A stretch of DNA of 64,000 nucleotides from Candidatus Zixiibacteriota bacterium (GTDB taxonomy: Bacteria; Zixibacteria; MSB-5A5; GN15; JAAZOE01). Shown piece after piece: positions 1-64,000 of this stretch; the first letter of the stretch is position 1; each line of letters starts with the position of its first letter. The translations under genes were made by a program, and so were the position numbers. The notes under the pieces were generated by a model that had not been told where the DNA came from, made no database searches, and was given only the letters and a program-made list of their open reading frames with translations. The DNA lies in contig JBDREQ010000073.1 of NCBI GenBank assembly GCA_043819555.1, forward strand, positions 32,001-96,000. The letters run 5' to 3'.

Positions 1-108
1 TTTGTCTCTGCCGCGATAGGAAGTTGGTTTTATAACCTCGTGGCTGGCTGGATTGGCGGAATTGAAATCATCCTCGAAGAACAACCGCCCAATGTTCTGC
101 AAAATTAG
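1..108 (+). CDS. 3' end of a DUF3566-like membrane protein (partial)
   Basis: Frame 1 reads FVSAAIGSWFYNLVAGWIGGIEIILEEQPPNVLQN*, with TAG at 106-108. The YNLxAxxxGGIEI tail is typical of DUF3566-type proteins. Confidence 0.6.
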   Translation, partial: FVSAAIGSWFYNLVAGWIGGIEIILEEQPPNVLQN

Positions 109-128
109 AATTTTTTAGAGGAGAGTAA

Positions 129-887
129 ATGACTGAGAAAAATACGGACTGGTGGGAAAAATTTTTCGATGATTTCAGGCCGGTCTTTGATTCGGTTCCG
201 GTAAAAGCTTCCAATGCGGTCGTCCGTTTCGCAATCAAATACCTTGATCTAAAACCCGGTCAACAAGTTCTTGATTGTCCCTGCGGAATCGGCCGTACGA
301 CAATTTTAATGGCTCGCAATGGATTGAAAATGACCGGGGTGGATTTTCACCAAGGCTATCTGGATGAACTTGATAAAAAGGCAGCGCAGAAGAATCTTAA
401 AATCAAAACGGTACAGAGTGATATGCGCCGGATTAATTTTGAAAACAAATTTCACGCCGTCGTTAACCTCTGGACGTCGTTCGGATATTTTGAAAATGAA
501 TCAGATAATTTTCTGGTCCTCAAGAAATTTTATAAAGCATTGAGACCGGGCGGCAGACTTTTGATTCAGGCAATCAATCGTGACTATATCATTGCTGATT
601 TCAAGGAGTCGGAATGGCTAAGAATAAATCGCGGATATGTTCTTATAAAAAATAATTTCGATTTCCGAAGATCGATGATTTACGGAACATGGCATTTTGT
701 AAAAGACGGCGAGGAGAGCCCGCAGCCAATGCGAATCAGAGCCTATTCATATCACGAAATGGCGGCAATGTTTGAAAAAGCAGGATTTGTCGATGTCAAA
801 GGATATGGTTCGCCCACTGGAGAAGAAATCTCATCGAAAAATCGGTCGAATTTTATTATCGGAACCAAGCCGAGAAGAAAGAAATAG
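129..887 (+). CDS. Class I SAM-dependent methyltransferase (Methyltransf_25-like)
   Basis: VLDCPCGIGR motif I, GVD, SDMR, LWTSFGYF, LRPGG. Confidence 0.9.
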   Translation: MTEKNTDWWEKFFDDFRPVFDSVPVKASNAVVRFAIKYLDLKPGQQVLDCPCGIGRTTILMARNGLKMTGVDFHQGYLDELDKKAAQKNLKIKTVQSDMRRINFENKFHAVVNLWTSFGYFENESDNFLVLKKFYKALRPGGRLLIQAINRDYIIADFKESEWLRINRGYVLIKNNFDFRRSMIYGTWHFVKDGEESPQPMRIRAYSYHEMAAMFEKAGFVDVKGYGSPTGEEISSKNRSNFIIGTKPRRKK

Positions 888-912
888 TCTGTCTTCGGAG
901 TTATTTGTCTGA

Positions 913-1854
913 CTATGGCTGGTACCAGACACCGCCGACGAAGGCGCTGTCGAGTTCCATATCGCCATTGTTGAGAAGCCCCACGTATGGTGCGTAAAAT
1001 TCATCATATTCGGGTTCGCCATCCGGCGTATAATGCAATTGTATAATACTCTCAAATGTCCCGGCTGGAACCTGCCCGGTGACATAATCGACAAAGGATA
1101 AACTTCCTGTGATCGAACCGGCTCCGACATTATTTACAAATACCTGAGAATTATAATTATGAGGCCCGGCAGCTTCCAGATTAAATGGAATCGCGAGAGG
1201 GGGGATAAAGACATAAATATCATCGCCGGTCAACATGTGGACATAAAATCCAGCGCTGTCCGTTCCCAGGTAGCTTATTGACCAGGCTTCAGCCGTAACT
1301 CCATTATGTAAAACTCTGCGGCAAGTGCGAATGGCAATCGTTGTGTCGCCGGAAACTGTCCTGATGATTTGTTCGTCGATGGCATTGGTATAATACCAGG
1401 TGTCGCCATCAGCCATCGGGAAATAGTCCGGACCGAGTGGCACGACTTTATCCAGCTCAACCAAAATGGTGTCGGTACCGCCATTGGACGTGACAATTAT
1501 TGTTCCCGATTCGGAGCCGATATCGAGACCGCTACGGTTAACGCTCACGGCAATATGATCGGTTTCTGAAGTGGCCTCTCCGCTTGAGGGACTCAAAGCA
1601 ATCCAGCTATAATTAGATGAAACCTGCCAGTCCAGAGTACCGGTTCCCTTATTAGCGATATTGAGAACCTCGACAATGCTGCTCCTGCCAAAATCAAGAG
1701 AATTGGGCGAGGCCTCTAAAACCGGGGTAGTCGGCCGAACTGGGTTACTCCCGCTATCATCACCACCACAACCGATCAGAAATATCGCAAGTAAGGCAAA
1801 TTGAGAAAGAACCAGCAATATGTACAAGTTATTTGATTTCACGGATTTACCCAA
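913..1854 (-). CDS. Lipoprotein with a BACON/Ig-like domain
   Basis: Hydrophobic signal ending LIGC, then GGDDSGSNP linker; SPNSLDFG...NKGTGTLDWQVSSNYSWIALSPSSG matches the BACON-like pattern. Confidence 0.75.
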   Translation of the reverse strand: MGKSVKSNNLYILLVLSQFALLAIFLIGCGGDDSGSNPVRPTTPVLEASPNSLDFGRSSIVEVLNIANKGTGTLDWQVSSNYSWIALSPSSGEATSETDHIAVSVNRSGLDIGSESGTIIVTSNGGTDTILVELDKVVPLGPDYFPMADGDTWYYTNAIDEQIIRTVSGDTTIAIRTCRRVLHNGVTAEAWSISYLGTDSAGFYVHMLTGDDIYVFIPPLAIPFNLEAAGPHNYNSQVFVNNVGAGSITGSLSFVDYVTGQVPAGTFESIIQLHYTPDGEPEYDEFYAPYVGLLNNGDMELDSAFVGGVWYQP

Positions 1855-2041
1855 TCTTCAAACCTGTTTGTTTATTCCAAAATATACGCAATTAAAAAGT
1901 TTCGTCAAGCATAGTTAATTCATGAAGGTCAGAATTTCGTTTTTTGATTTTTGACAAATCGGCGGAATTGCCGTCTTAAATACGACCGGTTTTTGGACGA
2001 AAATATTTGATTGGGATTGGGATAAAGTTTGGTAAAACCGT

Positions 2042-2070
2042 TTGACAGCATATTGTTAAATTGTTATATT
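2042..2070 (+). promoter_or_regulatory. Sigma70-type promoter
   Basis: TTGACA (2042-2047), 17 bp spacer, TATATT (2065-2070) preceded by TGn. Confidence 0.6.
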
Positions 2071-2135
2071 CTCAATCTGTCGCAAGGCAGTGGATGAGAA
2101 AATATTTAGCCGTGATATACGGGAGGAAGTCCTTT

Positions 2136-3584
2136 ATGAAGACGCTGGTCGGTCTTTTAACCTTGAGTCTAATGCTAACTGTATCTGTAGTATTCGGACA
2201 GTCAACGAGTAGAGCTCTAAACGCAAATAGTTTTGGGTTTTACGGCGGCGGCGCCAGAGCTATGGCGATGGGCAATGCTTTCATCGGCCTGGCGGATGAC
2301 ATTAGTGGAGGAAGTTGGAATCCAGCTGGAATTTATCAGTTGGACAAGCCGGCTATATCTGTTTCATATAATATGTTCACTCCAAAAGGGGAATATCGAT
2401 ATAATAGAGATGAATATCTTATCAATGAAATCACTCCAAATGATATTCAACTTAATGGAATTGGCCATTTCTCATTTGTCGCTCCGGTCCGTATTAAGGG
2501 ACATCCCTGGGTATTTAATTTAAATTTTATCCGCAATAATAATAGTAGTTTTCTCAGAAATATGAAGACAAATCCATGGAGCAATTTAGACCCTGATGAT
2601 TATCTTAAGAGTGAATCTGGTATGCGTACATTTAATTTTGGCTTCTCAACGAGATTATATGATCGTCTTGCAATAGGAGTTGTCGCCAATATTTATGACG
2701 CCAGAGAAATAGTGGTTGATATTGAACGATGGGCTTATGATAGTGTTATTTATTTTGATGGAACATCTATTAATGTAAAGCATGAGAATGGCGTTACTGA
2801 TTCAATAGCAAGTAGTGGATTCAATTTTCTCATCGGTACGATGTATAAAATGGATAAGGTGAGCCTTGGCGCCGTAATTAGGACTCCCTTTCAGCTCAAG
2901 CACAATTCTGATCGCCTTTTTGAATTTTTGACTACTCATCAAGGTCTGGTTTATACTGCCGGCTCAGATACGCTATTTGATGATAATAATTTATCTAAAC
3001 AGGATTTGCCGTTGTCGATTGGATTTGGCGTCGGCCTGACTCCCAAGGAAAACATAAAAATCACTCTTGATTTTAATTATGATAAGTATGGTTCTGTAAG
3101 TTGGTTTGCCAATGATTCTACGGTGATTTCCCCGGGAGGCGAGAGAACTGATTATTACAGCGAAATACCGATTGACTGGAATAACACATTTGGAGTCGGG
3201 AGCGGGATTGAATATGTTTTAACATCTGCTTTTGGGCAAATACCGATACGGGCCGGATTTAGATTTAATCAATTACCCACGCCAAAAGATTTTAATCAGC
3301 ATACTGATATCATACTTGATATGGATGGAAATGATACTGGTGCACGCAATATGTTGTACACTGCCAGCGGGCGTCAAAATATGACTCAATTTAGTGTTGG
3401 CTCTGGTATTCATTGGTCGCAGATCCGTATTGATTTGACATATCGTATTTCTTCACAAACGGGATGGAATAGAGTAGATACAGAAACGGATATTGACAAT
3501 CCGAGCCAGATTAAGACCATATCTGTGCAAGGGAATGAGCCCAAATCGCATGAATTTAATATTAGCTTTACGGGGTATTTCTAA
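2136..3584 (+). CDS. Outer-membrane beta-barrel, FadL/OmpP1/PorV-like
   Basis: ATG at 2136 after GGGAGG; signal peptide; GGARAMAMGNAFIGLADD..WNPAG motif; C-terminal F (SFTGYF). The ORF track starts at 2061. Confidence 0.8.
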   Translation: MKTLVGLLTLSLMLTVSVVFGQSTSRALNANSFGFYGGGARAMAMGNAFIGLADDISGGSWNPAGIYQLDKPAISVSYNMFTPKGEYRYNRDEYLINEITPNDIQLNGIGHFSFVAPVRIKGHPWVFNLNFIRNNNSSFLRNMKTNPWSNLDPDDYLKSESGMRTFNFGFSTRLYDRLAIGVVANIYDAREIVVDIERWAYDSVIYFDGTSINVKHENGVTDSIASSGFNFLIGTMYKMDKVSLGAVIRTPFQLKHNSDRLFEFLTTHQGLVYTAGSDTLFDDNNLSKQDLPLSIGFGVGLTPKENIKITLDFNYDKYGSVSWFANDSTVISPGGERTDYYSEIPIDWNNTFGVGSGIEYVLTSAFGQIPIRAGFRFNQLPTPKDFNQHTDIILDMDGNDTGARNMLYTASGRQNMTQFSVGSGIHWSQIRIDLTYRISSQTGWNRVDTETDIDNPSQIKTISVQGNEPKSHEFNISFTGYF

Positions 3585-3603
3585 GAGAAAGCCTGAAAAA
3601 ACT

Positions 3604-3642
3604 AAAAAGGCGGAAGCTTATTTTGATTCCGCCTTTTTTTTC
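3604..3642 (+). terminator. Intrinsic terminator (probably bidirectional)
   Basis: AAAAAGGCGGAA-loop-TTCCGCCTTTTTTTT. Confidence 0.85.
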
Positions 3643-3704
3643 TGATATGATTTCAGTAAATTACCGATAATAATCGATGATAAGTTTATAGGAGAAAAAG
3701 ATAA

Positions 3705-4385
3705 ATGGCTCAAAATATTAAAATTACGAAGCGGGATCTCAAAGAAGATAAATTTACGACCAATATGCTTTTGGCCAAAGACTATATTATGAACAATTGG
3801 GTGATTTTTGCCGGGGGAGCGGCGGTCATAGTTCTAATTGTATTAGGAATTACCTTCTTGCAGCAAGAACAATCCCGAAAAGAAATTGCGGCTGCGGATA
3901 TTTACAATCGAGCCGCCAGTCAATTGATGGGCAAAAGCTATCCCCTGGCGATTGTTGATTATAAGTTAATTATTGATGAATACGGATCGTCAACCGTAGC
4001 TGAGCAGGCAACGTTTGAATTAGGCAACGCCTATTTTTATAACAAACAATATACTGAGGCTAAAGAAGCGTTTGAGGCATATTTATCGTCATATGAAGGC
4101 AACAATCAATATTTTACGACCTCGGCTATGGCGGGTGCCGCGGCATCGCTTGCAGCATTGGGAGATATGGCCGGGGCGGCTGATATGTACAGGGCCGCGG
4201 CTGAAAAATATCCGGATTTTGATATGGCCGGACAATATTTATATGACGCAATGAAACACTATGCCCTGGCCGAGAATCTTGAATCCGCCCGTGTTATTTT
4301 TGCCAAATTAACAAATGATTATAAAAGCAGCCGTTTTTATCGCGATGCTGTGAGATTGGCCGGAGAATACGGCATAGAATTATAA
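3705..4385 (+). CDS. Membrane-anchored TPR protein (YfgM-like)
   Basis: N-terminal KITKRDLKEDKF, one TM helix, TPR-like helices (ATFELGNAYFYNKQYTEAKEAF). Confidence 0.75.
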   Translation: MAQNIKITKRDLKEDKFTTNMLLAKDYIMNNWVIFAGGAAVIVLIVLGITFLQQEQSRKEIAAADIYNRAASQLMGKSYPLAIVDYKLIIDEYGSSTVAEQATFELGNAYFYNKQYTEAKEAFEAYLSSYEGNNQYFTTSAMAGAAASLAALGDMAGAADMYRAAAEKYPDFDMAGQYLYDAMKHYALAENLESARVIFAKLTNDYKSSRFYRDAVRLAGEYGIEL

Positions 4386-4406
4386 CAATTATTTTGGGGG
4401 TGGGAA

Positions 4407-6542
4407 TTGCTTAAGGTTGCCTTTTTGTGGCACATGCATCAACCGTATTATCGCGATCCCCAATCCGGTAATATGGCGCTCCCATGGGTCAGGTTGCATG
4501 CTTTAAAAGATTATTATGATCTTCCCGCACGGATTGGAAATTATGAAAACCTGAAAATGACTTTTAATCTGGTCCCATCGCTTTTGGAACAGATTGATCT
4601 TTATTGTGATGGACAATCTACCGACCGGCACTTTGAATTAACCACACGTCCCACAAACAGCCTGAATTCTCATGAGAAGATGGAAGTTTTTAAGATATTT
4701 TTCCAGGCGAACCAGGAAACAATGATTGATCCTTATCCGTGTTATCGAAGGATTTTTAGGAAATTCCATGATTGCAATAGTGACGCGGACCTTGCGGTTC
4801 GAACCTCGACCGTTCAGGAGATCAGGGATCTGATCGTTTGGGCAAATCTGGTTTGGGTAGATCCTATTCTAAGAAGGCGAGAACCCTTTAAAAGTCTATT
4901 TAGCAAAGGAGAGAAATTTACCGAAGAGGACAAGTCCGCTCTGGTCCATGCCCAGCTTTCTCTAATGTCAGAAATCGTTCCGGTTTATAAATCTCTAATG
5001 GAACTGAATAAAATTGAGGTTTCTTTTTCTCCGTATTTTCACCCGATTTTACCATTATTGTGCGATACTGATTCGGCCCGCGAAGCATTACCGGGTATAG
5101 TTCTGCCGCAAAACCGCTTTTGTCATCCGGAAGATGCGCGACGCCAGGTGATTCTCGCGATTGAAATGTATCAGGATAAATTCGGGAGAGATTTAAAAGG
5201 GATGTGGCCATCCGAGGGATCGATATCTGAACCTGTGGCCGAAATCTTGATAGAAAACGGCCTCAAATGGATGGCTTCGGATGAACAGGTATTATATAAT
5301 TCAGCGCAAAAATCCGGAATTGATCGAAGTGAATCCGGAACTCATAATGTTTATAAGTACAAATCATCCGGCGGCGAAATTCATTTGTTTTTTCGAGATC
5401 ATGCCCTTTCGGATAAAATAGGATTTGTCTATTCGGGCTGGGAAGCCAATCGAGCCGTCAATGATTTTATGAGTCAGCTCTATCGATTGAATGATATATT
5501 GGGGGCGGATGATAATCATGTAGTGCCAATTATTCTTGATGGCGAAAATTGCTGGGAATTTTATGCCAATGACGGCGATGAGTTTTTGAATTTATTGTTT
5601 GAACAACTTTCATCCGATACCAGGATTGAGACGGTTACAATGTCTGAAGCGGCTGAAAAGGTACAGTCAAAACCCCTCAAGCGGATATTTGCCGGTTCGT
5701 GGATTAATAGTAATTTCCGTATCTGGATTGGTCATGCCGAGGATAATCTGGCCTGGGATCTGTTATGGGAAGCACGGCGGGCGCTGTATAAATTCAGAGA
5801 TGAACACCCGGATTTCGATGTAAAAATCATAGGCAGGGCAGAAAAATCGCTTATGGCCGCGGAAGGGTCAGATTGGAACTGGTGGTATGGCGATGAGCAT
5901 CGGGGAACTCAAAACGATTTATTCGATCAAATCTATCGCAAACATATTGGATTTATTTATACTTTATTAGGTCTGGAGATACCCAGGAACGTCCTTTCGC
6001 CTATAACTAAGGCTGTTCCGGTTTCATATATAACATCTCCGGAGTGTACCGTAACCCCGAAAATTGATGGCAAACTGACATCATACTATGAATGGCTCGG
6101 CGCCGGGAAATTCGATTGCATTAAGGCGGGCGGGGCGATGCATCGGGTTGACCGTGCCATAAAAGAATTGTACTTCGTCGCTGATGAAGAATATCTGTAT
6201 TTCAGGGTAGATTTCACAAAGAAAGGTTTTTTGGTTGACAATCGTCATCTGAGTTTGAAAATTGATATTATAAACCCCGGTCAGGGTCAATTTATATTTT
6301 CGAATGACGAAATGCGTCAGGTGCCCGATTGGGTTAAAGATAAAGGCGATATACTATTCGGCATCGACGACATTGCTGAAGTCGGTTTAAAAAGGAGCAT
6401 GTTTTTCCCGGAAGGGCGCGGCGATTTATTTTTTCGATTAGGCGTTGTGGAGAATGATCAAGAACTGGAAATTTGGCCCGAGGGCGACCCGATTCATTTT
6501 GCCGTACTCAAAGAGGGAGAAGATATTATATGGGATTTATAA
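4407..6542 (+). CDS. Glycoside hydrolase family 57 (amylopullulanase/alpha-amylase-like)
   Basis: GH57 conserved regions LWHMHQP, GMWPSEG, LDGENCWEFY, AEGSDWNWW. Confidence 0.92.
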   Translation: MLKVAFLWHMHQPYYRDPQSGNMALPWVRLHALKDYYDLPARIGNYENLKMTFNLVPSLLEQIDLYCDGQSTDRHFELTTRPTNSLNSHEKMEVFKIFFQANQETMIDPYPCYRRIFRKFHDCNSDADLAVRTSTVQEIRDLIVWANLVWVDPILRRREPFKSLFSKGEKFTEEDKSALVHAQLSLMSEIVPVYKSLMELNKIEVSFSPYFHPILPLLCDTDSAREALPGIVLPQNRFCHPEDARRQVILAIEMYQDKFGRDLKGMWPSEGSISEPVAEILIENGLKWMASDEQVLYNSAQKSGIDRSESGTHNVYKYKSSGGEIHLFFRDHALSDKIGFVYSGWEANRAVNDFMSQLYRLNDILGADDNHVVPIILDGENCWEFYANDGDEFLNLLFEQLSSDTRIETVTMSEAAEKVQSKPLKRIFAGSWINSNFRIWIGHAEDNLAWDLLWEARRALYKFRDEHPDFDVKIIGRAEKSLMAAEGSDWNWWYGDEHRGTQNDLFDQIYRKHIGFIYTLLGLEIPRNVLSPITKAVPVSYITSPECTVTPKIDGKLTSYYEWLGAGKFDCIKAGGAMHRVDRAIKELYFVADEEYLYFRVDFTKKGFLVDNRHLSLKIDIINPGQGQFIFSNDEMRQVPDWVKDKGDILFGIDDIAEVGLKRSMFFPEGRGDLFFRLGVVENDQELEIWPEGDPIHFAVLKEGEDIIWDL

Positions 6543-6554
6543 TCCGGAGGATTA

Positions 6555-6950
6555 ATGTCTGAATCTTTTTTTAATCAGGATAAGAAGGATGAAAAACTCT
6601 CTGGCGAAGGGAGAATTCCGGAATTAGAGAGCGATGGATTTGATTCCCGGCCGTCTGAAGATAAGCGGATGATGGCGGTTATGGCTTATATTCCGTTCCT
6701 GTGTTTTATTCCACTACTGAAAATGCGCGATGATCGGTATGTTTATTTCCATGCCCGCCAAGGATTAGTTTTATTTTTTATGGAAATAATCGCCTTCATA
6801 TTTTCATTTCCTCATCTCAGCCAATTATTCTGGACCGCGATTATTATCGGGTGTATTGGGGCGGCTGTCGCCGGAATAATGTTCGCCGTTCAGGGCAAAG
6901 CTCACCAGATTCCCATTATTGGAGATTTGGCTAATAAGCTGAAGTTGTAA
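6555..6950 (+). CDS. DUF4870/Tic20-like small membrane protein
   Basis: AYIPFLCFIPL...YFHARQGL...IPIIG pattern; three TM segments. Confidence 0.75.
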   Translation: MSESFFNQDKKDEKLSGEGRIPELESDGFDSRPSEDKRMMAVMAYIPFLCFIPLLKMRDDRYVYFHARQGLVLFFMEIIAFIFSFPHLSQLFWTAIIIGCIGAAVAGIMFAVQGKAHQIPIIGDLANKLKL

Positions 6951-6956
6951 GTAAAA

Positions 6957-7769
6957 ATGAAATTGGAACAATCAAAATTATTATTCCCAATTCTTTTAAT
7001 AATAATCTTTTTGGCTTTTCAATCCTGCGCGACGACCGGGCCGGGCGGGAAAAAATCACTTATCCTGATATCCTCAAATCAGGAAGTAGCCATTGGACAG
7101 GAACTAAATCAGGAGCTCCAACAATCTGAGAAATGGCTCGATGATCCGGAATGGCAGGCATATATCAATGAGATGGGCCAGAAAATAGTCGCGGTTTCAG
7201 ATCGCAAAGATATTGAATATAAATTCGCGGTTATTGAATCGGACCAAATTAATGCTTTCGCCGCTCCGGGCGGTTTTGTTTTTTTCTACACTGGGTTAAT
7301 TAAAAAGATGGATAATGAGGCCGAATTGGCCGCTGTAATGGCTCACGAAATCAGCCATGTTGTGGGTCGGCATAGCATTAAAAGCCTCCAATCGGTAATG
7401 GGGCTGTCACTGGTACTGGATTTGGCTTTGGGGGAGAAATCAGACCAGACAAAGGCTCTGGCTGGAACAGCTTTGGGGATAGTTATGTCAGGCTACTCGC
7501 GCTCAAATGAACATGAGGCCGATGATTTTGGCCTGACCTATATGGTGAGAGCCGGGTGGAACCCGGACGGGATGTTATCAATGTTTGAAAAATTGCGGGT
7601 AATGAATAATGATGATAATGCCGGGTTCTTTGAAATGCTCGCTTCCAGCCATCCCCAAACCAGCGACCGAATTTCCTCGACCAGAGAGAGAATTAAAAAA
7701 CTTGGGGAACTGCCTTCAAATTTGACTCTAAATAGCCAGAAGTTTAATAACCTTAAAAACCGCCTGTAG
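6957..7769 (+). CDS. M48 family zinc metallopeptidase lipoprotein (BepA/LoiP-like)
   Basis: Lipobox FQSC; INAFAAPGG; HEISH; YSRSNEHEAD; SSHP. Confidence 0.92.
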   Translation: MKLEQSKLLFPILLIIIFLAFQSCATTGPGGKKSLILISSNQEVAIGQELNQELQQSEKWLDDPEWQAYINEMGQKIVAVSDRKDIEYKFAVIESDQINAFAAPGGFVFFYTGLIKKMDNEAELAAVMAHEISHVVGRHSIKSLQSVMGLSLVLDLALGEKSDQTKALAGTALGIVMSGYSRSNEHEADDFGLTYMVRAGWNPDGMLSMFEKLRVMNNDDNAGFFEMLASSHPQTSDRISSTRERIKKLGELPSNLTLNSQKFNNLKNRL

Positions 7770-7854
7770 TTTTGCTCACCGATTTTTGTGTTTTGGTTTA
7801 GGCTGTTATTCGAATACTCAGCAATAATAATCACAAGAAATGGCCCGTTATTGG

Positions 7855-7899
7855 TGCAATTACATGCAACATTTCCCTTGAGAAATGCAGTAGATTGCA
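7855..7899. promoter_or_regulatory. Tandem palindromic sites, candidate sigma54 enhancer (UAS)
   Basis: TGCA-ATTACA-TGCA (7855-7868) and TGCA-GTAGAT-TGCA (7886-7899), 31 bp apart. Confidence 0.5.
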
Positions 7900-8080
7900 C
7901 GTATTATGATTTGCTGTTCATTTACTAAACAGCAAAATACGCCTGATAAAAAATTAATAAAGAATAATGGGTCTAACATATCCATAATGGCGATAACAAG
8001 GCATTATGTTATAATGACTTATAATGAGATTAATCAGTGGTGGCTGCTGTAAATGTAAGATTTGCATTCATCAAATTTTC

Positions 8081-8096
8081 TGGCAGTCTATTTGCT
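8081..8096 (+). promoter_or_regulatory. Sigma54 (-24/-12) promoter
   Basis: TGGCAGTCTATTTGCT has correct GG-N10-GC spacing, about 70 bp before the sugar transferase ATG; two sigma54 activators lie downstream. Confidence 0.7.
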
Positions 8097-8166
8097 CAAT
8101 TTCAATTAATGCTTGGGATAATTAGGAAAATCCTTCAAAATATTGTGATCTTTTAGGGGGTCCACT

Positions 8167-9072
8167 ATGTATACGCACTCTGTCGGTGCCCAGCGGATGG
8201 CCGGTTTATCGATTGGTAAACATGGTTCGCAAACCGCTTTTAAGGAGAAAGATTCAGTCTACGAGTCTTTATCTTCGAGAATTGAGAAAGGCAGTCAAGG
8301 CAACTCAATTTCGGGAATCTTATTGAGTTACATTATCCTTGCTGGAATTTTAACGAATTCTGTTTTTCGGCATTGGTTGATGGTAATTCCAAGCTTTGCC
8401 TTTAAGTCGGTTTTTCTAAAGCGCGCCGTTGATATCATTGGAGCTCTGGTAGGTTTGGTTTTGACACTTCCAGTATTTATAATACTTCCAATCCTTATTA
8501 GGCTTGATTCGCCCGGACCGGTTTTTTATAAGCAATTGCGCGTCGGTCAAAATCGCCGGAGAGATGAGAGGCGACAGGAAAACGGTTCTATGCTGGGACG
8601 TGACAGGCGAAATCGCAGGCGAATAAATTTGCATGGCACGCCTTTTCATGTTTACAAGTTTCGTACAATGGTGCCTGAAGCCGAGAAAAAGTGCGGTGCG
8701 GTATGGGCTACCAAAAATGATCCCAGAGTGACACGCCTGGGAAGATTTATGCGCAAATCACGGTTAGATGAGATTCCCCAGTTTGTGAATATTCTATTGG
8801 GTCATATGTCGCTGGTTGGCCCTCGCCCGGAACGCCCGAAATTCGTTGAAGAATTATCTTCACAAGTGGATAATTACAAAATGAGACTGGATGTCAAGCC
8901 GGGGTTGACGGGACTGGCTCAGATTGAGAATGGATATGACTCTTCGGTCGCGTCGGTCGTGCGAAAAGTACAATATGATTTGCAATATATCCAGAAATGG
9001 AATATTTGGCAGGATTTCAAAATTATGATGAGGACTGTTCTAGTAGTTTTTACGGGCAAGGGCGCCTTTTAG
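8167..9072 (+). CDS. Polyprenyl-phosphate sugar (priming) transferase, Bac_transf family
   Basis: KRAVDI, DSPGPVFYKQLRVG, KFRTM, DPRVT..GRFMRKSRLDEIPQ, MSLVGPRPE, KPGLTGLAQI. Confidence 0.93.
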   Translation: MYTHSVGAQRMAGLSIGKHGSQTAFKEKDSVYESLSSRIEKGSQGNSISGILLSYIILAGILTNSVFRHWLMVIPSFAFKSVFLKRAVDIIGALVGLVLTLPVFIILPILIRLDSPGPVFYKQLRVGQNRRRDERRQENGSMLGRDRRNRRRINLHGTPFHVYKFRTMVPEAEKKCGAVWATKNDPRVTRLGRFMRKSRLDEIPQFVNILLGHMSLVGPRPERPKFVEELSSQVDNYKMRLDVKPGLTGLAQIENGYDSSVASVVRKVQYDLQYIQKWNIWQDFKIMMRTVLVVFTGKGAF

Positions 9073-9094
9073 AACTGAATTCTGTGAAAAGATT

Positions 9095-9126
9095 AAAACC
9101 GCGCTTTCACATTAAGCGCGGTTTTT
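9095..9126 (+). terminator. Intrinsic terminator
   Basis: AAAACCGCGCTT-TCACATT-AAGCGCGGTTTTT. Confidence 0.8.
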
Positions 9127-9209
9127 GTATATTGGGGATGAGTTTTTATTGCGAGAATATCAAGGATTTGATATATTTTCCCGAAATAAATCAAAAAGGG
9201 AATTTGTTT

Positions 9210-9941
9210 ATGAACCAGGCCATAAAATGGAATTTGGCGGTCTGTTGCGTTTTATGTTTGGTCACTTCGACCAGTCTTCTGGCTCAGGATGAAGGTAATG
9301 TCGTTATCAATTCCAATCCGCAGGGAGGACTGGTAAGGCTTGAGGGATTATTTGATCTGTCAGGCGTTACGCCCATTAGATTTGACCGAGTTTTATCCGG
9401 ACAGTACCGTCTTACGGTAGAGCGGGACGGTTATGAAAAGTACAAATCCACCGAGTATTTTTCCGAGACACAGCCAGCCCGGCTTGATATAAATCTCGTT
9501 AAAAAAACGAGAACCAAAGCGTTTTTCAGATCTATCGTGTTTCCCGGATGGGGACAAAAATATTATGGGGACAAAACCAAATCGACGGTTATCGCTTTGG
9601 GTACCCTTGCTTCTGTCGTAGGATATATACACTATAAAAGTGATTACGATGACAAGGTCGAAGATTTTAATGCCGCCAAACAGGCTTTTGCCGATGAACG
9701 CAGCTGGAGTAAATTAGGCGGTTTGGAAGAACGTGTCTGGGCTGCCCAGAGGGTGGCCAATGATGCGGAGAACAAGGTAAATCTTTTAATAGCTGTTACT
9801 GCCGGAGTCTATCTGTTAAATCTTTTGGACACTATTCTATTGTTTCCCGAACATAGCTCATACTCCGAATATAAGTCGATTACGGCCGTGCCCGACGTGG
9901 GTGATGACAAGGTTGGATTAACGTTGGCGGTGAGGTTTTAG
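9210..9941 (+). CDS. Secreted PEGA-domain plus DUF5683-like protein
   Basis: Likely ATG at 9210; signal peptide; INSNPQG..G.TP...GQYRLTVERDGY (PEGA); RSIVFPGWGQKYYG (DUF5683-like); C-terminal F. Confidence 0.75.
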   Translation: MNQAIKWNLAVCCVLCLVTSTSLLAQDEGNVVINSNPQGGLVRLEGLFDLSGVTPIRFDRVLSGQYRLTVERDGYEKYKSTEYFSETQPARLDINLVKKTRTKAFFRSIVFPGWGQKYYGDKTKSTVIALGTLASVVGYIHYKSDYDDKVEDFNAAKQAFADERSWSKLGGLEERVWAAQRVANDAENKVNLLIAVTAGVYLLNLLDTILLFPEHSSYSEYKSITAVPDVGDDKVGLTLAVRF

Positions 9942-9943
9942 AT

Positions 9944-11488
9944 ATGAAGAAAAAATATTTTATATTGGCCTTTTCAATCCTGTGCGCCATGATAATCCTT
10001 TCATGCAGTGAAGAAATTGAATCACCAAGCGGAATATCTGGTTTGCCGGCTGAACCTGAGATTCCTCGTGGATTAACGGCCGCCATTGGAGAAGGTACGA
10101 TTAATTTAGCCTGGACCATCTCGAATGCTTCTGCAATTTCCCAGTATTTTATATATTATTCTGATTCATCGTCTTCGGATATGTCATTGTTGGATTCGAC
10201 TAAGAATTTATCATATCAGGTGACGGGATTATCCAATGGTGTCGAATACTTCTTTCGAATATCGGTTCTCACAACGGCCGGATATGAAGGTAAGAAATCT
10301 CGCGTCGTCAGGGCGACTCCCGGAATATTTTCTATTCTCATAAATAATGGCAATGAATTTACAAATAGTCGGTCGATATCAATCGCGTTAACTGCCGTTG
10401 ACGCGACCGATCTGGTACAATTTTCGGAAAGTTTTGATTTTAATTCGGCTCATTGGGAGAATTTTAGCCCAACGAAGTCATATTTACTGTCTGACGGGGA
10501 TGGAATGAAACGGCTTTATGCTCGTTTTCAAACCAGGGACGGAGGTAATTCGACAGGTATGATAGCCGACAGTATAATCCTTGATCGATATGCCGCTATT
10601 GATTCGGTTACCGAAAACTCGGGAGGTGCGGTGCTGGCCGTTGGCGATACGGTTCATCTATCAATTTATACTTCCGAATCCGGGGGGGAGGCATCGGTTA
10701 ATATTACCGGAATAGGAAATATCGCCCTCAATGATTTTGGATTAAGTGGAGACAGTTTTGCCGACGATGGCATATATGAAATTGATTATGCCTTACCGAT
10801 AGGCACGGAATTGGTGGATGCGGAAATTACCGGGAGTTTTACTGATGCCGCCGGTAATCACGCTTCTGATGTAAAGGCCGGAACTCGTTTGACCGCGACT
10901 TTTCCTCCGGATCCGGTGATCCTGACAGGTTATTCCGAATCATCACTTGAAATCCTGTTACAATGGACGCGATCAGCCATATCAGATTTTTCATTTTATC
11001 GTATTTTTCGCAGTGTAAACCCCGGAATAGATGAAACTTCGTTCCTTGTGTCAACGGTATCCAGTCAATCTACAACCAGTTACCAGGATACTGCACTGGC
11101 CGATACAACTGCATATTATTATCGCGTGTACGTTTATGATAACCGCGGAAATTCATCTGGATCCAATGAACTGGAAATATCAACCATGAAAAATACTCCG
11201 CCGGACGCGATTACAATCGCGGTCGGATTGACCGGCGAAGCTCTGGCGGTGGAAGTCAGCTGGCTGCAGTCATATGATGATGATTTTGCATCATATCATC
11301 TCCTAAGGGATAATAGTCCGTTGAACGGTTATGATAGTGATCTTGTGGTAGGTATAATTAATGCGCGTGCGACAACATCGGTAACCGATTATTTACCGGC
11401 GGCCGGAACATATTATTATCAGGTTTTCATATTTGATAAGCAGGGACTGTTGACCGGTTCGAATATTGTATCAATTGTTATTCCCTGA
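9944..11488 (+). CDS. Lipoprotein with fibronectin type III domains
   Basis: Lipobox ILSC; FN3 motifs (VTGLSNGVEYFFRISV, YQDTALADTTAYYYRVYVYD, YYYQVFIFD). Confidence 0.8.
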   Translation: MKKKYFILAFSILCAMIILSCSEEIESPSGISGLPAEPEIPRGLTAAIGEGTINLAWTISNASAISQYFIYYSDSSSSDMSLLDSTKNLSYQVTGLSNGVEYFFRISVLTTAGYEGKKSRVVRATPGIFSILINNGNEFTNSRSISIALTAVDATDLVQFSESFDFNSAHWENFSPTKSYLLSDGDGMKRLYARFQTRDGGNSTGMIADSIILDRYAAIDSVTENSGGAVLAVGDTVHLSIYTSESGGEASVNITGIGNIALNDFGLSGDSFADDGIYEIDYALPIGTELVDAEITGSFTDAAGNHASDVKAGTRLTATFPPDPVILTGYSESSLEILLQWTRSAISDFSFYRIFRSVNPGIDETSFLVSTVSSQSTTSYQDTALADTTAYYYRVYVYDNRGNSSGSNELEISTMKNTPPDAITIAVGLTGEALAVEVSWLQSYDDDFASYHLLRDNSPLNGYDSDLVVGIINARATTSVTDYLPAAGTYYYQVFIFDKQGLLTGSNIVSIVIP

Positions 11489-11536
11489 TAATGCCCGATA
11501 GGAGGGCATAGGGATAACTAAGTAAGGCGATCTGTA

Positions 11537-12394
11537 ATGGGACAAAGAGTTCAGTTCGGAGAATTTTGGTTTTTATACCTGCAGACAATAAAGCAGATGA
11601 AACGAGCTGTTTTATGGTCGCCCCTATTAATTTTGGGACTGCTGACGATTGGTCTGGCGACGGCGCATTATTATATTTTCTCGCCAGTTTTGAATCCGTT
11701 ATTGAAAGGCTTTCTGAGTTTTACATATCCTCAATATAAGGACGCCTTTTTTCACTATCCGAACCATTTTACCCTGTTGCCGCTAATTCTTGATACTTCA
11801 GTTCGGGTGTTTTCTATCCTCGTTGAAGCGCTTTTTCTGGGCGTTTTTTCCGATTTAATGATTTCCAACTATCGGGGAGAGAAACCGGCTTTCAGTCAAT
11901 CGTTCGGTCGAGCCGCAAAAAGATATATAAAATTGACTTCGGTGTGGGGCGGATTGCTGGTTGTGCTCTATCTGCTGTCTTTATATTATTATGATTTTCT
12001 TACTGACGTCATCGGGCTTGCGCTGCATCAGTCGCCCCGACGACAGATTGCGGTTTTCTTTTCTCTGCATTTTCTGGCGGTTGTCATTTATACACCACTT
12101 ATATTCATTATCCCCAGTATAATGGTCGGCGGTTCATCTCTGGCCAAAACAATAAGCCGGGCTTTTAAAACTTTTATACGCCACCCGTTTATTGCTTTTG
12201 GAATTGTCCTTATCCCTTACGTTATATCAGCCGCCCCGGGATTACCTTTATCCTTTTCGAACCGTGTGGTTGAAGTATTTAATCCGGAAATGATTTTTTA
12301 TCTTATAATAACGTCAATCGTAGTCAGTCTAATTACCAATTTTATTTTGATGGGCACCGCGGTAAAATTCTTTATGGATCAGAATGAATCGTAA
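11537..12394 (+). CDS. Hypothetical polytopic membrane protein
   Basis: About six hydrophobic segments; stop overlaps the kinase start (TAATG). Confidence 0.7.
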   Translation: MGQRVQFGEFWFLYLQTIKQMKRAVLWSPLLILGLLTIGLATAHYYIFSPVLNPLLKGFLSFTYPQYKDAFFHYPNHFTLLPLILDTSVRVFSILVEALFLGVFSDLMISNYRGEKPAFSQSFGRAAKRYIKLTSVWGGLLVVLYLLSLYYYDFLTDVIGLALHQSPRRQIAVFFSLHFLAVVIYTPLIFIIPSIMVGGSSLAKTISRAFKTFIRHPFIAFGIVLIPYVISAAPGLPLSFSNRVVEVFNPEMIFYLIITSIVVSLITNFILMGTAVKFFMDQNES

Positions 12395-14487
12395 TGGAAC
12401 CGGTACAAGTATTTTTAATTATTTCGTTCTGTCTGCTTCTGCTTACCATTTTTCTGGTTATTTTATTCAAGAGATTCTCATCTTACAACCGTCCACTTTT
12501 ATATTTTTCCTTTATAAATATCATCGGGATCGCGGCGTTTTATATTGAAGTTGGACAATTCCCGCAGCTTTGGAAAACGGCGCATATCATGGTGTACGCC
12601 TTTATATCATTTATGCCTTTTGCATGGTACGTTCTTTCGAGCCGCTGGGCCCAGGATACAGGTGAATTTGAATCAAAAAGCAAAATGATTCCCCGTTTAC
12701 TGTTTATCCTGGGGGCAATCATTTTTGTAATTATGATCGGGCAAAAGGCCGTTGATGTTGTCATTATTGGCGACCGCTGGTTTATATCGCTGCTAAAATG
12801 GAGATTTTTGATAAATCTGAATTTTATTTTTTGCCTTACGGCCGGAGCTTATGCCATTGAAAATCGATATCGCTCATCACTGGGTTTATCGCGGGATAGA
12901 ATAAGAAAGTCATTTTTCCTGCTGTTGACGTATGTGATAAATTTTCTGGCTATGGCAACGATTGCCATAATCTATGGACAAATCAGTGATTATCTTTTGA
13001 CCTTGAATTTTTTCCTCGCCGGACTAATTTGTTTGTTTTATGTAAGGCATGTAATAAGATTCGAACCGGACAATGATGGCATCATAATTTCCCGCAAGGC
13101 ATCATATTCATCAATCGTAGTTGTAGTTTTTGGTCTGTATTTTTTATCCATTGGACTAACTGGAGAGATATTGAGAAAACTTAATTTGAATGAGGGTACA
13201 TTTATTTCAGTTGTTGTCCTTATCCTATTGGGCTCTACTTTTATTTTCTTCCTCTTCTCTCAGGCCAGACGATCGCGATTGACCGGATTAACTGATGGCG
13301 GTCACATATCTTCAGGACTAAAATATGGTGTGGAATGGAAGGAATTCGCCGAAGAAATTTCTGCCACAATAGAATTTGATGAGATCTATCAGCGCACCAA
13401 AAGCTTATTGCATCGCATAATGAAAATTGAGGATTGCTTCTTTATTCTAAGGGAATCCGAACCGGGTTGTGATTACAGATTATTGATCGGTAAGGACATT
13501 GACCATATAATTCCCGCAAATAATTTGAATCAACTATGCGATTGGCTGCACCGACTTGGACGGCCGATTGAAGTGAGCGATATCGGTGATGCCGGTGAGA
13601 CCGAGCTGAATCAATATCTGGATTTGGAAAAACTCATTCCGTTTACTGCGTTTCTGCTGGTTCCATTTGCGGCGCGGCATCAATTCATCGGCATTTGGGG
13701 GATTGGTTATCATAATTCGGGACGAAAACTCCTCAGCGATGAGATAGGTTTTATTGAGGCTGCGGCCGGACCGGTGGCATTGACTTTGCACGGCGCGCGA
13801 ATTACCGAAGAGCTTGTAACGTCGCGTGAAATTGAATCATACCACCGGTTTTCATCGTTTGTACTGCATGATCTTAAGAACTCCGTAGGGATGCTATCGA
13901 TGCTGTTGCAGAATGCTGATAAAAACATGGCTAATCCGGATTTTCAAAGAGAAGCCTTAATTACAATCGGAAAGGCGGTCGATCGCCAGACGAAAATAAT
14001 ATCACGCCTTACCGAAGAGCGTGGCGAGGATAAGTATTTTATTAAGGAAGCCCGCCTTTCGGAATTAATCAAGTGGGCTACAGAAAGAGTCCGGATCGAT
14101 ACCATGCCCCAGGTTGACTTAAGGTGCGATATTGACGATGGCGTTAGAGTATTTGTGGATCCCGAAAAAATAGGATCGGTATTTGACAATTTAATTATGA
14201 ACGCGGTCGAAGCTATGCCGGATGGAGGGGTATTGTCAATCAATACTTTTTCTGAAGCAGACGGAGAAGCGATTGGTATAAAATTTAGCGATACCGGTTG
14301 CGGAATGGATGCGGATTACCTTAATTCAAAATTATTCCGGCCATTTAGCTCGACCAAAAAGCATGGTCTCGGAATCGGTATGTATCAATCACGGGAAATT
14401 ATTTTCAAACATCATGGTCGCCTGGAAGTAAAAAGTGAACCTGGTCGGGGAACCGATTTTATAATCTATTTGCCCGGAGAAATATAA
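12394..14487 (+). CDS. prsK: Multi-TM GAF sensor histidine kinase, PrsK-like
   Basis: Many N-terminal TMs, GAF region, H-box FVLHDLKN followed by LLQNADKNMANPDFQREAL (PrsK-type), NLIMNAVEAM, DTGCGM, GLGIGMYQSR. Confidence 0.75.
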   Translation: MEPVQVFLIISFCLLLLTIFLVILFKRFSSYNRPLLYFSFINIIGIAAFYIEVGQFPQLWKTAHIMVYAFISFMPFAWYVLSSRWAQDTGEFESKSKMIPRLLFILGAIIFVIMIGQKAVDVVIIGDRWFISLLKWRFLINLNFIFCLTAGAYAIENRYRSSLGLSRDRIRKSFFLLLTYVINFLAMATIAIIYGQISDYLLTLNFFLAGLICLFYVRHVIRFEPDNDGIIISRKASYSSIVVVVFGLYFLSIGLTGEILRKLNLNEGTFISVVVLILLGSTFIFFLFSQARRSRLTGLTDGGHISSGLKYGVEWKEFAEEISATIEFDEIYQRTKSLLHRIMKIEDCFFILRESEPGCDYRLLIGKDIDHIIPANNLNQLCDWLHRLGRPIEVSDIGDAGETELNQYLDLEKLIPFTAFLLVPFAARHQFIGIWGIGYHNSGRKLLSDEIGFIEAAAGPVALTLHGARITEELVTSREIESYHRFSSFVLHDLKNSVGMLSMLLQNADKNMANPDFQREALITIGKAVDRQTKIISRLTEERGEDKYFIKEARLSELIKWATERVRIDTMPQVDLRCDIDDGVRVFVDPEKIGSVFDNLIMNAVEAMPDGGVLSINTFSEADGEAIGIKFSDTGCGMDADYLNSKLFRPFSSTKKHGLGIGMYQSREIIFKHHGRLEVKSEPGRGTDFIIYLPGEI

Positions 14488-15846
14488 GTGGCCAAGCCTG
14501 TCATTCTCATAGTCGATGATGAAGAGGGTATCCGTTCCCAGTTAAAATGGGCATTGCTTGACGATTATGAAGTTATCGAATCGTCAGGACCGGATGATGC
14601 TTGTGCCCTGGCATCTGAGCATAAGCCGCTCATTGTTCTACAGGATATAGCTCTAAGTACGCGAGAAAATGCCGTCGAAGGGATTGAATTAATTGAGTAC
14701 TACCTCAGGATAAATCCCTTTTGTAAAGTCATTATGGTTACCGGACACGGTCAAAAGGAAAATGCCCTCAGGGCTGTCGCCAAAGGCGCTTATGACTTTT
14801 TTGAAAAACCGATCAATCTGGATCAATTGAAAATTATCATGGATCGCGGCCTAAGAATGGCGACGCTGGAAGAAGAAAACCGGCAGTTATCTACCGAATT
14901 GGCCCACGTAAAACGATTTGATAATATTATCGGCGACTCGGAAAAAATGCAGGAAGTTTATAAAATTATCGAAACTGTATCCGGGACCGATTATACTGTT
15001 TTGATTACCGGTGAATCAGGAACAGGTAAAGAACTGGTAGCGAGTGCCATTCATAATTCCGGACTTCAAAAGGGTAATCCCTTCATAACTATTAATTGCG
15101 GAGCGATTCCGGAAAATCTATTGGAATCGGAACTTTTCGGGCATGAAAAGGGAGCTTTTACCGATGCCTATGCTCAAAAACTCGGCAAATTCGAGCTGGC
15201 AAATAAAGGTACGATTTTCCTCGATGAAATTGGTGAATTACCGCTAAACCTTCAAGTAAAGCTTCTCAGAGTTTTGGAAAATCATATTATTGAAAGGGTT
15301 GGGGGCAGAACTGGAATTCCACTTGAGGTTCGCGTCCTGGCGGCAACCAATCGAGATTTACTGGAAGAAGTTAACAAAGGCGCTTTTCGTGAAGACTTAT
15401 ATTATCGCCTATCGGTTATAACTATCGATTTACCGCCGCTTCGGGACCGGGGAGATGATATCCTGTTGTTGGCCAAGACATTCCTGAACAGATATGGTCT
15501 TGAAAACCAAAAGGGCAATCTGTCGTTTTCAGAAGTTTCTGCACGCGCTATTGCCTCATATGATTGGCCGGGAAATGTCCGGGAGCTCGAAAATAAAATT
15601 AAAAGAGCCGTTATCATGGCTCAGGACAAGAAGATAAAGCCGCTGGATTTATCTTTGCCGGCGGTCGCGGGAAATGATGCCGGCCGGGCAACCCTGCAGG
15701 AAGTGCGCGAAGAAACCGAAAGAGAGTATATTCTTGAATCCCTGGTCAGGAATAATTGGAATATATCCAGGGTTTCGCGAGAACTGGGGACCAGCCGAAC
15801 GACTCTTTATGACCTGATTGAAAAATACAATCTTAAGAATAAATAA
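14488..15846 (+). CDS. prsR: Sigma54-dependent response regulator, PrsR-like
   Basis: REC domain with QLKWAL, ENALRAV..GAYDFFEKP; Walker A GESGTGKE; ESELFGHEKGAFTDA; C-terminal Fis HTH. Confidence 0.75.
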   Translation: MAKPVILIVDDEEGIRSQLKWALLDDYEVIESSGPDDACALASEHKPLIVLQDIALSTRENAVEGIELIEYYLRINPFCKVIMVTGHGQKENALRAVAKGAYDFFEKPINLDQLKIIMDRGLRMATLEEENRQLSTELAHVKRFDNIIGDSEKMQEVYKIIETVSGTDYTVLITGESGTGKELVASAIHNSGLQKGNPFITINCGAIPENLLESELFGHEKGAFTDAYAQKLGKFELANKGTIFLDEIGELPLNLQVKLLRVLENHIIERVGGRTGIPLEVRVLAATNRDLLEEVNKGAFREDLYYRLSVITIDLPPLRDRGDDILLLAKTFLNRYGLENQKGNLSFSEVSARAIASYDWPGNVRELENKIKRAVIMAQDKKIKPLDLSLPAVAGNDAGRATLQEVREETEREYILESLVRNNWNISRVSRELGTSRTTLYDLIEKYNLKNK

Positions 15847-15954
15847 CTATTCAAAATTGCATTTTCTGCCATTTCCCCCTAAACAAATACTCACCCCTAA
15901 CCGATTACTGTACTATACCATAGTACGTTACATGATGTTAGGGAACTATAGAAA

Positions 15955-17388
15955 ATGAAAAAAGTACTCCTTGTTGATGACGATGTTGAATTGTCACGAT
16001 CACTAATCAGTTTATTTGATCCGGATAAATTCGCATTCCACCATTTGGAGGATGGACAGGAAACGACGAATTATATTAAATGTCATGATGATAATCTCGA
16101 TCTCGTAATGCTGGATGTGAACCTGCCGTCATGTTCCGGTCTGGATGTATTAAGAAATATTAAAAAAATCAAGGATGATTTGCCGGTCATAGTCATTTCA
16201 GGATTTATATCAACTGAAAACGCAATGGAAGCGATGCGAGAGGGAGCTTTTGAATACTTAACCAAGCCATTTGAATTAAATAAATTGATTGAAATAGTTA
16301 ATAAAGCATGCGGATTTATGCAGGAGCCCCATGTCATAAAGCAGCATGTAATCACATCCGACGACGACACGGCGACGGATCTTATCGTGGGGCAGTCGCC
16401 TGAGATAGTTGAAATCGCCAAGCTAATTGGTCAGGTTGCCAGAACAGACGCTTCGGTTCTTATTTTTGGCGAGTCAGGTACCGGAAAAGAGCTGGTTGCC
16501 CGCGCCATTCATCGCAATAGCCTGAGACGCGGCAATACTTTTTTATCGGTCAATTGCGCCGCATTATCCGATACCTTATTGGAGTCCGAATTATTCGGCC
16601 ATGAAAAAGGCGCCTTCACCGGGGCCTATTTCAAACGCATTGGAAAATTCGAACAATGTGACGGCGGAACAATCTTCCTTGATGAAGTAGCCGATATGTC
16701 AATGTTGACCCAGGGGAAAGTGCTGCGCGTTTTGCAGGAAAGAGAATTTGAGAGACTGGGGGGAAATGAAACCATCGCTGTTGATGTTCGGCTTATTGCC
16801 GCTACGAATAAGTCTCTGGTCCAATGCATGAAGGACGGCGCCTTCCGGGTAGATCTTTTCTATCGATTGAAAGTCGTTTCTCTGTACATCCCGCCTCTGC
16901 GCGACAGACGGGAGGATATACCTCTCCTGGTAGATCATTTTATCAAAAAATACAATAAATCCCTGGGGAAAGACATCCGTTCCATTTCCAAAAAGGCCAA
17001 GACGATAGTGTCAAAATATATCTGGCCGGGAAATGTCAGGGAACTTGAGAACAATATTCATACCGCGATGGTCATGTCCAAATCCGATGTTATTCAGCCG
17101 GAAGATTTGCCGGTCTGCAATGAAAACGATGACAAGGTTGACATTGATATAGAGGGTTTGCAGGATAATTATGCCGAGATGTTCGCGCGTTTGATTGAGC
17201 CGCTATTTCCCAAATTGATCAGTAGCAGCGAGGGACGCATTTACCATTTGATGCAATCGTCCATGGAAAAGGCATTGCTTTCAGCCTGCCTGAAACATTT
17301 CAATTCCAATCAGGTCAAGGCTTCGGATATGCTTGGCATATCCCGCAATACTTTACGGGACCGTATCAGCAAGTACGGCATATATTAG
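15955..17388 (+). CDS. Second sigma54-dependent response regulator (NtrC/AtoC type)
   Basis: REC domain, GESGTGKE, GAFTGA, WPGNVRELEN, LGISRNTLR HTH. Confidence 0.92.
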   Translation: MKKVLLVDDDVELSRSLISLFDPDKFAFHHLEDGQETTNYIKCHDDNLDLVMLDVNLPSCSGLDVLRNIKKIKDDLPVIVISGFISTENAMEAMREGAFEYLTKPFELNKLIEIVNKACGFMQEPHVIKQHVITSDDDTATDLIVGQSPEIVEIAKLIGQVARTDASVLIFGESGTGKELVARAIHRNSLRRGNTFLSVNCAALSDTLLESELFGHEKGAFTGAYFKRIGKFEQCDGGTIFLDEVADMSMLTQGKVLRVLQEREFERLGGNETIAVDVRLIAATNKSLVQCMKDGAFRVDLFYRLKVVSLYIPPLRDRREDIPLLVDHFIKKYNKSLGKDIRSISKKAKTIVSKYIWPGNVRELENNIHTAMVMSKSDVIQPEDLPVCNENDDKVDIDIEGLQDNYAEMFARLIEPLFPKLISSSEGRIYHLMQSSMEKALLSACLKHFNSNQVKASDMLGISRNTLRDRISKYGIY

Positions 17389-17428
17389 ACTATACCATTT
17401 CAAATTATCTTCCAGGATGGGTTCAATG

Positions 17429-17457
17429 GGCCGCAATTAATATTGCGGCCTTTTTTT
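17429..17457 (+). terminator. Intrinsic terminator
   Basis: GGCCGCAAT-TAAT-ATTGCGGCC-TTTTTTT. Confidence 0.85.
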
Positions 17458-17492
17458 ATTGAGTGTATATTGATTATCAAAAGTTTATTATT

Positions 17493-18596
17493 ATGCGAAT
17501 ATGTCATTTTGCGGATAATCATCTGGGCGCCGGTTCAGGGGCCAGGGAAAACGATATTTTCGAAGGCTTCAAAAACGCCGTCGATGGGATCATTGATTTA
17601 CGTCCTGATTTGGTGATAAATGCCGGCGACCTGTTTCACATGGTACAACCGTCCAACAAAGTTATCGCCTTTGCTTCTCGCCAGTTATTGCGACTGGGGA
17701 GAGAGCATAAAATCCCAACGGTCATAATTTCGGGAAATCATGACGCCCCTAAACAAAAACACATTGCGTCGGCTCTATCGATATTTGAGGATTATGAGAA
17801 CATCACGGTTATATATAAATCTCAATATGAAGAAATTAAGATTGGCGGAGTTTCTATATCCGCCGTACCTCATTGTTTGACTCCGGAAATCCTGCAGCGG
17901 GAGCTCGAAAAAATCGCCCTGGATAACAATGCTGATAAAAATATTCTTGTTCTGCATGGAGTCGTGGGCGGGATTAAAGCCTTTCAAATGGCGGATCTTT
18001 CGGAGCAAATGATTCCTTCGGACCGATTTGGAGATTTCGATTATGTTGCCCTTGGACATTATCATAATTTCACAAAGGTTGGAAAAAACGTTTATTATTC
18101 AGGTTCGACCGAACGATTGTCACAGGCGGAAAGCGGTCATCAGAAGGGATTTGTTGAGGTCGATTTTTATGAGTCCGGTCCGCCTAAAATTGAATTTCAT
18201 AAAATCCCCTCCCGGACTATGCTCGATTTGCCACCGCTCCAGGTCCGGGGCAGTTCCGCGGAAGACATTATGTCGCGGATTGAAAAGAAAATAAGGGACC
18301 ACAATCCTGAAGATAAAATAATTCGCCTGAAGGTTGACGGGATTTCGGAAGAGGCATATCGGGCGCTGGCATTTGATAAAATAGCCGAGCTGAAAAACAA
18401 GGCCTTTGCTCTGGATATCCAGTTTATAAAGGAAGAAAAGAAGAACGATAACCTCTATGCCGATTTGAATTTGGGCCGCCTTGATATGGCCTTTGAAAAA
18501 TTTATTGCATCCGGATCAATAGACTCGCTTGACAAAGAGAAATTGACTCGAATGGGAATAGAATATCTAAATCGTGCGGAAGAAATAGACGACTAA
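17493..18596 (+). CDS. sbcD: SbcD/Mre11-family DNA repair nuclease
   Basis: Metallophosphoesterase motifs ADNHLG, GDLFH, GNHD, LHG, ALGHYH, YSGSTERLS; likely ATG at 17493. Confidence 0.85.
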   Translation: MRICHFADNHLGAGSGARENDIFEGFKNAVDGIIDLRPDLVINAGDLFHMVQPSNKVIAFASRQLLRLGREHKIPTVIISGNHDAPKQKHIASALSIFEDYENITVIYKSQYEEIKIGGVSISAVPHCLTPEILQRELEKIALDNNADKNILVLHGVVGGIKAFQMADLSEQMIPSDRFGDFDYVALGHYHNFTKVGKNVYYSGSTERLSQAESGHQKGFVEVDFYESGPPKIEFHKIPSRTMLDLPPLQVRGSSAEDIMSRIEKKIRDHNPEDKIIRLKVDGISEEAYRALAFDKIAELKNKAFALDIQFIKEEKKNDNLYADLNLGRLDMAFEKFIASGSIDSLDKEKLTRMGIEYLNRAEEIDD

Positions 18597-18690
18597 GAAA
18601 TATCCCTTACGAAAATTATATTGCGATTTTTTATTATTCCGCCAATTATTGCGTATCAAATAATGATTCCGGAAATTCAAAGGAGTTGCT

Positions 18691-19458
18691 ATGCAGACAT
18701 TTGTTTCGGCTGATAAACGCCGTATGTATGAGGAACTGGCCTGGATTTGGCCGATAATAAGTCCGCCTGAGGATTATATCGAAGAGACTGAAGAATTTGT
18801 CAGGCTTATAAAGGAACATTCTCAAATCCCTGTCAAAAATGTCCTGAATATGGGTTGTGGGGGGGGCCATAACGATAATACGCTTGCCGGGTATTTTGAT
18901 GTCGTCGGTGTGGATATCAGTTATGAAATGTTACATTTGGCCAGAGCTCTAAATCCCAATGTCCAATACGAGCATGGCGATATGCGTTCGGTGAGATTGG
19001 GGCAGGGTTTTGACGCCGTGACAGTCTTTGATTCTATAAGTTACATGCGTACTCCGGAAAGCCTGAAAGCGGCTTTTACTACCGCCTATGCGCATTTAAG
19101 GCCAGGGGGGGTCTTCCTGACCTGTGTTGAAGAAACCGTTGAGACATTCAGGCAAAACAAGACGCTGTATTCAACCCGTGGCCAGGGAGACGTTGAGATT
19201 ACTTTGATAGAAAATTATTATGATCCGGTCCCTGATGATTATTGTTACGAGGGGAATTTCATCTATTTAATCAGGCGTTCCGGCGAACTTTCAATTGAAA
19301 CCGATTGTCATTTGCTGGGCTTGTTTAAGCTGGCGACCTGGATGGATTTAATGACGGAAGTCGGCCTCGAAGTATTTAAACGTGAATCAATTATACCAAC
19401 AACGGACGGGGAGATGATACCGATACTAATAGGGTTAAAACCGGTGACGCATTTTTAA
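18691..19458 (+). CDS. Class I SAM-dependent methyltransferase
   Basis: VLNMGCGGG, GVDIS, GDMR, FDSISYM, HLRPGG. Confidence 0.9.
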   Translation: MQTFVSADKRRMYEELAWIWPIISPPEDYIEETEEFVRLIKEHSQIPVKNVLNMGCGGGHNDNTLAGYFDVVGVDISYEMLHLARALNPNVQYEHGDMRSVRLGQGFDAVTVFDSISYMRTPESLKAAFTTAYAHLRPGGVFLTCVEETVETFRQNKTLYSTRGQGDVEITLIENYYDPVPDDYCYEGNFIYLIRRSGELSIETDCHLLGLFKLATWMDLMTEVGLEVFKRESIIPTTDGEMIPILIGLKPVTHF

Positions 19459-19499
19459 AAAAACCGGGGAAGTACGCCAAAAACAGCGCCATCCCCCGG
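19457..19499 (-). terminator. Intrinsic terminator of the minus-strand transporter operon
   Basis: Minus strand reads CCGGGGGA...TCCCCGG followed by T7. Confidence 0.55.
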
Positions 19500-19523
19500 C
19501 CATACTTTATCGACATTACCAGC

Positions 19524-19637
19524 TTACAATTGCGTATTGTCGTCGTTTTCGCTCAATATTCTTCGGAAGCAAAAAATCCCCATTGCGATTACGCCGCCCC
19601 ACATGATAATTAACATAATCCATCCGCCTAATTCCAT
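19524..19637 (-). CDS. Small single-TM protein, MetS-like NSS transporter small subunit (not in ORF track)
   Basis: MELGGWIMLIIMWGGVIAMGIFCFRRILSENDDNTQL* (37 aa); ATG 1 nt after the transporter stop; SD GAGGTG. Confidence 0.75.
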   Translation of the reverse strand: MELGGWIMLIIMWGGVIAMGIFCFRRILSENDDNTQL

Positions 19638-19638
19638 C

Positions 19639-21177
19639 TTACACCTCGCTTCCGGTTTCACGCCTGCGTTTTTGCCAGGCAATACGAACTAAAATACAGA
19701 GAATCAGGAATACGAATACAAGACCGATGCGCGTACCAAGTATATAAGGTATATCTTTTTCAGCAATTCCTTTCATTAGAATCACGTCGAGCCAATCCTG
19801 GAAGAACCATGTCCCAAGGATGGCAAGCAGAAATATCGGAGTGACATATTTGATGATATATTTGAAAAACCCGGGGACTCTCATATTGGAACCGATGTGC
19901 ATTTCAGCCCAGAGTTTATCGATTCCGAATACCCAGGCCACCAGAATAATCTCTATCGTTGCTCCCAGGACAATAATAAAACTGCCGCCCCAAAAATCGA
20001 GATCGCCAAGAACACCGTTATCAAAAAACCAAATCGCCGGCTGGCAAAGGATAAATGTGACCAAAGCGAAAGCTATTACCGCCCTTTTGCGGCTCATTCC
20101 AAATTCATCCTGGAAAAAACCAACCAGGGGTTGAGTAAGCGAGATTGATGATGTTATCCCTGCCAAAAAGAGCATTAAAAACCAGAGAAAACTGAATAAT
20201 TGTCCGAACGGTATCTGGCCAAAAATCCCCGGCATCGTAACGAATCCGAGATTAAAGGCGCCAGAATTGGCGATTTCAACAATGCCTTCATTGCCAAAAA
20301 AGAAAAACGCCGCCGGTATAATTAGCGAACCGCCCAGTATGACCTCGGCGAATTCATTGGTACTGGCCGCCGATAATCCCGCCAGAGGAACATCATCGGT
20401 TTCCCTGAGGTAACTTGAATAAGACAGAATCACTCCCATCCCAAGTGACAATGTGTAGAACACCTGACCGGCCGCGGCCAGCCATACTTTTCCGGATTTT
20501 AATTCGGAGAAATCGGGATTCCAAAGAAACCCAAGGCCGTTAAATTCTCCCCAGTCGAGAGTAATAACTCGAATCACCAATAATATGCCAAAGATTAAAA
20601 GAGTAGGCAGGGCGATATTGCATAATCTTTCGATACCGCCTTTAATGCCAAAAAAGGTAATCCCGATATTAATTGAGAAAGTAATTATGAAGAATGTAAA
20701 CGCCGCGCTTAAACCGCTAAACCAATGATTGTGTTCGATCCCCTGCAGTCCCGAGAGGAAGTTGGTCAGCTGCCCTCCTTCGCTGGCTTGTGCGAGTGTG
20801 CCGGTTGCAGAGTAAAAGCAATAAGCAAGCGTCCATGACTCGATATAAACATAATACATATAAATAATCAATGGCCCCAAAATGCCAAGAACGCCAATGT
20901 ACTTGATCGCTTTATTGCGTTTCCAGAGCGACTGGAAAATTCCGGGGGCGGAAGAATGGCCATAGCTGCCGCCATACCGCCCAGCCGTCCATTCGACCCA
21001 CATAAGCGGAATCCCAATTAACACAAAGGCGCATAAATAAGGAATCATAAACGCTCCGCCTCCGTTTTGAGCGGCCTGTACCGGAAATCTTAAGAAATTG
21101 CCCAAACCTACCGCGGAGCCCGCGACGGCCAGGATGACCCCCATTCTTGTTCCCCAGCGTTCTCGTATTTGAGCCAT
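19639..21177 (-). CDS. Sodium-dependent transporter, neurotransmitter:sodium symporter (NSS/LeuT) family
   Basis: RERW..RMGVILAVAGSAVGLGNFLRFP, NGGGAFMIPY, GQVFYTLSLG; about 12 TMs. Confidence 0.95.
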   Translation of the reverse strand: MAQIRERWGTRMGVILAVAGSAVGLGNFLRFPVQAAQNGGGAFMIPYLCAFVLIGIPLMWVEWTAGRYGGSYGHSSAPGIFQSLWKRNKAIKYIGVLGILGPLIIYMYYVYIESWTLAYCFYSATGTLAQASEGGQLTNFLSGLQGIEHNHWFSGLSAAFTFFIITFSINIGITFFGIKGGIERLCNIALPTLLIFGILLVIRVITLDWGEFNGLGFLWNPDFSELKSGKVWLAAAGQVFYTLSLGMGVILSYSSYLRETDDVPLAGLSAASTNEFAEVILGGSLIIPAAFFFFGNEGIVEIANSGAFNLGFVTMPGIFGQIPFGQLFSFLWFLMLFLAGITSSISLTQPLVGFFQDEFGMSRKRAVIAFALVTFILCQPAIWFFDNGVLGDLDFWGGSFIIVLGATIEIILVAWVFGIDKLWAEMHIGSNMRVPGFFKYIIKYVTPIFLLAILGTWFFQDWLDVILMKGIAEKDIPYILGTRIGLVFVFLILCILVRIAWQKRRRETGSEV

Positions 21178-21444
21178 AAATACCTTTCCTGCTAATTAAC
21201 GCGACAATATTCCATCCGGGTAAATATATGTTCCAAAAACTTTGGTCTCCGATGCCGAAAAAATTGATAATAACATATATAAGGCACATGTTGAAACTTT
21301 TTGAGAGTTCATTTTGTAAATAGTATTATGCCGCGGCCCCCTTGTCAATATTAATATTTACCTCTTGCATTTTGTTTTTGTTGACCGGAATGAGACATGA
21401 GATTATTTATACTTAAGCCAATATATGAAAGGAGATATCATTAA

Positions 21445-22086
21445 ATGATGAGGATTGTAAAATATTTTATTATTGTCTGCCTGATCGCCGGATCAGCATC
21501 GGGGCAGTTTTTGGGGCAAATGACGTCGGCAGATTGTCTTGAAAAAGGGAAGAATATTGGCGGAGGTTATTTAATTATTGCCGAAGACGCATTGGGCGTC
21601 GTCGGTTCCTGGCGGATGGGATTAGGAGAGTATCTTGAGGGCCGTATTAGGGGCGGACTTCTTGATCCTGAAGGAAACGGCGTAAATTTAATACTTGGCG
21701 CGGATGCCAAATATCAATTATGGGAATATATCAAGGGGGAAAATCCTTTTGATATGTCTCTCGGAACCGGAATAGAGTATTCAAAATTTGATAATGGGAA
21801 ATTGTTAGGCCTGACCGGTTCGATAATCGGTTCGCATTTGCATGTTTTGAAGGGCGGGCAAAGTATCGAATCGTATGCTCAATTGCATTTGCGTCTCGAG
21901 CGAATCTCGACCGATGATTTTTATCTATCAAATGTCAAGATTAGCGGCGGTTCCGATTCCAAACTCAGGATGGGCGGCAGCATCGGGGCTGTTTTTAGCG
22001 TGATGTCGCTGGCGGATTTTACGATTGAATTGCAGCTGGATGACCAATTCGCGATTATGGCCGGACTCGATTTGTTCGAGTTTTAA
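21445..22086 (+). CDS. Hypothetical secreted/outer-membrane beta-barrel protein
   Basis: SD GGAG, signal peptide, alternating beta-strand pattern, terminal F. Confidence 0.6.
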   Translation: MMRIVKYFIIVCLIAGSASGQFLGQMTSADCLEKGKNIGGGYLIIAEDALGVVGSWRMGLGEYLEGRIRGGLLDPEGNGVNLILGADAKYQLWEYIKGENPFDMSLGTGIEYSKFDNGKLLGLTGSIIGSHLHVLKGGQSIESYAQLHLRLERISTDDFYLSNVKISGGSDSKLRMGGSIGAVFSVMSLADFTIELQLDDQFAIMAGLDLFEF

Positions 22087-22120
22087 ATTTGGAATATTCA
22101 TTTCATAGAATTGAACATAG

Positions 22121-22906
22121 ATGGAATTTTGGGATGTTCTAATTTTAGGCACAATTCAGGGGCTGACTGAATTTTTGCCGATTTCTTCATCAGGCCATCT
22201 GGTCATTAGCCAGTACTTGCTGGGAATCAAAGCCCCGGGAGTCAGCCTTGAAATCTGGCTGCATTTTGGGACGCTCATTGCAGTGCTGGTTTATTATTTT
22301 AGGCGTCTCCTCGAAATCGCAAAAGCCTTAATTGGGAGATCTGAAAACCGGGATGAAAACCTTCGCTTATTAATGGCAATTATTATTGGAACTACACCGG
22401 CCGCGGTTATTGGTTTATCTTTCAAATCATCAATTGAAGCCGCCTTTGGTTCGCCATCATTTGTATCAGCCATGCTTGTCGTCACAGGGGTTATCCTCCT
22501 TCTAAGCGGTTTGGCCCGCAATAAAAACCTGCAAATCAACATGCCTCGCGGATTGGGTATTGGGATGGCTCAGGCTCTGGCTATTTTGCCCGGACTTTCC
22601 CGCTCCGGAAGTACAATCACATGTGCCATGCTTCTGGGCGTCAAACCCAAACAAGCCGCGGAGTTTTCATTTTTGCTTGCCATACCGGCAATCGGGGGGG
22701 CCTTTGTTCTTGATTTAATTTCGAGTGATATTTCAGTCTGGTCTGGCAATGAATTAGGATTATTTTTAATTGGAGCTTTAGTATCCTTTGTAATTGGATT
22801 GCTTTCGATTCATTATCTTCTGAAGTTGATTGCACGGGGAAAGTTCTATATTTTTGGATTTTATTGCTTTGCCGCGGGAATTATTTCTTATATATTTATC
22901 AACTGA
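22121..22906 (+). CDS. uppP: Undecaprenyl-diphosphate phosphatase
   Basis: QGLTEFLPISSSGHL, LHFGT, PGLSRSGSTI, AEFSFLLAIP. Confidence 0.95.
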   Translation: MEFWDVLILGTIQGLTEFLPISSSGHLVISQYLLGIKAPGVSLEIWLHFGTLIAVLVYYFRRLLEIAKALIGRSENRDENLRLLMAIIIGTTPAAVIGLSFKSSIEAAFGSPSFVSAMLVVTGVILLLSGLARNKNLQINMPRGLGIGMAQALAILPGLSRSGSTITCAMLLGVKPKQAAEFSFLLAIPAIGGAFVLDLISSDISVWSGNELGLFLIGALVSFVIGLLSIHYLLKLIARGKFYIFGFYCFAAGIISYIFIN

Positions 22907-24468
22907 TGCGGAATATTTTTATCATACGTCTGGGCCGTTTGGGAGATGTCACGCTTACCGGACCGACTATCAAAAATCTGCGCTTTCTTTACCCGGATTC
23001 AAAAATATCGTATATCACCCGTGAACCCTATCAATCTCTATGCCATTCGCTTTTCGGAGTCGACGAAGTATTGACCTTTCCTAACGAAGGGTCGTATCTC
23101 GATTTGGTAAAATTATCAATCAAACTGGATGATTTTCAGCCCGACCTGGTTGTTGATTTGCATAAAAATTTCCGTTCCTTTCATCTCGCCAATTTATGTA
23201 AAGCTCGCTATAAGGTCGTATATAAGAAGAGGCGCAAAGAAAGGCAGGCAGCAGTCAACGAGAAGATCTTTGTTTCGCCAATACCGCATACCATTGACCA
23301 GTATAATCTGGTAATAGATAAACTTAAGGGCGAACGCATCGCCCGAAGGCCTGATATTTTTATTCCCTATGATAAATTGTCGGATTGTAATTTTCGAAGA
23401 GAGGGCGTGGCCATCGCGCCGGGCGCCGGATCATCCGTTAAATGCTGGCCAATTGAGAACTTTGTTTCGGTAATTGAAAAATTAATCGGTGATTTTAATT
23501 TCCCGATATCGTTATTTCTATCTTCGTCGGATGATGCCATCGCGGATAAAATTTCTCATTTTCCGGCCGATAGAGTTTCGATTTTTTGGGATGAACCGTT
23601 GGATCGGATTGGTGAAATCCTATCGCAGTACCGCCTGAGCCTGACCAATGATTCCGGATTAATGCATATCTCTTCGGCGGCCGGGACTCCGACTCTGGGA
23701 CTGTTCGGCCCAACCCATGAGCAACTTGGATTTTACCCTCTGGGAGTTCATGATGTGATGCTGGGAACGGATGAGAAATGCCGACCCTGTTCGCTTCATG
23801 GTAATGTCCCCTGTTATCGAGAAAAGCAATACTGTTTCACTCGCATGACGGTCGATTTTGTCTATAAGCAGATGATCCGAATTCTCGATAAAGAAAATCT
23901 TTGTCCGGCGGTATTTATAGATCGTGACGGGACGTTGATTGTTGATGAGCATTATCTGGCCAATCCGGATAAAATCAAATTTATCGATGGATCGATTAAT
24001 GCTCTGCATAGATTAAAAAAGGCAGGTTTTAAAATCGTAATTGTCTCCAATCAATCAGGCGTAGCTCGAGGGTTTTTCCCCGAAGAAGCCGTTGTGAAAG
24101 TGCATAATCGTCTTGAGGCATTGCTGAAAGAAAACGGTATTGAAATTGATGATATTAGATTTTGTCCCTACCATCCGGACGGTGATGTTCCCGAATATAC
24201 AAAGGAAGATGAATGCCGCAAACCTCGGCCTGGAATGCTTGAAAAAAGCGCGATGGAATTGGGAATTGATTTAAAAAGATCATATATGATTGGAGATAAA
24301 CTATCGGATGTCCAATGCGGCCAGGCCGCGGGAGCGATCCCAGTTTTAGTGCGAACCGGTTACGGAATGGAAACCGAAAAAGATTACCCCGCCGCGCCGT
24401 ATCCGCCTCCGTATTTTTTATGCGATAATCTAAGCGCCGCCGCCGACAGGATATTGTCGAAATCATGA
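22906..24468 (+). CDS. Fusion of a GT9 (heptosyltransferase-like) domain and D,D-heptose-1,7-bisphosphate phosphatase (GmhB)
   Basis: ATG overlaps the uppP TGA. N part: RLGRLGDV, NDSGLMH, LFGPT, CRPCSLHG..C. C part: HAD motifs FIDRDGTL, SNQSG, CPYHP, CRKPRPGM, IGDKLSD. Confidence 0.88.
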   Translation: MRNIFIIRLGRLGDVTLTGPTIKNLRFLYPDSKISYITREPYQSLCHSLFGVDEVLTFPNEGSYLDLVKLSIKLDDFQPDLVVDLHKNFRSFHLANLCKARYKVVYKKRRKERQAAVNEKIFVSPIPHTIDQYNLVIDKLKGERIARRPDIFIPYDKLSDCNFRREGVAIAPGAGSSVKCWPIENFVSVIEKLIGDFNFPISLFLSSSDDAIADKISHFPADRVSIFWDEPLDRIGEILSQYRLSLTNDSGLMHISSAAGTPTLGLFGPTHEQLGFYPLGVHDVMLGTDEKCRPCSLHGNVPCYREKQYCFTRMTVDFVYKQMIRILDKENLCPAVFIDRDGTLIVDEHYLANPDKIKFIDGSINALHRLKKAGFKIVIVSNQSGVARGFFPEEAVVKVHNRLEALLKENGIEIDDIRFCPYHPDGDVPEYTKEDECRKPRPGMLEKSAMELGIDLKRSYMIGDKLSDVQCGQAAGAIPVLVRTGYGMETEKDYPAAPYPPPYFLCDNLSAAADRILSKS

Positions 24469-25463
24469 TTCGAGAAGCGTTATATCAAAAAAAACTGGAG
24501 AATAGTCGGGTACAATGCTTATTATGTCCGGCTTTCTGTCGACTGAGACCGAGTCAGCGAGGCATTTGTCATTCCCGATTTAACCAGGATGGCAGGCTGG
24601 TTACTGACAATTTTGGAGAAACGGTTACGATTGTCATTGATCCTATTGAAAAAAAGCCTCTCTATCATTTTAAACCGGCGACGAATATTGTTTCAATAGG
24701 CGCCAACGGATGCAATTTATCCTGCCGCCATTGCCAGAATTGGCAAATATCTCAGGAGAGAGTTTCGACTGTCTATATTGATCCGGAGAAACTGCCGGAA
24801 ATTGCCGCACAAAAAAACTCAATCGGAATCGCTTATACCTATACTGAACCAATTATCTGGTATGAATATATTATGGAAGCGGCTCCATTAATAAGAAATG
24901 CCGGCCTAAATAATGTCATGGTTTCGAACGGATACATTAATCCTAAGCCCCTTGAGAAATTACTTCCTTATATTGACGCCTTTAATATTGATCTCAAGGG
25001 AATTAAACCGGAGTTTTATAAGCGTATTTGCAAAGGCAAGCTTGAGCCTGTTCTGGAAGTAATTAAAATTATCGCAAACTCGTCGGCCCATATTGAATTG
25101 ACCAATTTGATTATACCCGGTTTGAATGATGACGAAAGTGATTTTCATAAACTGGGCGAATTTGTCAATTCCGTTGACGGAACTATTCCAGTGCATTTGT
25201 CGGCGTATCACCCAAGCTACAATCTAAATAATCCCCCAACGCCGGAAAAAACTATGAGACAGGCTTATTCTATTTTAAAAAAGTATGTCAATAATGTGTT
25301 CGTGGGGAATATGGCTCTTGATGAATTGGGCAATAGCCGCTGCCCTTCATGTAATCAGGTTCTTATAAAACGACAAAGCTATCGGATAGATATTACAGGT
25401 TTAGATGAAAAAGGAATTTGTTCGTCATGCCATGCCGAAACTGGTATTGTCACAGGGAATTAG
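24465..25463 (+). CDS. amrS: AmmeMemoRadiSam-system radical SAM enzyme
   Basis: VQCLLCP..C, DPIEKKPLYHF, CNLSCRHCQNWQISQ, YTYTEP, C-terminal CPSC and CSSC. Confidence 0.88.
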   Translation: MIREALYQKKLENSRVQCLLCPAFCRLRPSQRGICHSRFNQDGRLVTDNFGETVTIVIDPIEKKPLYHFKPATNIVSIGANGCNLSCRHCQNWQISQERVSTVYIDPEKLPEIAAQKNSIGIAYTYTEPIIWYEYIMEAAPLIRNAGLNNVMVSNGYINPKPLEKLLPYIDAFNIDLKGIKPEFYKRICKGKLEPVLEVIKIIANSSAHIELTNLIIPGLNDDESDFHKLGEFVNSVDGTIPVHLSAYHPSYNLNNPPTPEKTMRQAYSILKKYVNNVFVGNMALDELGNSRCPSCNQVLIKRQSYRIDITGLDEKGICSSCHAETGIVTGN

Positions 25464-25599
25464 TTATATTATCGACTGCAGTAAGAGTATTCAGAGGTCG
25501 ATATATTTTAATATCAGGGATTTAAAGCGTTTTGGTTGGAGAGACTGCAATTATCATATGTGGGCGGGAACACGACTTGATTGCTGACCGTTTTGAATT

Positions 25600-28407
25600 A
25601 TGATGAGATTAAAATATTTTTTAATTAGTTTTTCAGTTGTCGTTATTGCCGGATTTTTGTCAATTGAGCAAGCGAATGCCCAATTCTATTTTGGCAAAAA
25701 TAAAATTCAATACACAAATTTTGACTGGCAAGTTATGACGACAGAGCATTTCAAAATATATTTCTATCCCGCCGAAACGGAATTGGCGGAAATCGCAGCC
25801 AGGTCCGCCGAAGAATCTTACAAACGTCTCGCGTCGTTTTTTAATCATGAAATATATGAGATTACGCCTCTTATTATTTATAGCAATCCCAATTATTTTG
25901 TTCAAACCAATACGACTTTTTCTTTTTTACCTGAAAATGTGGCCGGTTTTACTGAACATATGAAGGGGCGGGTGGTCGTGCCATTCAACGGTTCCTATTC
26001 TGATTTTAATGATGTCATCTGGCATGAAATGGTCCACGTCTTCACCTTCGCCAAGATTGGGCAGAAGATTCAGGATTACGGCCGTATGGCGTCGGCTTTT
26101 CCTCCTCAATGGTTTATTGAGGGGCTGGCTAATTACTGGTCGCGCGAATGGGACAGCGAAGGCGACATGGTTTTGAGGGATATGGTCATTAATGGAAATC
26201 TGCCGTCTATAAAAAACATGTGGATTTATAACAACACCTATTATGTATATAAACTGGGCGAATCTATCTGTCATTTTATCGCTGACGAATATGGCGAAGA
26301 CAAAATGACAGAGATATTTGAGAATTGGTCATTGGGGAAAACATTTGATGATGTTATCACCTTTACACTCGGGAAAAATTTGGATGAACTTTCCGAAAAA
26401 TGGTCATATTTTCTCAAGAAAAAATATTTCCCGCAGATTGCTAATCTTGATTTGCCCGATAAAAGAGCTACCAGACTGACCGACAGGATATTCGCCGTTC
26501 GCCCGGTACCCGTGACTATGACCAACAAAAACGGCATCGAAGAGCCGTGGGTGATATACAAGGCCAACAAAGTTGGGTACTCGGCGATTTATATGCAACC
26601 CGCAATGGGGGAAAGCAAGCAAGTTATAACTCTTTTGAAGGGCGAACGATCGGCCAAGTACGAGTCATTGCACCTATTGTCAAGCGGAGTAGACCAATTT
26701 GACAATAAACTTCTGGCATTTGCCTCAAAATCGCAGGAACGTGATGTCTTGTACATATATGATTTGGAACACCGGAAAGTTATCACAAAGTATGAATTTG
26801 AAAATCTTATCGGATTAGTGTCGCCTCGATTTTCGCCTGAAGGCGATCGAGTTGTCTTTACCGGATATCAATTGGGCGGCTATGCCGACATCTATATGAT
26901 ATATCTGAAATCGGGCGAAATTATTCAACTTACCAATGATATTTATAATGATCTTGATCCATCCTTCGGATTCGAAGGAAACTCCATTTTGTTCTCATCC
27001 GATCGCGGCGGTTATGGATACGATGGATACATGTCCCTCTATCGAATCAATGTGCAGGATCGCCAAATGAAACGAATTACATATGGCAAATGCCATGACC
27101 GATATCCTTCAGAGAGCCCCGATGGACAACAACTGATATTTTCCTCCGATCGCGGCGAAGAAAGATCGTTTAATATTTTTAGCCTCGAACGCGAGCGAAG
27201 GCTTTCCAAAGTAACCGAATATTTAACCGGAGCATTTGATCCCCGCTTTAATAAAGGCGGAGATGAGGTTTATTTTTATGCCTACCAAAACCGTGGTTTT
27301 CATTTGTTTCGTTCAGACATAAATATTCTGGAGACCGTCCCCGTCGATGAAAACGAAAATTTTGAAATTCGCTGGATACCTGAAAAGATAGGCATAGAAG
27401 CAAGCGAATCAACAGTAAAGTATAAAACCGATTATTCACTTGATATCGCGCAATCGACAATCGCCTATGATGGAGTTTACGGGACTATCGGGGGTATTCA
27501 AGCGGCAGTGAGTGATATGCTCGGCAACAATATGTGGATATTCCTGCTTTCAAATACGGCTCAAACTAAGGACGATATATTGACCAGTTTCAATCTTGGT
27601 GTGACTTATCTGAGACGAACTAACAGACTTAATTGGGGACTGGGAGTTTTTCATTTATATAATGAGTACTATAACGATTATGACGGTTATTACTTTGAGC
27701 GGCTCATCGGCGGAGTCGGTTTATTAAGTTATCCCCTTACAAAATTCGACCGCATCGAAACGTCGCTGTTTTTGAGATATAGCGAAAAAGAAAGATTTGC
27801 AGGCCTATGGAAGCGAAAGGCAATTCCGGCTACACAATTATTCAGTTTTATCAGCGATAATACGCTTTGGGAGCCTCTTGGTCCGGTTGAGGGACGGCGG
27901 CTTAATCTGACAGTCGGTTACAGTTTCGATTTGAATTCGGCCGAGACATTTAACCGCTTGGCGTCTATTGATTTTCGGCATTATTTAAGATTGGGCAGTC
28001 GCTCATCCTTTGCCAGCCGTTTCTTCGCCTATTCATCATCGGGAGCTGAACCGCAGAGAATATACCTTGGAGGAAGCTGGTCATTCAGGGGATACAGCCG
28101 TCGGCATTTCTATAATAGAAACATATTGTTCAATTCAATGGAACTTAGATTTCCACTGATAAACAATTTGATAATTGGATTCCCGATTGGCGCCATGAAA
28201 TTTAGCGGAATTCGGGGGGCCTTATTCCATGACGCCGGAACCGCCTGGGATGATAACTGGATTGGATGGAGAGGTTCTTTTGGAGCATCAATACGGGTAG
28301 CCCTCGGTTATCTGGTTGTCCTAAGATTTGATTTCTCGCGAATTCATAACTTTCGAGGCATCTCAAAAAGTACACGGGCAGATTTCTTTTTCGGGTGGAA
28401 TTTCTAA
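25600..28407 (+). CDS. Omp85/BamA-TamA family protein with N-terminal zinc-peptidase-like and PD40/TolB propeller domains
   Basis: Signal peptide; FGKNKIQY; HEMVH...PQWFIEGLA; PD40 repeats (SPRFSPEG, DPSF, FSSDR); FRGYS lid motif; C-terminal FFFGWNF. Confidence 0.85.
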   Translation: MMRLKYFLISFSVVVIAGFLSIEQANAQFYFGKNKIQYTNFDWQVMTTEHFKIYFYPAETELAEIAARSAEESYKRLASFFNHEIYEITPLIIYSNPNYFVQTNTTFSFLPENVAGFTEHMKGRVVVPFNGSYSDFNDVIWHEMVHVFTFAKIGQKIQDYGRMASAFPPQWFIEGLANYWSREWDSEGDMVLRDMVINGNLPSIKNMWIYNNTYYVYKLGESICHFIADEYGEDKMTEIFENWSLGKTFDDVITFTLGKNLDELSEKWSYFLKKKYFPQIANLDLPDKRATRLTDRIFAVRPVPVTMTNKNGIEEPWVIYKANKVGYSAIYMQPAMGESKQVITLLKGERSAKYESLHLLSSGVDQFDNKLLAFASKSQERDVLYIYDLEHRKVITKYEFENLIGLVSPRFSPEGDRVVFTGYQLGGYADIYMIYLKSGEIIQLTNDIYNDLDPSFGFEGNSILFSSDRGGYGYDGYMSLYRINVQDRQMKRITYGKCHDRYPSESPDGQQLIFSSDRGEERSFNIFSLERERRLSKVTEYLTGAFDPRFNKGGDEVYFYAYQNRGFHLFRSDINILETVPVDENENFEIRWIPEKIGIEASESTVKYKTDYSLDIAQSTIAYDGVYGTIGGIQAAVSDMLGNNMWIFLLSNTAQTKDDILTSFNLGVTYLRRTNRLNWGLGVFHLYNEYYNDYDGYYFERLIGGVGLLSYPLTKFDRIETSLFLRYSEKERFAGLWKRKAIPATQLFSFISDNTLWEPLGPVEGRRLNLTVGYSFDLNSAETFNRLASIDFRHYLRLGSRSSFASRFFAYSSSGAEPQRIYLGGSWSFRGYSRRHFYNRNILFNSMELRFPLINNLIIGFPIGAMKFSGIRGALFHDAGTAWDDNWIGWRGSFGASIRVALGYLVVLRFDFSRIHNFRGISKSTRADFFFGWNF

Positions 28408-29519
28408 TGAAAGCCTTATTATCAGTTGTATTGGCGATAGTTGTTCTTCTATTCTCTGCCTGCACCGTTCCGAAAAAAATGAGGCGGGATTTTGGGTATT
28501 TATTGCCTAAAAGTGAACAAAAATCCGGTATTTATACGTCTAATGACAATTTTCAGGGGAAGTTAAAACTATTATATGAATATAAAATTAAAGGAGCGCC
28601 GGCCGATCCTTTAATACTTGGCGAGCGCTATCTCAGCGTGAGAACTTCTCGCAATCGCGTGGTTTTTTATGATCAGGATAATGGAGAAAAATTATGTCGG
28701 ATTAAGCAGAGCCGGGGCTTTATTTTGCCGCCCTTAATAACCGACTCATTGATTATTTTCACAAAAAAGTCGCCTTTAGGCCAGATTATAATGCAAAATC
28801 TGTTCACCGGCAAGAAGATAGGTGAAGTTTATGTAAAAGATATTCGTTCCGGGCCGATAATGATTAATAACAGTCTTATTGTGGGTACTGCGACTGGTTT
28901 GGTGTCGATAAATTTGACCGAATTGAACCAGAAATGGAGGCTGGAAAACGACGAAGTCGTCGATATCCCTCCGATTTTCGATGGTTCTCACATTTATTAT
29001 GCATCGGGCAGCGGTCAGATAAGGGCTGCTGAGCCCGGCGATGGTTCTTTGAAATGGGAAATCGATTGCAATGCCTCGATAAGTTCCGAACTGAGTATTG
29101 GTCGATACTTATATATTGGTTTATCAGACGGCGAATTGCTGGCCCTTGATAAGACTTGTGGCCGCGTTGTATGGCGAACCAATACCGGTTATGCCTTCCG
29201 AGGCAAGGCGATTGAATATAACGATCGCGTTTATTTCGGATGCACAGACGGTAAAGTTTATTGCCTTTCCTCCGTTGATGGTGGAATAATATGGGATTAT
29301 CAGACAGATGGCGTTATTGTAGCCACCCCCGTAATTTATGGTAATACTGTTTTAATAGGATCGTACGACCAGAAGTTTTATAGCATTGATGCCGAAAGCG
29401 GTGAAATGTTGGACAGTTATAATCTTGAAGGACCGGTCGCCTTTGCAGCAGCCATAAACAAAAACAGGATTTTTGTGGCGTGTCAGAAAAACCACATTTA
29501 TTGTTTTGAGGAGTATTAA
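28407..29519 (+). CDS. BamB-like PQQ/beta-propeller lipoprotein
   Basis: ATG overlaps the previous stop; lipobox FSAC; PQQ_2 repeats (DGSLKWE, GRVVWRT, DGGIIWDY). Confidence 0.8.
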   Translation: MKALLSVVLAIVVLLFSACTVPKKMRRDFGYLLPKSEQKSGIYTSNDNFQGKLKLLYEYKIKGAPADPLILGERYLSVRTSRNRVVFYDQDNGEKLCRIKQSRGFILPPLITDSLIIFTKKSPLGQIIMQNLFTGKKIGEVYVKDIRSGPIMINNSLIVGTATGLVSINLTELNQKWRLENDEVVDIPPIFDGSHIYYASGSGQIRAAEPGDGSLKWEIDCNASISSELSIGRYLYIGLSDGELLALDKTCGRVVWRTNTGYAFRGKAIEYNDRVYFGCTDGKVYCLSSVDGGIIWDYQTDGVIVATPVIYGNTVLIGSYDQKFYSIDAESGEMLDSYNLEGPVAFAAAINKNRIFVACQKNHIYCFEEY

Positions 29520-31714
29520 TGGAACGCAATATAAATCTTAGCGAAAAAAATCTTCAAACAGATATCAGGAAACTGACCCAGGCAATAGTACATGAGTTGT
29601 TCTTAATCTGCCGCAAAGCCGGGATATATGCGATCGATCATCCAATGGTTGTTGAGGGACTGTCCAAACCGTTTCTGGGATTGCAACGCCTGTTCGGATT
29701 CAAAAAATATTGTATTTTGTATTTCACAGAGGGGCGATTGTACGCCAACAATATCCTGATGACCGACGCCGGAGCCGTGAATTATCTAAAAGATAAGATG
29801 CATGAACTCGATCTCAAATCAATCGCTTTTGAAGAAAACATTACCGCTGTGGGATTTACCGCCTTTGTCGAAAGATTCGTTGGACGCGTAAATCCTTCTC
29901 ACCCCGATTACGCTATGGAATCATATTTAGAGAGGCGGCGAATAACAACGGTTTTAATCAATAATGACCTGATTGAAAAATTATATAATACCGGCCTGCG
30001 TTATCGCGAAATGCAGCTTGATGATTTTTCCGTCAGGCGAATGGTGACCGATTATTTTTCAGGCGATATCAATCTTGCGGTAAAACTCTTATCCGCCGAT
30101 TTCAACGAAACCAGTGAACAGGTGGAATCAACCGGGATAGATTATCATCGAGAAATAGTCCGGTATATTCTGCCGGAGAAATTTGCCGAATTGCAATCTT
30201 CTGAATTGCTGTCTATGGCCTTGAAGATTTTGGAGGAAAATCCCTCCGGCGACGGGAACTTACCGGATGAATTGATTCAACTTATTCGTTCTTTTAATTT
30301 CCACCCGCGCCGCGACGAATTAATCAACAAAGTCCAGTCGTATTTAATGGATCAAGGTTTCAAATCGAATCTGCTCGGAAATTGTCTGTCAGAGCCGGCA
30401 TCAATTAAATTGCAGGCGGTTCAGGATATTGATCGAATTGGCGATGATGTTTATTCCGAAAAGTACCAGGAAGCGCTTTATTGTGAATTCCACGATGCCT
30501 TTATAAGACTATTGCGAACCAGGCAGATTGGCAAAGCGGCCAGCGTCGCCGAGAAGATTGTGAGGAACCTTGCGTCCGATACTGCCATTTATCGCCAGCA
30601 TTCAATCTATCTTTTAAAAGATATTATTGCCACTAGTACAAACGCCGGTGAAAACGAGTTTTTGGACGCGATTTTGCTCCTGATGCAGGCTTTGTACACT
30701 CGCGGGTTGGAATCATTTGAATTCTCGGAAGTTGTATTTGAGCTATTAAATGTTATGATTTCTCTGCAGAGATATAAAGCCGTCGCGGAATTTTTAAATA
30801 CTCTCAGCTCAAGCCGCCATTATGAGAATGGGGTTTTGGTTTATGATTCGGTTACTGTCCGGAGAATCTTTGAAGTGATGGATAATAAGGAGTTAATTTC
30901 TCAATTAATGAGAGAAATCCGAACCCCGAATGGCACTCTCATAAAACAGGTTCGAGAAATTTTAATTGCCCTGCAATCAGAAGAAGTCGCCCTTCAATTA
31001 GCAGAAATAGTGATTCACCCCAACCGCCAAATCAGGCAGCATAGTCTGAAGATATTATCGGAATCAGGTCGACCTGCAATAAAAGTCTTTTCAGATATCC
31101 TGAGAGATGAATCAAATTTCATGCGGTCCTTTGATCGCCGCGAATTGCCCGATGACAAGTGGTATCTAATCAGAAATGCCATTTTTGTCCTGGGGAATTT
31201 AGGCGGAACGGAAGCCTGCGAGGCTTTAAGGTGCAGATTGTCTGATTCCGATGTCAGGGTTCGTCTTGAAATTATCAAAGCCCTTGAGAAAATAGACGCC
31301 AATGTATCTGCTGATTTATTAATGCTCCTGGCTGAAGATTCTGATAGTTCCGTCCGTGAAGCGGCTATCATTGTTTTGGGTTTGAAAAAAAGAAGAGATT
31401 TGTTCCCCTTTTATACTGATCTGATCGAAAAACAAAAAGGTGAAACCGATCGCATTATTAACGCCATGGCGCTAACCGGTGCTTTGGAAGCAAGGGATTA
31501 TCTCTGGGAGCTTTTGCAAAGCAAACATAAGCTAAAAGAACTATCATCAAGTAAACTATCAGTAAATGTCCTTCAATCTACAATCGTCAAGGCTCTTGAA
31601 AAGATCGGCGACGATGAATTGAAGAAAAAACTTGAAAATTTTAAACCGGATTTCCAAAATAATTTATCAAAAACTGCCAAAGTCATTTTAAATAAACTGA
31701 ATCCGAAACAATAA
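29519..31714 (+). CDS. HEAT-repeat protein
   Basis: C-terminal PBS/HEAT repeats (WYLIRNAIFVLGNLG, DSDVRVRLEIIKALEKI, DSDSSVREAAI); N-terminal IYAIDHP motif. Confidence 0.8.
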   Translation: MERNINLSEKNLQTDIRKLTQAIVHELFLICRKAGIYAIDHPMVVEGLSKPFLGLQRLFGFKKYCILYFTEGRLYANNILMTDAGAVNYLKDKMHELDLKSIAFEENITAVGFTAFVERFVGRVNPSHPDYAMESYLERRRITTVLINNDLIEKLYNTGLRYREMQLDDFSVRRMVTDYFSGDINLAVKLLSADFNETSEQVESTGIDYHREIVRYILPEKFAELQSSELLSMALKILEENPSGDGNLPDELIQLIRSFNFHPRRDELINKVQSYLMDQGFKSNLLGNCLSEPASIKLQAVQDIDRIGDDVYSEKYQEALYCEFHDAFIRLLRTRQIGKAASVAEKIVRNLASDTAIYRQHSIYLLKDIIATSTNAGENEFLDAILLLMQALYTRGLESFEFSEVVFELLNVMISLQRYKAVAEFLNTLSSSRHYENGVLVYDSVTVRRIFEVMDNKELISQLMREIRTPNGTLIKQVREILIALQSEEVALQLAEIVIHPNRQIRQHSLKILSESGRPAIKVFSDILRDESNFMRSFDRRELPDDKWYLIRNAIFVLGNLGGTEACEALRCRLSDSDVRVRLEIIKALEKIDANVSADLLMLLAEDSDSSVREAAIIVLGLKKRRDLFPFYTDLIEKQKGETDRIINAMALTGALEARDYLWELLQSKHKLKELSSSKLSVNVLQSTIVKALEKIGDDELKKKLENFKPDFQNNLSKTAKVILNKLNPKQ

Positions 31715-31718
31715 TATG

Positions 31719-31792
31719 AGCCAGTATGGCATATGAAGATAATAATAATGCCATTATGGCATAAATAAATATCAATAATGGCAGTATCGCAA
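31719..31792. promoter_or_regulatory. Three phased palindromic sites (30-bp period), candidate enhancer array for dnaK
   Basis: GCCAGTATGGCA at 31720, GCCATTATGGCA at 31750, GGCAGTATCGCA at 31780. Confidence 0.65.
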
Positions 31793-31848
31793 GTCTTCCA
31801 TAATTAATATATCCAGTAACAGTATTAACTACAACAAGTTATATCCTT

Positions 31849-31864
31849 TGGCACAATATTTGAT
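31849..31864 (+). promoter_or_regulatory. Sigma54-like promoter upstream of dnaK
   Basis: TGGCACAATATTTGAT: perfect -24 element, TTGAT instead of TTGCW at -12, correct spacing. Confidence 0.6.
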
Positions 31865-31900
31865 GTATATTTGATAAAAAGCGCTAAAAGGAGAATAAAA

Positions 31901-33820
31901 ATGAGCAAAAAAATAATTGGAATTGATTTAGGAACCACCAATTCATGTCTTGCTGTCATCGAGGGACAGGAAGCAAAAGTCATAAATAACCCTGAGGGCG
32001 GAAGAACAACGCCTTCGGTTGTTGCTTTTGACAAAAAAGGCGAGCGATTGGTTGGTGCAGTCGCAAAGCGCCAAGCCGTTACCAATCCTGAAAATACCGT
32101 ATTTTCAATTAAGAGATTAATGGGCCGGGTATATGATGAAATTACTCAGGAATTGAAAAACTTCCCATACAAAGTAAAAAAGAACGGCAATGGCGAGCCG
32201 CTGGTTATGCTGAACGGAAAAGAATATGCACCGCCTCAGATTTCAGCGATGGTGCTTTCTTATCTGAAGAAGGCTGCCGAAGATTATCTTGGACATGAAG
32301 TCAAAGAGGCGGTTATTACCGTTCCGGCGTATTTTAACGATCGCCAGCGTCAGGCGACCAAGGATGCGGGGCGGATAGCGGGATTGGACGTTAAGAGAAT
32401 TATCAACGAACCGACTGCCGCGGCTTTGGCTTATGGACTCGATAAAAAGAAATCAGGTAAAATCGCTGTTTATGACTTGGGCGGCGGTACATTTGATATT
32501 TCAATTCTTGAACTTTCCGATGGAGTTTTTGAAGTCCTGTCAACCAATGGTGATACGCATCTGGGCGGTGATGATTTCGATAAACGAATCATCGATTGGC
32601 TGGTTGCGGAATTCAAAAAAACCGATGGGATTGATTTGTCGAAAGACCCGATGGCATTGCAGCGGTTGAGAGAAGCGGCTGAAAAAGCAAAAATTGAATT
32701 GTCATCGACACTTGAGACAAATATTAATCTGCCATTTGTAACCGCCGATTCGTCCGGCCCCAGACATTTGAATTTATCTCTTGGCCGGGCAAAATTCGAG
32801 CAGTTGGTTGACGATTTGATTGAGCGGTCAATTACTCCGGTGAGAAAAGCTATTGAAGATGCTGGTGTTAATTTCTCTGATATCAATGACGTCGTTATGG
32901 TCGGAGGTATGACCCGAATGCCCAAAGTCGTCGAACGGGTCAGTAAACTGTTTGGCAGAGAGCCGAATAGGGGAGTAAATCCGGATGAAGTTGTTGCCAT
33001 GGGTGCGGCTTTGCAGGGAGGTGTTTTAACCGGAGCTGTCAACGATTTGCTTCTTCTTGATGTTACACCCTTGTCGCTCGGAATTGAGACTCTGGGCGGT
33101 GTTGATACTGTAATTATCGAACGCAACACGACGATTCCGACAAAAAAATCACAGGTTTTCTCGACGGCGCAGGAAAACCAGCCTTCGGTTGAGGTGCATG
33201 TCCTCCAGGGTGAGCGCAAGATGGCCATCGATAATAAAACCATCGGGCGTTTTCATCTCGATGGGATTCCTCCCGCGCCGCGCGGTATGCCTCAGATTGA
33301 AGTGACTTTTGATATCAATGCCGACGGTATTCTTGAAGTTTCTGCTCAGGATAAAGGCACCGGCAAAAAGCAATCGGTGCGCATCGAGGCTTCATCGGGT
33401 TTGAACGAATCGGAAATCGAGAAAATGGTCAACGATGCCAAGTCGCATCAATCGGAAGACGAACAAAAGCATAAGAAAGTTCAGATTCGCAATGAGGCTG
33501 ACCAGGCGGTCTTTATGGCGGAGAAGAATCTTAAAGATATGGGTGACAAACTCGATGCTGACAACAAAGCCAAAATCGAAGCGGCCATATCCCGTGTGAA
33601 AGAGACTTTAAAAGGCGAAAACACCGACGAGATTAAATCGGCTTCAGACGATTTGACCGCCGCATGGCATGCCGCCGCGCAGAATATATATCAGCAACAG
33701 GCGCAGCAGCAGGGACCGCAATCAGGACCGGATATGAATCATGAGCAGGCTTCACAAACGCAATCTGCGGATGATAGCAATACTGTCGATGCCGACTACG
33801 AAGTAGTTGATGAAGAATAG
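31901..33820 (+). CDS. dnaK: Chaperone DnaK (Hsp70)
   Basis: [36 protein letters not shown], tail [13 protein letters not shown] at 31901 after AAGGAG. Confidence 0.98.
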
Positions 33821-33863
33821 AGCATACTTTAACATAGATTGAGGGCATGAATTGCTCTCTGGT

Positions 33864-33891
33864 AAAGGGGCTTTTCAAAAAGCCCCTTTTT
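33864..33891 (+). terminator. Intrinsic terminator after dnaK
   Basis: AAAGGGGCTTTT-C-AAAAAGCCCCTTTTT. Confidence 0.8.
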
Positions 33892-33903
33892 GATAGCAAT
33901 TGT

Positions 33904-34021
33904 GTAGGTCGGGTTCCGAGCGAAGCGAGAAACCCGAAATTAGATTGCATAAAACAAAAGATTGACCCGAAGACAAAAGAGACATAGTTTCCTGTAAGTC
34001 GAAACCCCAGCGGTTTCGACA
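33904..34021 (+). repeat. Two GTAG-type REP-like hairpins
   Basis: GTAG-GTCGGGTT...AACCCGA (33904-33937) and GTAA-GTCGAAACC-CCAGC-GGTTTCGAC-A (33994-34021). Confidence 0.6.
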
Positions 34022-34028
34022 AAAAATT

Positions 34029-34616
34029 ATGAAGAAAGAACCGTTTGACATACTGGGCATCAGCAAAGACGCCGGTCAGGGCGAAATCAAATCCGCCTTC
34101 AGGCGATTGGCAAAAAAGTATCATCCCGATATTGTCGGCGGAACTGGTGAAAAATTCAAACGGATACTTCTGGCCTACGAACAAATCGCCGGGTACGCTC
34201 ATGGCGAAGGAGAAACGGTCGAGGATTTTGATTTTGAAGTCAATGTCAGGATAGATCGAAAGAGACAAATTCAGGATTTATTCGATGATTTCAAAGATGG
34301 CATGTTAACCTTTTTTGATATCGGCAAGCCTGAATTTTTGAACCTGTTTTTAGAATTGACTTCCGAACAAGCCTCAAGAGGAGGCAAAATAAAAGTCAAT
34401 CTCCCGCTGACGCGCAAATGTAAAAAATGTTATGGCTTTGGACAAATACTTTTTATAGCATGCAAAAAATGCGGCGGAAGTGGGGAAGAGGTATACAAAA
34501 AGAGTACTCTTTTGGAATTCCCGTCAGGAGTATCAAACGGAACGGCAGCCAAACAGCACATAGATAATCTGTTTCTGACGGTCGTGTTTAAGATAGTCGC
34601 TAAAGGAAAAGATTAA
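34029..34616 (+). CDS. Short J-domain protein with half zinc finger
   Basis: J domain with YHPD; only two CxxCxGxG repeats (CKKCYGFG, CKKCGGSG); truncated C-terminal domain. Confidence 0.8.
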   Translation: MKKEPFDILGISKDAGQGEIKSAFRRLAKKYHPDIVGGTGEKFKRILLAYEQIAGYAHGEGETVEDFDFEVNVRIDRKRQIQDLFDDFKDGMLTFFDIGKPEFLNLFLELTSEQASRGGKIKVNLPLTRKCKKCYGFGQILFIACKKCGGSGEEVYKKSTLLEFPSGVSNGTAAKQHIDNLFLTVVFKIVAKGKD

Positions 34617-34619
34617 TAG

Positions 34620-35771
34620 ATGGCCCGTGATTATTATAAAATTCTTGGTGTGGATGAAAACGCCAAAACCGATGAGATAAAGCGAAAATATCGAGAACTG
34701 GCCAAAAAATATCATCCCGATCACAATAAGGGCGACAAACAGGCCGAGGAAAAATTCAAAGAAATCTCGGGAGCCTACGATGTCCTCAAGGATGATAAAA
34801 AACGCCAGCAATACGATACCATGCGCAAATTCGGCGGATTCGATCCTCGTCAGGGAGGGGGAGGATTTCCCGGAGGGGGAGGGCGGTTTTATACCAACGG
34901 CGATTTCAGGCAGGCATTCGGCGGTAATTTTGACATGAACGATCTTTCCGGTCTGGGCGGTTTGGGCGATATCTTCAGTTCACTCTTCGGCGATAATATC
35001 CGCACCCGGGCGCGTCAACGCGGTCGCGGAGGTCCGCCTCCAAACGCTCCCCGCAAGGGCCGCGATATCCGCATCACAATGAAAATATCGGTTGAACAAT
35101 CGGCGACAGGCATTGCCAAAAAAATCAAAATGCATCTGCCGGAATCATGCTCGACCTGTTCGGCGACGGGATACGTTTCCGGAGGTGAACAAAGAGTATG
35201 CTCGCGCTGCAAAGGCACCGGGCAGGTGACGCATACGCAGGGAGCTTTCGCAATTTCACGGCCATGCCCATCGTGCCTCGGGCGAGGCGTTGAACCGGGA
35301 CAGATTTGCGGCCGATGCCGGGGAACAGGTGCGGTCAAAAAACGCAAAACGATTTCAGTCAAGATTCCTGCGGGAATCGAACACAACGGAACGGTGAGGC
35401 TCAAGGGCCTCGGATATCCGGGAAAAAACAGTGGCCCTCAGGGCGATTTAATCATAAAGGTCATAATTATGGACGATCAAAAATTCAAACGGGAAGGCAG
35501 TGATATTCATACTACGGTGGACATCAGTTTTCCTCAAGCGGCGCTGGGCGCCAAAGTACCGGTGCAGACGCTTTCCAAAAAAGTTATGCTCAACGTCCCC
35601 GCCGGAACTCAGCCGGGTTCGCTTCTCAGACTCCGAGGCGCGGGACTGAAAGTCGGTGACAAATCCGGCGATCTGTTCGTGACCGTCAATGTCAAAGTCC
35701 CCACCAATCTGACGGACAAACAAAAAGAGCTGTTGCAGGAATTTGAGGAATTGACTATGCAGGCGGCATAA
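34620..35771 (+). CDS. dnaJ: Chaperone DnaJ
   Basis: DYYKILGV..YHPD, G/F-rich region, four CxxCxxxG repeats, complete C-terminal domains. Confidence 0.95.
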   Translation: MARDYYKILGVDENAKTDEIKRKYRELAKKYHPDHNKGDKQAEEKFKEISGAYDVLKDDKKRQQYDTMRKFGGFDPRQGGGGFPGGGGRFYTNGDFRQAFGGNFDMNDLSGLGGLGDIFSSLFGDNIRTRARQRGRGGPPPNAPRKGRDIRITMKISVEQSATGIAKKIKMHLPESCSTCSATGYVSGGEQRVCSRCKGTGQVTHTQGAFAISRPCPSCLGRGVEPGQICGRCRGTGAVKKRKTISVKIPAGIEHNGTVRLKGLGYPGKNSGPQGDLIIKVIIMDDQKFKREGSDIHTTVDISFPQAALGAKVPVQTLSKKVMLNVPAGTQPGSLLRLRGAGLKVGDKSGDLFVTVNVKVPTNLTDKQKELLQEFEELTMQAA

Positions 35772-35891
35772 GCTGCAAATTGCATAAATTCAGAATTAGA
35801 TGGATATTTATATTACCGGTAATGGAAAATAGCTTGTATAGAGTAAACTTTAATCTTATACTTTTACATTTGATAGGAAGGAATATCCAAG

Positions 35892-37242
35892 TTGAATATT
35901 TACAGGTATAAGACGATAAGGGATTATCTGTTATATATTATACCATTGCGGAGAGCCGAAGCCTTTATTTTTATTATTGACGCTATATTATTTTTGTTAC
36001 TTTTGATATTCACTGATTTTGAAACACTTTTAAGTTATTCATTGAATGAAAATTGGATAGTTTTGCTGTTTTTTTGTTATGTTGGGTTTAAAGTTCTTTG
36101 GCGCATCTATAAGTTTTATCGTGTAATTTCAAAAATGTTTGGGGCCGACTATAAATTAACTATAGCAGAAACCGTTACTTTTTTCAGAAGAAATGCTTAT
36201 CAAATGGGAATGGAGTGCAGATTAGAAGACATTAAGCTATCATCAAATGACAAAAATAATGACTTTAAACTAGTGAAAATTACATGTGGCGACTCCATGG
36301 ATATAATAGCGCTTTCACGATTATTGAATTTCAAGCTTTGGGATGCTAAGGATTATAAAATCTCAATAAAAAAGAGCAGAACTAAAATCTTACGCAATAT
36401 TTTTAGAGAAAAATCTTATCATTATATTGAAATACTTAAGTACTATATACATGATGCACTCATAAATAAGAAACTGTTCCACAATGAGAAAAAACTCTGC
36501 ATCTCAGGTGATATATTTCACTCAACCGAATCAGTGATATGTCATCGTGGTTCATATTTTGATTCATACTTAACTAATGAATTATATACAAAAGCCATTT
36601 ATAGGGAAATCGGTTCTAAAAAGGATATGTTTTTGTGATGGTACAATGTACTATCCGATTTTAATTAATGAATATGGGATGCCGGAATTACAACCCTTAA
36701 GTCTTTCTCTCGTTGATAATCACATAGGCGTCTGTCTAGTGGCCATAACCCGTGATAATTATCTCCTTATTTGGGAGCAGCATAAACAAACGGTTATTTA
36801 TCCTGAATTTTTGGTTAGTTCTGCATCGGGATCTGTTGATTGGGGAGATCTAGATAAAAAAAATAAGAGCTTATTAAAGACTATTGAAAATGCAATGAAA
36901 AGAGAATTGGTTGAAGAAAATGAAATGAATAGTCCACCAGAAATATGTATCAAGGTAATTGGATTTTACCGACAATTATCCAGATGCGGAAAACCTGAAT
37001 TTATTGGGATTACAAGAATTAGAAATATGGACCGTTCTGATATTTCCCCCCTAGAGGGTATAGAACCATCTAATGATTTATCATTTGAGCTTTATGTGCC
37101 AACAATTGACCAATTGATTCTTTCTGTTAAAAACGCGTTGGAAAGTCCCAAGTTATCGCCATCTTTATCGGGGACTTTTTATTGCTTATATGAATATTTG
37201 ACAGGCCAAAAGAGCCAAGCAGAAAAATTATTGTATAAGTAA
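35892..37242 (+). pseudogene. Frameshifted gene (ORFs 35892-36638 and 36577-37242) encoding a 2TM plus NUDIX-like protein
   Basis: ORF1 has two N-terminal TMs. ORF2 (+1 frame) has SASGSVDWGD...AMKRELVEE (NUDIX-box-like) and GKPEF. Removing one base near the A5 (36618-36622) or T5 (36630-36634) run fuses them. Visibly AT-rich. Confidence 0.6.
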
Positions 37243-37337
37243 TTTATATGTCAGAAGAAGGATAGTATCTCCGACTGAATGGCCCATCTCAAGAATAGGC
37301 GTACCGTTTTTTGAGGTGGATTCCCGCTTTGAAACGA

Positions 37338-37384
37338 ATGCAATTATCCCACAAATCCATCGCAATTTAAGAAATCATCCGCAT
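37338..37384. repeat. 47-bp dispersed repeat, copy 1
   Basis: 40/47 identical to 55238-55284 by manual alignment. Confidence 0.75.
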
Positions 37385-37454
37385 ATTTATATTCCTGTGC
37401 CGTGCAGGTGTCCACACCTGCGCAGAAAAAAGGTCGGTCATCTACGCGACAGCT

Positions 37455-37514
37455 AAAAACAGGTTCCACCTATTCCCCTCTTGAGAAGGGTGCCGCAAGC
37501 GGCGGGGTGTGTTA
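37455..37514. repeat. Dispersed TTCCCCTCTTGAGA...GGGGTGTGTTA palindromic repeat, copy 1
   Basis: Shares AAAAACAGG, TTCCCCTCTTGAGA and CGGGGTGTGTTA with 52885-52954. Confidence 0.75.
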
Positions 37515-37653
37515 TTAATCACCATCGATTTGGTTACGAATAACCAAAAAAGACAGAGCAAAGCCAATTTGCTGTAAAGTACACGGCGATATAAACTAAG
37601 GCGGAATTTACAAAAACAGAGTGTGGATAACTCTTTCTTTTTGTATAAAATTT

Positions 37654-37748
37654 GTCATCGCGAGGAGGCCGAAGGCCGACGTGGCGATCTGTCCTCAGTC
37701 ATCCAAAGCCCACAGATTGCCACGCTCACTTTGTTCGCTCGCAATGAC
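37654..37748. repeat. GTCAT(C/T)GCGAG...CTCGCAATGAC palindromic element (CGTC-type/RPE-like)
   Basis: Terminal inverted repeats GTCATCGCGAG and CTCGCAATGAC; internal GTGGCGATCT and AGATTGCCAC. Confidence 0.75.
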
Positions 37749-37767
37749 AGTGATTGTTTTTAATTCT

Positions 37768-37859
37768 GTAGGGATGGAGCCCAGCGGGCTCCATCCAAAA
37801 AAGCCTTTCGACAACTCGAGAGATGTCGCTACACAACAAAGAGAATTGTCGAATCCTAC
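37768..37859. repeat. Inverted pair of GTAG REP hairpins (BIME/REPIN-like)
   Basis: GTAG-GGATGGAGCCC-AGC-GGGCTCCATCC-A (37768-37797) facing TTCGACAA...TTGTCGAA-TCCTAC (37807-37859). Confidence 0.7.
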
Positions 37860-37945
37860 TGAAGCAAACAATCTTATACGTTTTTTGTATAATATTGTGG
37901 ATAAATATCGTAACTTGATTCAAAATGAAGGCGTCTTAAGTACAG

Positions 37946-38503
37946 ATGGAGTTGATGAGAGAGAGTTTTTGGAAACTACTGGAACCGGACTATTTCCGAG
38001 CGATGATGTTCTGTCGAAAATTAATAGGCGATCGTGACGCGGGAGACGACCTGTATCAGGATGCTTTGATAAACGCCCTAAACGGTTTTTCAACACTGAA
38101 AGAGCAGTCCTCCTTCAGACCATGGCTTTATAGAATAATCGTCAATACATTTCACAGCGCCAACCGGCGGCCGTGGTGGAAACGAATGATTCCAATCACC
38201 TCCGAAATCGAAAACATCCCGGCAGGCACAAATCAATTCGATACCTTGACGGCAAAAAGATGGCTTCGACAATTATTCAAAGTATTAACAAAGGAACAGC
38301 AGGCGTTAGTTACTTTGCACGAACTTGAAGGATGGCCAATTAGTGAACTCGCCGAATTATTCGGCAACACCGAAGGGGCAATAAAAGCAAAATTGTTTCG
38401 GGCCAGAATTAAAATGAAAAGCGCACTTGCAAATATTGAAAAAAAACGGCGCCAAGAAATAAGAAGTTGGACACAACCGATAAACATGAGTTTACATCTT
38501 TAA
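37946..38503 (+). CDS. ECF-type RNA polymerase sigma factor
   Basis: DLYQDA, SSFRPWLYRIIVN, LHELEGW..SELAE..G..EGAIKAKLFRAR. Confidence 0.9.
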   Translation: MELMRESFWKLLEPDYFRAMMFCRKLIGDRDAGDDLYQDALINALNGFSTLKEQSSFRPWLYRIIVNTFHSANRRPWWKRMIPITSEIENIPAGTNQFDTLTAKRWLRQLFKVLTKEQQALVTLHELEGWPISELAELFGNTEGAIKAKLFRARIKMKSALANIEKKRRQEIRSWTQPINMSLHL

Positions 38504-38516
38504 AACTGTATTAAAT

Positions 38517-39101
38517 TTGGATTATGTTATGAGAAACAAAAAGAATAATAACAAATCAGAGCGGCAAGATAAAAAACTGAACAATATTATAGAGACCGCC
38601 AGTCGAGATGATTCTAAAAATATTATCTCGCTTTCAGATATGAAATCCAATATTGAAATCCGAACAAATGCGAAATCCAAACAAAAAGAGAAATCTAAAT
38701 TTAATTTTCTGATTTTTGCCCGAAAGCCAGCTTACTCAATAACTCTGGCAACGTTTACAATTATCCTGATAATCTCAGCAGCGCTTCCATTAAAATACAA
38801 AAAAACAATCGGATATGAAGTCGCCTTTTCCGGGGTGGATAGAAATCTGTATGACAATAACAATATATTCTGCGATTTACTGCAATATCTGGAGCTTTAC
38901 GACGCTGATATAGATTTCCAGGGGTGTCAATCATCCTGCAGTCTGGTGGTATTCGATTTGAAAACCGAAGAAGAGGCGATGATGGTGGTCTCGGCCTTTA
39001 CCCAAATCGACGCGGATAAGATGAAACCTCAAGTCATATCGATTCAAACAAATGAATCGAAAACACTATTAGATCATGCTAATGAGAAGCTTTTAAATTA
39101 A
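38517..39101 (+). CDS. Putative membrane anti-sigma factor
   Basis: Directly downstream of the ECF sigma; cytoplasmic N-terminus, one TM, extracytoplasmic domain with Cys residues. Confidence 0.55.
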   Translation: MDYVMRNKKNNNKSERQDKKLNNIIETASRDDSKNIISLSDMKSNIEIRTNAKSKQKEKSKFNFLIFARKPAYSITLATFTIILIISAALPLKYKKTIGYEVAFSGVDRNLYDNNNIFCDLLQYLELYDADIDFQGCQSSCSLVVFDLKTEEEAMMVVSAFTQIDADKMKPQVISIQTNESKTLLDHANEKLLN

Positions 39102-39207
39102 ATATGTAAATCCTGAGCCGGCGCCGGCTTTTAACCCGATCACAGGTATTTGCGTTCGCACATAAACAACTCAAAAATATAAAAAGAGATCGGGTTATGT
39201 TTGGTCG

Positions 39208-39235
39208 GCAGGGCAGCATCCCAGCGATGCTGCCA
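39208..39235 (+). repeat. REP-like hairpin
   Basis: GCAG-GGCAGCATC-CCAGC-GATGCTGCC-A; near-copy at 42521-42548. Confidence 0.65.
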
Positions 39236-39398
39236 ATATGCTGCATTGTTGAAAATTCATGCAATTCACCTGAAATTAAAACTATTTTTGACGATTTTAG
39301 TATAAAGAGAAAGACCAAATTCGGATTAAAAATACCGCCGGAAATAAATGGCTTTGACCGGATTTTCAGTTATATTGGCTCGCAAGGAGAATCGAGAT

Positions 39399-40112
39399 AT
39401 GAACAAGATGGCGACTCTGACAGGATTGTCTTTTTTGATAATAATGGCTGTTTCGGTTGTTGCTCAGCCTGATATGAAAATAGATGGTGAAACTTTTGAT
39501 TTTGGCTTTGTCCCTCAGCAGGCCAAAGTAGCCCATGTCTTCTGGTTGAAATCAATAGGTGATACGACCCTGTATATCAAAACGGTTAAGCCGTCCTGCG
39601 GATGCACCAAAGCTCCTCTTGAAAAAGAACTGGTTGAACCGGGGGATAGTTCCAGACTCGAAATAACTTTCAGCACACGCAAATATTCAGGAAACGTCAA
39701 TAAAGCGATCAAAATGACAACCAATGTAAATGATTCGGTTCAAAATATATATGTGAAGGCCAATGTCTTTACCGATCCGGTCGAATTGACGCCGCTATCG
39801 ATCGAGCCATATTCTATTGAAATTACTGAGGAGACTGTCGGTCCCAATGATGAAATCTCATTTTCAATAATCAATAATTCACAGTCTGATGTTCGGCTAA
39901 AACCGATTGAATGGGCCGGGCATTTATACGATATTGATATTCCCGAAGTTATTAAAGCCGGAGAAACACGGCAGGGCAAAGTTATTCTATTTGCCGAATC
40001 CTATACGAAATCATTTACCAAATCGATAACGATTGAACTTGATGACAAGGACAAAACCCGCTATACATTGCCCGTATCAAAGCAGACATTTTTCCAAAAA
40101 AAAACTCAGTAA
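39399..40112 (+). CDS. Secreted DUF1573-domain protein
   Basis: ATG at 39399 after AAGGAG; signal peptide; FDFGFV, KPSCGCT, EPGDS..LEITF. Confidence 0.85.
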   Translation: MNKMATLTGLSFLIIMAVSVVAQPDMKIDGETFDFGFVPQQAKVAHVFWLKSIGDTTLYIKTVKPSCGCTKAPLEKELVEPGDSSRLEITFSTRKYSGNVNKAIKMTTNVNDSVQNIYVKANVFTDPVELTPLSIEPYSIEITEETVGPNDEISFSIINNSQSDVRLKPIEWAGHLYDIDIPEVIKAGETRQGKVILFAESYTKSFTKSITIELDDKDKTRYTLPVSKQTFFQKKTQ

Positions 40113-40128
40113 AATAAATCGCAATACC

Positions 40129-40158
40129 GGCCGGGAATCGCCCCCCGGCTTTTCTTTT
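40129..40158 (+). terminator. Intrinsic terminator
   Basis: GCCGGG-loop-CCCGGC-TTTTCTTTT. Confidence 0.6.
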
Positions 40159-40258
40159 ATCCTTTCCGCTTTACTTGATTTCCAAGCATCGACATTGTAT
40201 ATATAGGTTTAAAATTTGACAATTGATCTCGACTTTTAATTGGGCATAAGGCAATTAA

Positions 40259-41206
40259 ATGAACACAATTCTTGTAACCGGAGCGTTGGGTCAGATAGGA
40301 TCAGAATTAACTTCGGCGCTGAGAAAAAAATACGGCGAAAGCAGCGTTATCGCGACTGATATCCGGATGCCGTCGGATTTGAAACTGCGCGATTTGGGGA
40401 CTTTTGAAGTTCTTGATGTTACCGATGAGCATCATATCACACGCGTCATGCAACAGAACAAAGTGGACACCATTTATCATCTCGCCGCGATTCTTTCCGC
40501 GGTCGGAGAATCCCGGCCGGGAATCGCCTGGCAAGTCAATATGGGCGGATTATATAATATGCTTGAAGCGGCTCGGCAATATCATTGCAAGATGTTTTTC
40601 CCCAGTTCAATCGGAGCTTTCGGGCCGTCAACGCCCAAGAAAAATACGCCGCAAATGTCTGTTATGCGGCCGGAAACAATGTACGGTGTGACCAAGCTAT
40701 CGGGCGAACTTCTTTGTGATTATTATTTTCGGCGATTCGGAGTCGATACTCGCAGTCTGAGGTTTCCCGGATTAATTTCGTATGAAACCGAACCGGGCGG
40801 CGGGACAACCGATTATGCCGTTGAAATGTTTTTTGACGCAATCAAGCACAAAAAATATACCTGCTATTTGCGAGGAGATTCTTCTCTTGATATGATGTAC
40901 ATGTCGGACGCGATTAAATCGTTAATTGAACTTATGGAAGCTGATGGCGTGAAATTAATCAATCGAAACGCTTATAACATTACCGCGATGAGTTTGACTC
41001 CAGATATTCTTGCCAACGAAATTCGAAAAAATATACCCGAATTTGAAATCAAATATGAAATTGACCCAGTTAGGCAGAAAATTGCGGATTCATGGCCGGA
41101 TTCTATAGACGATTCTGTGGCACGGAAAGAATGGGGCTGGAAAAATGATTATGATCTACCCATGATGGTTGAGGATATGCTTGATAAAATCAAAAAGAAA
41201 ATTTAG
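40259..41206 (+). CDS. tdh: L-threonine 3-dehydrogenase (extended SDR type)
   Basis: ILVTGALGQIGSEL, HLAAILSAVGE, PSSIGAFG, YGVTK, PGGGTTDYAV, RQKIADSWP; adjacent to kbl. Confidence 0.88.
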   Translation: MNTILVTGALGQIGSELTSALRKKYGESSVIATDIRMPSDLKLRDLGTFEVLDVTDEHHITRVMQQNKVDTIYHLAAILSAVGESRPGIAWQVNMGGLYNMLEAARQYHCKMFFPSSIGAFGPSTPKKNTPQMSVMRPETMYGVTKLSGELLCDYYFRRFGVDTRSLRFPGLISYETEPGGGTTDYAVEMFFDAIKHKKYTCYLRGDSSLDMMYMSDAIKSLIELMEADGVKLINRNAYNITAMSLTPDILANEIRKNIPEFEIKYEIDPVRQKIADSWPDSIDDSVARKEWGWKNDYDLPMMVEDMLDKIKKKI

Positions 41207-41228
41207 GATATGCAAGGAGATATTATAA

Positions 41229-42452
41229 ATGCCATACGAGAGATTTTCGCGACATCTGCAAACCCAGATTGATGAACTGAATTCCACCGGTACGGCCAAG
41301 GGCAAAGAACTGGTTGTGACCGAGGTTCTAAGAGCCAACGGAACACGCGGCCCGTGTTTCAAGCTTGACGGTTACGGCGACAAAGAATTTATTCGGATGA
41401 ATTCAAATTCGTATTTGGGTTTGCAATTTCAGGGACATATGCTCAAAGCTGAAGAAGATGGCGCTCAAAAATATGGGGTCGGTCCCGGTGCAGTCAGGTT
41501 TATCAGCGGCACATACGAACCTCATATCGAACTTGAAAAACGATTGGCGATATTTCATGGCCGTGATGACTGTATGCTCAACAGCTCCGCTTATACGACT
41601 GTTCTTGGCGTTATCTCGACTCTGGCGACGCCTGAAACAATTATTATCTCCGATGAGCTCAATCACAATTGTATTATAAATGCCATGAAACTGGCCCGAC
41701 CCAAGGGTAAGAAAATATATAAGCATCTTGATATGAGCCAGCTGGAAGAACAAATCAAGCAATCGATTGGGCAATGCGAGAATATTTTACTTATCACCGA
41801 CGGCGTATTCAGTATGCGCGGAGATTATGCTCCTCTCGAAAAGATTTGCGAAATTACCGAAAAATATAATAGCGATTTTTCAAAAGATATAGTTCTTGTG
41901 GTCGATGATTCGCACGGCGTTGGCGCTTATGGCGCGACAGGGAGAGGCACCGAAGAAATTTGTAATGCCAAAGGTATAGACATATTAGTTGCCACGCTGG
42001 GCAAAGCATTCGGAGTCAACGGTGGTTATATCGTCGCCAATGGAGCCATCGTGCCATATCTGCGAGAGAAAAATCCGTTCTATATATATACCAATCCAAT
42101 CACTCCGTCGGAAACGACAACCGCTCTGCAGGCGCTGGCAACACTCGACAGCGATGCCGGCAAAGCGCTTCTAAAGCATCTATCTAAAATGACTAAAAAA
42201 TTTGAGCAAGGGCTTCTGGATTTGGGATTCGAAACGATTCCTTCTCCGCATCCGATTGTGCCGCTTCTCGTGCGAGATACTGAAAAGACGACGAGACTTG
42301 TGAAATATCTGCGCGATAATGGCGTTCTGGGTACGGGTCTGAATTATCCGGTGGTTCCGAAAGGCGATGAAACGATTCGCTTTCAGGTCTGCGCCGACCA
42401 TACGGCATATGATATTGATTGTGTTCTGGAAGTATTGAAGAAGTTTGAATAG
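41229..42452 (+). CDS. kbl: 2-amino-3-ketobutyrate CoA ligase (glycine C-acetyltransferase)
   Basis: SNSYLG, AVRFISGT, SDELNHNCI, TDGVFSMRGD, DDSHG, TLGKAFG (PLP lysine), YPVVPKG. Confidence 0.85.
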   Translation: MPYERFSRHLQTQIDELNSTGTAKGKELVVTEVLRANGTRGPCFKLDGYGDKEFIRMNSNSYLGLQFQGHMLKAEEDGAQKYGVGPGAVRFISGTYEPHIELEKRLAIFHGRDDCMLNSSAYTTVLGVISTLATPETIIISDELNHNCIINAMKLARPKGKKIYKHLDMSQLEEQIKQSIGQCENILLITDGVFSMRGDYAPLEKICEITEKYNSDFSKDIVLVVDDSHGVGAYGATGRGTEEICNAKGIDILVATLGKAFGVNGGYIVANGAIVPYLREKNPFYIYTNPITPSETTTALQALATLDSDAGKALLKHLSKMTKKFEQGLLDLGFETIPSPHPIVPLLVRDTEKTTRLVKYLRDNGVLGTGLNYPVVPKGDETIRFQVCADHTAYDIDCVLEVLKKFE

Positions 42453-42467
42453 ATGATTTAATGCTAA

Positions 42468-42634
42468 CCGTCAGTTTACAATTTCGCTTTTCGCGAAATC
42501 AAGAACTGACGGAACAGCCAATAGGGCAGCATCCCCGCTATGCTGCCATTAATTGAATTAAATTATCGCGCTATGCGCGATTGGCGGGATCTTTCTCGCT
42601 ACACTCGAAACCTTCAGCAGGGCTCCTGACCTAC
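42468..42634. repeat. Cluster of hairpins and REP-like elements between convergent operons
   Basis: CCGTCAGTT...AACTGACGG (42468-42512); ATAG-GGCAGCAT..ATGCTGCC-A (42521-42548); minus-strand GTAGGTCAGGAGCC...GATCCCGCCA (42582-42634). Confidence 0.65.
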
Positions 42635-42646
42635 TGTTAAAAAATT

Positions 42647-44065
42647 TCACATCTTCAAATTAAAACACACCACTTTGGGTTCGGTCATTTCCTGGAGGGA
42701 GAATTTTAATCCTTCGCGACCGAGGCCGGAATATTTCACGCCGCCGAACGGCATCGAATCCAAACGATAATCGGTCGAGTCGTTTATCATAACGCCGCCG
42801 CAATCAAGCTCATACGAAGCCTTAAAAGCGATATCAATATTATTTGTAAAAATCGCCGCCAGTAGTCCATAGGGGAGAGAATTGGCTTCTGCTATGGCTT
42901 TATCCAAATCATTGATATGATAAAAATTAACCGTCGGGCCGAAAACTTCTTCGCAGTGAATCGTGACGCCTTCAGGCAGGTTTTCCAAAACAGTCGGCTC
43001 GTACAATGCGCCGTTACGTTTTCCCCCGGTCAATAATGTTGTCCCTTTTTCAACCGCTTCATTGACCCATTTCTCAACCCTTATTGCTTCGGCTTCCGTT
43101 ATCATCGGACCCATGTCGGTTTCTTCCTTCATCTTATCGCCGATGATATATTTTTTCGTCTGTGCCACGAATTTATTTTTAAATTCATCATAAATATCAT
43201 CATGAATCAATAGCCTCTGGACACCAATGCAGTTTTGACCCGCCGCCCAGAATGAACCGGATACGCATGATTCAACCGCCAGATCAATATCGGCATCTTT
43301 CCAAACAATAACGGGCGAATTGGACCCGAGCTCCATTCCGATCTTCTTAATTCCGGCTTTGGCCGCGATCTGTTTCCCAGCCTCGACTCCGCCCGTGAAA
43401 GAAATCATCCGCACCCGTTCATCACTAACAAGGGCATCTCCAATCTTGGAACCATACCCGGTAATGACCTGAATCGCTTGTGGTGGTAATCCTGCTTCGA
43501 GCATTGCCTCGACAAGTTTAATCGCCGACAGCGGAGTGACCGTAGCAGGTTTTAATATGACAGAATTTCCGGCCGCGAACGCCGGGCCGATTTTATGAGC
43601 CACCAGATTCAACGGATCGTTGATCGGCGTAATAGCCAAAATAACACCGATTGGAAAACGATAATAATACCCCTTGCGATTTTCTCCTCCGGGAAATGAA
43701 TCGAACGGAATTGTTTCGCCCAATATACGCTTGGCCTCTTCAGCCGAGCAGGTAATAGTATTGACGCAGCGCGACGCCTCCTTCCGGGCTTCACGAATTG
43801 TCTTGGAACCTTCCCGGGCAATCGTCTCGGCGAATTCATCAAGCCTCTCAGAAATAATTTTCGCCGTCTTGAATAGAATTTGAGCCCGCTCATATACGGT
43901 CATTTTCTTCGTGATTTCAAATCCCGCGACTGCGGATTTGAGGGCCGTTTCAACGTCTTTTACCGTTCCGGCAGGAACGGTATCTATTATTGAATTATCG
44001 AACGGGTCGCTTACTTCAATTTTAGTCTCTCTATCGACCCATTCGCCGTTTAAAAGCATTTTCAT
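42647..44065 (-). CDS. NAD(P)-dependent aldehyde dehydrogenase
   Basis: ITPIN.PLNL, KPA, SFTGG, ELGSNSP, GQNC (catalytic Cys), EEVFGP, MPFGGVKYSG. Confidence 0.93.
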   Translation of the reverse strand: MKMLLNGEWVDRETKIEVSDPFDNSIIDTVPAGTVKDVETALKSAVAGFEITKKMTVYERAQILFKTAKIISERLDEFAETIAREGSKTIREARKEASRCVNTITCSAEEAKRILGETIPFDSFPGGENRKGYYYRFPIGVILAITPINDPLNLVAHKIGPAFAAGNSVILKPATVTPLSAIKLVEAMLEAGLPPQAIQVITGYGSKIGDALVSDERVRMISFTGGVEAGKQIAAKAGIKKIGMELGSNSPVIVWKDADIDLAVESCVSGSFWAAGQNCIGVQRLLIHDDIYDEFKNKFVAQTKKYIIGDKMKEETDMGPMITEAEAIRVEKWVNEAVEKGTTLLTGGKRNGALYEPTVLENLPEGVTIHCEEVFGPTVNFYHINDLDKAIAEANSLPYGLLAAIFTNNIDIAFKASYELDCGGVMINDSTDYRLDSMPFGGVKYSGLGREGLKFSLQEMTEPKVVCFNLKM

Positions 44066-45099
44066 TGTTTTCCCCCTGCGTAAATGATATCAACCAGCGC
44101 ACTGTAGCCGGTTTCGATTTTGCCCGCTCCAGGTCCTATGATAGTGATATCGCCCAAAGTATCGTTTGTTATCGTAATTGCATTTATAGCGCCCATAACC
44201 CCCGCCAGAGGATGCGATATGTCGATTTCCTGCGGTGCCACGCCGGCTCGGACTTCTCCGTTTTCTTTCCAAACGCGGCCAATTAATTTATACCTCTTGC
44301 CATTGCATTTGGCGCGGGCGATATCCTGAAGAGAAATACTCGTAATTCCTTCGCAGCTAAAATCCTGTGGTTTGGCTCTGGCTCCGAAAACAGCATTTGC
44401 CAAAATAGTGACTTTGGCCAAAGCATCCCATCCCAAGACATCGGCGTCAGGAACAGCTTCGGCATACCCAAGTTCCTGCGCCTTTTTGAGAGCTTCGCTA
44501 TAATCCATACCTACTTCCATTTGGGATAGGATATAGTTGGTTGTACCATTTAGAATGCCCTTGATTTCAGTGATTTCGCTTCCGATAAGAGTCTCTCGAA
44601 TCAGGTTAAGAAGGGGCGTACCGCTTATTACCGTTCCTTCATAGTAAAAACCGACGCCATTCTTTTTTGCCAACTGTTTCAATTCATGGAAATACAAAGC
44701 AACCGGTCCCTTATTCATAGTCGTCACATGCATGCCGTTTTCCAGGGCGGCCCGAATATGGGAAGTCGCGGGCTCGGCCGTTTTTATATCGGTGTAAGTA
44801 GCTTCGACCATCATATCCGCCTTGGCATGGTTTATCAATTGCAAGGCATCTCCCTCGAAATTATCGGGCAGTTCATTTAGTTTTTTCCCTTCTTTAATAG
44901 TATCCAGGATAAACTGCAAATCGATACCGTTCTCTTGATAAATACTCCCGTGCCGCATATCGGCTATGCCGACTACTGAAATTCCTTCAACCATAAGATT
45001 GGAAAGCATTTTAGATTTTTTAATAAGTAATTCTGCCAATCCCTGCCCCACGGTGCCAAACCCAATGATCAATAATCGCAAGTTGTCCTCCTTTTTCAC
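44062..45099 (-). CDS. hom: Homoserine dehydrogenase (short form, no ACT domain)
   Basis: IGFGTVG, NKGPVA, YEGTVISGTP, GILNGTTNYIL, GYAEA.P..DV.GWDALAK, GPGAG; stop overlaps the ALDH start (ATGA). Confidence 0.9.
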   Translation of the reverse strand: MKKEDNLRLLIIGFGTVGQGLAELLIKKSKMLSNLMVEGISVVGIADMRHGSIYQENGIDLQFILDTIKEGKKLNELPDNFEGDALQLINHAKADMMVEATYTDIKTAEPATSHIRAALENGMHVTTMNKGPVALYFHELKQLAKKNGVGFYYEGTVISGTPLLNLIRETLIGSEITEIKGILNGTTNYILSQMEVGMDYSEALKKAQELGYAEAVPDADVLGWDALAKVTILANAVFGARAKPQDFSCEGITSISLQDIARAKCNGKRYKLIGRVWKENGEVRAGVAPQEIDISHPLAGVMGAINAITITNDTLGDITIIGPGAGKIETGYSALVDIIYAGGKQ

Positions 45100-45250
45100 T
45101 CGGTGTCAAACTATAATGTACTTTAGTCTTAAACCCTCTGTTTGCTATAGACGAATATTCTCAACAAATATTTAATTATTTTTGGAAAATCTCAAATCGA
45201 GACCTCCAAAAAACTATTATGATGATAAGTAAAAAAAAGTGAAAGGGCAA

Positions 45251-45276
45251 TCCACAAAATATGTCCACAAAATATG
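45251..45276. repeat. 13-bp perfect tandem direct repeat in a divergent promoter region
   Basis: TCCACAAAATATG twice. Confidence 0.7.
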
Positions 45277-45296
45277 CAAAAAGGAAAATACGCAGC

Positions 45297-45325
45297 TTGC
45301 CTTTTTACTTCGCCTATTGTATAAT
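45297..45325 (+). promoter_or_regulatory. Sigma70-type promoter of the HMG-CoA synthase operon
   Basis: TTGCCT, 17 bp spacer, TATAAT. Confidence 0.65.
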
Positions 45326-45396
45326 ACTGAACTTTGCGTATTTATAGTATGACGCCGTTAGTAAGTAAGACATAACTTTTGAATAGAGGTATTTAA

Positions 45397-46443
45397 ATGG
45401 TTGGAATAGTTGGTTATGGAGCGCATATACCCCGGCATCGCATCAAAGTAGAAGAAATAGCGAAGGTTTGGGGAGCCGATGCGCCCAGTTACAAGAAAGG
45501 GCTGATGCTTCGCGAGAAATCAGTGCCGACTCCCGATGTCGATACAATTACGCTTTCGGTTGGAGCCGCCAAAAATGCCCTAAAAAGAGCCATGATTAAC
45601 CCCAAAGACATTGGAGCTGTTTATGTTGGTTCCGAATCACATCCCTACGCGGTTAAGCCGTCAGGGACTGTAGTGGCTGAAGCGATTGGATGTGTTCCCG
45701 ATTGCCATTGCGCCGATTTTGAATTTGCCTGTAAAGCCGGTTCTGAAGCGATGTTTGTTACTTTGGGACTTGTAAAATCAGGATTTATAAAATACGGCCT
45801 GGCCATCGGAGGCGATACCTCGCAGGGAGCCCCTGGCGACGCCCTGGAGTATTCGGCCGCGGCCGGAGCGGCGGCGTTTATCATGGGTAAAAAAGATTTA
45901 ATTGCAGAATGTATCGATACTTATTCATTTATGACCGATACGCCCGATTTTTGGAGACGCGAATATGAATTTTATCCTCAGCACGGCGGACGTTTCACTG
46001 GTGAACCGGCATATTTTAGGACTGTTACCGGCGCCGCTAACGGGATATTAAAAAAAGTAAACATGAAACCTAAAGATTTCGATTATGTGATTTTTCACCA
46101 GCCAAACGGTAAATTTCCTCAGAGGATTGGTAAGAGACTCGGTTTCACTCCCAAACAAATAGAACCGGGCTGGCTGGCTCCAAGGCTGGGCAATACTTAT
46201 TCAGGGGCTTCGCCGATTGGCCTGACTTCAACTCTTGATATTTCCAAACCAGGCGACATGATTCTGATGATTTCTTATGGCTCTGGAGCCGGTTCTGATG
46301 CTTTCGTCTGGAAAGTCACCGACCGCATAAACGAAGTCCGCGATCTGGCCGTTCATACGACTACTTTGCTGGATCAAAATAAAACTTACGTCGATTACGG
46401 CACTTACGCCAAATACCGGCACAAAATCCTGAAGAATAATTAG
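45397..46443 (+). CDS. Hydroxymethylglutaryl-CoA synthase, archaeal type
   Basis: GSESHPYAVKP, EFACKAG (catalytic Cys), TDTPDFWRR, HGGRFTGEPAYF, FHQPNGKFP, GNTYSG, SYGSGAGSD. Confidence 0.9.
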   Translation: MVGIVGYGAHIPRHRIKVEEIAKVWGADAPSYKKGLMLREKSVPTPDVDTITLSVGAAKNALKRAMINPKDIGAVYVGSESHPYAVKPSGTVVAEAIGCVPDCHCADFEFACKAGSEAMFVTLGLVKSGFIKYGLAIGGDTSQGAPGDALEYSAAAGAAAFIMGKKDLIAECIDTYSFMTDTPDFWRREYEFYPQHGGRFTGEPAYFRTVTGAANGILKKVNMKPKDFDYVIFHQPNGKFPQRIGKRLGFTPKQIEPGWLAPRLGNTYSGASPIGLTSTLDISKPGDMILMISYGSGAGSDAFVWKVTDRINEVRDLAVHTTTLLDQNKTYVDYGTYAKYRHKILKNN

Positions 46444-46449
46444 GAGGAA

Positions 46450-47616
46450 ATGAAGATGAGAGATGTTGCTGTTGTCGGTATAGGTATCATGAAATGGGGT
46501 GAGTTGTGGGAAAAATCGTTCCGCGATATTTTCACTGAAGCCGCCCTGAATGCTATGGATGATGCCGGTATCGATAAAATAGATTCATTGATAGTGGGAT
46601 GTATGACAGGCGGGATGTTTGTCGGTCAGGAACATGTCGGCGCAATTATGGCCGATTACCTCGGCCAGCGCCACATTCCGGCGGCGCATGTGGAATCTGC
46701 CTGCGCCTCCGGCGGGCTTGCGTTTCGCCAGGCCATGATTGAAGTTGCCTCTGGAATTTCCGATATCGTGATGGCCGGCGGCGTTGAAAAAATGACTGAC
46801 ATTTCCGGCGACGGCGCGACTTATGCTCTGGCTGCGGCCGCCGATCAGGAATATGAAGTATTTCATGGCGTGACTTTTCCGGGTCTCTATGCCATGATGG
46901 CCCGCGTTTACATGAAAAAGTATAAAACGACCCGCCGCCAGCTTTCGGCGGTGCCTTATAAGGCGCATCAGAATGGATCCAAAAATCCTTATGCTCAGTA
47001 TCCATTTCCAATTAAGATTGAGGATGTGGAAAACGGCGTCAAAGTCGCCGACCCTTTGCATATTCTGGATTGCTCTCCGATAACCGATGGCGCCGCGGCT
47101 TGTATTTTAACGACGGTTGATATCGCCAAAAAAATGAAAAAACCGTATATACGGATTACCGGTTCGGCGATGGCGACCGATACGATTGCGCTGCATCAGC
47201 GAGAAAGCCTGACGACTCTTAAATCAACTGAGTTGGCCGGAAAGAAAGCGCTTGCGATGGCCGGTCGGAAAATCAGCGATATTGATTTGGTCGAAGTTCA
47301 TGATTGTTTTTCAATCGCGGAAATCATCGTCACCGAATCGCTCGGGTTTTTCAAACCGGGTCAGGGAGCCAATGCGGCCGCCTCTGGCGCCACAGCGCTG
47401 GATGGTAAAATTCCGGTTAATCCTTCAGGCGGGCTAAAATCAAAAGGTCATCCAGTCGGTGCGACCGGTATCGGTCAGGTTGTGGAGATTGTCAAGCAGC
47501 TTCGCGGCGAGGCCGAGAATGGCAGACAGATAAAGGGCAATCCCAAAATTGGGATGACTCAAAACATGGGCGGCTCCGGTGCTTCGGCGGTGGTGCATAT
47601 CCTGGAGGTGGCGTGA
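46450..47616 (+). CDS. Acetoacetyl-CoA thiolase, archaeal/SCP2-thiolase type
   Basis: [51 protein letters not shown]. Confidence 0.9.
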
Positions 47617-48011
47617 TGTTTCCATCAAGAATCTGGAGAGAAATGCCTCAGCGTTACCGCCTCGAGGCCTCAATTTGTAAAAAATGCGGAAAACGATTTT
47701 ATCCGCCGCGGCTGATTTGTGACAAATGCGGTTGCCGTAAATTCGAGCTGTATAATTTACCTGAAGAAGGAAAATTGCAAACATTTACGGTCATTCGTAC
47801 ACCGGCTTCGCAGTTTTCTGACCAGGCACCGTATGCGATAGGAATAGTTAAATTTGACGATGGTCTTCAAATGACGGCGCAGATCGTTGATTGCGATGTG
47901 GATAAACTGAAAATCGGCCAGAAAGTCAGGCTTGAATTCAGACGCATTCAAACTGACCAATCGCATGGCGTTTTGAGTTATTCCTATAAACTCGTACCTA
48001 AATGGTATTAG
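47613..48011 (+). CDS. DUF35 Zn-ribbon/OB-fold scaffold protein
   Basis: [44 protein letters not shown]; overlaps the thiolase stop. Confidence 0.9.
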
Positions 48012-48016
48012 ACAAT

Positions 48017-48044
48017 AAAAGGGCTTCCGCGTGAAGCCCTTTTC
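48017..48044 (+). terminator. Intrinsic terminator between DUF35 and the carboxyltransferase
   Basis: AAAAGGGCTTC-CGCGT-GAAGCCCTTTT. Confidence 0.75.
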
Positions 48045-48102
48045 TATATATTTCAGCAGGGGTGTAATACAAAGAAATGTGTTATTAATCTGATAGGAAA
48101 AT

Positions 48103-49710
48103 ATGTTTAAAATCGAATCAAAAATTAATACCAGTTCGTCAGCCTTTAAGGAAAACGACAAATTAAATCGAGAAGCCGCTCGTCTATACAAACAGCGAAT
48201 CGAAGAAATTAAATTGGGCGGCACGGATAAGGCCCGAAAGTTGCATACCGAGCGCGGCAAGATACTACCGCGCGAGCGGGTCGAAAAACTCCTCGATAAA
48301 AATACGCCATTTCTTGAATTGTCGCCTCTGGCCGCCTACGATATGTATAAGGGCAAAGCCCCCGGCGCGGGTGTAATAACCGGTATCGGAATTATCCAGG
48401 GTCGGGAAGTTATGATTGTCGCCAATGATGCGACGGTCAAGGGCGGAACTTATTTTCCGGAAACAATCAAGAAACATATTCGGGCTCAGGATATCGCGCT
48501 TGAAAATAACTTGCCGTGCGTCTACCTGGTCGACTCCGGGGGTATTTTTCTGCCCCAGCAGGCTGGTGTATTTGCCGATAAAGAACACTTTGGCCATATC
48601 TTTTTCAACCAGGCCAGACTATCGGCCAATCGCATTCCCCAGATTGCCGTTGTTATGGGCTCATGCACGGCCGGAGGAGCTTACGTTCCGGCCATGTCGG
48701 ACGAAACCGTTATTGTTCGCAAGCAGGGGACGATTTTTATAGGCGGGCCGCCGCTGGTGAAAGCAGCCACCGGCGAAGTCGTTTCTCCAGAGGAACTTGG
48801 TGGCGCCGATGTTCATTGCCGCGTTTCAGGAGTAGCCGATCATTATGCTCAGAATGATGCCCACGCGATCTCGATTACTCGCAACATTGTTGAAAATCTC
48901 GAAAGAACTCAGAAGTTTCCGCTTGATATATCACACCCGGAAGAACCGCACTATGATCCTGAAGAGTTATATGGCGTTGTGCCCAATGATCTCCGCCATC
49001 CGTATGATGTTCGTGAAGTCATAGCCCGCATTGTTGACGGTTCGCGGTTTCATGAATTCAAGGAATTATATGCCCCGACTCTCATAACCGGATTTACCCG
49101 CATTATGGGTTATCCGGTTGGTATTCTGGGAAATAATGGCGTTATCTTTGGCGAATCATCCCAAAAAGGCGCTCATTTTGTCGAGCTTTGCTGCGTTCGC
49201 AAAATCCCGCTGATATTCCTTCAAAATATCACCGGCTTTATCGTCGGCAAACAATATGAGAGCGGGGGCATCGCCCGCGATGGGGCCAAAATGGTTCATG
49301 CCGTCGCCAATGCACAAGTTCCCAAATTTACGGTTGTCATCGGCGCCTCGCATGGGGCCGGCAACTATGCCATGTGCGGACGGGGATACGAGCCTCGTCT
49401 GATGTGGATGTGGCCGATGGGTAAAATTTCGGTCATGGGAGGAGAGCAGGCCGCCGGGGTTTTAGCTGATGTCAAAGTGGCTCAGATGGCTCGCCAGGAT
49501 ATAACTCTCACCGATGAGGATATTGACGCCATCAAGCAGCCGATTCTTGACCAGTATGAACTCGAGTCATCGCCGTATTATGCCACCGCCCGGCTTTGGG
49601 ATGATGGTATCCTCGATATGACCGAAACCCGGCAGGCATTAGCGCTGGGCATCGCAATGTCGCTCAATCAACATATCCCCGATCATAAGTTCGGGGTCTT
49701 CAGGATGTAA
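48103..49710 (+). CDS. liuB: 3-methylcrotonyl-CoA carboxylase, carboxyltransferase (beta) subunit
   Basis: [57 protein letters not shown]-terminal FGVFRM. Confidence 0.9.
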
Positions 49711-49715
49711 AGTCG

Positions 49716-50504
49716 ATGCATAAAGAATATAAAACAGTCAAAGTCAAAATAGATGGTCCAGTCGCACGGGTAAGTTTCTGCCGCCCCGAAGTCCACAACG
49801 CTTTCAATGACGTTCTCATTTATGAGATGACCGATCTTTTTGAATCGCTCAAAAAAGTTAAAGGCTTACGAGTAGTAGTATTAACCGGCGAAGGAAAATC
49901 ATTTTGCGCCGGGGCAGATTTGAACTGGATGCGCCGCGTCAAAGATTATAGCTATGAGAAAAACCTCGAAGAATCTCTGGCTCTGGCTGATTTGTTTTAT
50001 CTGATTTATACCATGCCCTTGCCGGTCATCGGACGCATCAACGGAGCGGCCATTGGCGGAGGAACGGGATTTGTCTCGGTATGCGATATATCGGTCGCTG
50101 CCGAATCGGCCAGGTTTTCATTCTCCGAAGTAAAAATCGGAATCGTTCCGGCATGTATCGGGCCCTATGTTATCAAGAAGCTGGGTGAAGGAAAGGCTCG
50201 TGAATTTTTCATCTCGGGTGAGAGATTGACCGCCGCTGATGCATATCGCATTGGGTTGGTTAACCGATACTATCCCGACGACAAACTCGATGAAGAAATT
50301 GACAAATTGATAAATACGCTTCTGTCATCCGGGCCGAATGCCATCACGATGGCCAAAGAACTTGTTTCCAGTGTCCCCGGTATGAAACCCCACGAATTCA
50401 AATCGTATACGGCTGAGATGATTGCCAAATTGCGCTTGTCTGACGAGGGACAGGAAGGGATGGATGCCTTTTTAAATAAACGCAAACCGAACTGGGTAAA
50501 ATAA
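49716..50504 (+). CDS. liuC: Enoyl-CoA hydratase family, probable methylglutaconyl-CoA hydratase
   Basis: RPEVHNAFN, FCAGADLNWM, AIGGGTG, FSEVKIG..PA.IGPYV, EGQEGM.AFL.KRKP.W; lies between the MCC subunits. Confidence 0.85.
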   Translation: MHKEYKTVKVKIDGPVARVSFCRPEVHNAFNDVLIYEMTDLFESLKKVKGLRVVVLTGEGKSFCAGADLNWMRRVKDYSYEKNLEESLALADLFYLIYTMPLPVIGRINGAAIGGGTGFVSVCDISVAAESARFSFSEVKIGIVPACIGPYVIKKLGEGKAREFFISGERLTAADAYRIGLVNRYYPDDKLDEEIDKLINTLLSSGPNAITMAKELVSSVPGMKPHEFKSYTAEMIAKLRLSDEGQEGMDAFLNKRKPNWVK

Positions 50505-52027
50505 TGAAGATGCCAAAACTGTTTAATAAAGTTCTTGTCGCTAATCGGGGCGAGATTGCCGTGCGCGTGCTTCGCGCCTGCAAAACGCTCGATATAAAAA
50601 CCGTCGCGGTTTATTCCACTGCCGATAAATACGCCGTTCATACATTGATGGCCGACGAAGCTTACGAAATCGGCCCTCCTCCGCCTTTGGAATCGTATCT
50701 TAATATCGATAAAATTATCGAAGCCGCCAAATTATCCGGAGCCGACGCCATTCATCCCGGGTATGGTTTCCTCGCTGAAAATTCCAATTTTGCCCAAGCT
50801 TGCATTGATAATAAAATTGCATTTATTGGCCCTCCGCCGGATGCTATTTTACTTATGGGCAACAAAGTCGAATCACGAAAGAAAATGGCCGGGGCGGGAA
50901 TACCTTTGATCCCCGGCATGAAAGGCGCCGGTAAAAGTCTCGATGAATTCAATAAAGTCGCCGATGAAGCTGGGTATCCGGTCTTAATCAAAGCCGCTGC
51001 CGGCGGTGGAGGAAAGGGGATGCGGATTGTCAAAGATCCATCTGAACTTGAAACTGCCGTCGAGGGCGCCAAGCGCGAAGCCAAATCTGCATTCGGAGAT
51101 GATACCGTTTATCTCGAAAAATATATTGTTGATCCGCGCCACATCGAGTTTCAGGTTTTTGCTGATTCGTATGGCAATGCTGTTCATGTATTCGAGCGGG
51201 AATGCTCGATTCAGCGGCGGCACCAAAAGATTGTCGAAGAAACCCCGTCGGTTGCCGTCACGCCTGAGCTTCGCAAGAAGATGGGGGAGGCCGCTGTCGC
51301 CGTCACCAAAGCCTGCGGTTATGTCAATGCCGGGACAGTTGAATTCTTGCTCGATAAAAGCGGCAAGTTTTATTTTCTTGAAATGAACACCCGCATTCAG
51401 GTCGAGCATCCAGTCACCGAAGAAGTCGCCGGAGTCGATCTGGTCGCCGAACAGATTAAAGTTGCGTCGGGATTTCCGCTTTCGGATAAATTCAATAATC
51501 TGACGCAGCGGGGCCATTCTATCGAATGCCGTATCTATGCCGAAGATGCCGGGAATAATTTCATGCCCTCGATTGGAAAAATACTTTTGTATCGCGAACC
51601 GACCGGGCCGGGGGTGCGGGTTGATTCGGGCGTCCGGCAGGACAGCGAAATCGGAATCGACTACGACCCGATTATGGCCAAGCTGATTGTCTGGGGCGAA
51701 GACCGCGATATGGCTATTGCCCGAATGGTAAAGGCCCTGAAAGAATACAAGATATTAGGCATAAAGCATTCCATTAGATATCTTGCGGATATTGTTGCGC
51801 ACGCGATATATAAGTCCAGTGAGACTTATACCGATTTTATTGATAAGAACTTCGCCGACTGGTCAGACGACGGCGATAATTGTATCGAAATGGCTCTTGC
51901 AGCTGCGGCTGTGATTAACGCCAACGGCGGGCAAAAAGCTGGTTTTGGGAATAATCAGCAAAGAGCCAAAGCATACAACCCCTGGCTTACAATGGGACCC
52001 TGGCGTTTGGGAGAGAAGATAAAGTGA
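50504..52027 (+). CDS. Biotin carboxylase subunit (MCC alpha-like) lacking the biotinyl domain
   Basis: LVANRGEIA, HPGYGFLAEN, GGGGKGMR, RECSIQRRHQK, EMNTRIQVEH, YDPIMAK; ends NPW..GPWR with no MKM motif. Confidence 0.9.
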   Translation: MKMPKLFNKVLVANRGEIAVRVLRACKTLDIKTVAVYSTADKYAVHTLMADEAYEIGPPPPLESYLNIDKIIEAAKLSGADAIHPGYGFLAENSNFAQACIDNKIAFIGPPPDAILLMGNKVESRKKMAGAGIPLIPGMKGAGKSLDEFNKVADEAGYPVLIKAAAGGGGKGMRIVKDPSELETAVEGAKREAKSAFGDDTVYLEKYIVDPRHIEFQVFADSYGNAVHVFERECSIQRRHQKIVEETPSVAVTPELRKKMGEAAVAVTKACGYVNAGTVEFLLDKSGKFYFLEMNTRIQVEHPVTEEVAGVDLVAEQIKVASGFPLSDKFNNLTQRGHSIECRIYAEDAGNNFMPSIGKILLYREPTGPGVRVDSGVRQDSEIGIDYDPIMAKLIVWGEDRDMAIARMVKALKEYKILGIKHSIRYLADIVAHAIYKSSETYTDFIDKNFADWSDDGDNCIEMALAAAAVINANGGQKAGFGNNQQRAKAYNPWLTMGPWRLGEKIK

Positions 52028-52644
52028 GGCGGGCACCAAATCTATTAATTCTGTTGGCGATATCTATTCTTTATACGCCTGTATTTGGTTCAGATTCGCT
52101 GTTTAATTCCTTTAGAGAAAAACTATTGCCGGGATTCAACGAAGTACATTTAACAGATAAATCGAATGGAAAAATCGATTTCGTTAAGTCCCACCAAAAA
52201 AGCAAAGAGGGAATTTATATTGAAGATTATGGTGGTAAACTATATATACATATCTTGATACAGAAATATACTTGCGCGGATTCTATAGTCTGTGATTCAG
52301 TTGCAAAGTCGTTAATGAATTTATTTTTCTATCCCTTAGAATTAGATTATTTAAGGGAGAATGGCGGGCTACATATGAATAAATATGGTCCATTTATTGT
52401 GATAAAGGATGGTCTTGAAGTTTATGCCATTGATGCCAGGTGTGAAGATTGGTATGAAAGGGATTGGAATCGCTTTACTTACTATTTATTAAAAGATGCA
52501 CCGATTAAAGATAATCAAGAAGTGTTTATTGGCTATTGCGGGGATCGAATAGATATTTTGACGGAAGACTACTTCAAAGATTTTAGGAATGAAAAAATTA
52601 TAGATTTGGAAAGCGCGATTGAATTAAAGAAGAGTCATAATTGA
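52024..52644 (+). CDS. Hypothetical secreted protein (AT-rich orphan)
   Basis: Overlaps the biotin carboxylase stop (GTGA); signal peptide; no recognisable motif. Confidence 0.6.
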   Translation: MRRAPNLLILLAISILYTPVFGSDSLFNSFREKLLPGFNEVHLTDKSNGKIDFVKSHQKSKEGIYIEDYGGKLYIHILIQKYTCADSIVCDSVAKSLMNLFFYPLELDYLRENGGLHMNKYGPFIVIKDGLEVYAIDARCEDWYERDWNRFTYYLLKDAPIKDNQEVFIGYCGDRIDILTEDYFKDFRNEKIIDLESAIELKKSHN

Positions 52645-52733
52645 GTCATTCCCGAGAGTGATTCCGCTTGAGCGGGAGAATGAGTCGGGAATCCAGAAAT
52701 TTAATAGACTGGACTTCCCTTCGCGGGAGTGAC
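52645..52733. repeat. GTCATTCCCG...GGGAGTGAC palindromic element (dRS3/CGTC-like)
   Basis: GTCATTCCCGA...TCGGGAATCCAG...CTGGACTTCCC..GCGGGAGTGAC, starting immediately after the stop codon. Confidence 0.7.
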
Positions 52734-52828
52734 AGTGTTAGTAGAGTGGGAGTGGCAATAGGCTGGATAGATAGTTGGCATTAAGATTAGAAATAGTAAG
52801 TCTTAAACTGCTGTAGTTTCGAAAAATC

Positions 52829-52858
52829 AAAGGGAAGGAGCCTATCAGACTATTGCCA
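52829..52858 (+). repeat. Degenerate copy of the RAYT-associated REP
   Basis: AA-AGGGAAGGAGCCT-ATCAGACTATTGCCA versus consensus GTAGGGAAGGAGCCYNAAGGGCTCCTGCCA. Confidence 0.55.
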
Positions 52859-52884
52859 AAATTAGTTACAATAAAACGATAGTC

Positions 52885-52954
52885 AAAAACAGGCCTTCGC
52901 CTGTTCCCCTCTTGAGAGTGGTGGCTCCCGCGAAGCGGGAGACGGGGTGTGTTA
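52885..52954. repeat. Dispersed TTCCCCTCTTGAGA...GGGGTGTGTTA repeat, copy 2
   Basis: Matches 37455-37514. Confidence 0.75.
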
Positions 52955-53009
52955 AGAAAATTTAATTTGGGTAGCCCACAGCTTGCTGTGGGAAAAGTGG
53001 AGTGCAAAA

Positions 53010-53501
53010 GTGATTTACGAATTCATACATAACGGCGAAACCAAAACAGTCGAACTTAAAGACGGCAACAAAGCTGTTTTCGCCGATTCACAAAATATAA
53101 TCGATATTAATTATACTCCAGACGGACGGATATTCGTAAACAACGCCGGGGCGTCAAAAGAAATCTTTGCCGTCACATCCGGCGATAAAACCTTTGTCGA
53201 TATCGACGGGACGCTTTTCGAATTTGCGATACCATCCGAAGAAAACGGAATCGGGGGCGCCGGGGGAGGGCTTTCAGATCCTACCAAAGTATTCGCTCCA
53301 ATGCCTGGCAAAGTCGTCAAAGTGTTAGTCGAAGTCGGCGATGAGGTCAACGAAAAAGACCAGCTCATCATCGTCGAGGCTATGAAGATGGAGCATATCT
53401 GCATCGCCCGAGCCAAAGCCAAAGTTTTCGCCATTAATTATTCCACCGGCGACCAGGTTGACACCGAAACGCCATTGATTGAATTGGAATTGGTGGAGTA
53501 A
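53010..53501 (+). CDS. Biotin carboxyl carrier subunit (BT-like plus biotinyl domain)
   Basis: Likely GTG at 53010 after GGAG; APMPGKVVKV.V..GD, EAMKME. Confidence 0.9.
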   Translation: MIYEFIHNGETKTVELKDGNKAVFADSQNIIDINYTPDGRIFVNNAGASKEIFAVTSGDKTFVDIDGTLFEFAIPSEENGIGGAGGGLSDPTKVFAPMPGKVVKVLVEVGDEVNEKDQLIIVEAMKMEHICIARAKAKVFAINYSTGDQVDTETPLIELELVE

Positions 53502-53508
53502 TATCTTT

Positions 53509-53586
53509 GTAGGGAAGGAGCCCAAAGGGCTCCTGCCAATTGGTGCGATGATTATTGTAGGGAAGGAGCCTGAAGGGCTCCTGCCA
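53509..53586 (+). repeat. Two GTAG REP hairpins 5' of RAYT
   Basis: GTAGGGAAGGAGCCCAAAGGGCTCCTGCCA (53509-53538) and GTAGGGAAGGAGCCTGAAGGGCTCCTGCCA (53557-53586). Confidence 0.92.
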
Positions 53587-53591
53587 TTTTA

Positions 53592-54089
53592 ATGTCAAAA
53601 CTCAAACGATACTCATCATTATCAAAAATATATTTCATAACAAACGTCACTTACAATCGAGCACCGATATTAATAGATTCATTTTCGATATTATGGGAGG
53701 CGTTCACCCGCACAAATCAAAAATATGATTTTGATTTGATAGCATGGAGCATCTTACCGGATCATTTTCATGTTTTAATAGATTCAAAAGAGGCGAATAT
53801 TTCAAAAATCATGCAATCAATTAAAATGAGTTTCGGCGAAATGTACCGACGCCGGATGAGTTTATCATCGGGCCAAGTGTGGCAGAGACGATTTTGGGAT
53901 CACATAATTAGAAATCAGGAAGATTTTAATAGACATTTGGATTATATCCATTATAATCCTGTTAAACATGGTTATATTGATGCGCCGTTAACGTGGGAAT
54001 ATTCCTCGATTCAGAAATATAAATCATATTATCCGCCGGATTGGGGAGTGTTCGAAGATTTACAGTTCGAAGATAATTTTGGAGAATAA
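53592..54089 (+). mobile_element. rayT: REP-associated tyrosine transposase (RAYT/TnpA-REP, HUH Y1 family)
   Basis: YFITNVTYNR, ILPDHFH (HUH), VWQRRFWDHIIRN..DF..HLDYIHYNPVKHG, WEYSS; flanked by inverted REPs; no tnpB nearby. Confidence 0.92.
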
Positions 54090-54100
54090 ATTTGGGGAGA

Positions 54101-54130
54101 TGGCAGGAGCCCTTTGGGCTCCTTCCCTAC
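54101..54130 (-). repeat. Inverted GTAG REP 3' of RAYT
   Basis: Exact reverse complement of 53509-53538. Confidence 0.95.
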
Positions 54131-54140
54131 AAGAAAATAA

Positions 54141-54599
54141 ATGAGGTACAAAATGAACATAGCAAAAGAGGATATTAAGAGGCTATTTGTCAAGGAAGTC
54201 CCGTTTTGGTGGGTGATTTTATCATCAGTGATTGTGCTTTTATTGGGAACAGGTGCTATTTGGAAATATAAGGAAATGGAAATATCAAAACAAAACATTA
54301 AATTATCAAAAGCCGAAAACGCTATAAAACTACATAAAGAAATCGTTGAAATTTATAATGAGTTAATATTAATGATAAATGAAAACAATAAATTGGAAAA
54401 ACTATATTCGGCAAATAAAGGAACTCAACACGAAGAGAATTATCGCCAGCAATCAGCCAAATTAGATGCTCTTAGAGATGCATTTTATGCAATAGAAAAT
54501 TACCTGGCGCAAATTGAAGAACGAGAGCCAAGAAATTTCAACCTCAGCGATGATTGGATTTATCCAGCAAAAATTACGAACTTGGAGGTAATTAATTAA
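54141..54599 (+). CDS. Hypothetical single-TM coiled-coil protein (AT-rich orphan)
   Basis: One TM (FWWVILSSVIVLLLGTGAIW) then a helical domain; bracketed by REPs at 54101 and 54609. Confidence 0.65.
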   Translation: MRYKMNIAKEDIKRLFVKEVPFWWVILSSVIVLLLGTGAIWKYKEMEISKQNIKLSKAENAIKLHKEIVEIYNELILMINENNKLEKLYSANKGTQHEENYRQQSAKLDALRDAFYAIENYLAQIEEREPRNFNLSDDWIYPAKITNLEVIN

Positions 54600-54608
54600 A
54601 ATTATTTT

Positions 54609-54638
54609 GTAGGGAAGGAGCCTGAAAGGCTCCTTCCA
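54609..54638 (+). repeat. GTAG REP hairpin
   Basis: GTAG-GGAAGGAGCCT-GAA-AGGCTCCTTCC-A, perfect 11-bp stem. Confidence 0.9.
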
Positions 54639-54663
54639 AAAAATTAATCGTAAGAATTAATCC

Positions 54664-55119
54664 CTACTCTTTCGGCCCGTCGGTGCCGGTGTCGAAAACG
54701 TATTTCCAGCTTCCATCATCCTGTCGTTTCCAGATAGTCACGTAGTATCCGGTGGCCTTATTTTCTGTTGCGGTTGTATCGGTTACACAATAAGTCCAGC
54801 TCCCAATCGTATAACCCAAGTCACCCGACGCGGCAATATCGGCGAAAATTGCTTCCCAGGTCAAACTGGCGTTGTCCGGAAGAGATTCATAAAGTTTCAT
54901 AATCGCTTCGCGTCCTTTTAACGGATGACTGCCGTCGCTCAAAACTGTCGCACTGTCGGCCATATAATGATTGAAAGCAAAGGCGATTCCACTGTCGGCC
55001 GACATCTGGGAAAATTCTCTGTCAACAATTATTAGCTGTTCTTTGTCCGCCATTTTCTTATCACCGGCGAAACCGACAGTTGCGATCAAAACCAAAATTA
55101 AGACAGACAAGTATTTCAT
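54664..55119 (-). CDS. Secreted NTF2/SnoaL-like (DUF4440) protein
   Basis: Likely ATG at 55119; signal peptide; KGREAI, SGDLGYTIG, YVTIWKRQDDGSWK. Confidence 0.85.
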   Translation of the reverse strand: MKYLSVLILVLIATVGFAGDKKMADKEQLIIVDREFSQMSADSGIAFAFNHYMADSATVLSDGSHPLKGREAIMKLYESLPDNASLTWEAIFADIAASGDLGYTIGSWTYCVTDTTATENKATGYYVTIWKRQDDGSWKYVFDTGTDGPKE

Positions 55120-55237
55120 ATGTTGCCCCTTTAAAATAAATTTGAATTTTGCCTTATGGCATATTTGTATTATGTATAAAATACGATGAAATTTCATGAG
55201 AAATCAAGATTTATTCAGGATTGAGCAAAAACAGTAA

Positions 55238-55284
55238 ATGCAATTATCCATCAAATCCGATGCAATTTCTGAAATCATCCGCAT
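55238..55284. repeat. 47-bp dispersed repeat, copy 2
   Basis: 40/47 identical to 37338-37384. Confidence 0.75.
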
Positions 55285-55321
55285 TTATAGAATGAATTTT
55301 ATTTTCAGACAAAATTCAACC

Positions 55322-55371
55322 GTAGGGGCTCGTCGCGACGAGCCCGCGGGTTGCTCGCGAGCGACCCCTAC
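55322..55371. repeat. GTAG...CTAC REP doublet
   Basis: GTAGGGGCTCGTCGCGACGAGCCCGCGGGTTGCTCGCGAGCGACCCCTAC. Confidence 0.75.
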
Positions 55372-55527
55372 AGAGGAATTCTATGACTATTTTCGTAATC
55401 ACCACCGATTTGATATGACCAAAAAGTATCTATTTATAAAACGAACCCATTTTGCCTTCGATTTTATTGAATAAAATGACCCCGGAAACTATATATTATG
55501 CAAATATCCTCAGTAAAGGAGGGCCCA

Positions 55528-55782
55528 ATGATATACGAAGGAATTTATACGCTCCAGATAAATCAGCGCATAAAAATGAAAACCGGATGGTTTCGCCGAG
55601 ACGATTTGATTTTTGCCGGGATGCCAAACGAGCATACCTATTCTTTGGTGATAACCTGGTCGAGCTCTCACAATTCGATGGCCTATAACCTGTTTGTGCC
55701 AATCACCCAGAAAGAAATCGTAAACGATTACGCCACAATTTATGTCAGAAGAGGTCACCAAATTCGATTGAATTGGAGTTGA
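55528..55782 (+). CDS. Hypothetical small protein (84 aa)
   Basis: ATG at 55528 with strong SD AAGGAGG; beta-rich sequence; no family recognised. Confidence 0.6.
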   Translation: MIYEGIYTLQINQRIKMKTGWFRRDDLIFAGMPNEHTYSLVITWSSSHNSMAYNLFVPITQKEIVNDYATIYVRRGHQIRLNWS

Positions 55783-55887
55783 AAAGGACATAGATATGAA
55801 ATTGAGTGATGGTTAAAAAAGCTCTCCCAAATTTGCCGGGAACCAAACTTTCCATCGTTTGTAAAATAATTATTCGAAGGAGGAGGT

Positions 55888-56343
55888 TTGCGGCGGTTTT
55901 CTGCGACATTTGCTTTAATATTCTTCATGTTTTTTATATTCGTCGACGATGCGGTCACATGTGTTTTAATGCCAATACCGGACGAGTGTCTTGAGGTTTT
56001 TGAGGGTTGTGATAATATATTTGTTCTGGATGCCGAGCCGACTTGCGTTATTGTCGTTTCCGGATGCGGAGGTTGTTCTCCACCGACTGCGTTAGTTCCC
56101 GATCTTGATCCGGACTATCCTCACGAAATCCTGGAGAATAGCAAATGTAAAGGTTGCAGTTTCATACCGCTGGAAACTCGCCCCGTCATCGTTGAATTTC
56201 GAATCTTTCAATACCAGCATGAGAATTCAATTGCCCTGCCGGATGAAATATGCCAGGCAGATATTTCCGGCAAATTCAATGACTATAAATCAACTTTTCA
56301 GGGGATTCATCTCTCGATTCCAAGCACAGTTCTCAGGTGCTGA
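55888..56343 (+). CDS. Cys-rich exported protein with CxxC motifs (DUF2946/leader-like architecture)
   Basis: TTG after AAGGAGGAGG; hydrophobic N-terminus; CGGC and CKGC; C-terminal IHLSIPSTVLRC. Confidence 0.6.
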   Translation: MRRFSATFALIFFMFFIFVDDAVTCVLMPIPDECLEVFEGCDNIFVLDAEPTCVIVVSGCGGCSPPTALVPDLDPDYPHEILENSKCKGCSFIPLETRPVIVEFRIFQYQHENSIALPDEICQADISGKFNDYKSTFQGIHLSIPSTVLRC

Positions 56344-56422
56344 TTTTCAGCAATAGCCATGAACTCGCGTGGCCCAAAATTTCTAACCTTGAAAGAACAT
56401 TTTGAATTGAGGATTAAATACT

Positions 56423-56668
56423 ATGAATAAGCATCCAATCTTTGCCGTTTTGGCAATAGCGATTGCGCTAATATTTGCAGGTTCGGTACTAGCCGGTTTT
56501 TCACCGCTTTCACAAAACTCAACGGTGGAATATGGTGAAAGCTCGAATCCGGAATGCTGCCCTGAAGGCGCAATATGTATTCCCATTGAGGAGTGCACTC
56601 CCGAGATGATGGAGAATTGTATCATAATACAATGTTCTCCAGGTGGTCCGGGTTGCTGCGGCAAATAA
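56423..56668 (+). CDS. Small secreted Cys-rich peptide (8 Cys)
   Basis: SD GAGG; signal peptide ending VLA; ECCPEGAICIPIEECTPEMMENCIIIQCSPGGPGCCGK. Confidence 0.7.
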   Translation: MNKHPIFAVLAIAIALIFAGSVLAGFSPLSQNSTVEYGESSNPECCPEGAICIPIEECTPEMMENCIIIQCSPGGPGCCGK

Positions 56669-56698
56669 TTATCGCTGATTACTTAGTATGTAGAAGAT

Positions 56699-56728
56699 AC
56701 AGGGGCTTTTTAAGCCCCTGTTTTTTTT
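56699..56728 (+). terminator. Intrinsic terminator
   Basis: ACAGGGGCT-TTTTA-AGCCCCTGT followed by a T run. Confidence 0.85.
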
Positions 56729-56817
56729 CATTGCATCCCCCGGATGAACAATACTAATTTGTCGCATTAGAGTAATTTATTAATGTACTATTGAGGATGT
56801 TAATCCGGGGAAATGAA

Positions 56818-58737
56818 ATGATGTACTGTCGTGCGACATATATTTTACTATTTTGTACTTTAATATTTCTATGCGTCGTGCCTGACATTGTTTTTTCTCA
56901 GGAATGGGGCAAGATCAGCGAGGAAGAGTGGGATTTAAAACCACCATCCGATTTTCCCAATGCAGAGGCAATAATAGTTTTTGATAATGGTGTTTTAACC
57001 ACATCAGTTCTCGAAGCTGAAGTAAAGCTCGAACGCCACACGCGCATAAAAATATTTAATTGTAGTCGTGCTGAAGATATCATAAAGATAGAAATTCCAT
57101 ATTTACCGGATGACAAAATCAGATCCCCCAAAGCCTATACAAACCTGCCGAATGGTAAGAAAATAAAAGTTAAAAGCTTTCAGAAAATAATTGACGCCGA
57201 TGGAGAAAAAATGGTGTTTTCATTCCCCGACGTAACCGATGGCTCAATTATTGAATATTCTTATACCTATACGCATAAACGGGTTGGATATTTCAAACCC
57301 TGGTACTTTCAAAACAGCATATTTACTCTTCAATCAAAACTAATTTTTACCTTCGGCCCGAATGCAAGATATTCATGGGTTTATTACAATGAGCCCGATT
57401 ATTTTGAAAAATCAGGACCACAGGATATTACTTTGTCAAATGGTTACCCGGCCAAACAATATTGTTACATTGCCACAAATGTCCCCCCGGCAAATCCGGA
57501 ACCTTTAATGCCCGGATATAATTACTATCGCTCTCATATAGTGTTTCAAATGACGGAATACTTTGCCGCCGGAAGCCAAATTGATTATATCAAAAGTTGG
57601 CGGGACATTGGTTCGCTTGTAGAAAACTGGCTTGATCAAAAAACCAGCCATTGTCTGGATGAATGGCGTCGGATTGGAGATTCGATTTGCGACGGCCTGA
57701 TTGATAATCAGATTAAAACAATAAATTTGTTTGACAATGTAAATGGATCGATTGCCAAATTAGACGGCCAGGAGTGGACAGGCGATTTATGCGATTTAAT
57801 TAATAATCGAACCGCTGGTCCATCTGAAAAGAATGTATTTCTGATCAATTTATTAAAGAGCCAGGGGATTGAATCATATCCTATATACATCGGTACAAGA
57901 GATTACATTTATCAATTTTATCGAAATTTTCAGGATTTGAATCAATTGAATAGAATTGTTTGTTACATCGGCAAGCCCGGAAAAGGATTTATTCTTGATG
58001 CGGGTGAGAATGTTCTATTTCCATTGGTCCCATCATATGATTTAGTCGCGAGCGGCCTTTTAATTAATGATAGAGAATCATGCATTATTGATCTTGACCT
58101 TCCTGAGATTTTCAGTGAGCGACGCTATGTGAATTATATATCTTTGAGCGGAGACGGTGCCGCAGACTGCTCAACACACGTATTAATTTCCGGCTGCCAG
58201 ACCGAGAATTTTATGCATCTCCTCAATGAAAATGTCTCTAATGAAGAATTGGGCCGGCAACTTTTGGCCGGGTCGATGTTTTTGATTGATATCTCCGACG
58301 CCAGCAGATCTGAAACAGTTGATGGATCGGATCTTCATTTTAAAGCCTTTTACAATATCCCGCAATTTTCTAATCTAATTGAAGATGAGATGATATTTCT
58401 TCCCAATATTATTCAATTGCAAAGAAACCTATTCAAAAATAAAAAACGCTATTATCCGATAGATTTTAGATATAAATATGGAACGAGCCATAAAACAATC
58501 ATTACGATACCAGAAGAATATCAAGTAGCTTCTATTCCAAAAGACATAAGTGAACAATCGTGGGCGGCTGCATTTGAGAGAAAAGTCAAATTTGAAAATG
58601 GCTCAATCGTAATCGACGCGGAATTATTGATAAATCATGAAAATATTTCAGCAAACAACTATAAACATATTAAAGGAGTATTTGATGCGATGACCGAAGC
58701 GGGATTCGATGAAGTAATTCTAAGAAAGAAAAAATAG
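56818..58737 (+). CDS. DUF3857/transglutaminase-like/DUF3858 protein
   Basis: Signal peptide; WGKISEEE..L, AEAIIVFD.G, HTRIKIF, FSFPDV..GSIIEYSY, PWYFQ, R.YPIDF, IPEEYQV.SIP. The ORF track starts at 56791. Confidence 0.8.
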   Translation: MMYCRATYILLFCTLIFLCVVPDIVFSQEWGKISEEEWDLKPPSDFPNAEAIIVFDNGVLTTSVLEAEVKLERHTRIKIFNCSRAEDIIKIEIPYLPDDKIRSPKAYTNLPNGKKIKVKSFQKIIDADGEKMVFSFPDVTDGSIIEYSYTYTHKRVGYFKPWYFQNSIFTLQSKLIFTFGPNARYSWVYYNEPDYFEKSGPQDITLSNGYPAKQYCYIATNVPPANPEPLMPGYNYYRSHIVFQMTEYFAAGSQIDYIKSWRDIGSLVENWLDQKTSHCLDEWRRIGDSICDGLIDNQIKTINLFDNVNGSIAKLDGQEWTGDLCDLINNRTAGPSEKNVFLINLLKSQGIESYPIYIGTRDYIYQFYRNFQDLNQLNRIVCYIGKPGKGFILDAGENVLFPLVPSYDLVASGLLINDRESCIIDLDLPEIFSERRYVNYISLSGDGAADCSTHVLISGCQTENFMHLLNENVSNEELGRQLLAGSMFLIDISDASRSETVDGSDLHFKAFYNIPQFSNLIEDEMIFLPNIIQLQRNLFKNKKRYYPIDFRYKYGTSHKTIITIPEEYQVASIPKDISEQSWAAAFERKVKFENGSIVIDAELLINHENISANNYKHIKGVFDAMTEAGFDEVILRKKK

Positions 58738-58818
58738 GGTAAAATATTTTATAATTATGGAGCACAAAAGCGTCAGACAATAAATATTACATGTTAAAAA
58801 CCTCGCAATAGTATTCAC

Positions 58819-58847
58819 TTGCAATTGATAATTTCTGTTCGTATAAT
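58819..58847 (+). promoter_or_regulatory. Sigma70-type promoter
   Basis: TTGCAA, 17 bp spacer, TATAAT, upstream of the thiolase. Confidence 0.6.
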
Positions 58848-58886
58848 TATCTTCTTGTGAGTTTAATTTTTATGGGAGGATAAATT

Positions 58887-60077
58887 ATGGGATATACAAG
58901 CGAAGCGTATATAGTGTCCGCCTGCCGCAGTGCGATCGGGACATTTTTAGGCGGTTTGTCTTCATTTTCAGCTACTCAATTGGGAGCTTTGGCAATTAAG
59001 GAAGCGGTTAACCGGGCCGAAATAGATCCCAATAAAGTAGATGAAGTGATTATGGGGCAGGTCGTTCAAGCTGGAGTTGGGCAGGCTCCCGCGAGACAGG
59101 CGGCTATCCACGCCGGAATTACACCCAAAGCCGGCGCACTGACTATTAATAAAGTCTGCGGGTCAGGACTAAAGGCGGTCATGCTGGCGGCTCAGGCAAT
59201 TCGTCTGGGCGACGCTAATTGCATTATTACCGGAGGGATGGAGTCAATGTCGGGAAGTCCTTATGTTCTTCACGGCGCCAAAGGCGGTTTGAAGTTCGGT
59301 GATAAAAAACTTCAGGACTCAATGGTACTTGATGGACTATGGTGTTCTTTCCAGAACTGGCACATGGGGAACGCCGCCGAATTGACCGCCGAGACTTCAA
59401 GTATCAGTCGAGAAGAACAGGATGAATATGCTTTTAATTCGCACAAGAAGGCTCTCGCCGCTCAAGGTGCAGGAAAATTCGATGCAGAGATTTTTCCAAT
59501 TGAGATTCCTCAGAGAAAAGGTGATCCGGTTATTTTCAAAAAGGATGAGTGCCCTCGTGCCAATATTTCGATAGAAGGTCTGGCGAAATTAAAGCCGGCT
59601 TTCCAAAAGGACGGTACGGTTACGGCAGGAAACGCGCCAGGACTCAATGATGGCAGTTCTGCGGTTGTGGTTGTATCTGAGAGCTATTTGAAAGAACACA
59701 AGCTGACACCGATGGCCAGGATTATCGATTATGGTACAGCTGGTGTCGAACCCAAAATGATATTTTACGCCCCGATTCACGCCGTTAACGATCTCTGCGC
59801 CAAAATGGGTGTGGATGTTAATCATTTTGATCTTATTGAGGCCAATGAAGCCTTTTCAGTTCAATGTCTTGCCGATGGGAAAAAAATCGGCTGGGATTGG
59901 GATAAGGTAAATGTTAATGGTGGTGCCGTGGCTTTGGGCCATCCCATTGGCGCTAGCGGATCCCGAGTATTGACAACGTTGTTATATGCTCTTAAGGATC
60001 ACGGCGGTAAAAAAGGTTTGGCGACTCTCTGTCTCGGCGGTGGTAATGCAGTGGCAATGGCAATTGAAATGATGTAA
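58887..60077 (+). CDS. atoB: Acetyl-CoA C-acetyltransferase (classical thiolase)
   Basis: NKVCGSGLKA, GGMESMS, TAGNA, NEAF, GHPIGASG, CLGGG. Confidence 0.92.
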   Translation: MGYTSEAYIVSACRSAIGTFLGGLSSFSATQLGALAIKEAVNRAEIDPNKVDEVIMGQVVQAGVGQAPARQAAIHAGITPKAGALTINKVCGSGLKAVMLAAQAIRLGDANCIITGGMESMSGSPYVLHGAKGGLKFGDKKLQDSMVLDGLWCSFQNWHMGNAAELTAETSSISREEQDEYAFNSHKKALAAQGAGKFDAEIFPIEIPQRKGDPVIFKKDECPRANISIEGLAKLKPAFQKDGTVTAGNAPGLNDGSSAVVVVSESYLKEHKLTPMARIIDYGTAGVEPKMIFYAPIHAVNDLCAKMGVDVNHFDLIEANEAFSVQCLADGKKIGWDWDKVNVNGGAVALGHPIGASGSRVLTTLLYALKDHGGKKGLATLCLGGGNAVAMAIEMM

Positions 60078-60102
60078 ATGATATTTCGGGAGGATATATA
60101 TA

Positions 60103-60963
60103 ATGACTGTTGATGATATTAAACAAATAACGGTAATCGGTGGTGGTACGATGGGCAACGGAATTTGCCACCATCTGGCCCAGTGCGGATATAATGTAAA
60201 CCTGGTTGATACGACCCAGACCTTTATCGATAGAGCCATGGCAACGATTACCAAGAATATGGATCGCCAGGTCAAGAAAGAAAAAATTACGGAAGATGAT
60301 AAGAACGCGGCTCTGGGAAGAATTAATCCGACGACTGATTTGAATGTCGCCCAGAATTCACAACTTATCATCGAGGCGATCTTTGAAGACCTTGAAGTCA
60401 AACTTAATTTATTCAAAGAACTTGATTCGATTTGCTCTGACGATGCGATTCTGGCATCAAATACTTCATCAATGCCGATTACCCAATTGGCCGGTGTGAC
60501 TAAACGTGCCGAAAAGGTCATCGGGATGCATTTCATGAATCCAGTTCCCATGATGAAGTTAATCGAGTTGATACGCGGCATTGCCACCAGCGATGAAACG
60601 TTCAATTTGATTAAGGAATTATCTGAAAAAATAAATAAAGTTCCGGTCGAGGTTCAGGATTATCCGGGCTTCGTCGCCAATCGAATCCTTTTACCGATGA
60701 TTAATGAAGCCGCATACGTACTCATGGAAGGCGTCGCAACGGCGGAAGGAATCGATACTGTTATGAAACTTGGGATGGCTCATCCAATGGGACCGTTGAC
60801 CCTGGCTGATTTTATCGGCCTTGATGTTTGCCTGGCTATATTGGAGGTTTTACATAATGGATTGGGTGATCCCAAATATCGCCCATGTCCTTTACTTAGA
60901 AAAATGGTTCAGGCCGGATATCTGGGACGAAAGACCGGTCGCGGATTTTATAACTACGAGTAA
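60103..60963 (+). CDS. hbd: 3-hydroxybutyryl-CoA dehydrogenase
   Basis: [45 protein letters not shown]. Confidence 0.93.
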
Positions 60964-60975
60964 GGAGTCCTTTGA

Positions 60976-62115
60976 ATGGATTTTAATCTCACCGAAGATG
61001 ATCTGATGATCAAGGAAGCGGCGGCTGAATTTGCGGCCAAACGCATTTATCCGAACGCTGAAAAATGGGATGAGGAAGGCAAAGTACCTCAGGAAGTTTT
61101 AGACGAACTGGCCGAATTGGGTTATTTCGGAATGATGTTGCCGGAAGAATATGGCGGTCTGGAGCTTCCATCGGTAACTTTTAACCTGGCCATGGAAGAG
61201 TTGGCAGCTGCATGCGCCGGTTTGACAATCATGGTATCGGTTCACAATTCGCTTTGTTGTGAAGCGGTTTATCGTTTCGGTTCCGATGAATTGAAAAAGA
61301 AATATTTGCCACAGATGGCGGCCGGCTCAATTGGCTCATATTGTCTGACTGAGCCTGATGCCGGTACCGATGCCGCTTCGATAAAAACATCTGCAGTTAA
61401 AAAGGGCGATAAATATATAATTAACGGCACCAAGACGTTTGTAACAAGCGGTGGATTGGCCGGTTTTTATATAGTTTTCGCGGTTACCAATCCGGAAAAA
61501 GGCTCTAAGGGAATATCCTGTTTTATTATTCCCAAAGGTACGCCCGGCGTAGGTCTTGGCGCTCCGGAAAAGAAGATGGGTATCAAAGTATCCGATACTC
61601 GTGAAATATCTTTTACGGATGTCGAAATTGATGCTGCCAATATGATAGGCGAAGAAGGCGCCGGATTCAAAACCGCAGTCATTCTTCTCAATAACGGCCG
61701 GATTGGCGTATCATTCCAGGCCCTTGGCATCGCACGCGCCGCTTATGAAGAGGCTCTCAAATACTCCAAAGAGAGAAAGCAATTTGGCCAGCCGATATGT
61801 AATTTTCAGGCGATTCAATTTAAACTGGCTGAAATGGCGACTAAGATTGATGCGGCCAAATTACTTGCCTTGAGGGCAGCTTCCATGAAAGATAATGGTC
61901 AGTTTATCGCTACCGAAGCGGCTATGTCAAAACTGGTTTGTTCGCAGACGGCGAATTGGGTTGCCAATGAAGCAGTTCAAATTCACGGTGGATATGGCTA
62001 TATGAAGGAATATCCGGTTGAGCGGTATTTTCGCGACGCTCGAGTTACTGAGATTTATGAAGGCACAAGCGAAGCTCAAAAAATAGTTATATCGCGCCAG
62101 TTACTTAAGGATTAA
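60976..62115 (+). CDS. Acyl-CoA dehydrogenase (butyryl/short-chain type)
   Basis: CLTEPDAGTD, INGTKTF, EKKMG, ERKQFG, QIHGGYGY, RDARVTEIYEGT. Confidence 0.92.
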   Translation: MDFNLTEDDLMIKEAAAEFAAKRIYPNAEKWDEEGKVPQEVLDELAELGYFGMMLPEEYGGLELPSVTFNLAMEELAAACAGLTIMVSVHNSLCCEAVYRFGSDELKKKYLPQMAAGSIGSYCLTEPDAGTDAASIKTSAVKKGDKYIINGTKTFVTSGGLAGFYIVFAVTNPEKGSKGISCFIIPKGTPGVGLGAPEKKMGIKVSDTREISFTDVEIDAANMIGEEGAGFKTAVILLNNGRIGVSFQALGIARAAYEEALKYSKERKQFGQPICNFQAIQFKLAEMATKIDAAKLLALRAASMKDNGQFIATEAAMSKLVCSQTANWVANEAVQIHGGYGYMKEYPVERYFRDARVTEIYEGTSEAQKIVISRQLLKD

Positions 62116-62117
62116 AT

Positions 62118-63269
62118 GTGTTATTAGATAAAAAACATCTTGAATTTAGAGAACGAATCAGGGCATTTTCACTGGAAAAGATAGCTCCCCATGCGGCCGA
62201 AATCGATGAAGAACAAAAATTCCGCATTGAAAGCCTTAAGGACCTATCGTCCGAGGGGCTTATGGGAATGGTGGTGGCCGATGAATACGGCGGTTCTTTA
62301 GTTGATACTGTGTCATATTCCATCGCGGTGGAAGAATTGTCGCGAGTTTGCGGTTCGACTGGAATTACAATAGCCGCTCATAATAGTCTTGGTTGTTTCC
62401 CAATTCATAAATTTGGCTCCGAGGAGCAAAAGAAGAAATATCTGCCACGAGGTACCGAGGGTGGTGAATTATTAGCCTTTGGTCTGACCGAACCCGAAGC
62501 AGGATCTGACGCCGGAGCCACGAGGACTACTTCAGTTAAAAACGAAGAGGGTTGGATAGTAAACGGTACTAAGTGCTTTATAACTTCGGCATCACATGCT
62601 TTTGCTTCAGTAATAACCGCTCGAACCTCGGATGACCCCGGAGTAAAGGGCATCTCCTCATTCATTCTTGAAAAAGAATGGAATGGATATGAAATTGGCA
62701 AAAAGGAAAATAAGCTGGGATTGAGAGGATCAGATACGGCCTTTATGCATTTTACAGATGTGAATGTGCCTCTCGAAAATCAGCTTGGCGAATTGGGTGA
62801 TGGTTTCAGGCAGTTTATGATTACGCTTGACGGCGGTAGAATATCTATCGGCGCTATGGCATTAGGATTGGCCCAGGGCGCATATGATTGCGCCGTTAAA
62901 TATGCAGCCGAAAAAACCATAAATGGAAAACCGATCGGGACAACTCAGGCGATTCAATGGAAACTGGCTGACATGGCAACTGAAATTGAAGCGGCGCGTT
63001 ACATGGTGTATGGGTCGTCAATGATGAAGGATGCCGGTATAGGCTTTTCAAAAGAATCGGCAATGGCCAAACTCTATGCTTCGGAAGTCGGACGGTGGGC
63101 TGCCGAGCAGGCTTTGGATATTTTAGGCGAAGTCGGAATTATAACCGGTAAGTATCCTGCCGAACGAATACTGCGGGATGTCAAACTTTGTGAAATCGGC
63201 GAGGGCACTTCGGAGATTCAGCGAATCGTTATCGCTCGTGATGTTTTAAAATCTGTTATGCCTAAATAA
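62118..63269 (+). CDS. Acyl-CoA dehydrogenase (short/branched-chain type)
   Basis: FGLTEPEAGSD, KLGLRGSDT, TLDGGRI, RDVKLCEIGEGTSE. Confidence 0.9.
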   Translation: MLLDKKHLEFRERIRAFSLEKIAPHAAEIDEEQKFRIESLKDLSSEGLMGMVVADEYGGSLVDTVSYSIAVEELSRVCGSTGITIAAHNSLGCFPIHKFGSEEQKKKYLPRGTEGGELLAFGLTEPEAGSDAGATRTTSVKNEEGWIVNGTKCFITSASHAFASVITARTSDDPGVKGISSFILEKEWNGYEIGKKENKLGLRGSDTAFMHFTDVNVPLENQLGELGDGFRQFMITLDGGRISIGAMALGLAQGAYDCAVKYAAEKTINGKPIGTTQAIQWKLADMATEIEAARYMVYGSSMMKDAGIGFSKESAMAKLYASEVGRWAAEQALDILGEVGIITGKYPAERILRDVKLCEIGEGTSEIQRIVIARDVLKSVMPK

Positions 63270-63284
63270 TCTGGAGGATAGATT

Positions 63285-63857
63285 TTGAAAACGCATGATG
63301 CTGTATACTATAATCACTACGTTGGCGAAATGGCCTTTGGGCGGCAGCTAATATATATGCTGACATTCAATGTCCTGTTAATTGCTTCATCATATATTCA
63401 ACTCCCTCTACCGTTTTCACCAGTTCCGGTAACGGCACAGACTGCGGCCGTATTAGCTTGTGGTCTGTTCCTTGGTCCGCTTAGAGGAACTTTTACGGTT
63501 ATAGCCTATCTACTGGAAGGCTCGATGGGCTTACCGGTCTATGCGGGTGGCTCAGCCGGAATCGCCAAATTAATCGGCCCAACCGGAGGATATTTGATGG
63601 GATTCGCCGCGGCCTCGTTTGCTGTCGGCTGGATGTCCGAGAGAATTCAGTCAATAAGTTATTATAAACTCCTGGCGGTTTTGACTATCGGGACAATTGT
63701 TATTTTTATCCCCGGCGTATATATCGTATCGCTTTACGCGCCCGAAGGACAAGCTTTGATAATGGGGCTTTATCCATTTATCCCCGGAGCAATCGTCAAG
63801 ATTTTATTATTGGCCTCGGCGTTGGCAGCTTATAGAAGAATAAGAAAATCGCTGTAG
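63285..63857 (+). CDS. bioY: Biotin transporter S component
   Basis: PFSPVPVTAQT, YLLEGSMGLPVYAGG, GPTGGYLMGF, LYPFIPG..VK. Confidence 0.92.
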   Translation: MKTHDAVYYNHYVGEMAFGRQLIYMLTFNVLLIASSYIQLPLPFSPVPVTAQTAAVLACGLFLGPLRGTFTVIAYLLEGSMGLPVYAGGSAGIAKLIGPTGGYLMGFAAASFAVGWMSERIQSISYYKLLAVLTIGTIVIFIPGVYIVSLYAPEGQALIMGLYPFIPGAIVKILLLASALAAYRRIRKSL

Positions 63858-63879
63858 ATTTTTTAAATTGTGTTTTTTG

Positions 63880-63910
63880 GCCCGGATAATTAAATTCGGG
63901 CTTTTTATTT
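63880..63910 (+). terminator. Intrinsic terminator
   Basis: GCCCGGA-loop-TTCGGGC-TTTTTATTT. Confidence 0.65.
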
Positions 63911-63973
63911 ATGGCAAAATTCCGATTCTGTATGTATAATGGCAAAAATTGAATATATTCCCGGAGGATTAAG

Positions 63974-64000
63974 TTGAGGAAAATAGTTTTAGCCGCCTTT
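63974..64000 (+). CDS. 5' end of an ORF running off the window
   Basis: GGAGG SD then TTG AGG AAA ATA GTT TTA GCC GCC TTT (signal-peptide-like). Confidence 0.5.

Follow-up and report, generated by a model that had tools for sequence, protein, structure and literature searches.

Gene content of the locus

The window (the whole 64,000-nucleotide stretch of Candidatus Zixiibacteriota DNA that was analysed) carries a trio of genes for an HMG-CoA synthase (HMGCS), a thiolase and a DUF35 protein, followed by liu-type genes of leucine breakdown (Table 1). These genes had been named by the first-pass annotation, and all lie on the forward strand where it had placed them, with its motifs EFACKAG (Cys112), FHQPNGKFP (His234) and HDCF (284) present and the stand-alone DUF35 gene coupled to the adjoining thiolase gene by a 4-nt overlap. 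What had gone unnoted is a 206-aa open reading frame (ORF) and a repeat-rich gap of 338 nt, which separate the biotin carboxylase gene from that of the biotin carboxyl carrier protein (BCCP) and are both missing in a genome of the same genus. The ORF, for which a family match is absent, is likely to be a recent insertion, since that genome does not have it.

Table 1. Features of the locus, numbered from the first nucleotide of the window
Feature	Coordinates	Strand	Remarks
Archaeal-type HMG-CoA synthase (HMGCS)	45397..46443	+	tetrad E80-C112-H234-N266 intact
SCP2/archaeal-type acetoacetyl-CoA thiolase	46450..47616	+	CxS (85), HDCF (284), GHP (333)
DUF35 scaffold (zinc ribbon + OB fold)	47613..48011	+	two CxxC; overlaps thiolase stop
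Carboxyltransferase, methylcrotonyl-CoA carboxylase (MCC) clade, LiuB-like	48103..49710	+	
Crotonase, probable 3-methylglutaconyl-CoA hydratase, LiuC-like	49716..50504	+	by context
ATP-dependent biotin carboxylase, LiuD N-terminal part	50504..52027	+	
206-aa ORF, no known family	52024..52644	+	likely recent insertion
Intergenic stretch with REP-like repeats	52645..53009	.	repeats recur elsewhere in genome
Biotin carboxyl carrier protein (BCCP)	52983..53501	+	probable start GTG 53010
Terminator-like hairpin between trio and liu genes	48017..48043	+	
Sigma-70-like promoter match 5′ of HMGCS	45297..45325	+	10/12, consensus match only
Classical thiolase, 3-hydroxybutyryl-CoA dehydrogenase, two acyl-CoA dehydrogenases (ACADs), BioY	58887..63857	+	

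Judged by its sequences, the trio is an archaeal-type, motif-intact HMG-CoA synthase/thiolase/DUF35 set. The synthase scores 535.6 bits against TIGR00748 (cut-off 353.35) and 537.5 against NF003274 (cut-off 244), and the comparison with PhlABC that had been suggested places it on the archaeal side, at 460.7 bits to PDB 6esq versus 233.7 to PhlA. The thiolase passes NF004720 (526; cut-off 420) and reaches 516 on NF053570, under the cut-off of 600. The E-C-H-N tetrad, as defined in section 10 of PMC12960953, is kept in all 109 locus synthases examined. In a FastTree tree of 141 synthase rows, selected for their similarity to the query (4 partial representatives dropped), tetrad-less sequences branch apart and only one row bears an archaeal name; no cultured carrier is named among the best 120 matches of the homologue search.

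The carboxyltransferase matches solved MCC beta chains at 727-732 bits, geranyl-CoA carboxylase at 451 and the usual PCC chains at no more than 273, and its top PDB match, 9tps (751 bits), is labelled propionyl-CoA carboxylase; with the biotin carboxylase and BCCP it forms an MCC set in the cluster, whose substrate is predicted from sequence. A crotonase gene does follow, as had been noted, but it scores under every NCBIfam cut-off shown, and its probable identity as the 3-methylglutaconyl-CoA hydratase derives from its context. The ACAD at 62118-63269 has an IGEGT loop, presumably linked to branched substrates, but its best PDB matches are short-chain ACADs, and neither ACAD of the 58887-63857 run, which trails the liu genes in many relatives, is identified by best match as an isovaleryl-CoA dehydrogenase.

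The trio and its alternatives in relatives

Conserved synteny, which the first-pass annotation had proposed to check, is found: among 56 loci with at least 5 kb of downstream sequence, 44 have a carboxyltransferase or hydratase gene, in varied gene orders and with two types of carboxyltransferase. The adjacency of trio and liu genes is therefore not chance, and the proposed coupling of the trio to LiuBCD through HMG-CoA holds at the level of gene linkage. The thiolase and DUF35 genes are kept beside the synthase in all 56 long loci; the trio lies apart from liu genes in 12 of them and in one Acidobacteriota clade. The only unannotated genes that accompany the module from locus to locus are AtuA and a BCCP. 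The caution that a terminator divides the two halves stands locally (z -3.66 for 48005-48105), but the gap between DUF35 and carboxyltransferase genes is only 3-30 nt in 10 of the 49 loci measured; hairpins recur between the trio and liu genes in most genomes of the same family and are missing where the gap is short. Rfam gives no match within 43000-64000.

At genome level the trio appears as one of three alternatives that accompany the same carboxylase. We sampled 161 genomes of the phylum, related and so not independent, of which 145 are carboxylase-positive and 129 module-bearing. At least one of trio, HMG-CoA lyase and AtuA is present in every one of the 145 (123 with a close trio, 14 with AtuA only, 7 with a liu-type lyase and 1 with a trio cut by a contig end), while the carboxylase is missing from all 10 phylum genomes that have none of the three. 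Of the 14 AtuA-only genomes, 13 have the AtuA gene immediately before that of the carboxyltransferase. The exclusion is not strict: trio and AtuA occur together in 27 phylum genomes, and one (G120) has both trio and lyase. A lower-scoring lyase-family gene is found in 15 further module genomes; we set these genes aside because 17 of 18 viewed loci lie beside a family III CoA transferase. In a second phylum, the 69 carboxylase-positive genomes include 16 with a close trio, 35 with a lyase of at least 300 bits (a line picked after the scores were seen) and none with both; 6 of the 16 module genomes have lyase-family matches of 252-289 bits.

The AtuA protein that occupies the trio's slot in relatives has a model matching the citramalate lyase 9evf (E 1.3e-21, TM 0.56/0.71); its matches to the PDB by sequence and profile are weak (E 0.017 and 0.026), the fold search alone being clear. 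AtuA-like ThnQS have been reported as C-C lyases, on results described as unpublished in the relevant passage of PMC12016498, and AtuA was tentatively named a CoA:acetate lyase, with acetoacetyl-CoA and acetate as proposed products, in a passage of PMC4847356; such passages on AtuA show no HMG-CoA activity for any member. Our literature search found no paper on the citramalate lyase CmlA. AtuA proteins of this clade gain HMG-CoA as a candidate substrate. The AtuA structure contains ADP, and AtuA may therefore be something other than a simple one-way lyase.

Outlets for HMG-CoA and the direction of the trio

The absence of liuE/hmgL from the window, noted in the first pass, is borne out and extends further: in this genome (97.13% complete, so that 3% may be missing) we found no HMG-CoA lyase (HMGL-like family), HMG-CoA reductase, AtuA, CitE/CitF, Na-pump decarboxylase beta subunit, LeuA or IlvD, and no class I CoA transferase, SCOT and AibAB (PF01144) included. 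An AibA-like query had no match in the genome, and a search for AibC gave Zn-dehydrogenase matches at 23-32% only, none beside the module. Present are all 7 genes of the MEP pathway, one GHMP kinase (read as IspE), IlvE, E1/E2, ETF, Pta and AckA, as well as FabH and four POR-family enzymes. The same absences are common to 76 phylum genomes.

Since no known consumer of HMG-CoA was found and two lyase families take the same role in relatives, our comparative data favour a reverse reaction, and on balance we think that the trio probably acts as the last step of leucine/isovalerate breakdown, HMG-CoA + 2 CoA -> 3 acetyl-CoA. Leucine would pass through IlvE, a 2-oxoacid dehydrogenase or ferredoxin oxidoreductase, and an ACAD with ETF to 3-methylcrotonyl-CoA, which the ATP-driven carboxylase and the hydratase would push to HMG-CoA. 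Cys112 of the synthase would then take the free carboxylate of HMG-CoA and cleave it to acetyl-enzyme and acetoacetyl-CoA; at a shared CoA site the thiolase could draw off the acetoacetyl-CoA, and the roughly -26 kJ/mol of that step would cover the first half, which is uphill by about +21. As neither acetoacetate nor acetate would be released, one thioester more would be kept than with a lyase, worth about one ATP via Pta/AckA and so repaying the carboxylase.

HMG-CoA synthases are physiologically known in the forward direction, and the reverse reaction would run near equilibrium: with four concentration sets that we selected, it comes to between -5.3 and +9.0 kJ/mol, and it would therefore stall or flip at high acetyl-CoA/CoA. 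The formation of HMG-CoA from three acetyl-CoA is estimated at +4.7 kJ/mol, that is about -5 in reverse, in the available text of 10.1101/2020.11.20.391870, and the archaeal complex makes HMG-CoA in vitro, according to the available sections of PMC12960953.

Of the other readings, a forward run to branched primers has some appeal but is unlikely: HMG-CoA made from three acetyl-CoA would pass to methylglutaconyl-CoA, be decarboxylated by a reversed biotin carboxylase complex and be reduced to isovaleryl-CoA for iso-fatty acids (or, by reductive carboxylation, for leucine). The complex is known to work forward, near-equilibrium energetics permit it, FabH and the four POR-family enzymes are present with no LeuA found, and Aib-like operons make use of a divergent trio. 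Against this, the divergent trio, where it plausibly runs forward, comes with an AibA-like subunit, a TetR and a Zn-dehydrogenase of its own; no AibAB-type protein or Na-pump beta subunit was found in the genome, so that diversion of the myxobacterial type, one of the first-pass proposals, loses its decarboxylase; relatives have two lyase families in the same role; and IlvD is also missing, by which branched amino acids would be imported anyway and give isovaleryl-CoA directly. A somewhat less likely reading again is reversal with no energy gain, the acetyl-enzyme being hydrolysed to leave acetoacetyl-CoA and acetate. This would mirror the product pair proposed for AtuA and be more downhill than full reversal, and work by Theisen in 2004 reportedly found such a back-reaction of the Staphylococcus synthase; however, it would need the same uphill thioester formation only to waste it, and would leave the constant presence of thiolase and DUF35 beside the synthase unexplained, with a classical thiolase nearby.

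There is a slim chance that the trio runs forward and that HMG-CoA or methylglutaconyl-CoA from both halves goes to an unknown product, or meets an unrecognised lyase or reductase. Searches see known families only, part of the genome may be missing, and a divergent 449-aa reductase-like family occurs in some relatives; but nothing in this genome matches that family, no candidate gene other than AtuA and a BCCP travels with the module, and so many phylum genomes share the absences. The hub of the first-pass annotation, which would supply mevalonate and isoprenoids from leucine as well as from acetyl-CoA, could hold for those module-bearing phylum genomes that encode HMG-CoA reductase, 22 out of 129; at the loci viewed, the enzyme is a fusion with a GHMP kinase, and most have an IDI-2-like gene next to it. 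The hub is nevertheless very improbable here: no reductase was found in this genome, its single GHMP kinase is read as IspE, its MEP set is full, 107 of the 129 are without reductase, and 5 of 37 in the second phylum have it. That annotation was right about the intact archaeal-type trio and the missing lyase, and had not considered a reverse reaction replacing the lyase. Chance adjacency of two halves split by a terminator, to which the hairpin and the lineages with a separate trio might point, is hardly credible and largely refuted already by linkage in several orders with two carboxyltransferase types, by the short gaps and by the genome-level complementarity.

The prevailing view of HMG-CoA synthase is of a biosynthetic enzyme that works one way, and finding its gene is taken to indicate the mevalonate pathway. 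In this case the trio more likely marks amino-acid catabolism, as 129 of the 161 sampled phylum genomes carry it and only 22 of these have the reductase. Reversal of the trio, if true, would bear on how the cost of carboxylation is met in isovalerate oxidation and on sediment peptide degraders, and would give a textbook pathway a new ending with one more ATP per leucine. Whether many uncultured bacterial phyla end leucine/isovalerate breakdown by a reverse synthase, in a thioester-conserving thiolysis of HMG-CoA that is one of three interchangeable endings (besides the classical and the AtuA-family lyase) and whose extra ATP allows branched-chain acids to be used where energy yields are low, seems to us an even call. 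In our literature search, mostly without subscription papers, the trio-liu combination was not in any title or abstract start.

Comparison with known systems

For each of the three genes the complex of Methanothermococcus thermolithotrophicus (PDB 6esq, 6et9) ranks first or second among PDB matches, and its E-C-H-N, CxS, HDxF and GHx motifs are intact here as well, in a predicted complex. The archaeal complex feeds HMG-CoA reductase, whereas here the reductase was not found, a complete MEP pathway is present and the trio is linked to the liu carboxylase. With the Liu pathway (Pseudomonas liuABCDE) the cluster shares the MCC-clade carboxyltransferase, biotin carboxylase, BCCP, crotonase, nearby ACADs and BioY, but LiuE/HmgL and SCOT were not found and the trio heads the cluster; the isovalerate cluster of Desulfococcus multivorans, as described in the available part of PMC5109826, has Mcc and HmgL.

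The AIB pathway of Myxococcus xanthus (MvaS, LiuC, AibA/B, AibC and AibR in the available part of PMC5389471) likewise connects branched C5 acyl-CoAs with an HMG-CoA synthase by way of a LiuC-type hydratase, but here there is no AibAB, an ATP-dependent carboxylase stands instead, and the synthase is archaeal-type and not MvaS-type. Two genomes (G212 and G296) have a separate divergent trio inside an Aib-like operon. As to the AtuA family lyases (CmlA, PDB 9erq/9evf; ThnQS; Pseudomonas AtuA), the slot AtuA of relatives shares the CmlA fold at 16% identity, while this genome has none.

Bacterial HMGS/ACAT/DUF35 loci are numerous: the available sections of PMC12960953 report 1,030 mined loci, 1,001 of them without a secondary-metabolite partner, and sections 10 and 12 do not mention liu linkage. 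The PhlABC/MucABC Friedel-Crafts acylases and PfACAT/HMGS-DUF35 treated there are likewise three-gene loci of this kind, but, according to those sections, the characterised members have lost the tetrad and make no HMG-CoA, whereas in the trio described here the tetrad and HDxF are kept.

The archaeal-type trio and its liu neighbours

The HMG-CoA synthase, thiolase and DUF35 genes lie where the first-pass annotation had placed them, and the synthase is of archaeal type as claimed there: it scores 535.6 bits on the archaeal family profile TIGR00748 (cut-off 353), and its closest PDB match is the Methanothermococcus complex (460.7 bits; PhlA, 233.7). The thiolase and DUF35 proteins match 6esq far more strongly than PhlC and PhlB. 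The E-C-H-N tetrad, required for forming HMG-CoA according to an excerpt of PMC12960953, is present. By all sequence tests run, not by pathway context, the trio groups within the archaeal family.

On sequence comparison the carboxyltransferase sides with MCC beta chains of solved structure (727-732 bits), not with geranyl-CoA carboxylase (451) or the usual propionyl-CoA carboxylases (at most 273); its top single PDB chain, 9tps, bears a propionyl-CoA carboxylase label, and a 32% identical paralogue adjoins methylmalonyl-CoA mutase on a different contig. The annotated methylglutaconyl-CoA hydratase is indeed a crotonase gene, its hydratase role being assigned from gene context alone. Between biotin carboxylase and BCCP lies a 206-aa ORF absent from the first-pass annotation and missing in a same-genus genome; RAYT (REP-associated tyrosine transposase) genes break up the cluster at L015, L016, L019 and L067.

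Features and coordinates (L, compared loci; G, genomes)
Feature	Location	Strand	Remarks
Threonine-dehydrogenase-like, glycine C-acetyltransferase-like, aldehyde dehydrogenase, homoserine dehydrogenase genes	window 40259-45099		just 5' of module; read as further amino-acid catabolism ending at acetyl-CoA
HMG-CoA synthase	window 45397-46443	+	tetrad E80, C112, H234, N266
Thiolase	window 46450-47616	+	retains CxS, HDCF, GHP
DUF35	window 47613-48011	+	
Hairpin	window 48017-48043		terminator-like
GC(A/G)GGGG-like motif	window 48059-48067; L226-L233		3' of hairpin in the majority of same-family genomes; may be a promoter or regulator site of the liu half
Carboxyltransferase	window 48103-49710	+	
Crotonase	window 49716-50504	+	
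Biotin carboxylase	window 50504-52027	+	
Orphan 206-aa ORF, REP-like repeats, REP-associated tyrosine transposase	window 52024-54089		transposase 53592-54089
BCCP	window 52983-53501	+	
AtuA, ~600 aa	L124-L137, L008, L010, L020, L232, L233		directly 5' of MCC-type carboxyltransferase
Aib-like operon (G212, G296)	L203:6446-10813; L204:3704-11485		TetR, synthase, thiolase, DUF35, AibA-like, Zn-dehydrogenase
Second SCP2-type thiolase/DUF35 pair	L152 (G000:C63:128001-148000)		amid crotonases, Zn-dehydrogenase, POR-family set; resembles anaerobic ring-cleavage genes
Stand-alone 449-aa proteins	L150:4295-5641; L151:4859-6205		weak HMG-CoA reductase match

From 592 loci the best 80 were compared, and in 56 of these the downstream sequence extends for at least 5 kb; thiolase and DUF35 are present in every one of the 56, and a carboxyltransferase or hydratase in 44. 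Gene order is not fixed (L037, L051, L055, L073, L074), and the labels, from many phyla, are the depositors' own. At eight loci (L051, L054, L056, L074, L076, L081, L187, L189) the trio accompanies a different, 578-aa carboxyltransferase, which gives equal scores against glutaconyl-CoA decarboxylase and MCC; the biotin carboxylase alongside is short, and the BCCP is a distinct one. The terminator said to separate the two halves recurs in the family as a hairpin 3' of DUF35, yet the DUF35-carboxyltransferase gap is at most 30 nt in 10 of 49 loci measured; the halves therefore share a single operon in certain lineages, and in the window they probably make up two units.

Outlets of HMG-CoA in the source genome

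Relatives that carry a name, at 80-87% identity, are mostly Zixibacteria, and we place the window in that phylum. The source genome (97.13% complete, 79 contigs) yielded no HMG-CoA reductase, HMGL-like domain (hence no LeuA either), AtuA, class I CoA transferase (covering SCOT and AibAB), Na-pump decarboxylase beta or IlvD, nor, with E. coli queries, CitE or CitF. Six-frame searches with profiles of 54 lyases, 9 reductases and 21 AtuA proteins reached a best E of only 0.18, and a control profile recovered the synthase. As in the window, no lyase was found in the rest of the genome. The cluster works like Liu but departs from it at the lyase, and departs from AIB also. The genome encodes IlvE (50%), a fused 2-oxoacid dehydrogenase E1 plus E2, ETF, Pta, AckA, FabH, four POR-family enzymes and a heme-copper oxidase. 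It has dxs, dxr, ispD, ispF, ispG and ispH, and a single GHMP kinase whose N-terminal motif we take as IspE-like. With MEP genes and no reductase, isoprenoids come from MEP, and HMG-CoA is without a known exit; the isoprenoid hub first proposed is thus very improbable.

Distribution of trio, lyase and AtuA

The following counts carry no test statistic; related genomes are non-independent. Of 161 genomes of the phylum, 133 have the synthase (129 close, 4 divergent), 145 the carboxyltransferase, 41 AtuA and 22 a reductase. The reductase of these 22 genomes is, at the loci viewed (L114-L123), a GHMP kinase fusion (~770 aa), mostly adjoining an IDI-2-like gene; five genomes with the fusion also have the 449-aa protein. 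Lyase-family matches exceed the cut-off in 25: eight (355-407 bits) lie in liu clusters, and the rest (268-287 bits) were set aside because they adjoin a family III CoA transferase at 17 of 18 viewed loci. Such a pair, a 307-aa HMGL-like protein and a family III CoA transferase, recurs at L092-L109, at times behind an isopropylmalate-dehydrogenase-like gene.

The 145 carboxyltransferase genomes divide into trio only (76), trio with reductase (20), trio with AtuA (27), AtuA only (14), liu lyase (7) and G023, its trio truncated by a contig end; all ten genomes without trio, lyase and AtuA also lack the carboxyltransferase. Four of the seven liu-lyase genomes have a divergent trio, away from liu genes at both viewed loci. 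At L143 (G120) a trio stands tail to tail with a full liuBCD-lyase operon. AtuA is directly 5' of the carboxyltransferase in 13 of 14 AtuA-only genomes, and we infer AtuA gain, overlap and trio loss, a pattern of non-orthologous displacement.

In a second phylum (that of G164, record label Aminicenantes; 201 genomes), 69 carboxylase-positive genomes were counted, leaving out one unpublished genome: 16 have the close trio, 35 a lyase of at least 300 bits and none both, the remainder having AtuA only (12), none (5) or a divergent synthase (1). Six of the 16 have lower-scoring lyase-family matches. The close trio occurs in 37 genomes (high-scoring lyase in two, reductase in five), 21 of them below the carboxylase threshold; in three of these the 578-aa type adjoins the trio, and all five that were tested carry, elsewhere, a 44-45% homologue together with a hydratase. 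Of the 80 locus genomes, 50 were screened for both enzymes: a high-scoring lyase occurred in one and a strong reductase in seven.

Should the trio, the lyase and AtuA share one function, it would be to cleave HMG-CoA. The AtuA of this slot is a candidate third type of HMG-CoA lyase; the predicted structure of one such AtuA (pLDDT 80.7) clearly matches a single PDB entry, citramalate lyase 9evf with ADP and pyruvate bound (E 1.3e-21). Parts of the literature identify AtuA tentatively as hydroxy-isohexenylglutaryl-CoA:acetate lyase (PMC4847356) and have AtuA-like ThnQS cleaving a tertiary hydroxyacyl-CoA (PMC12016498, citing unpublished results; also PMC13689101).

Direction of the trio

We lean, at slightly better than even, towards the trio running in reverse to three acetyl-CoA. 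An excerpt of the eQuilibrator-based study (10.1101/2020.11.20.391870) gives +26 kJ/mol for the thiolase condensation and +4.7 kJ/mol for making HMG-CoA from three acetyl-CoA. At standard state the reverse is about -5 kJ/mol; four illustrative concentration sets give values from -5 to +9 kJ/mol. Reversal would be feasible given free CoA and HMG-CoA raised by the ATP-driven carboxylase. One bacterial HMG-CoA synthase reportedly shows a back-reaction in vitro. Reversal gives three acetyl-CoA per HMG-CoA, an acetate lyase two acetyl-CoA and acetate, and the lyase acetyl-CoA and acetoacetate, whose reactivation costs one thioester; the missing SCOT fits a route free of acetoacetate release.

Being near equilibrium, the complex may work in both directions, which would permit forward synthesis of isovaleryl-CoA; the source genome, however, lacks AibAB and Na-pump decarboxylase beta, and we consider this unlikely. 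Reversal with acetate lost seems a little less probable still, and an HMG-CoA outlet of another kind slightly less so again. Our full-text literature search, in which subscription papers are under-represented, found no description of the reverse trio/liu combination.

The divergent archaeal-type trio (50-52%) of G212 and G296 is accompanied by TetR and an AibA-like subunit (best PDB match 5mzw, AibA), with Zn-dehydrogenase in G296; its thiolase motifs are HDAF and CxA, and it splits from the liu-linked set in the tree. This operon is probably a forward isovaleryl-CoA route outside myxobacteria. Cleavage by the liu-linked trio is supported by this separate branching together with the divergent trio's gene make-up, the same as that described, in an excerpt of PMC5389471, for the forward AIB operon.
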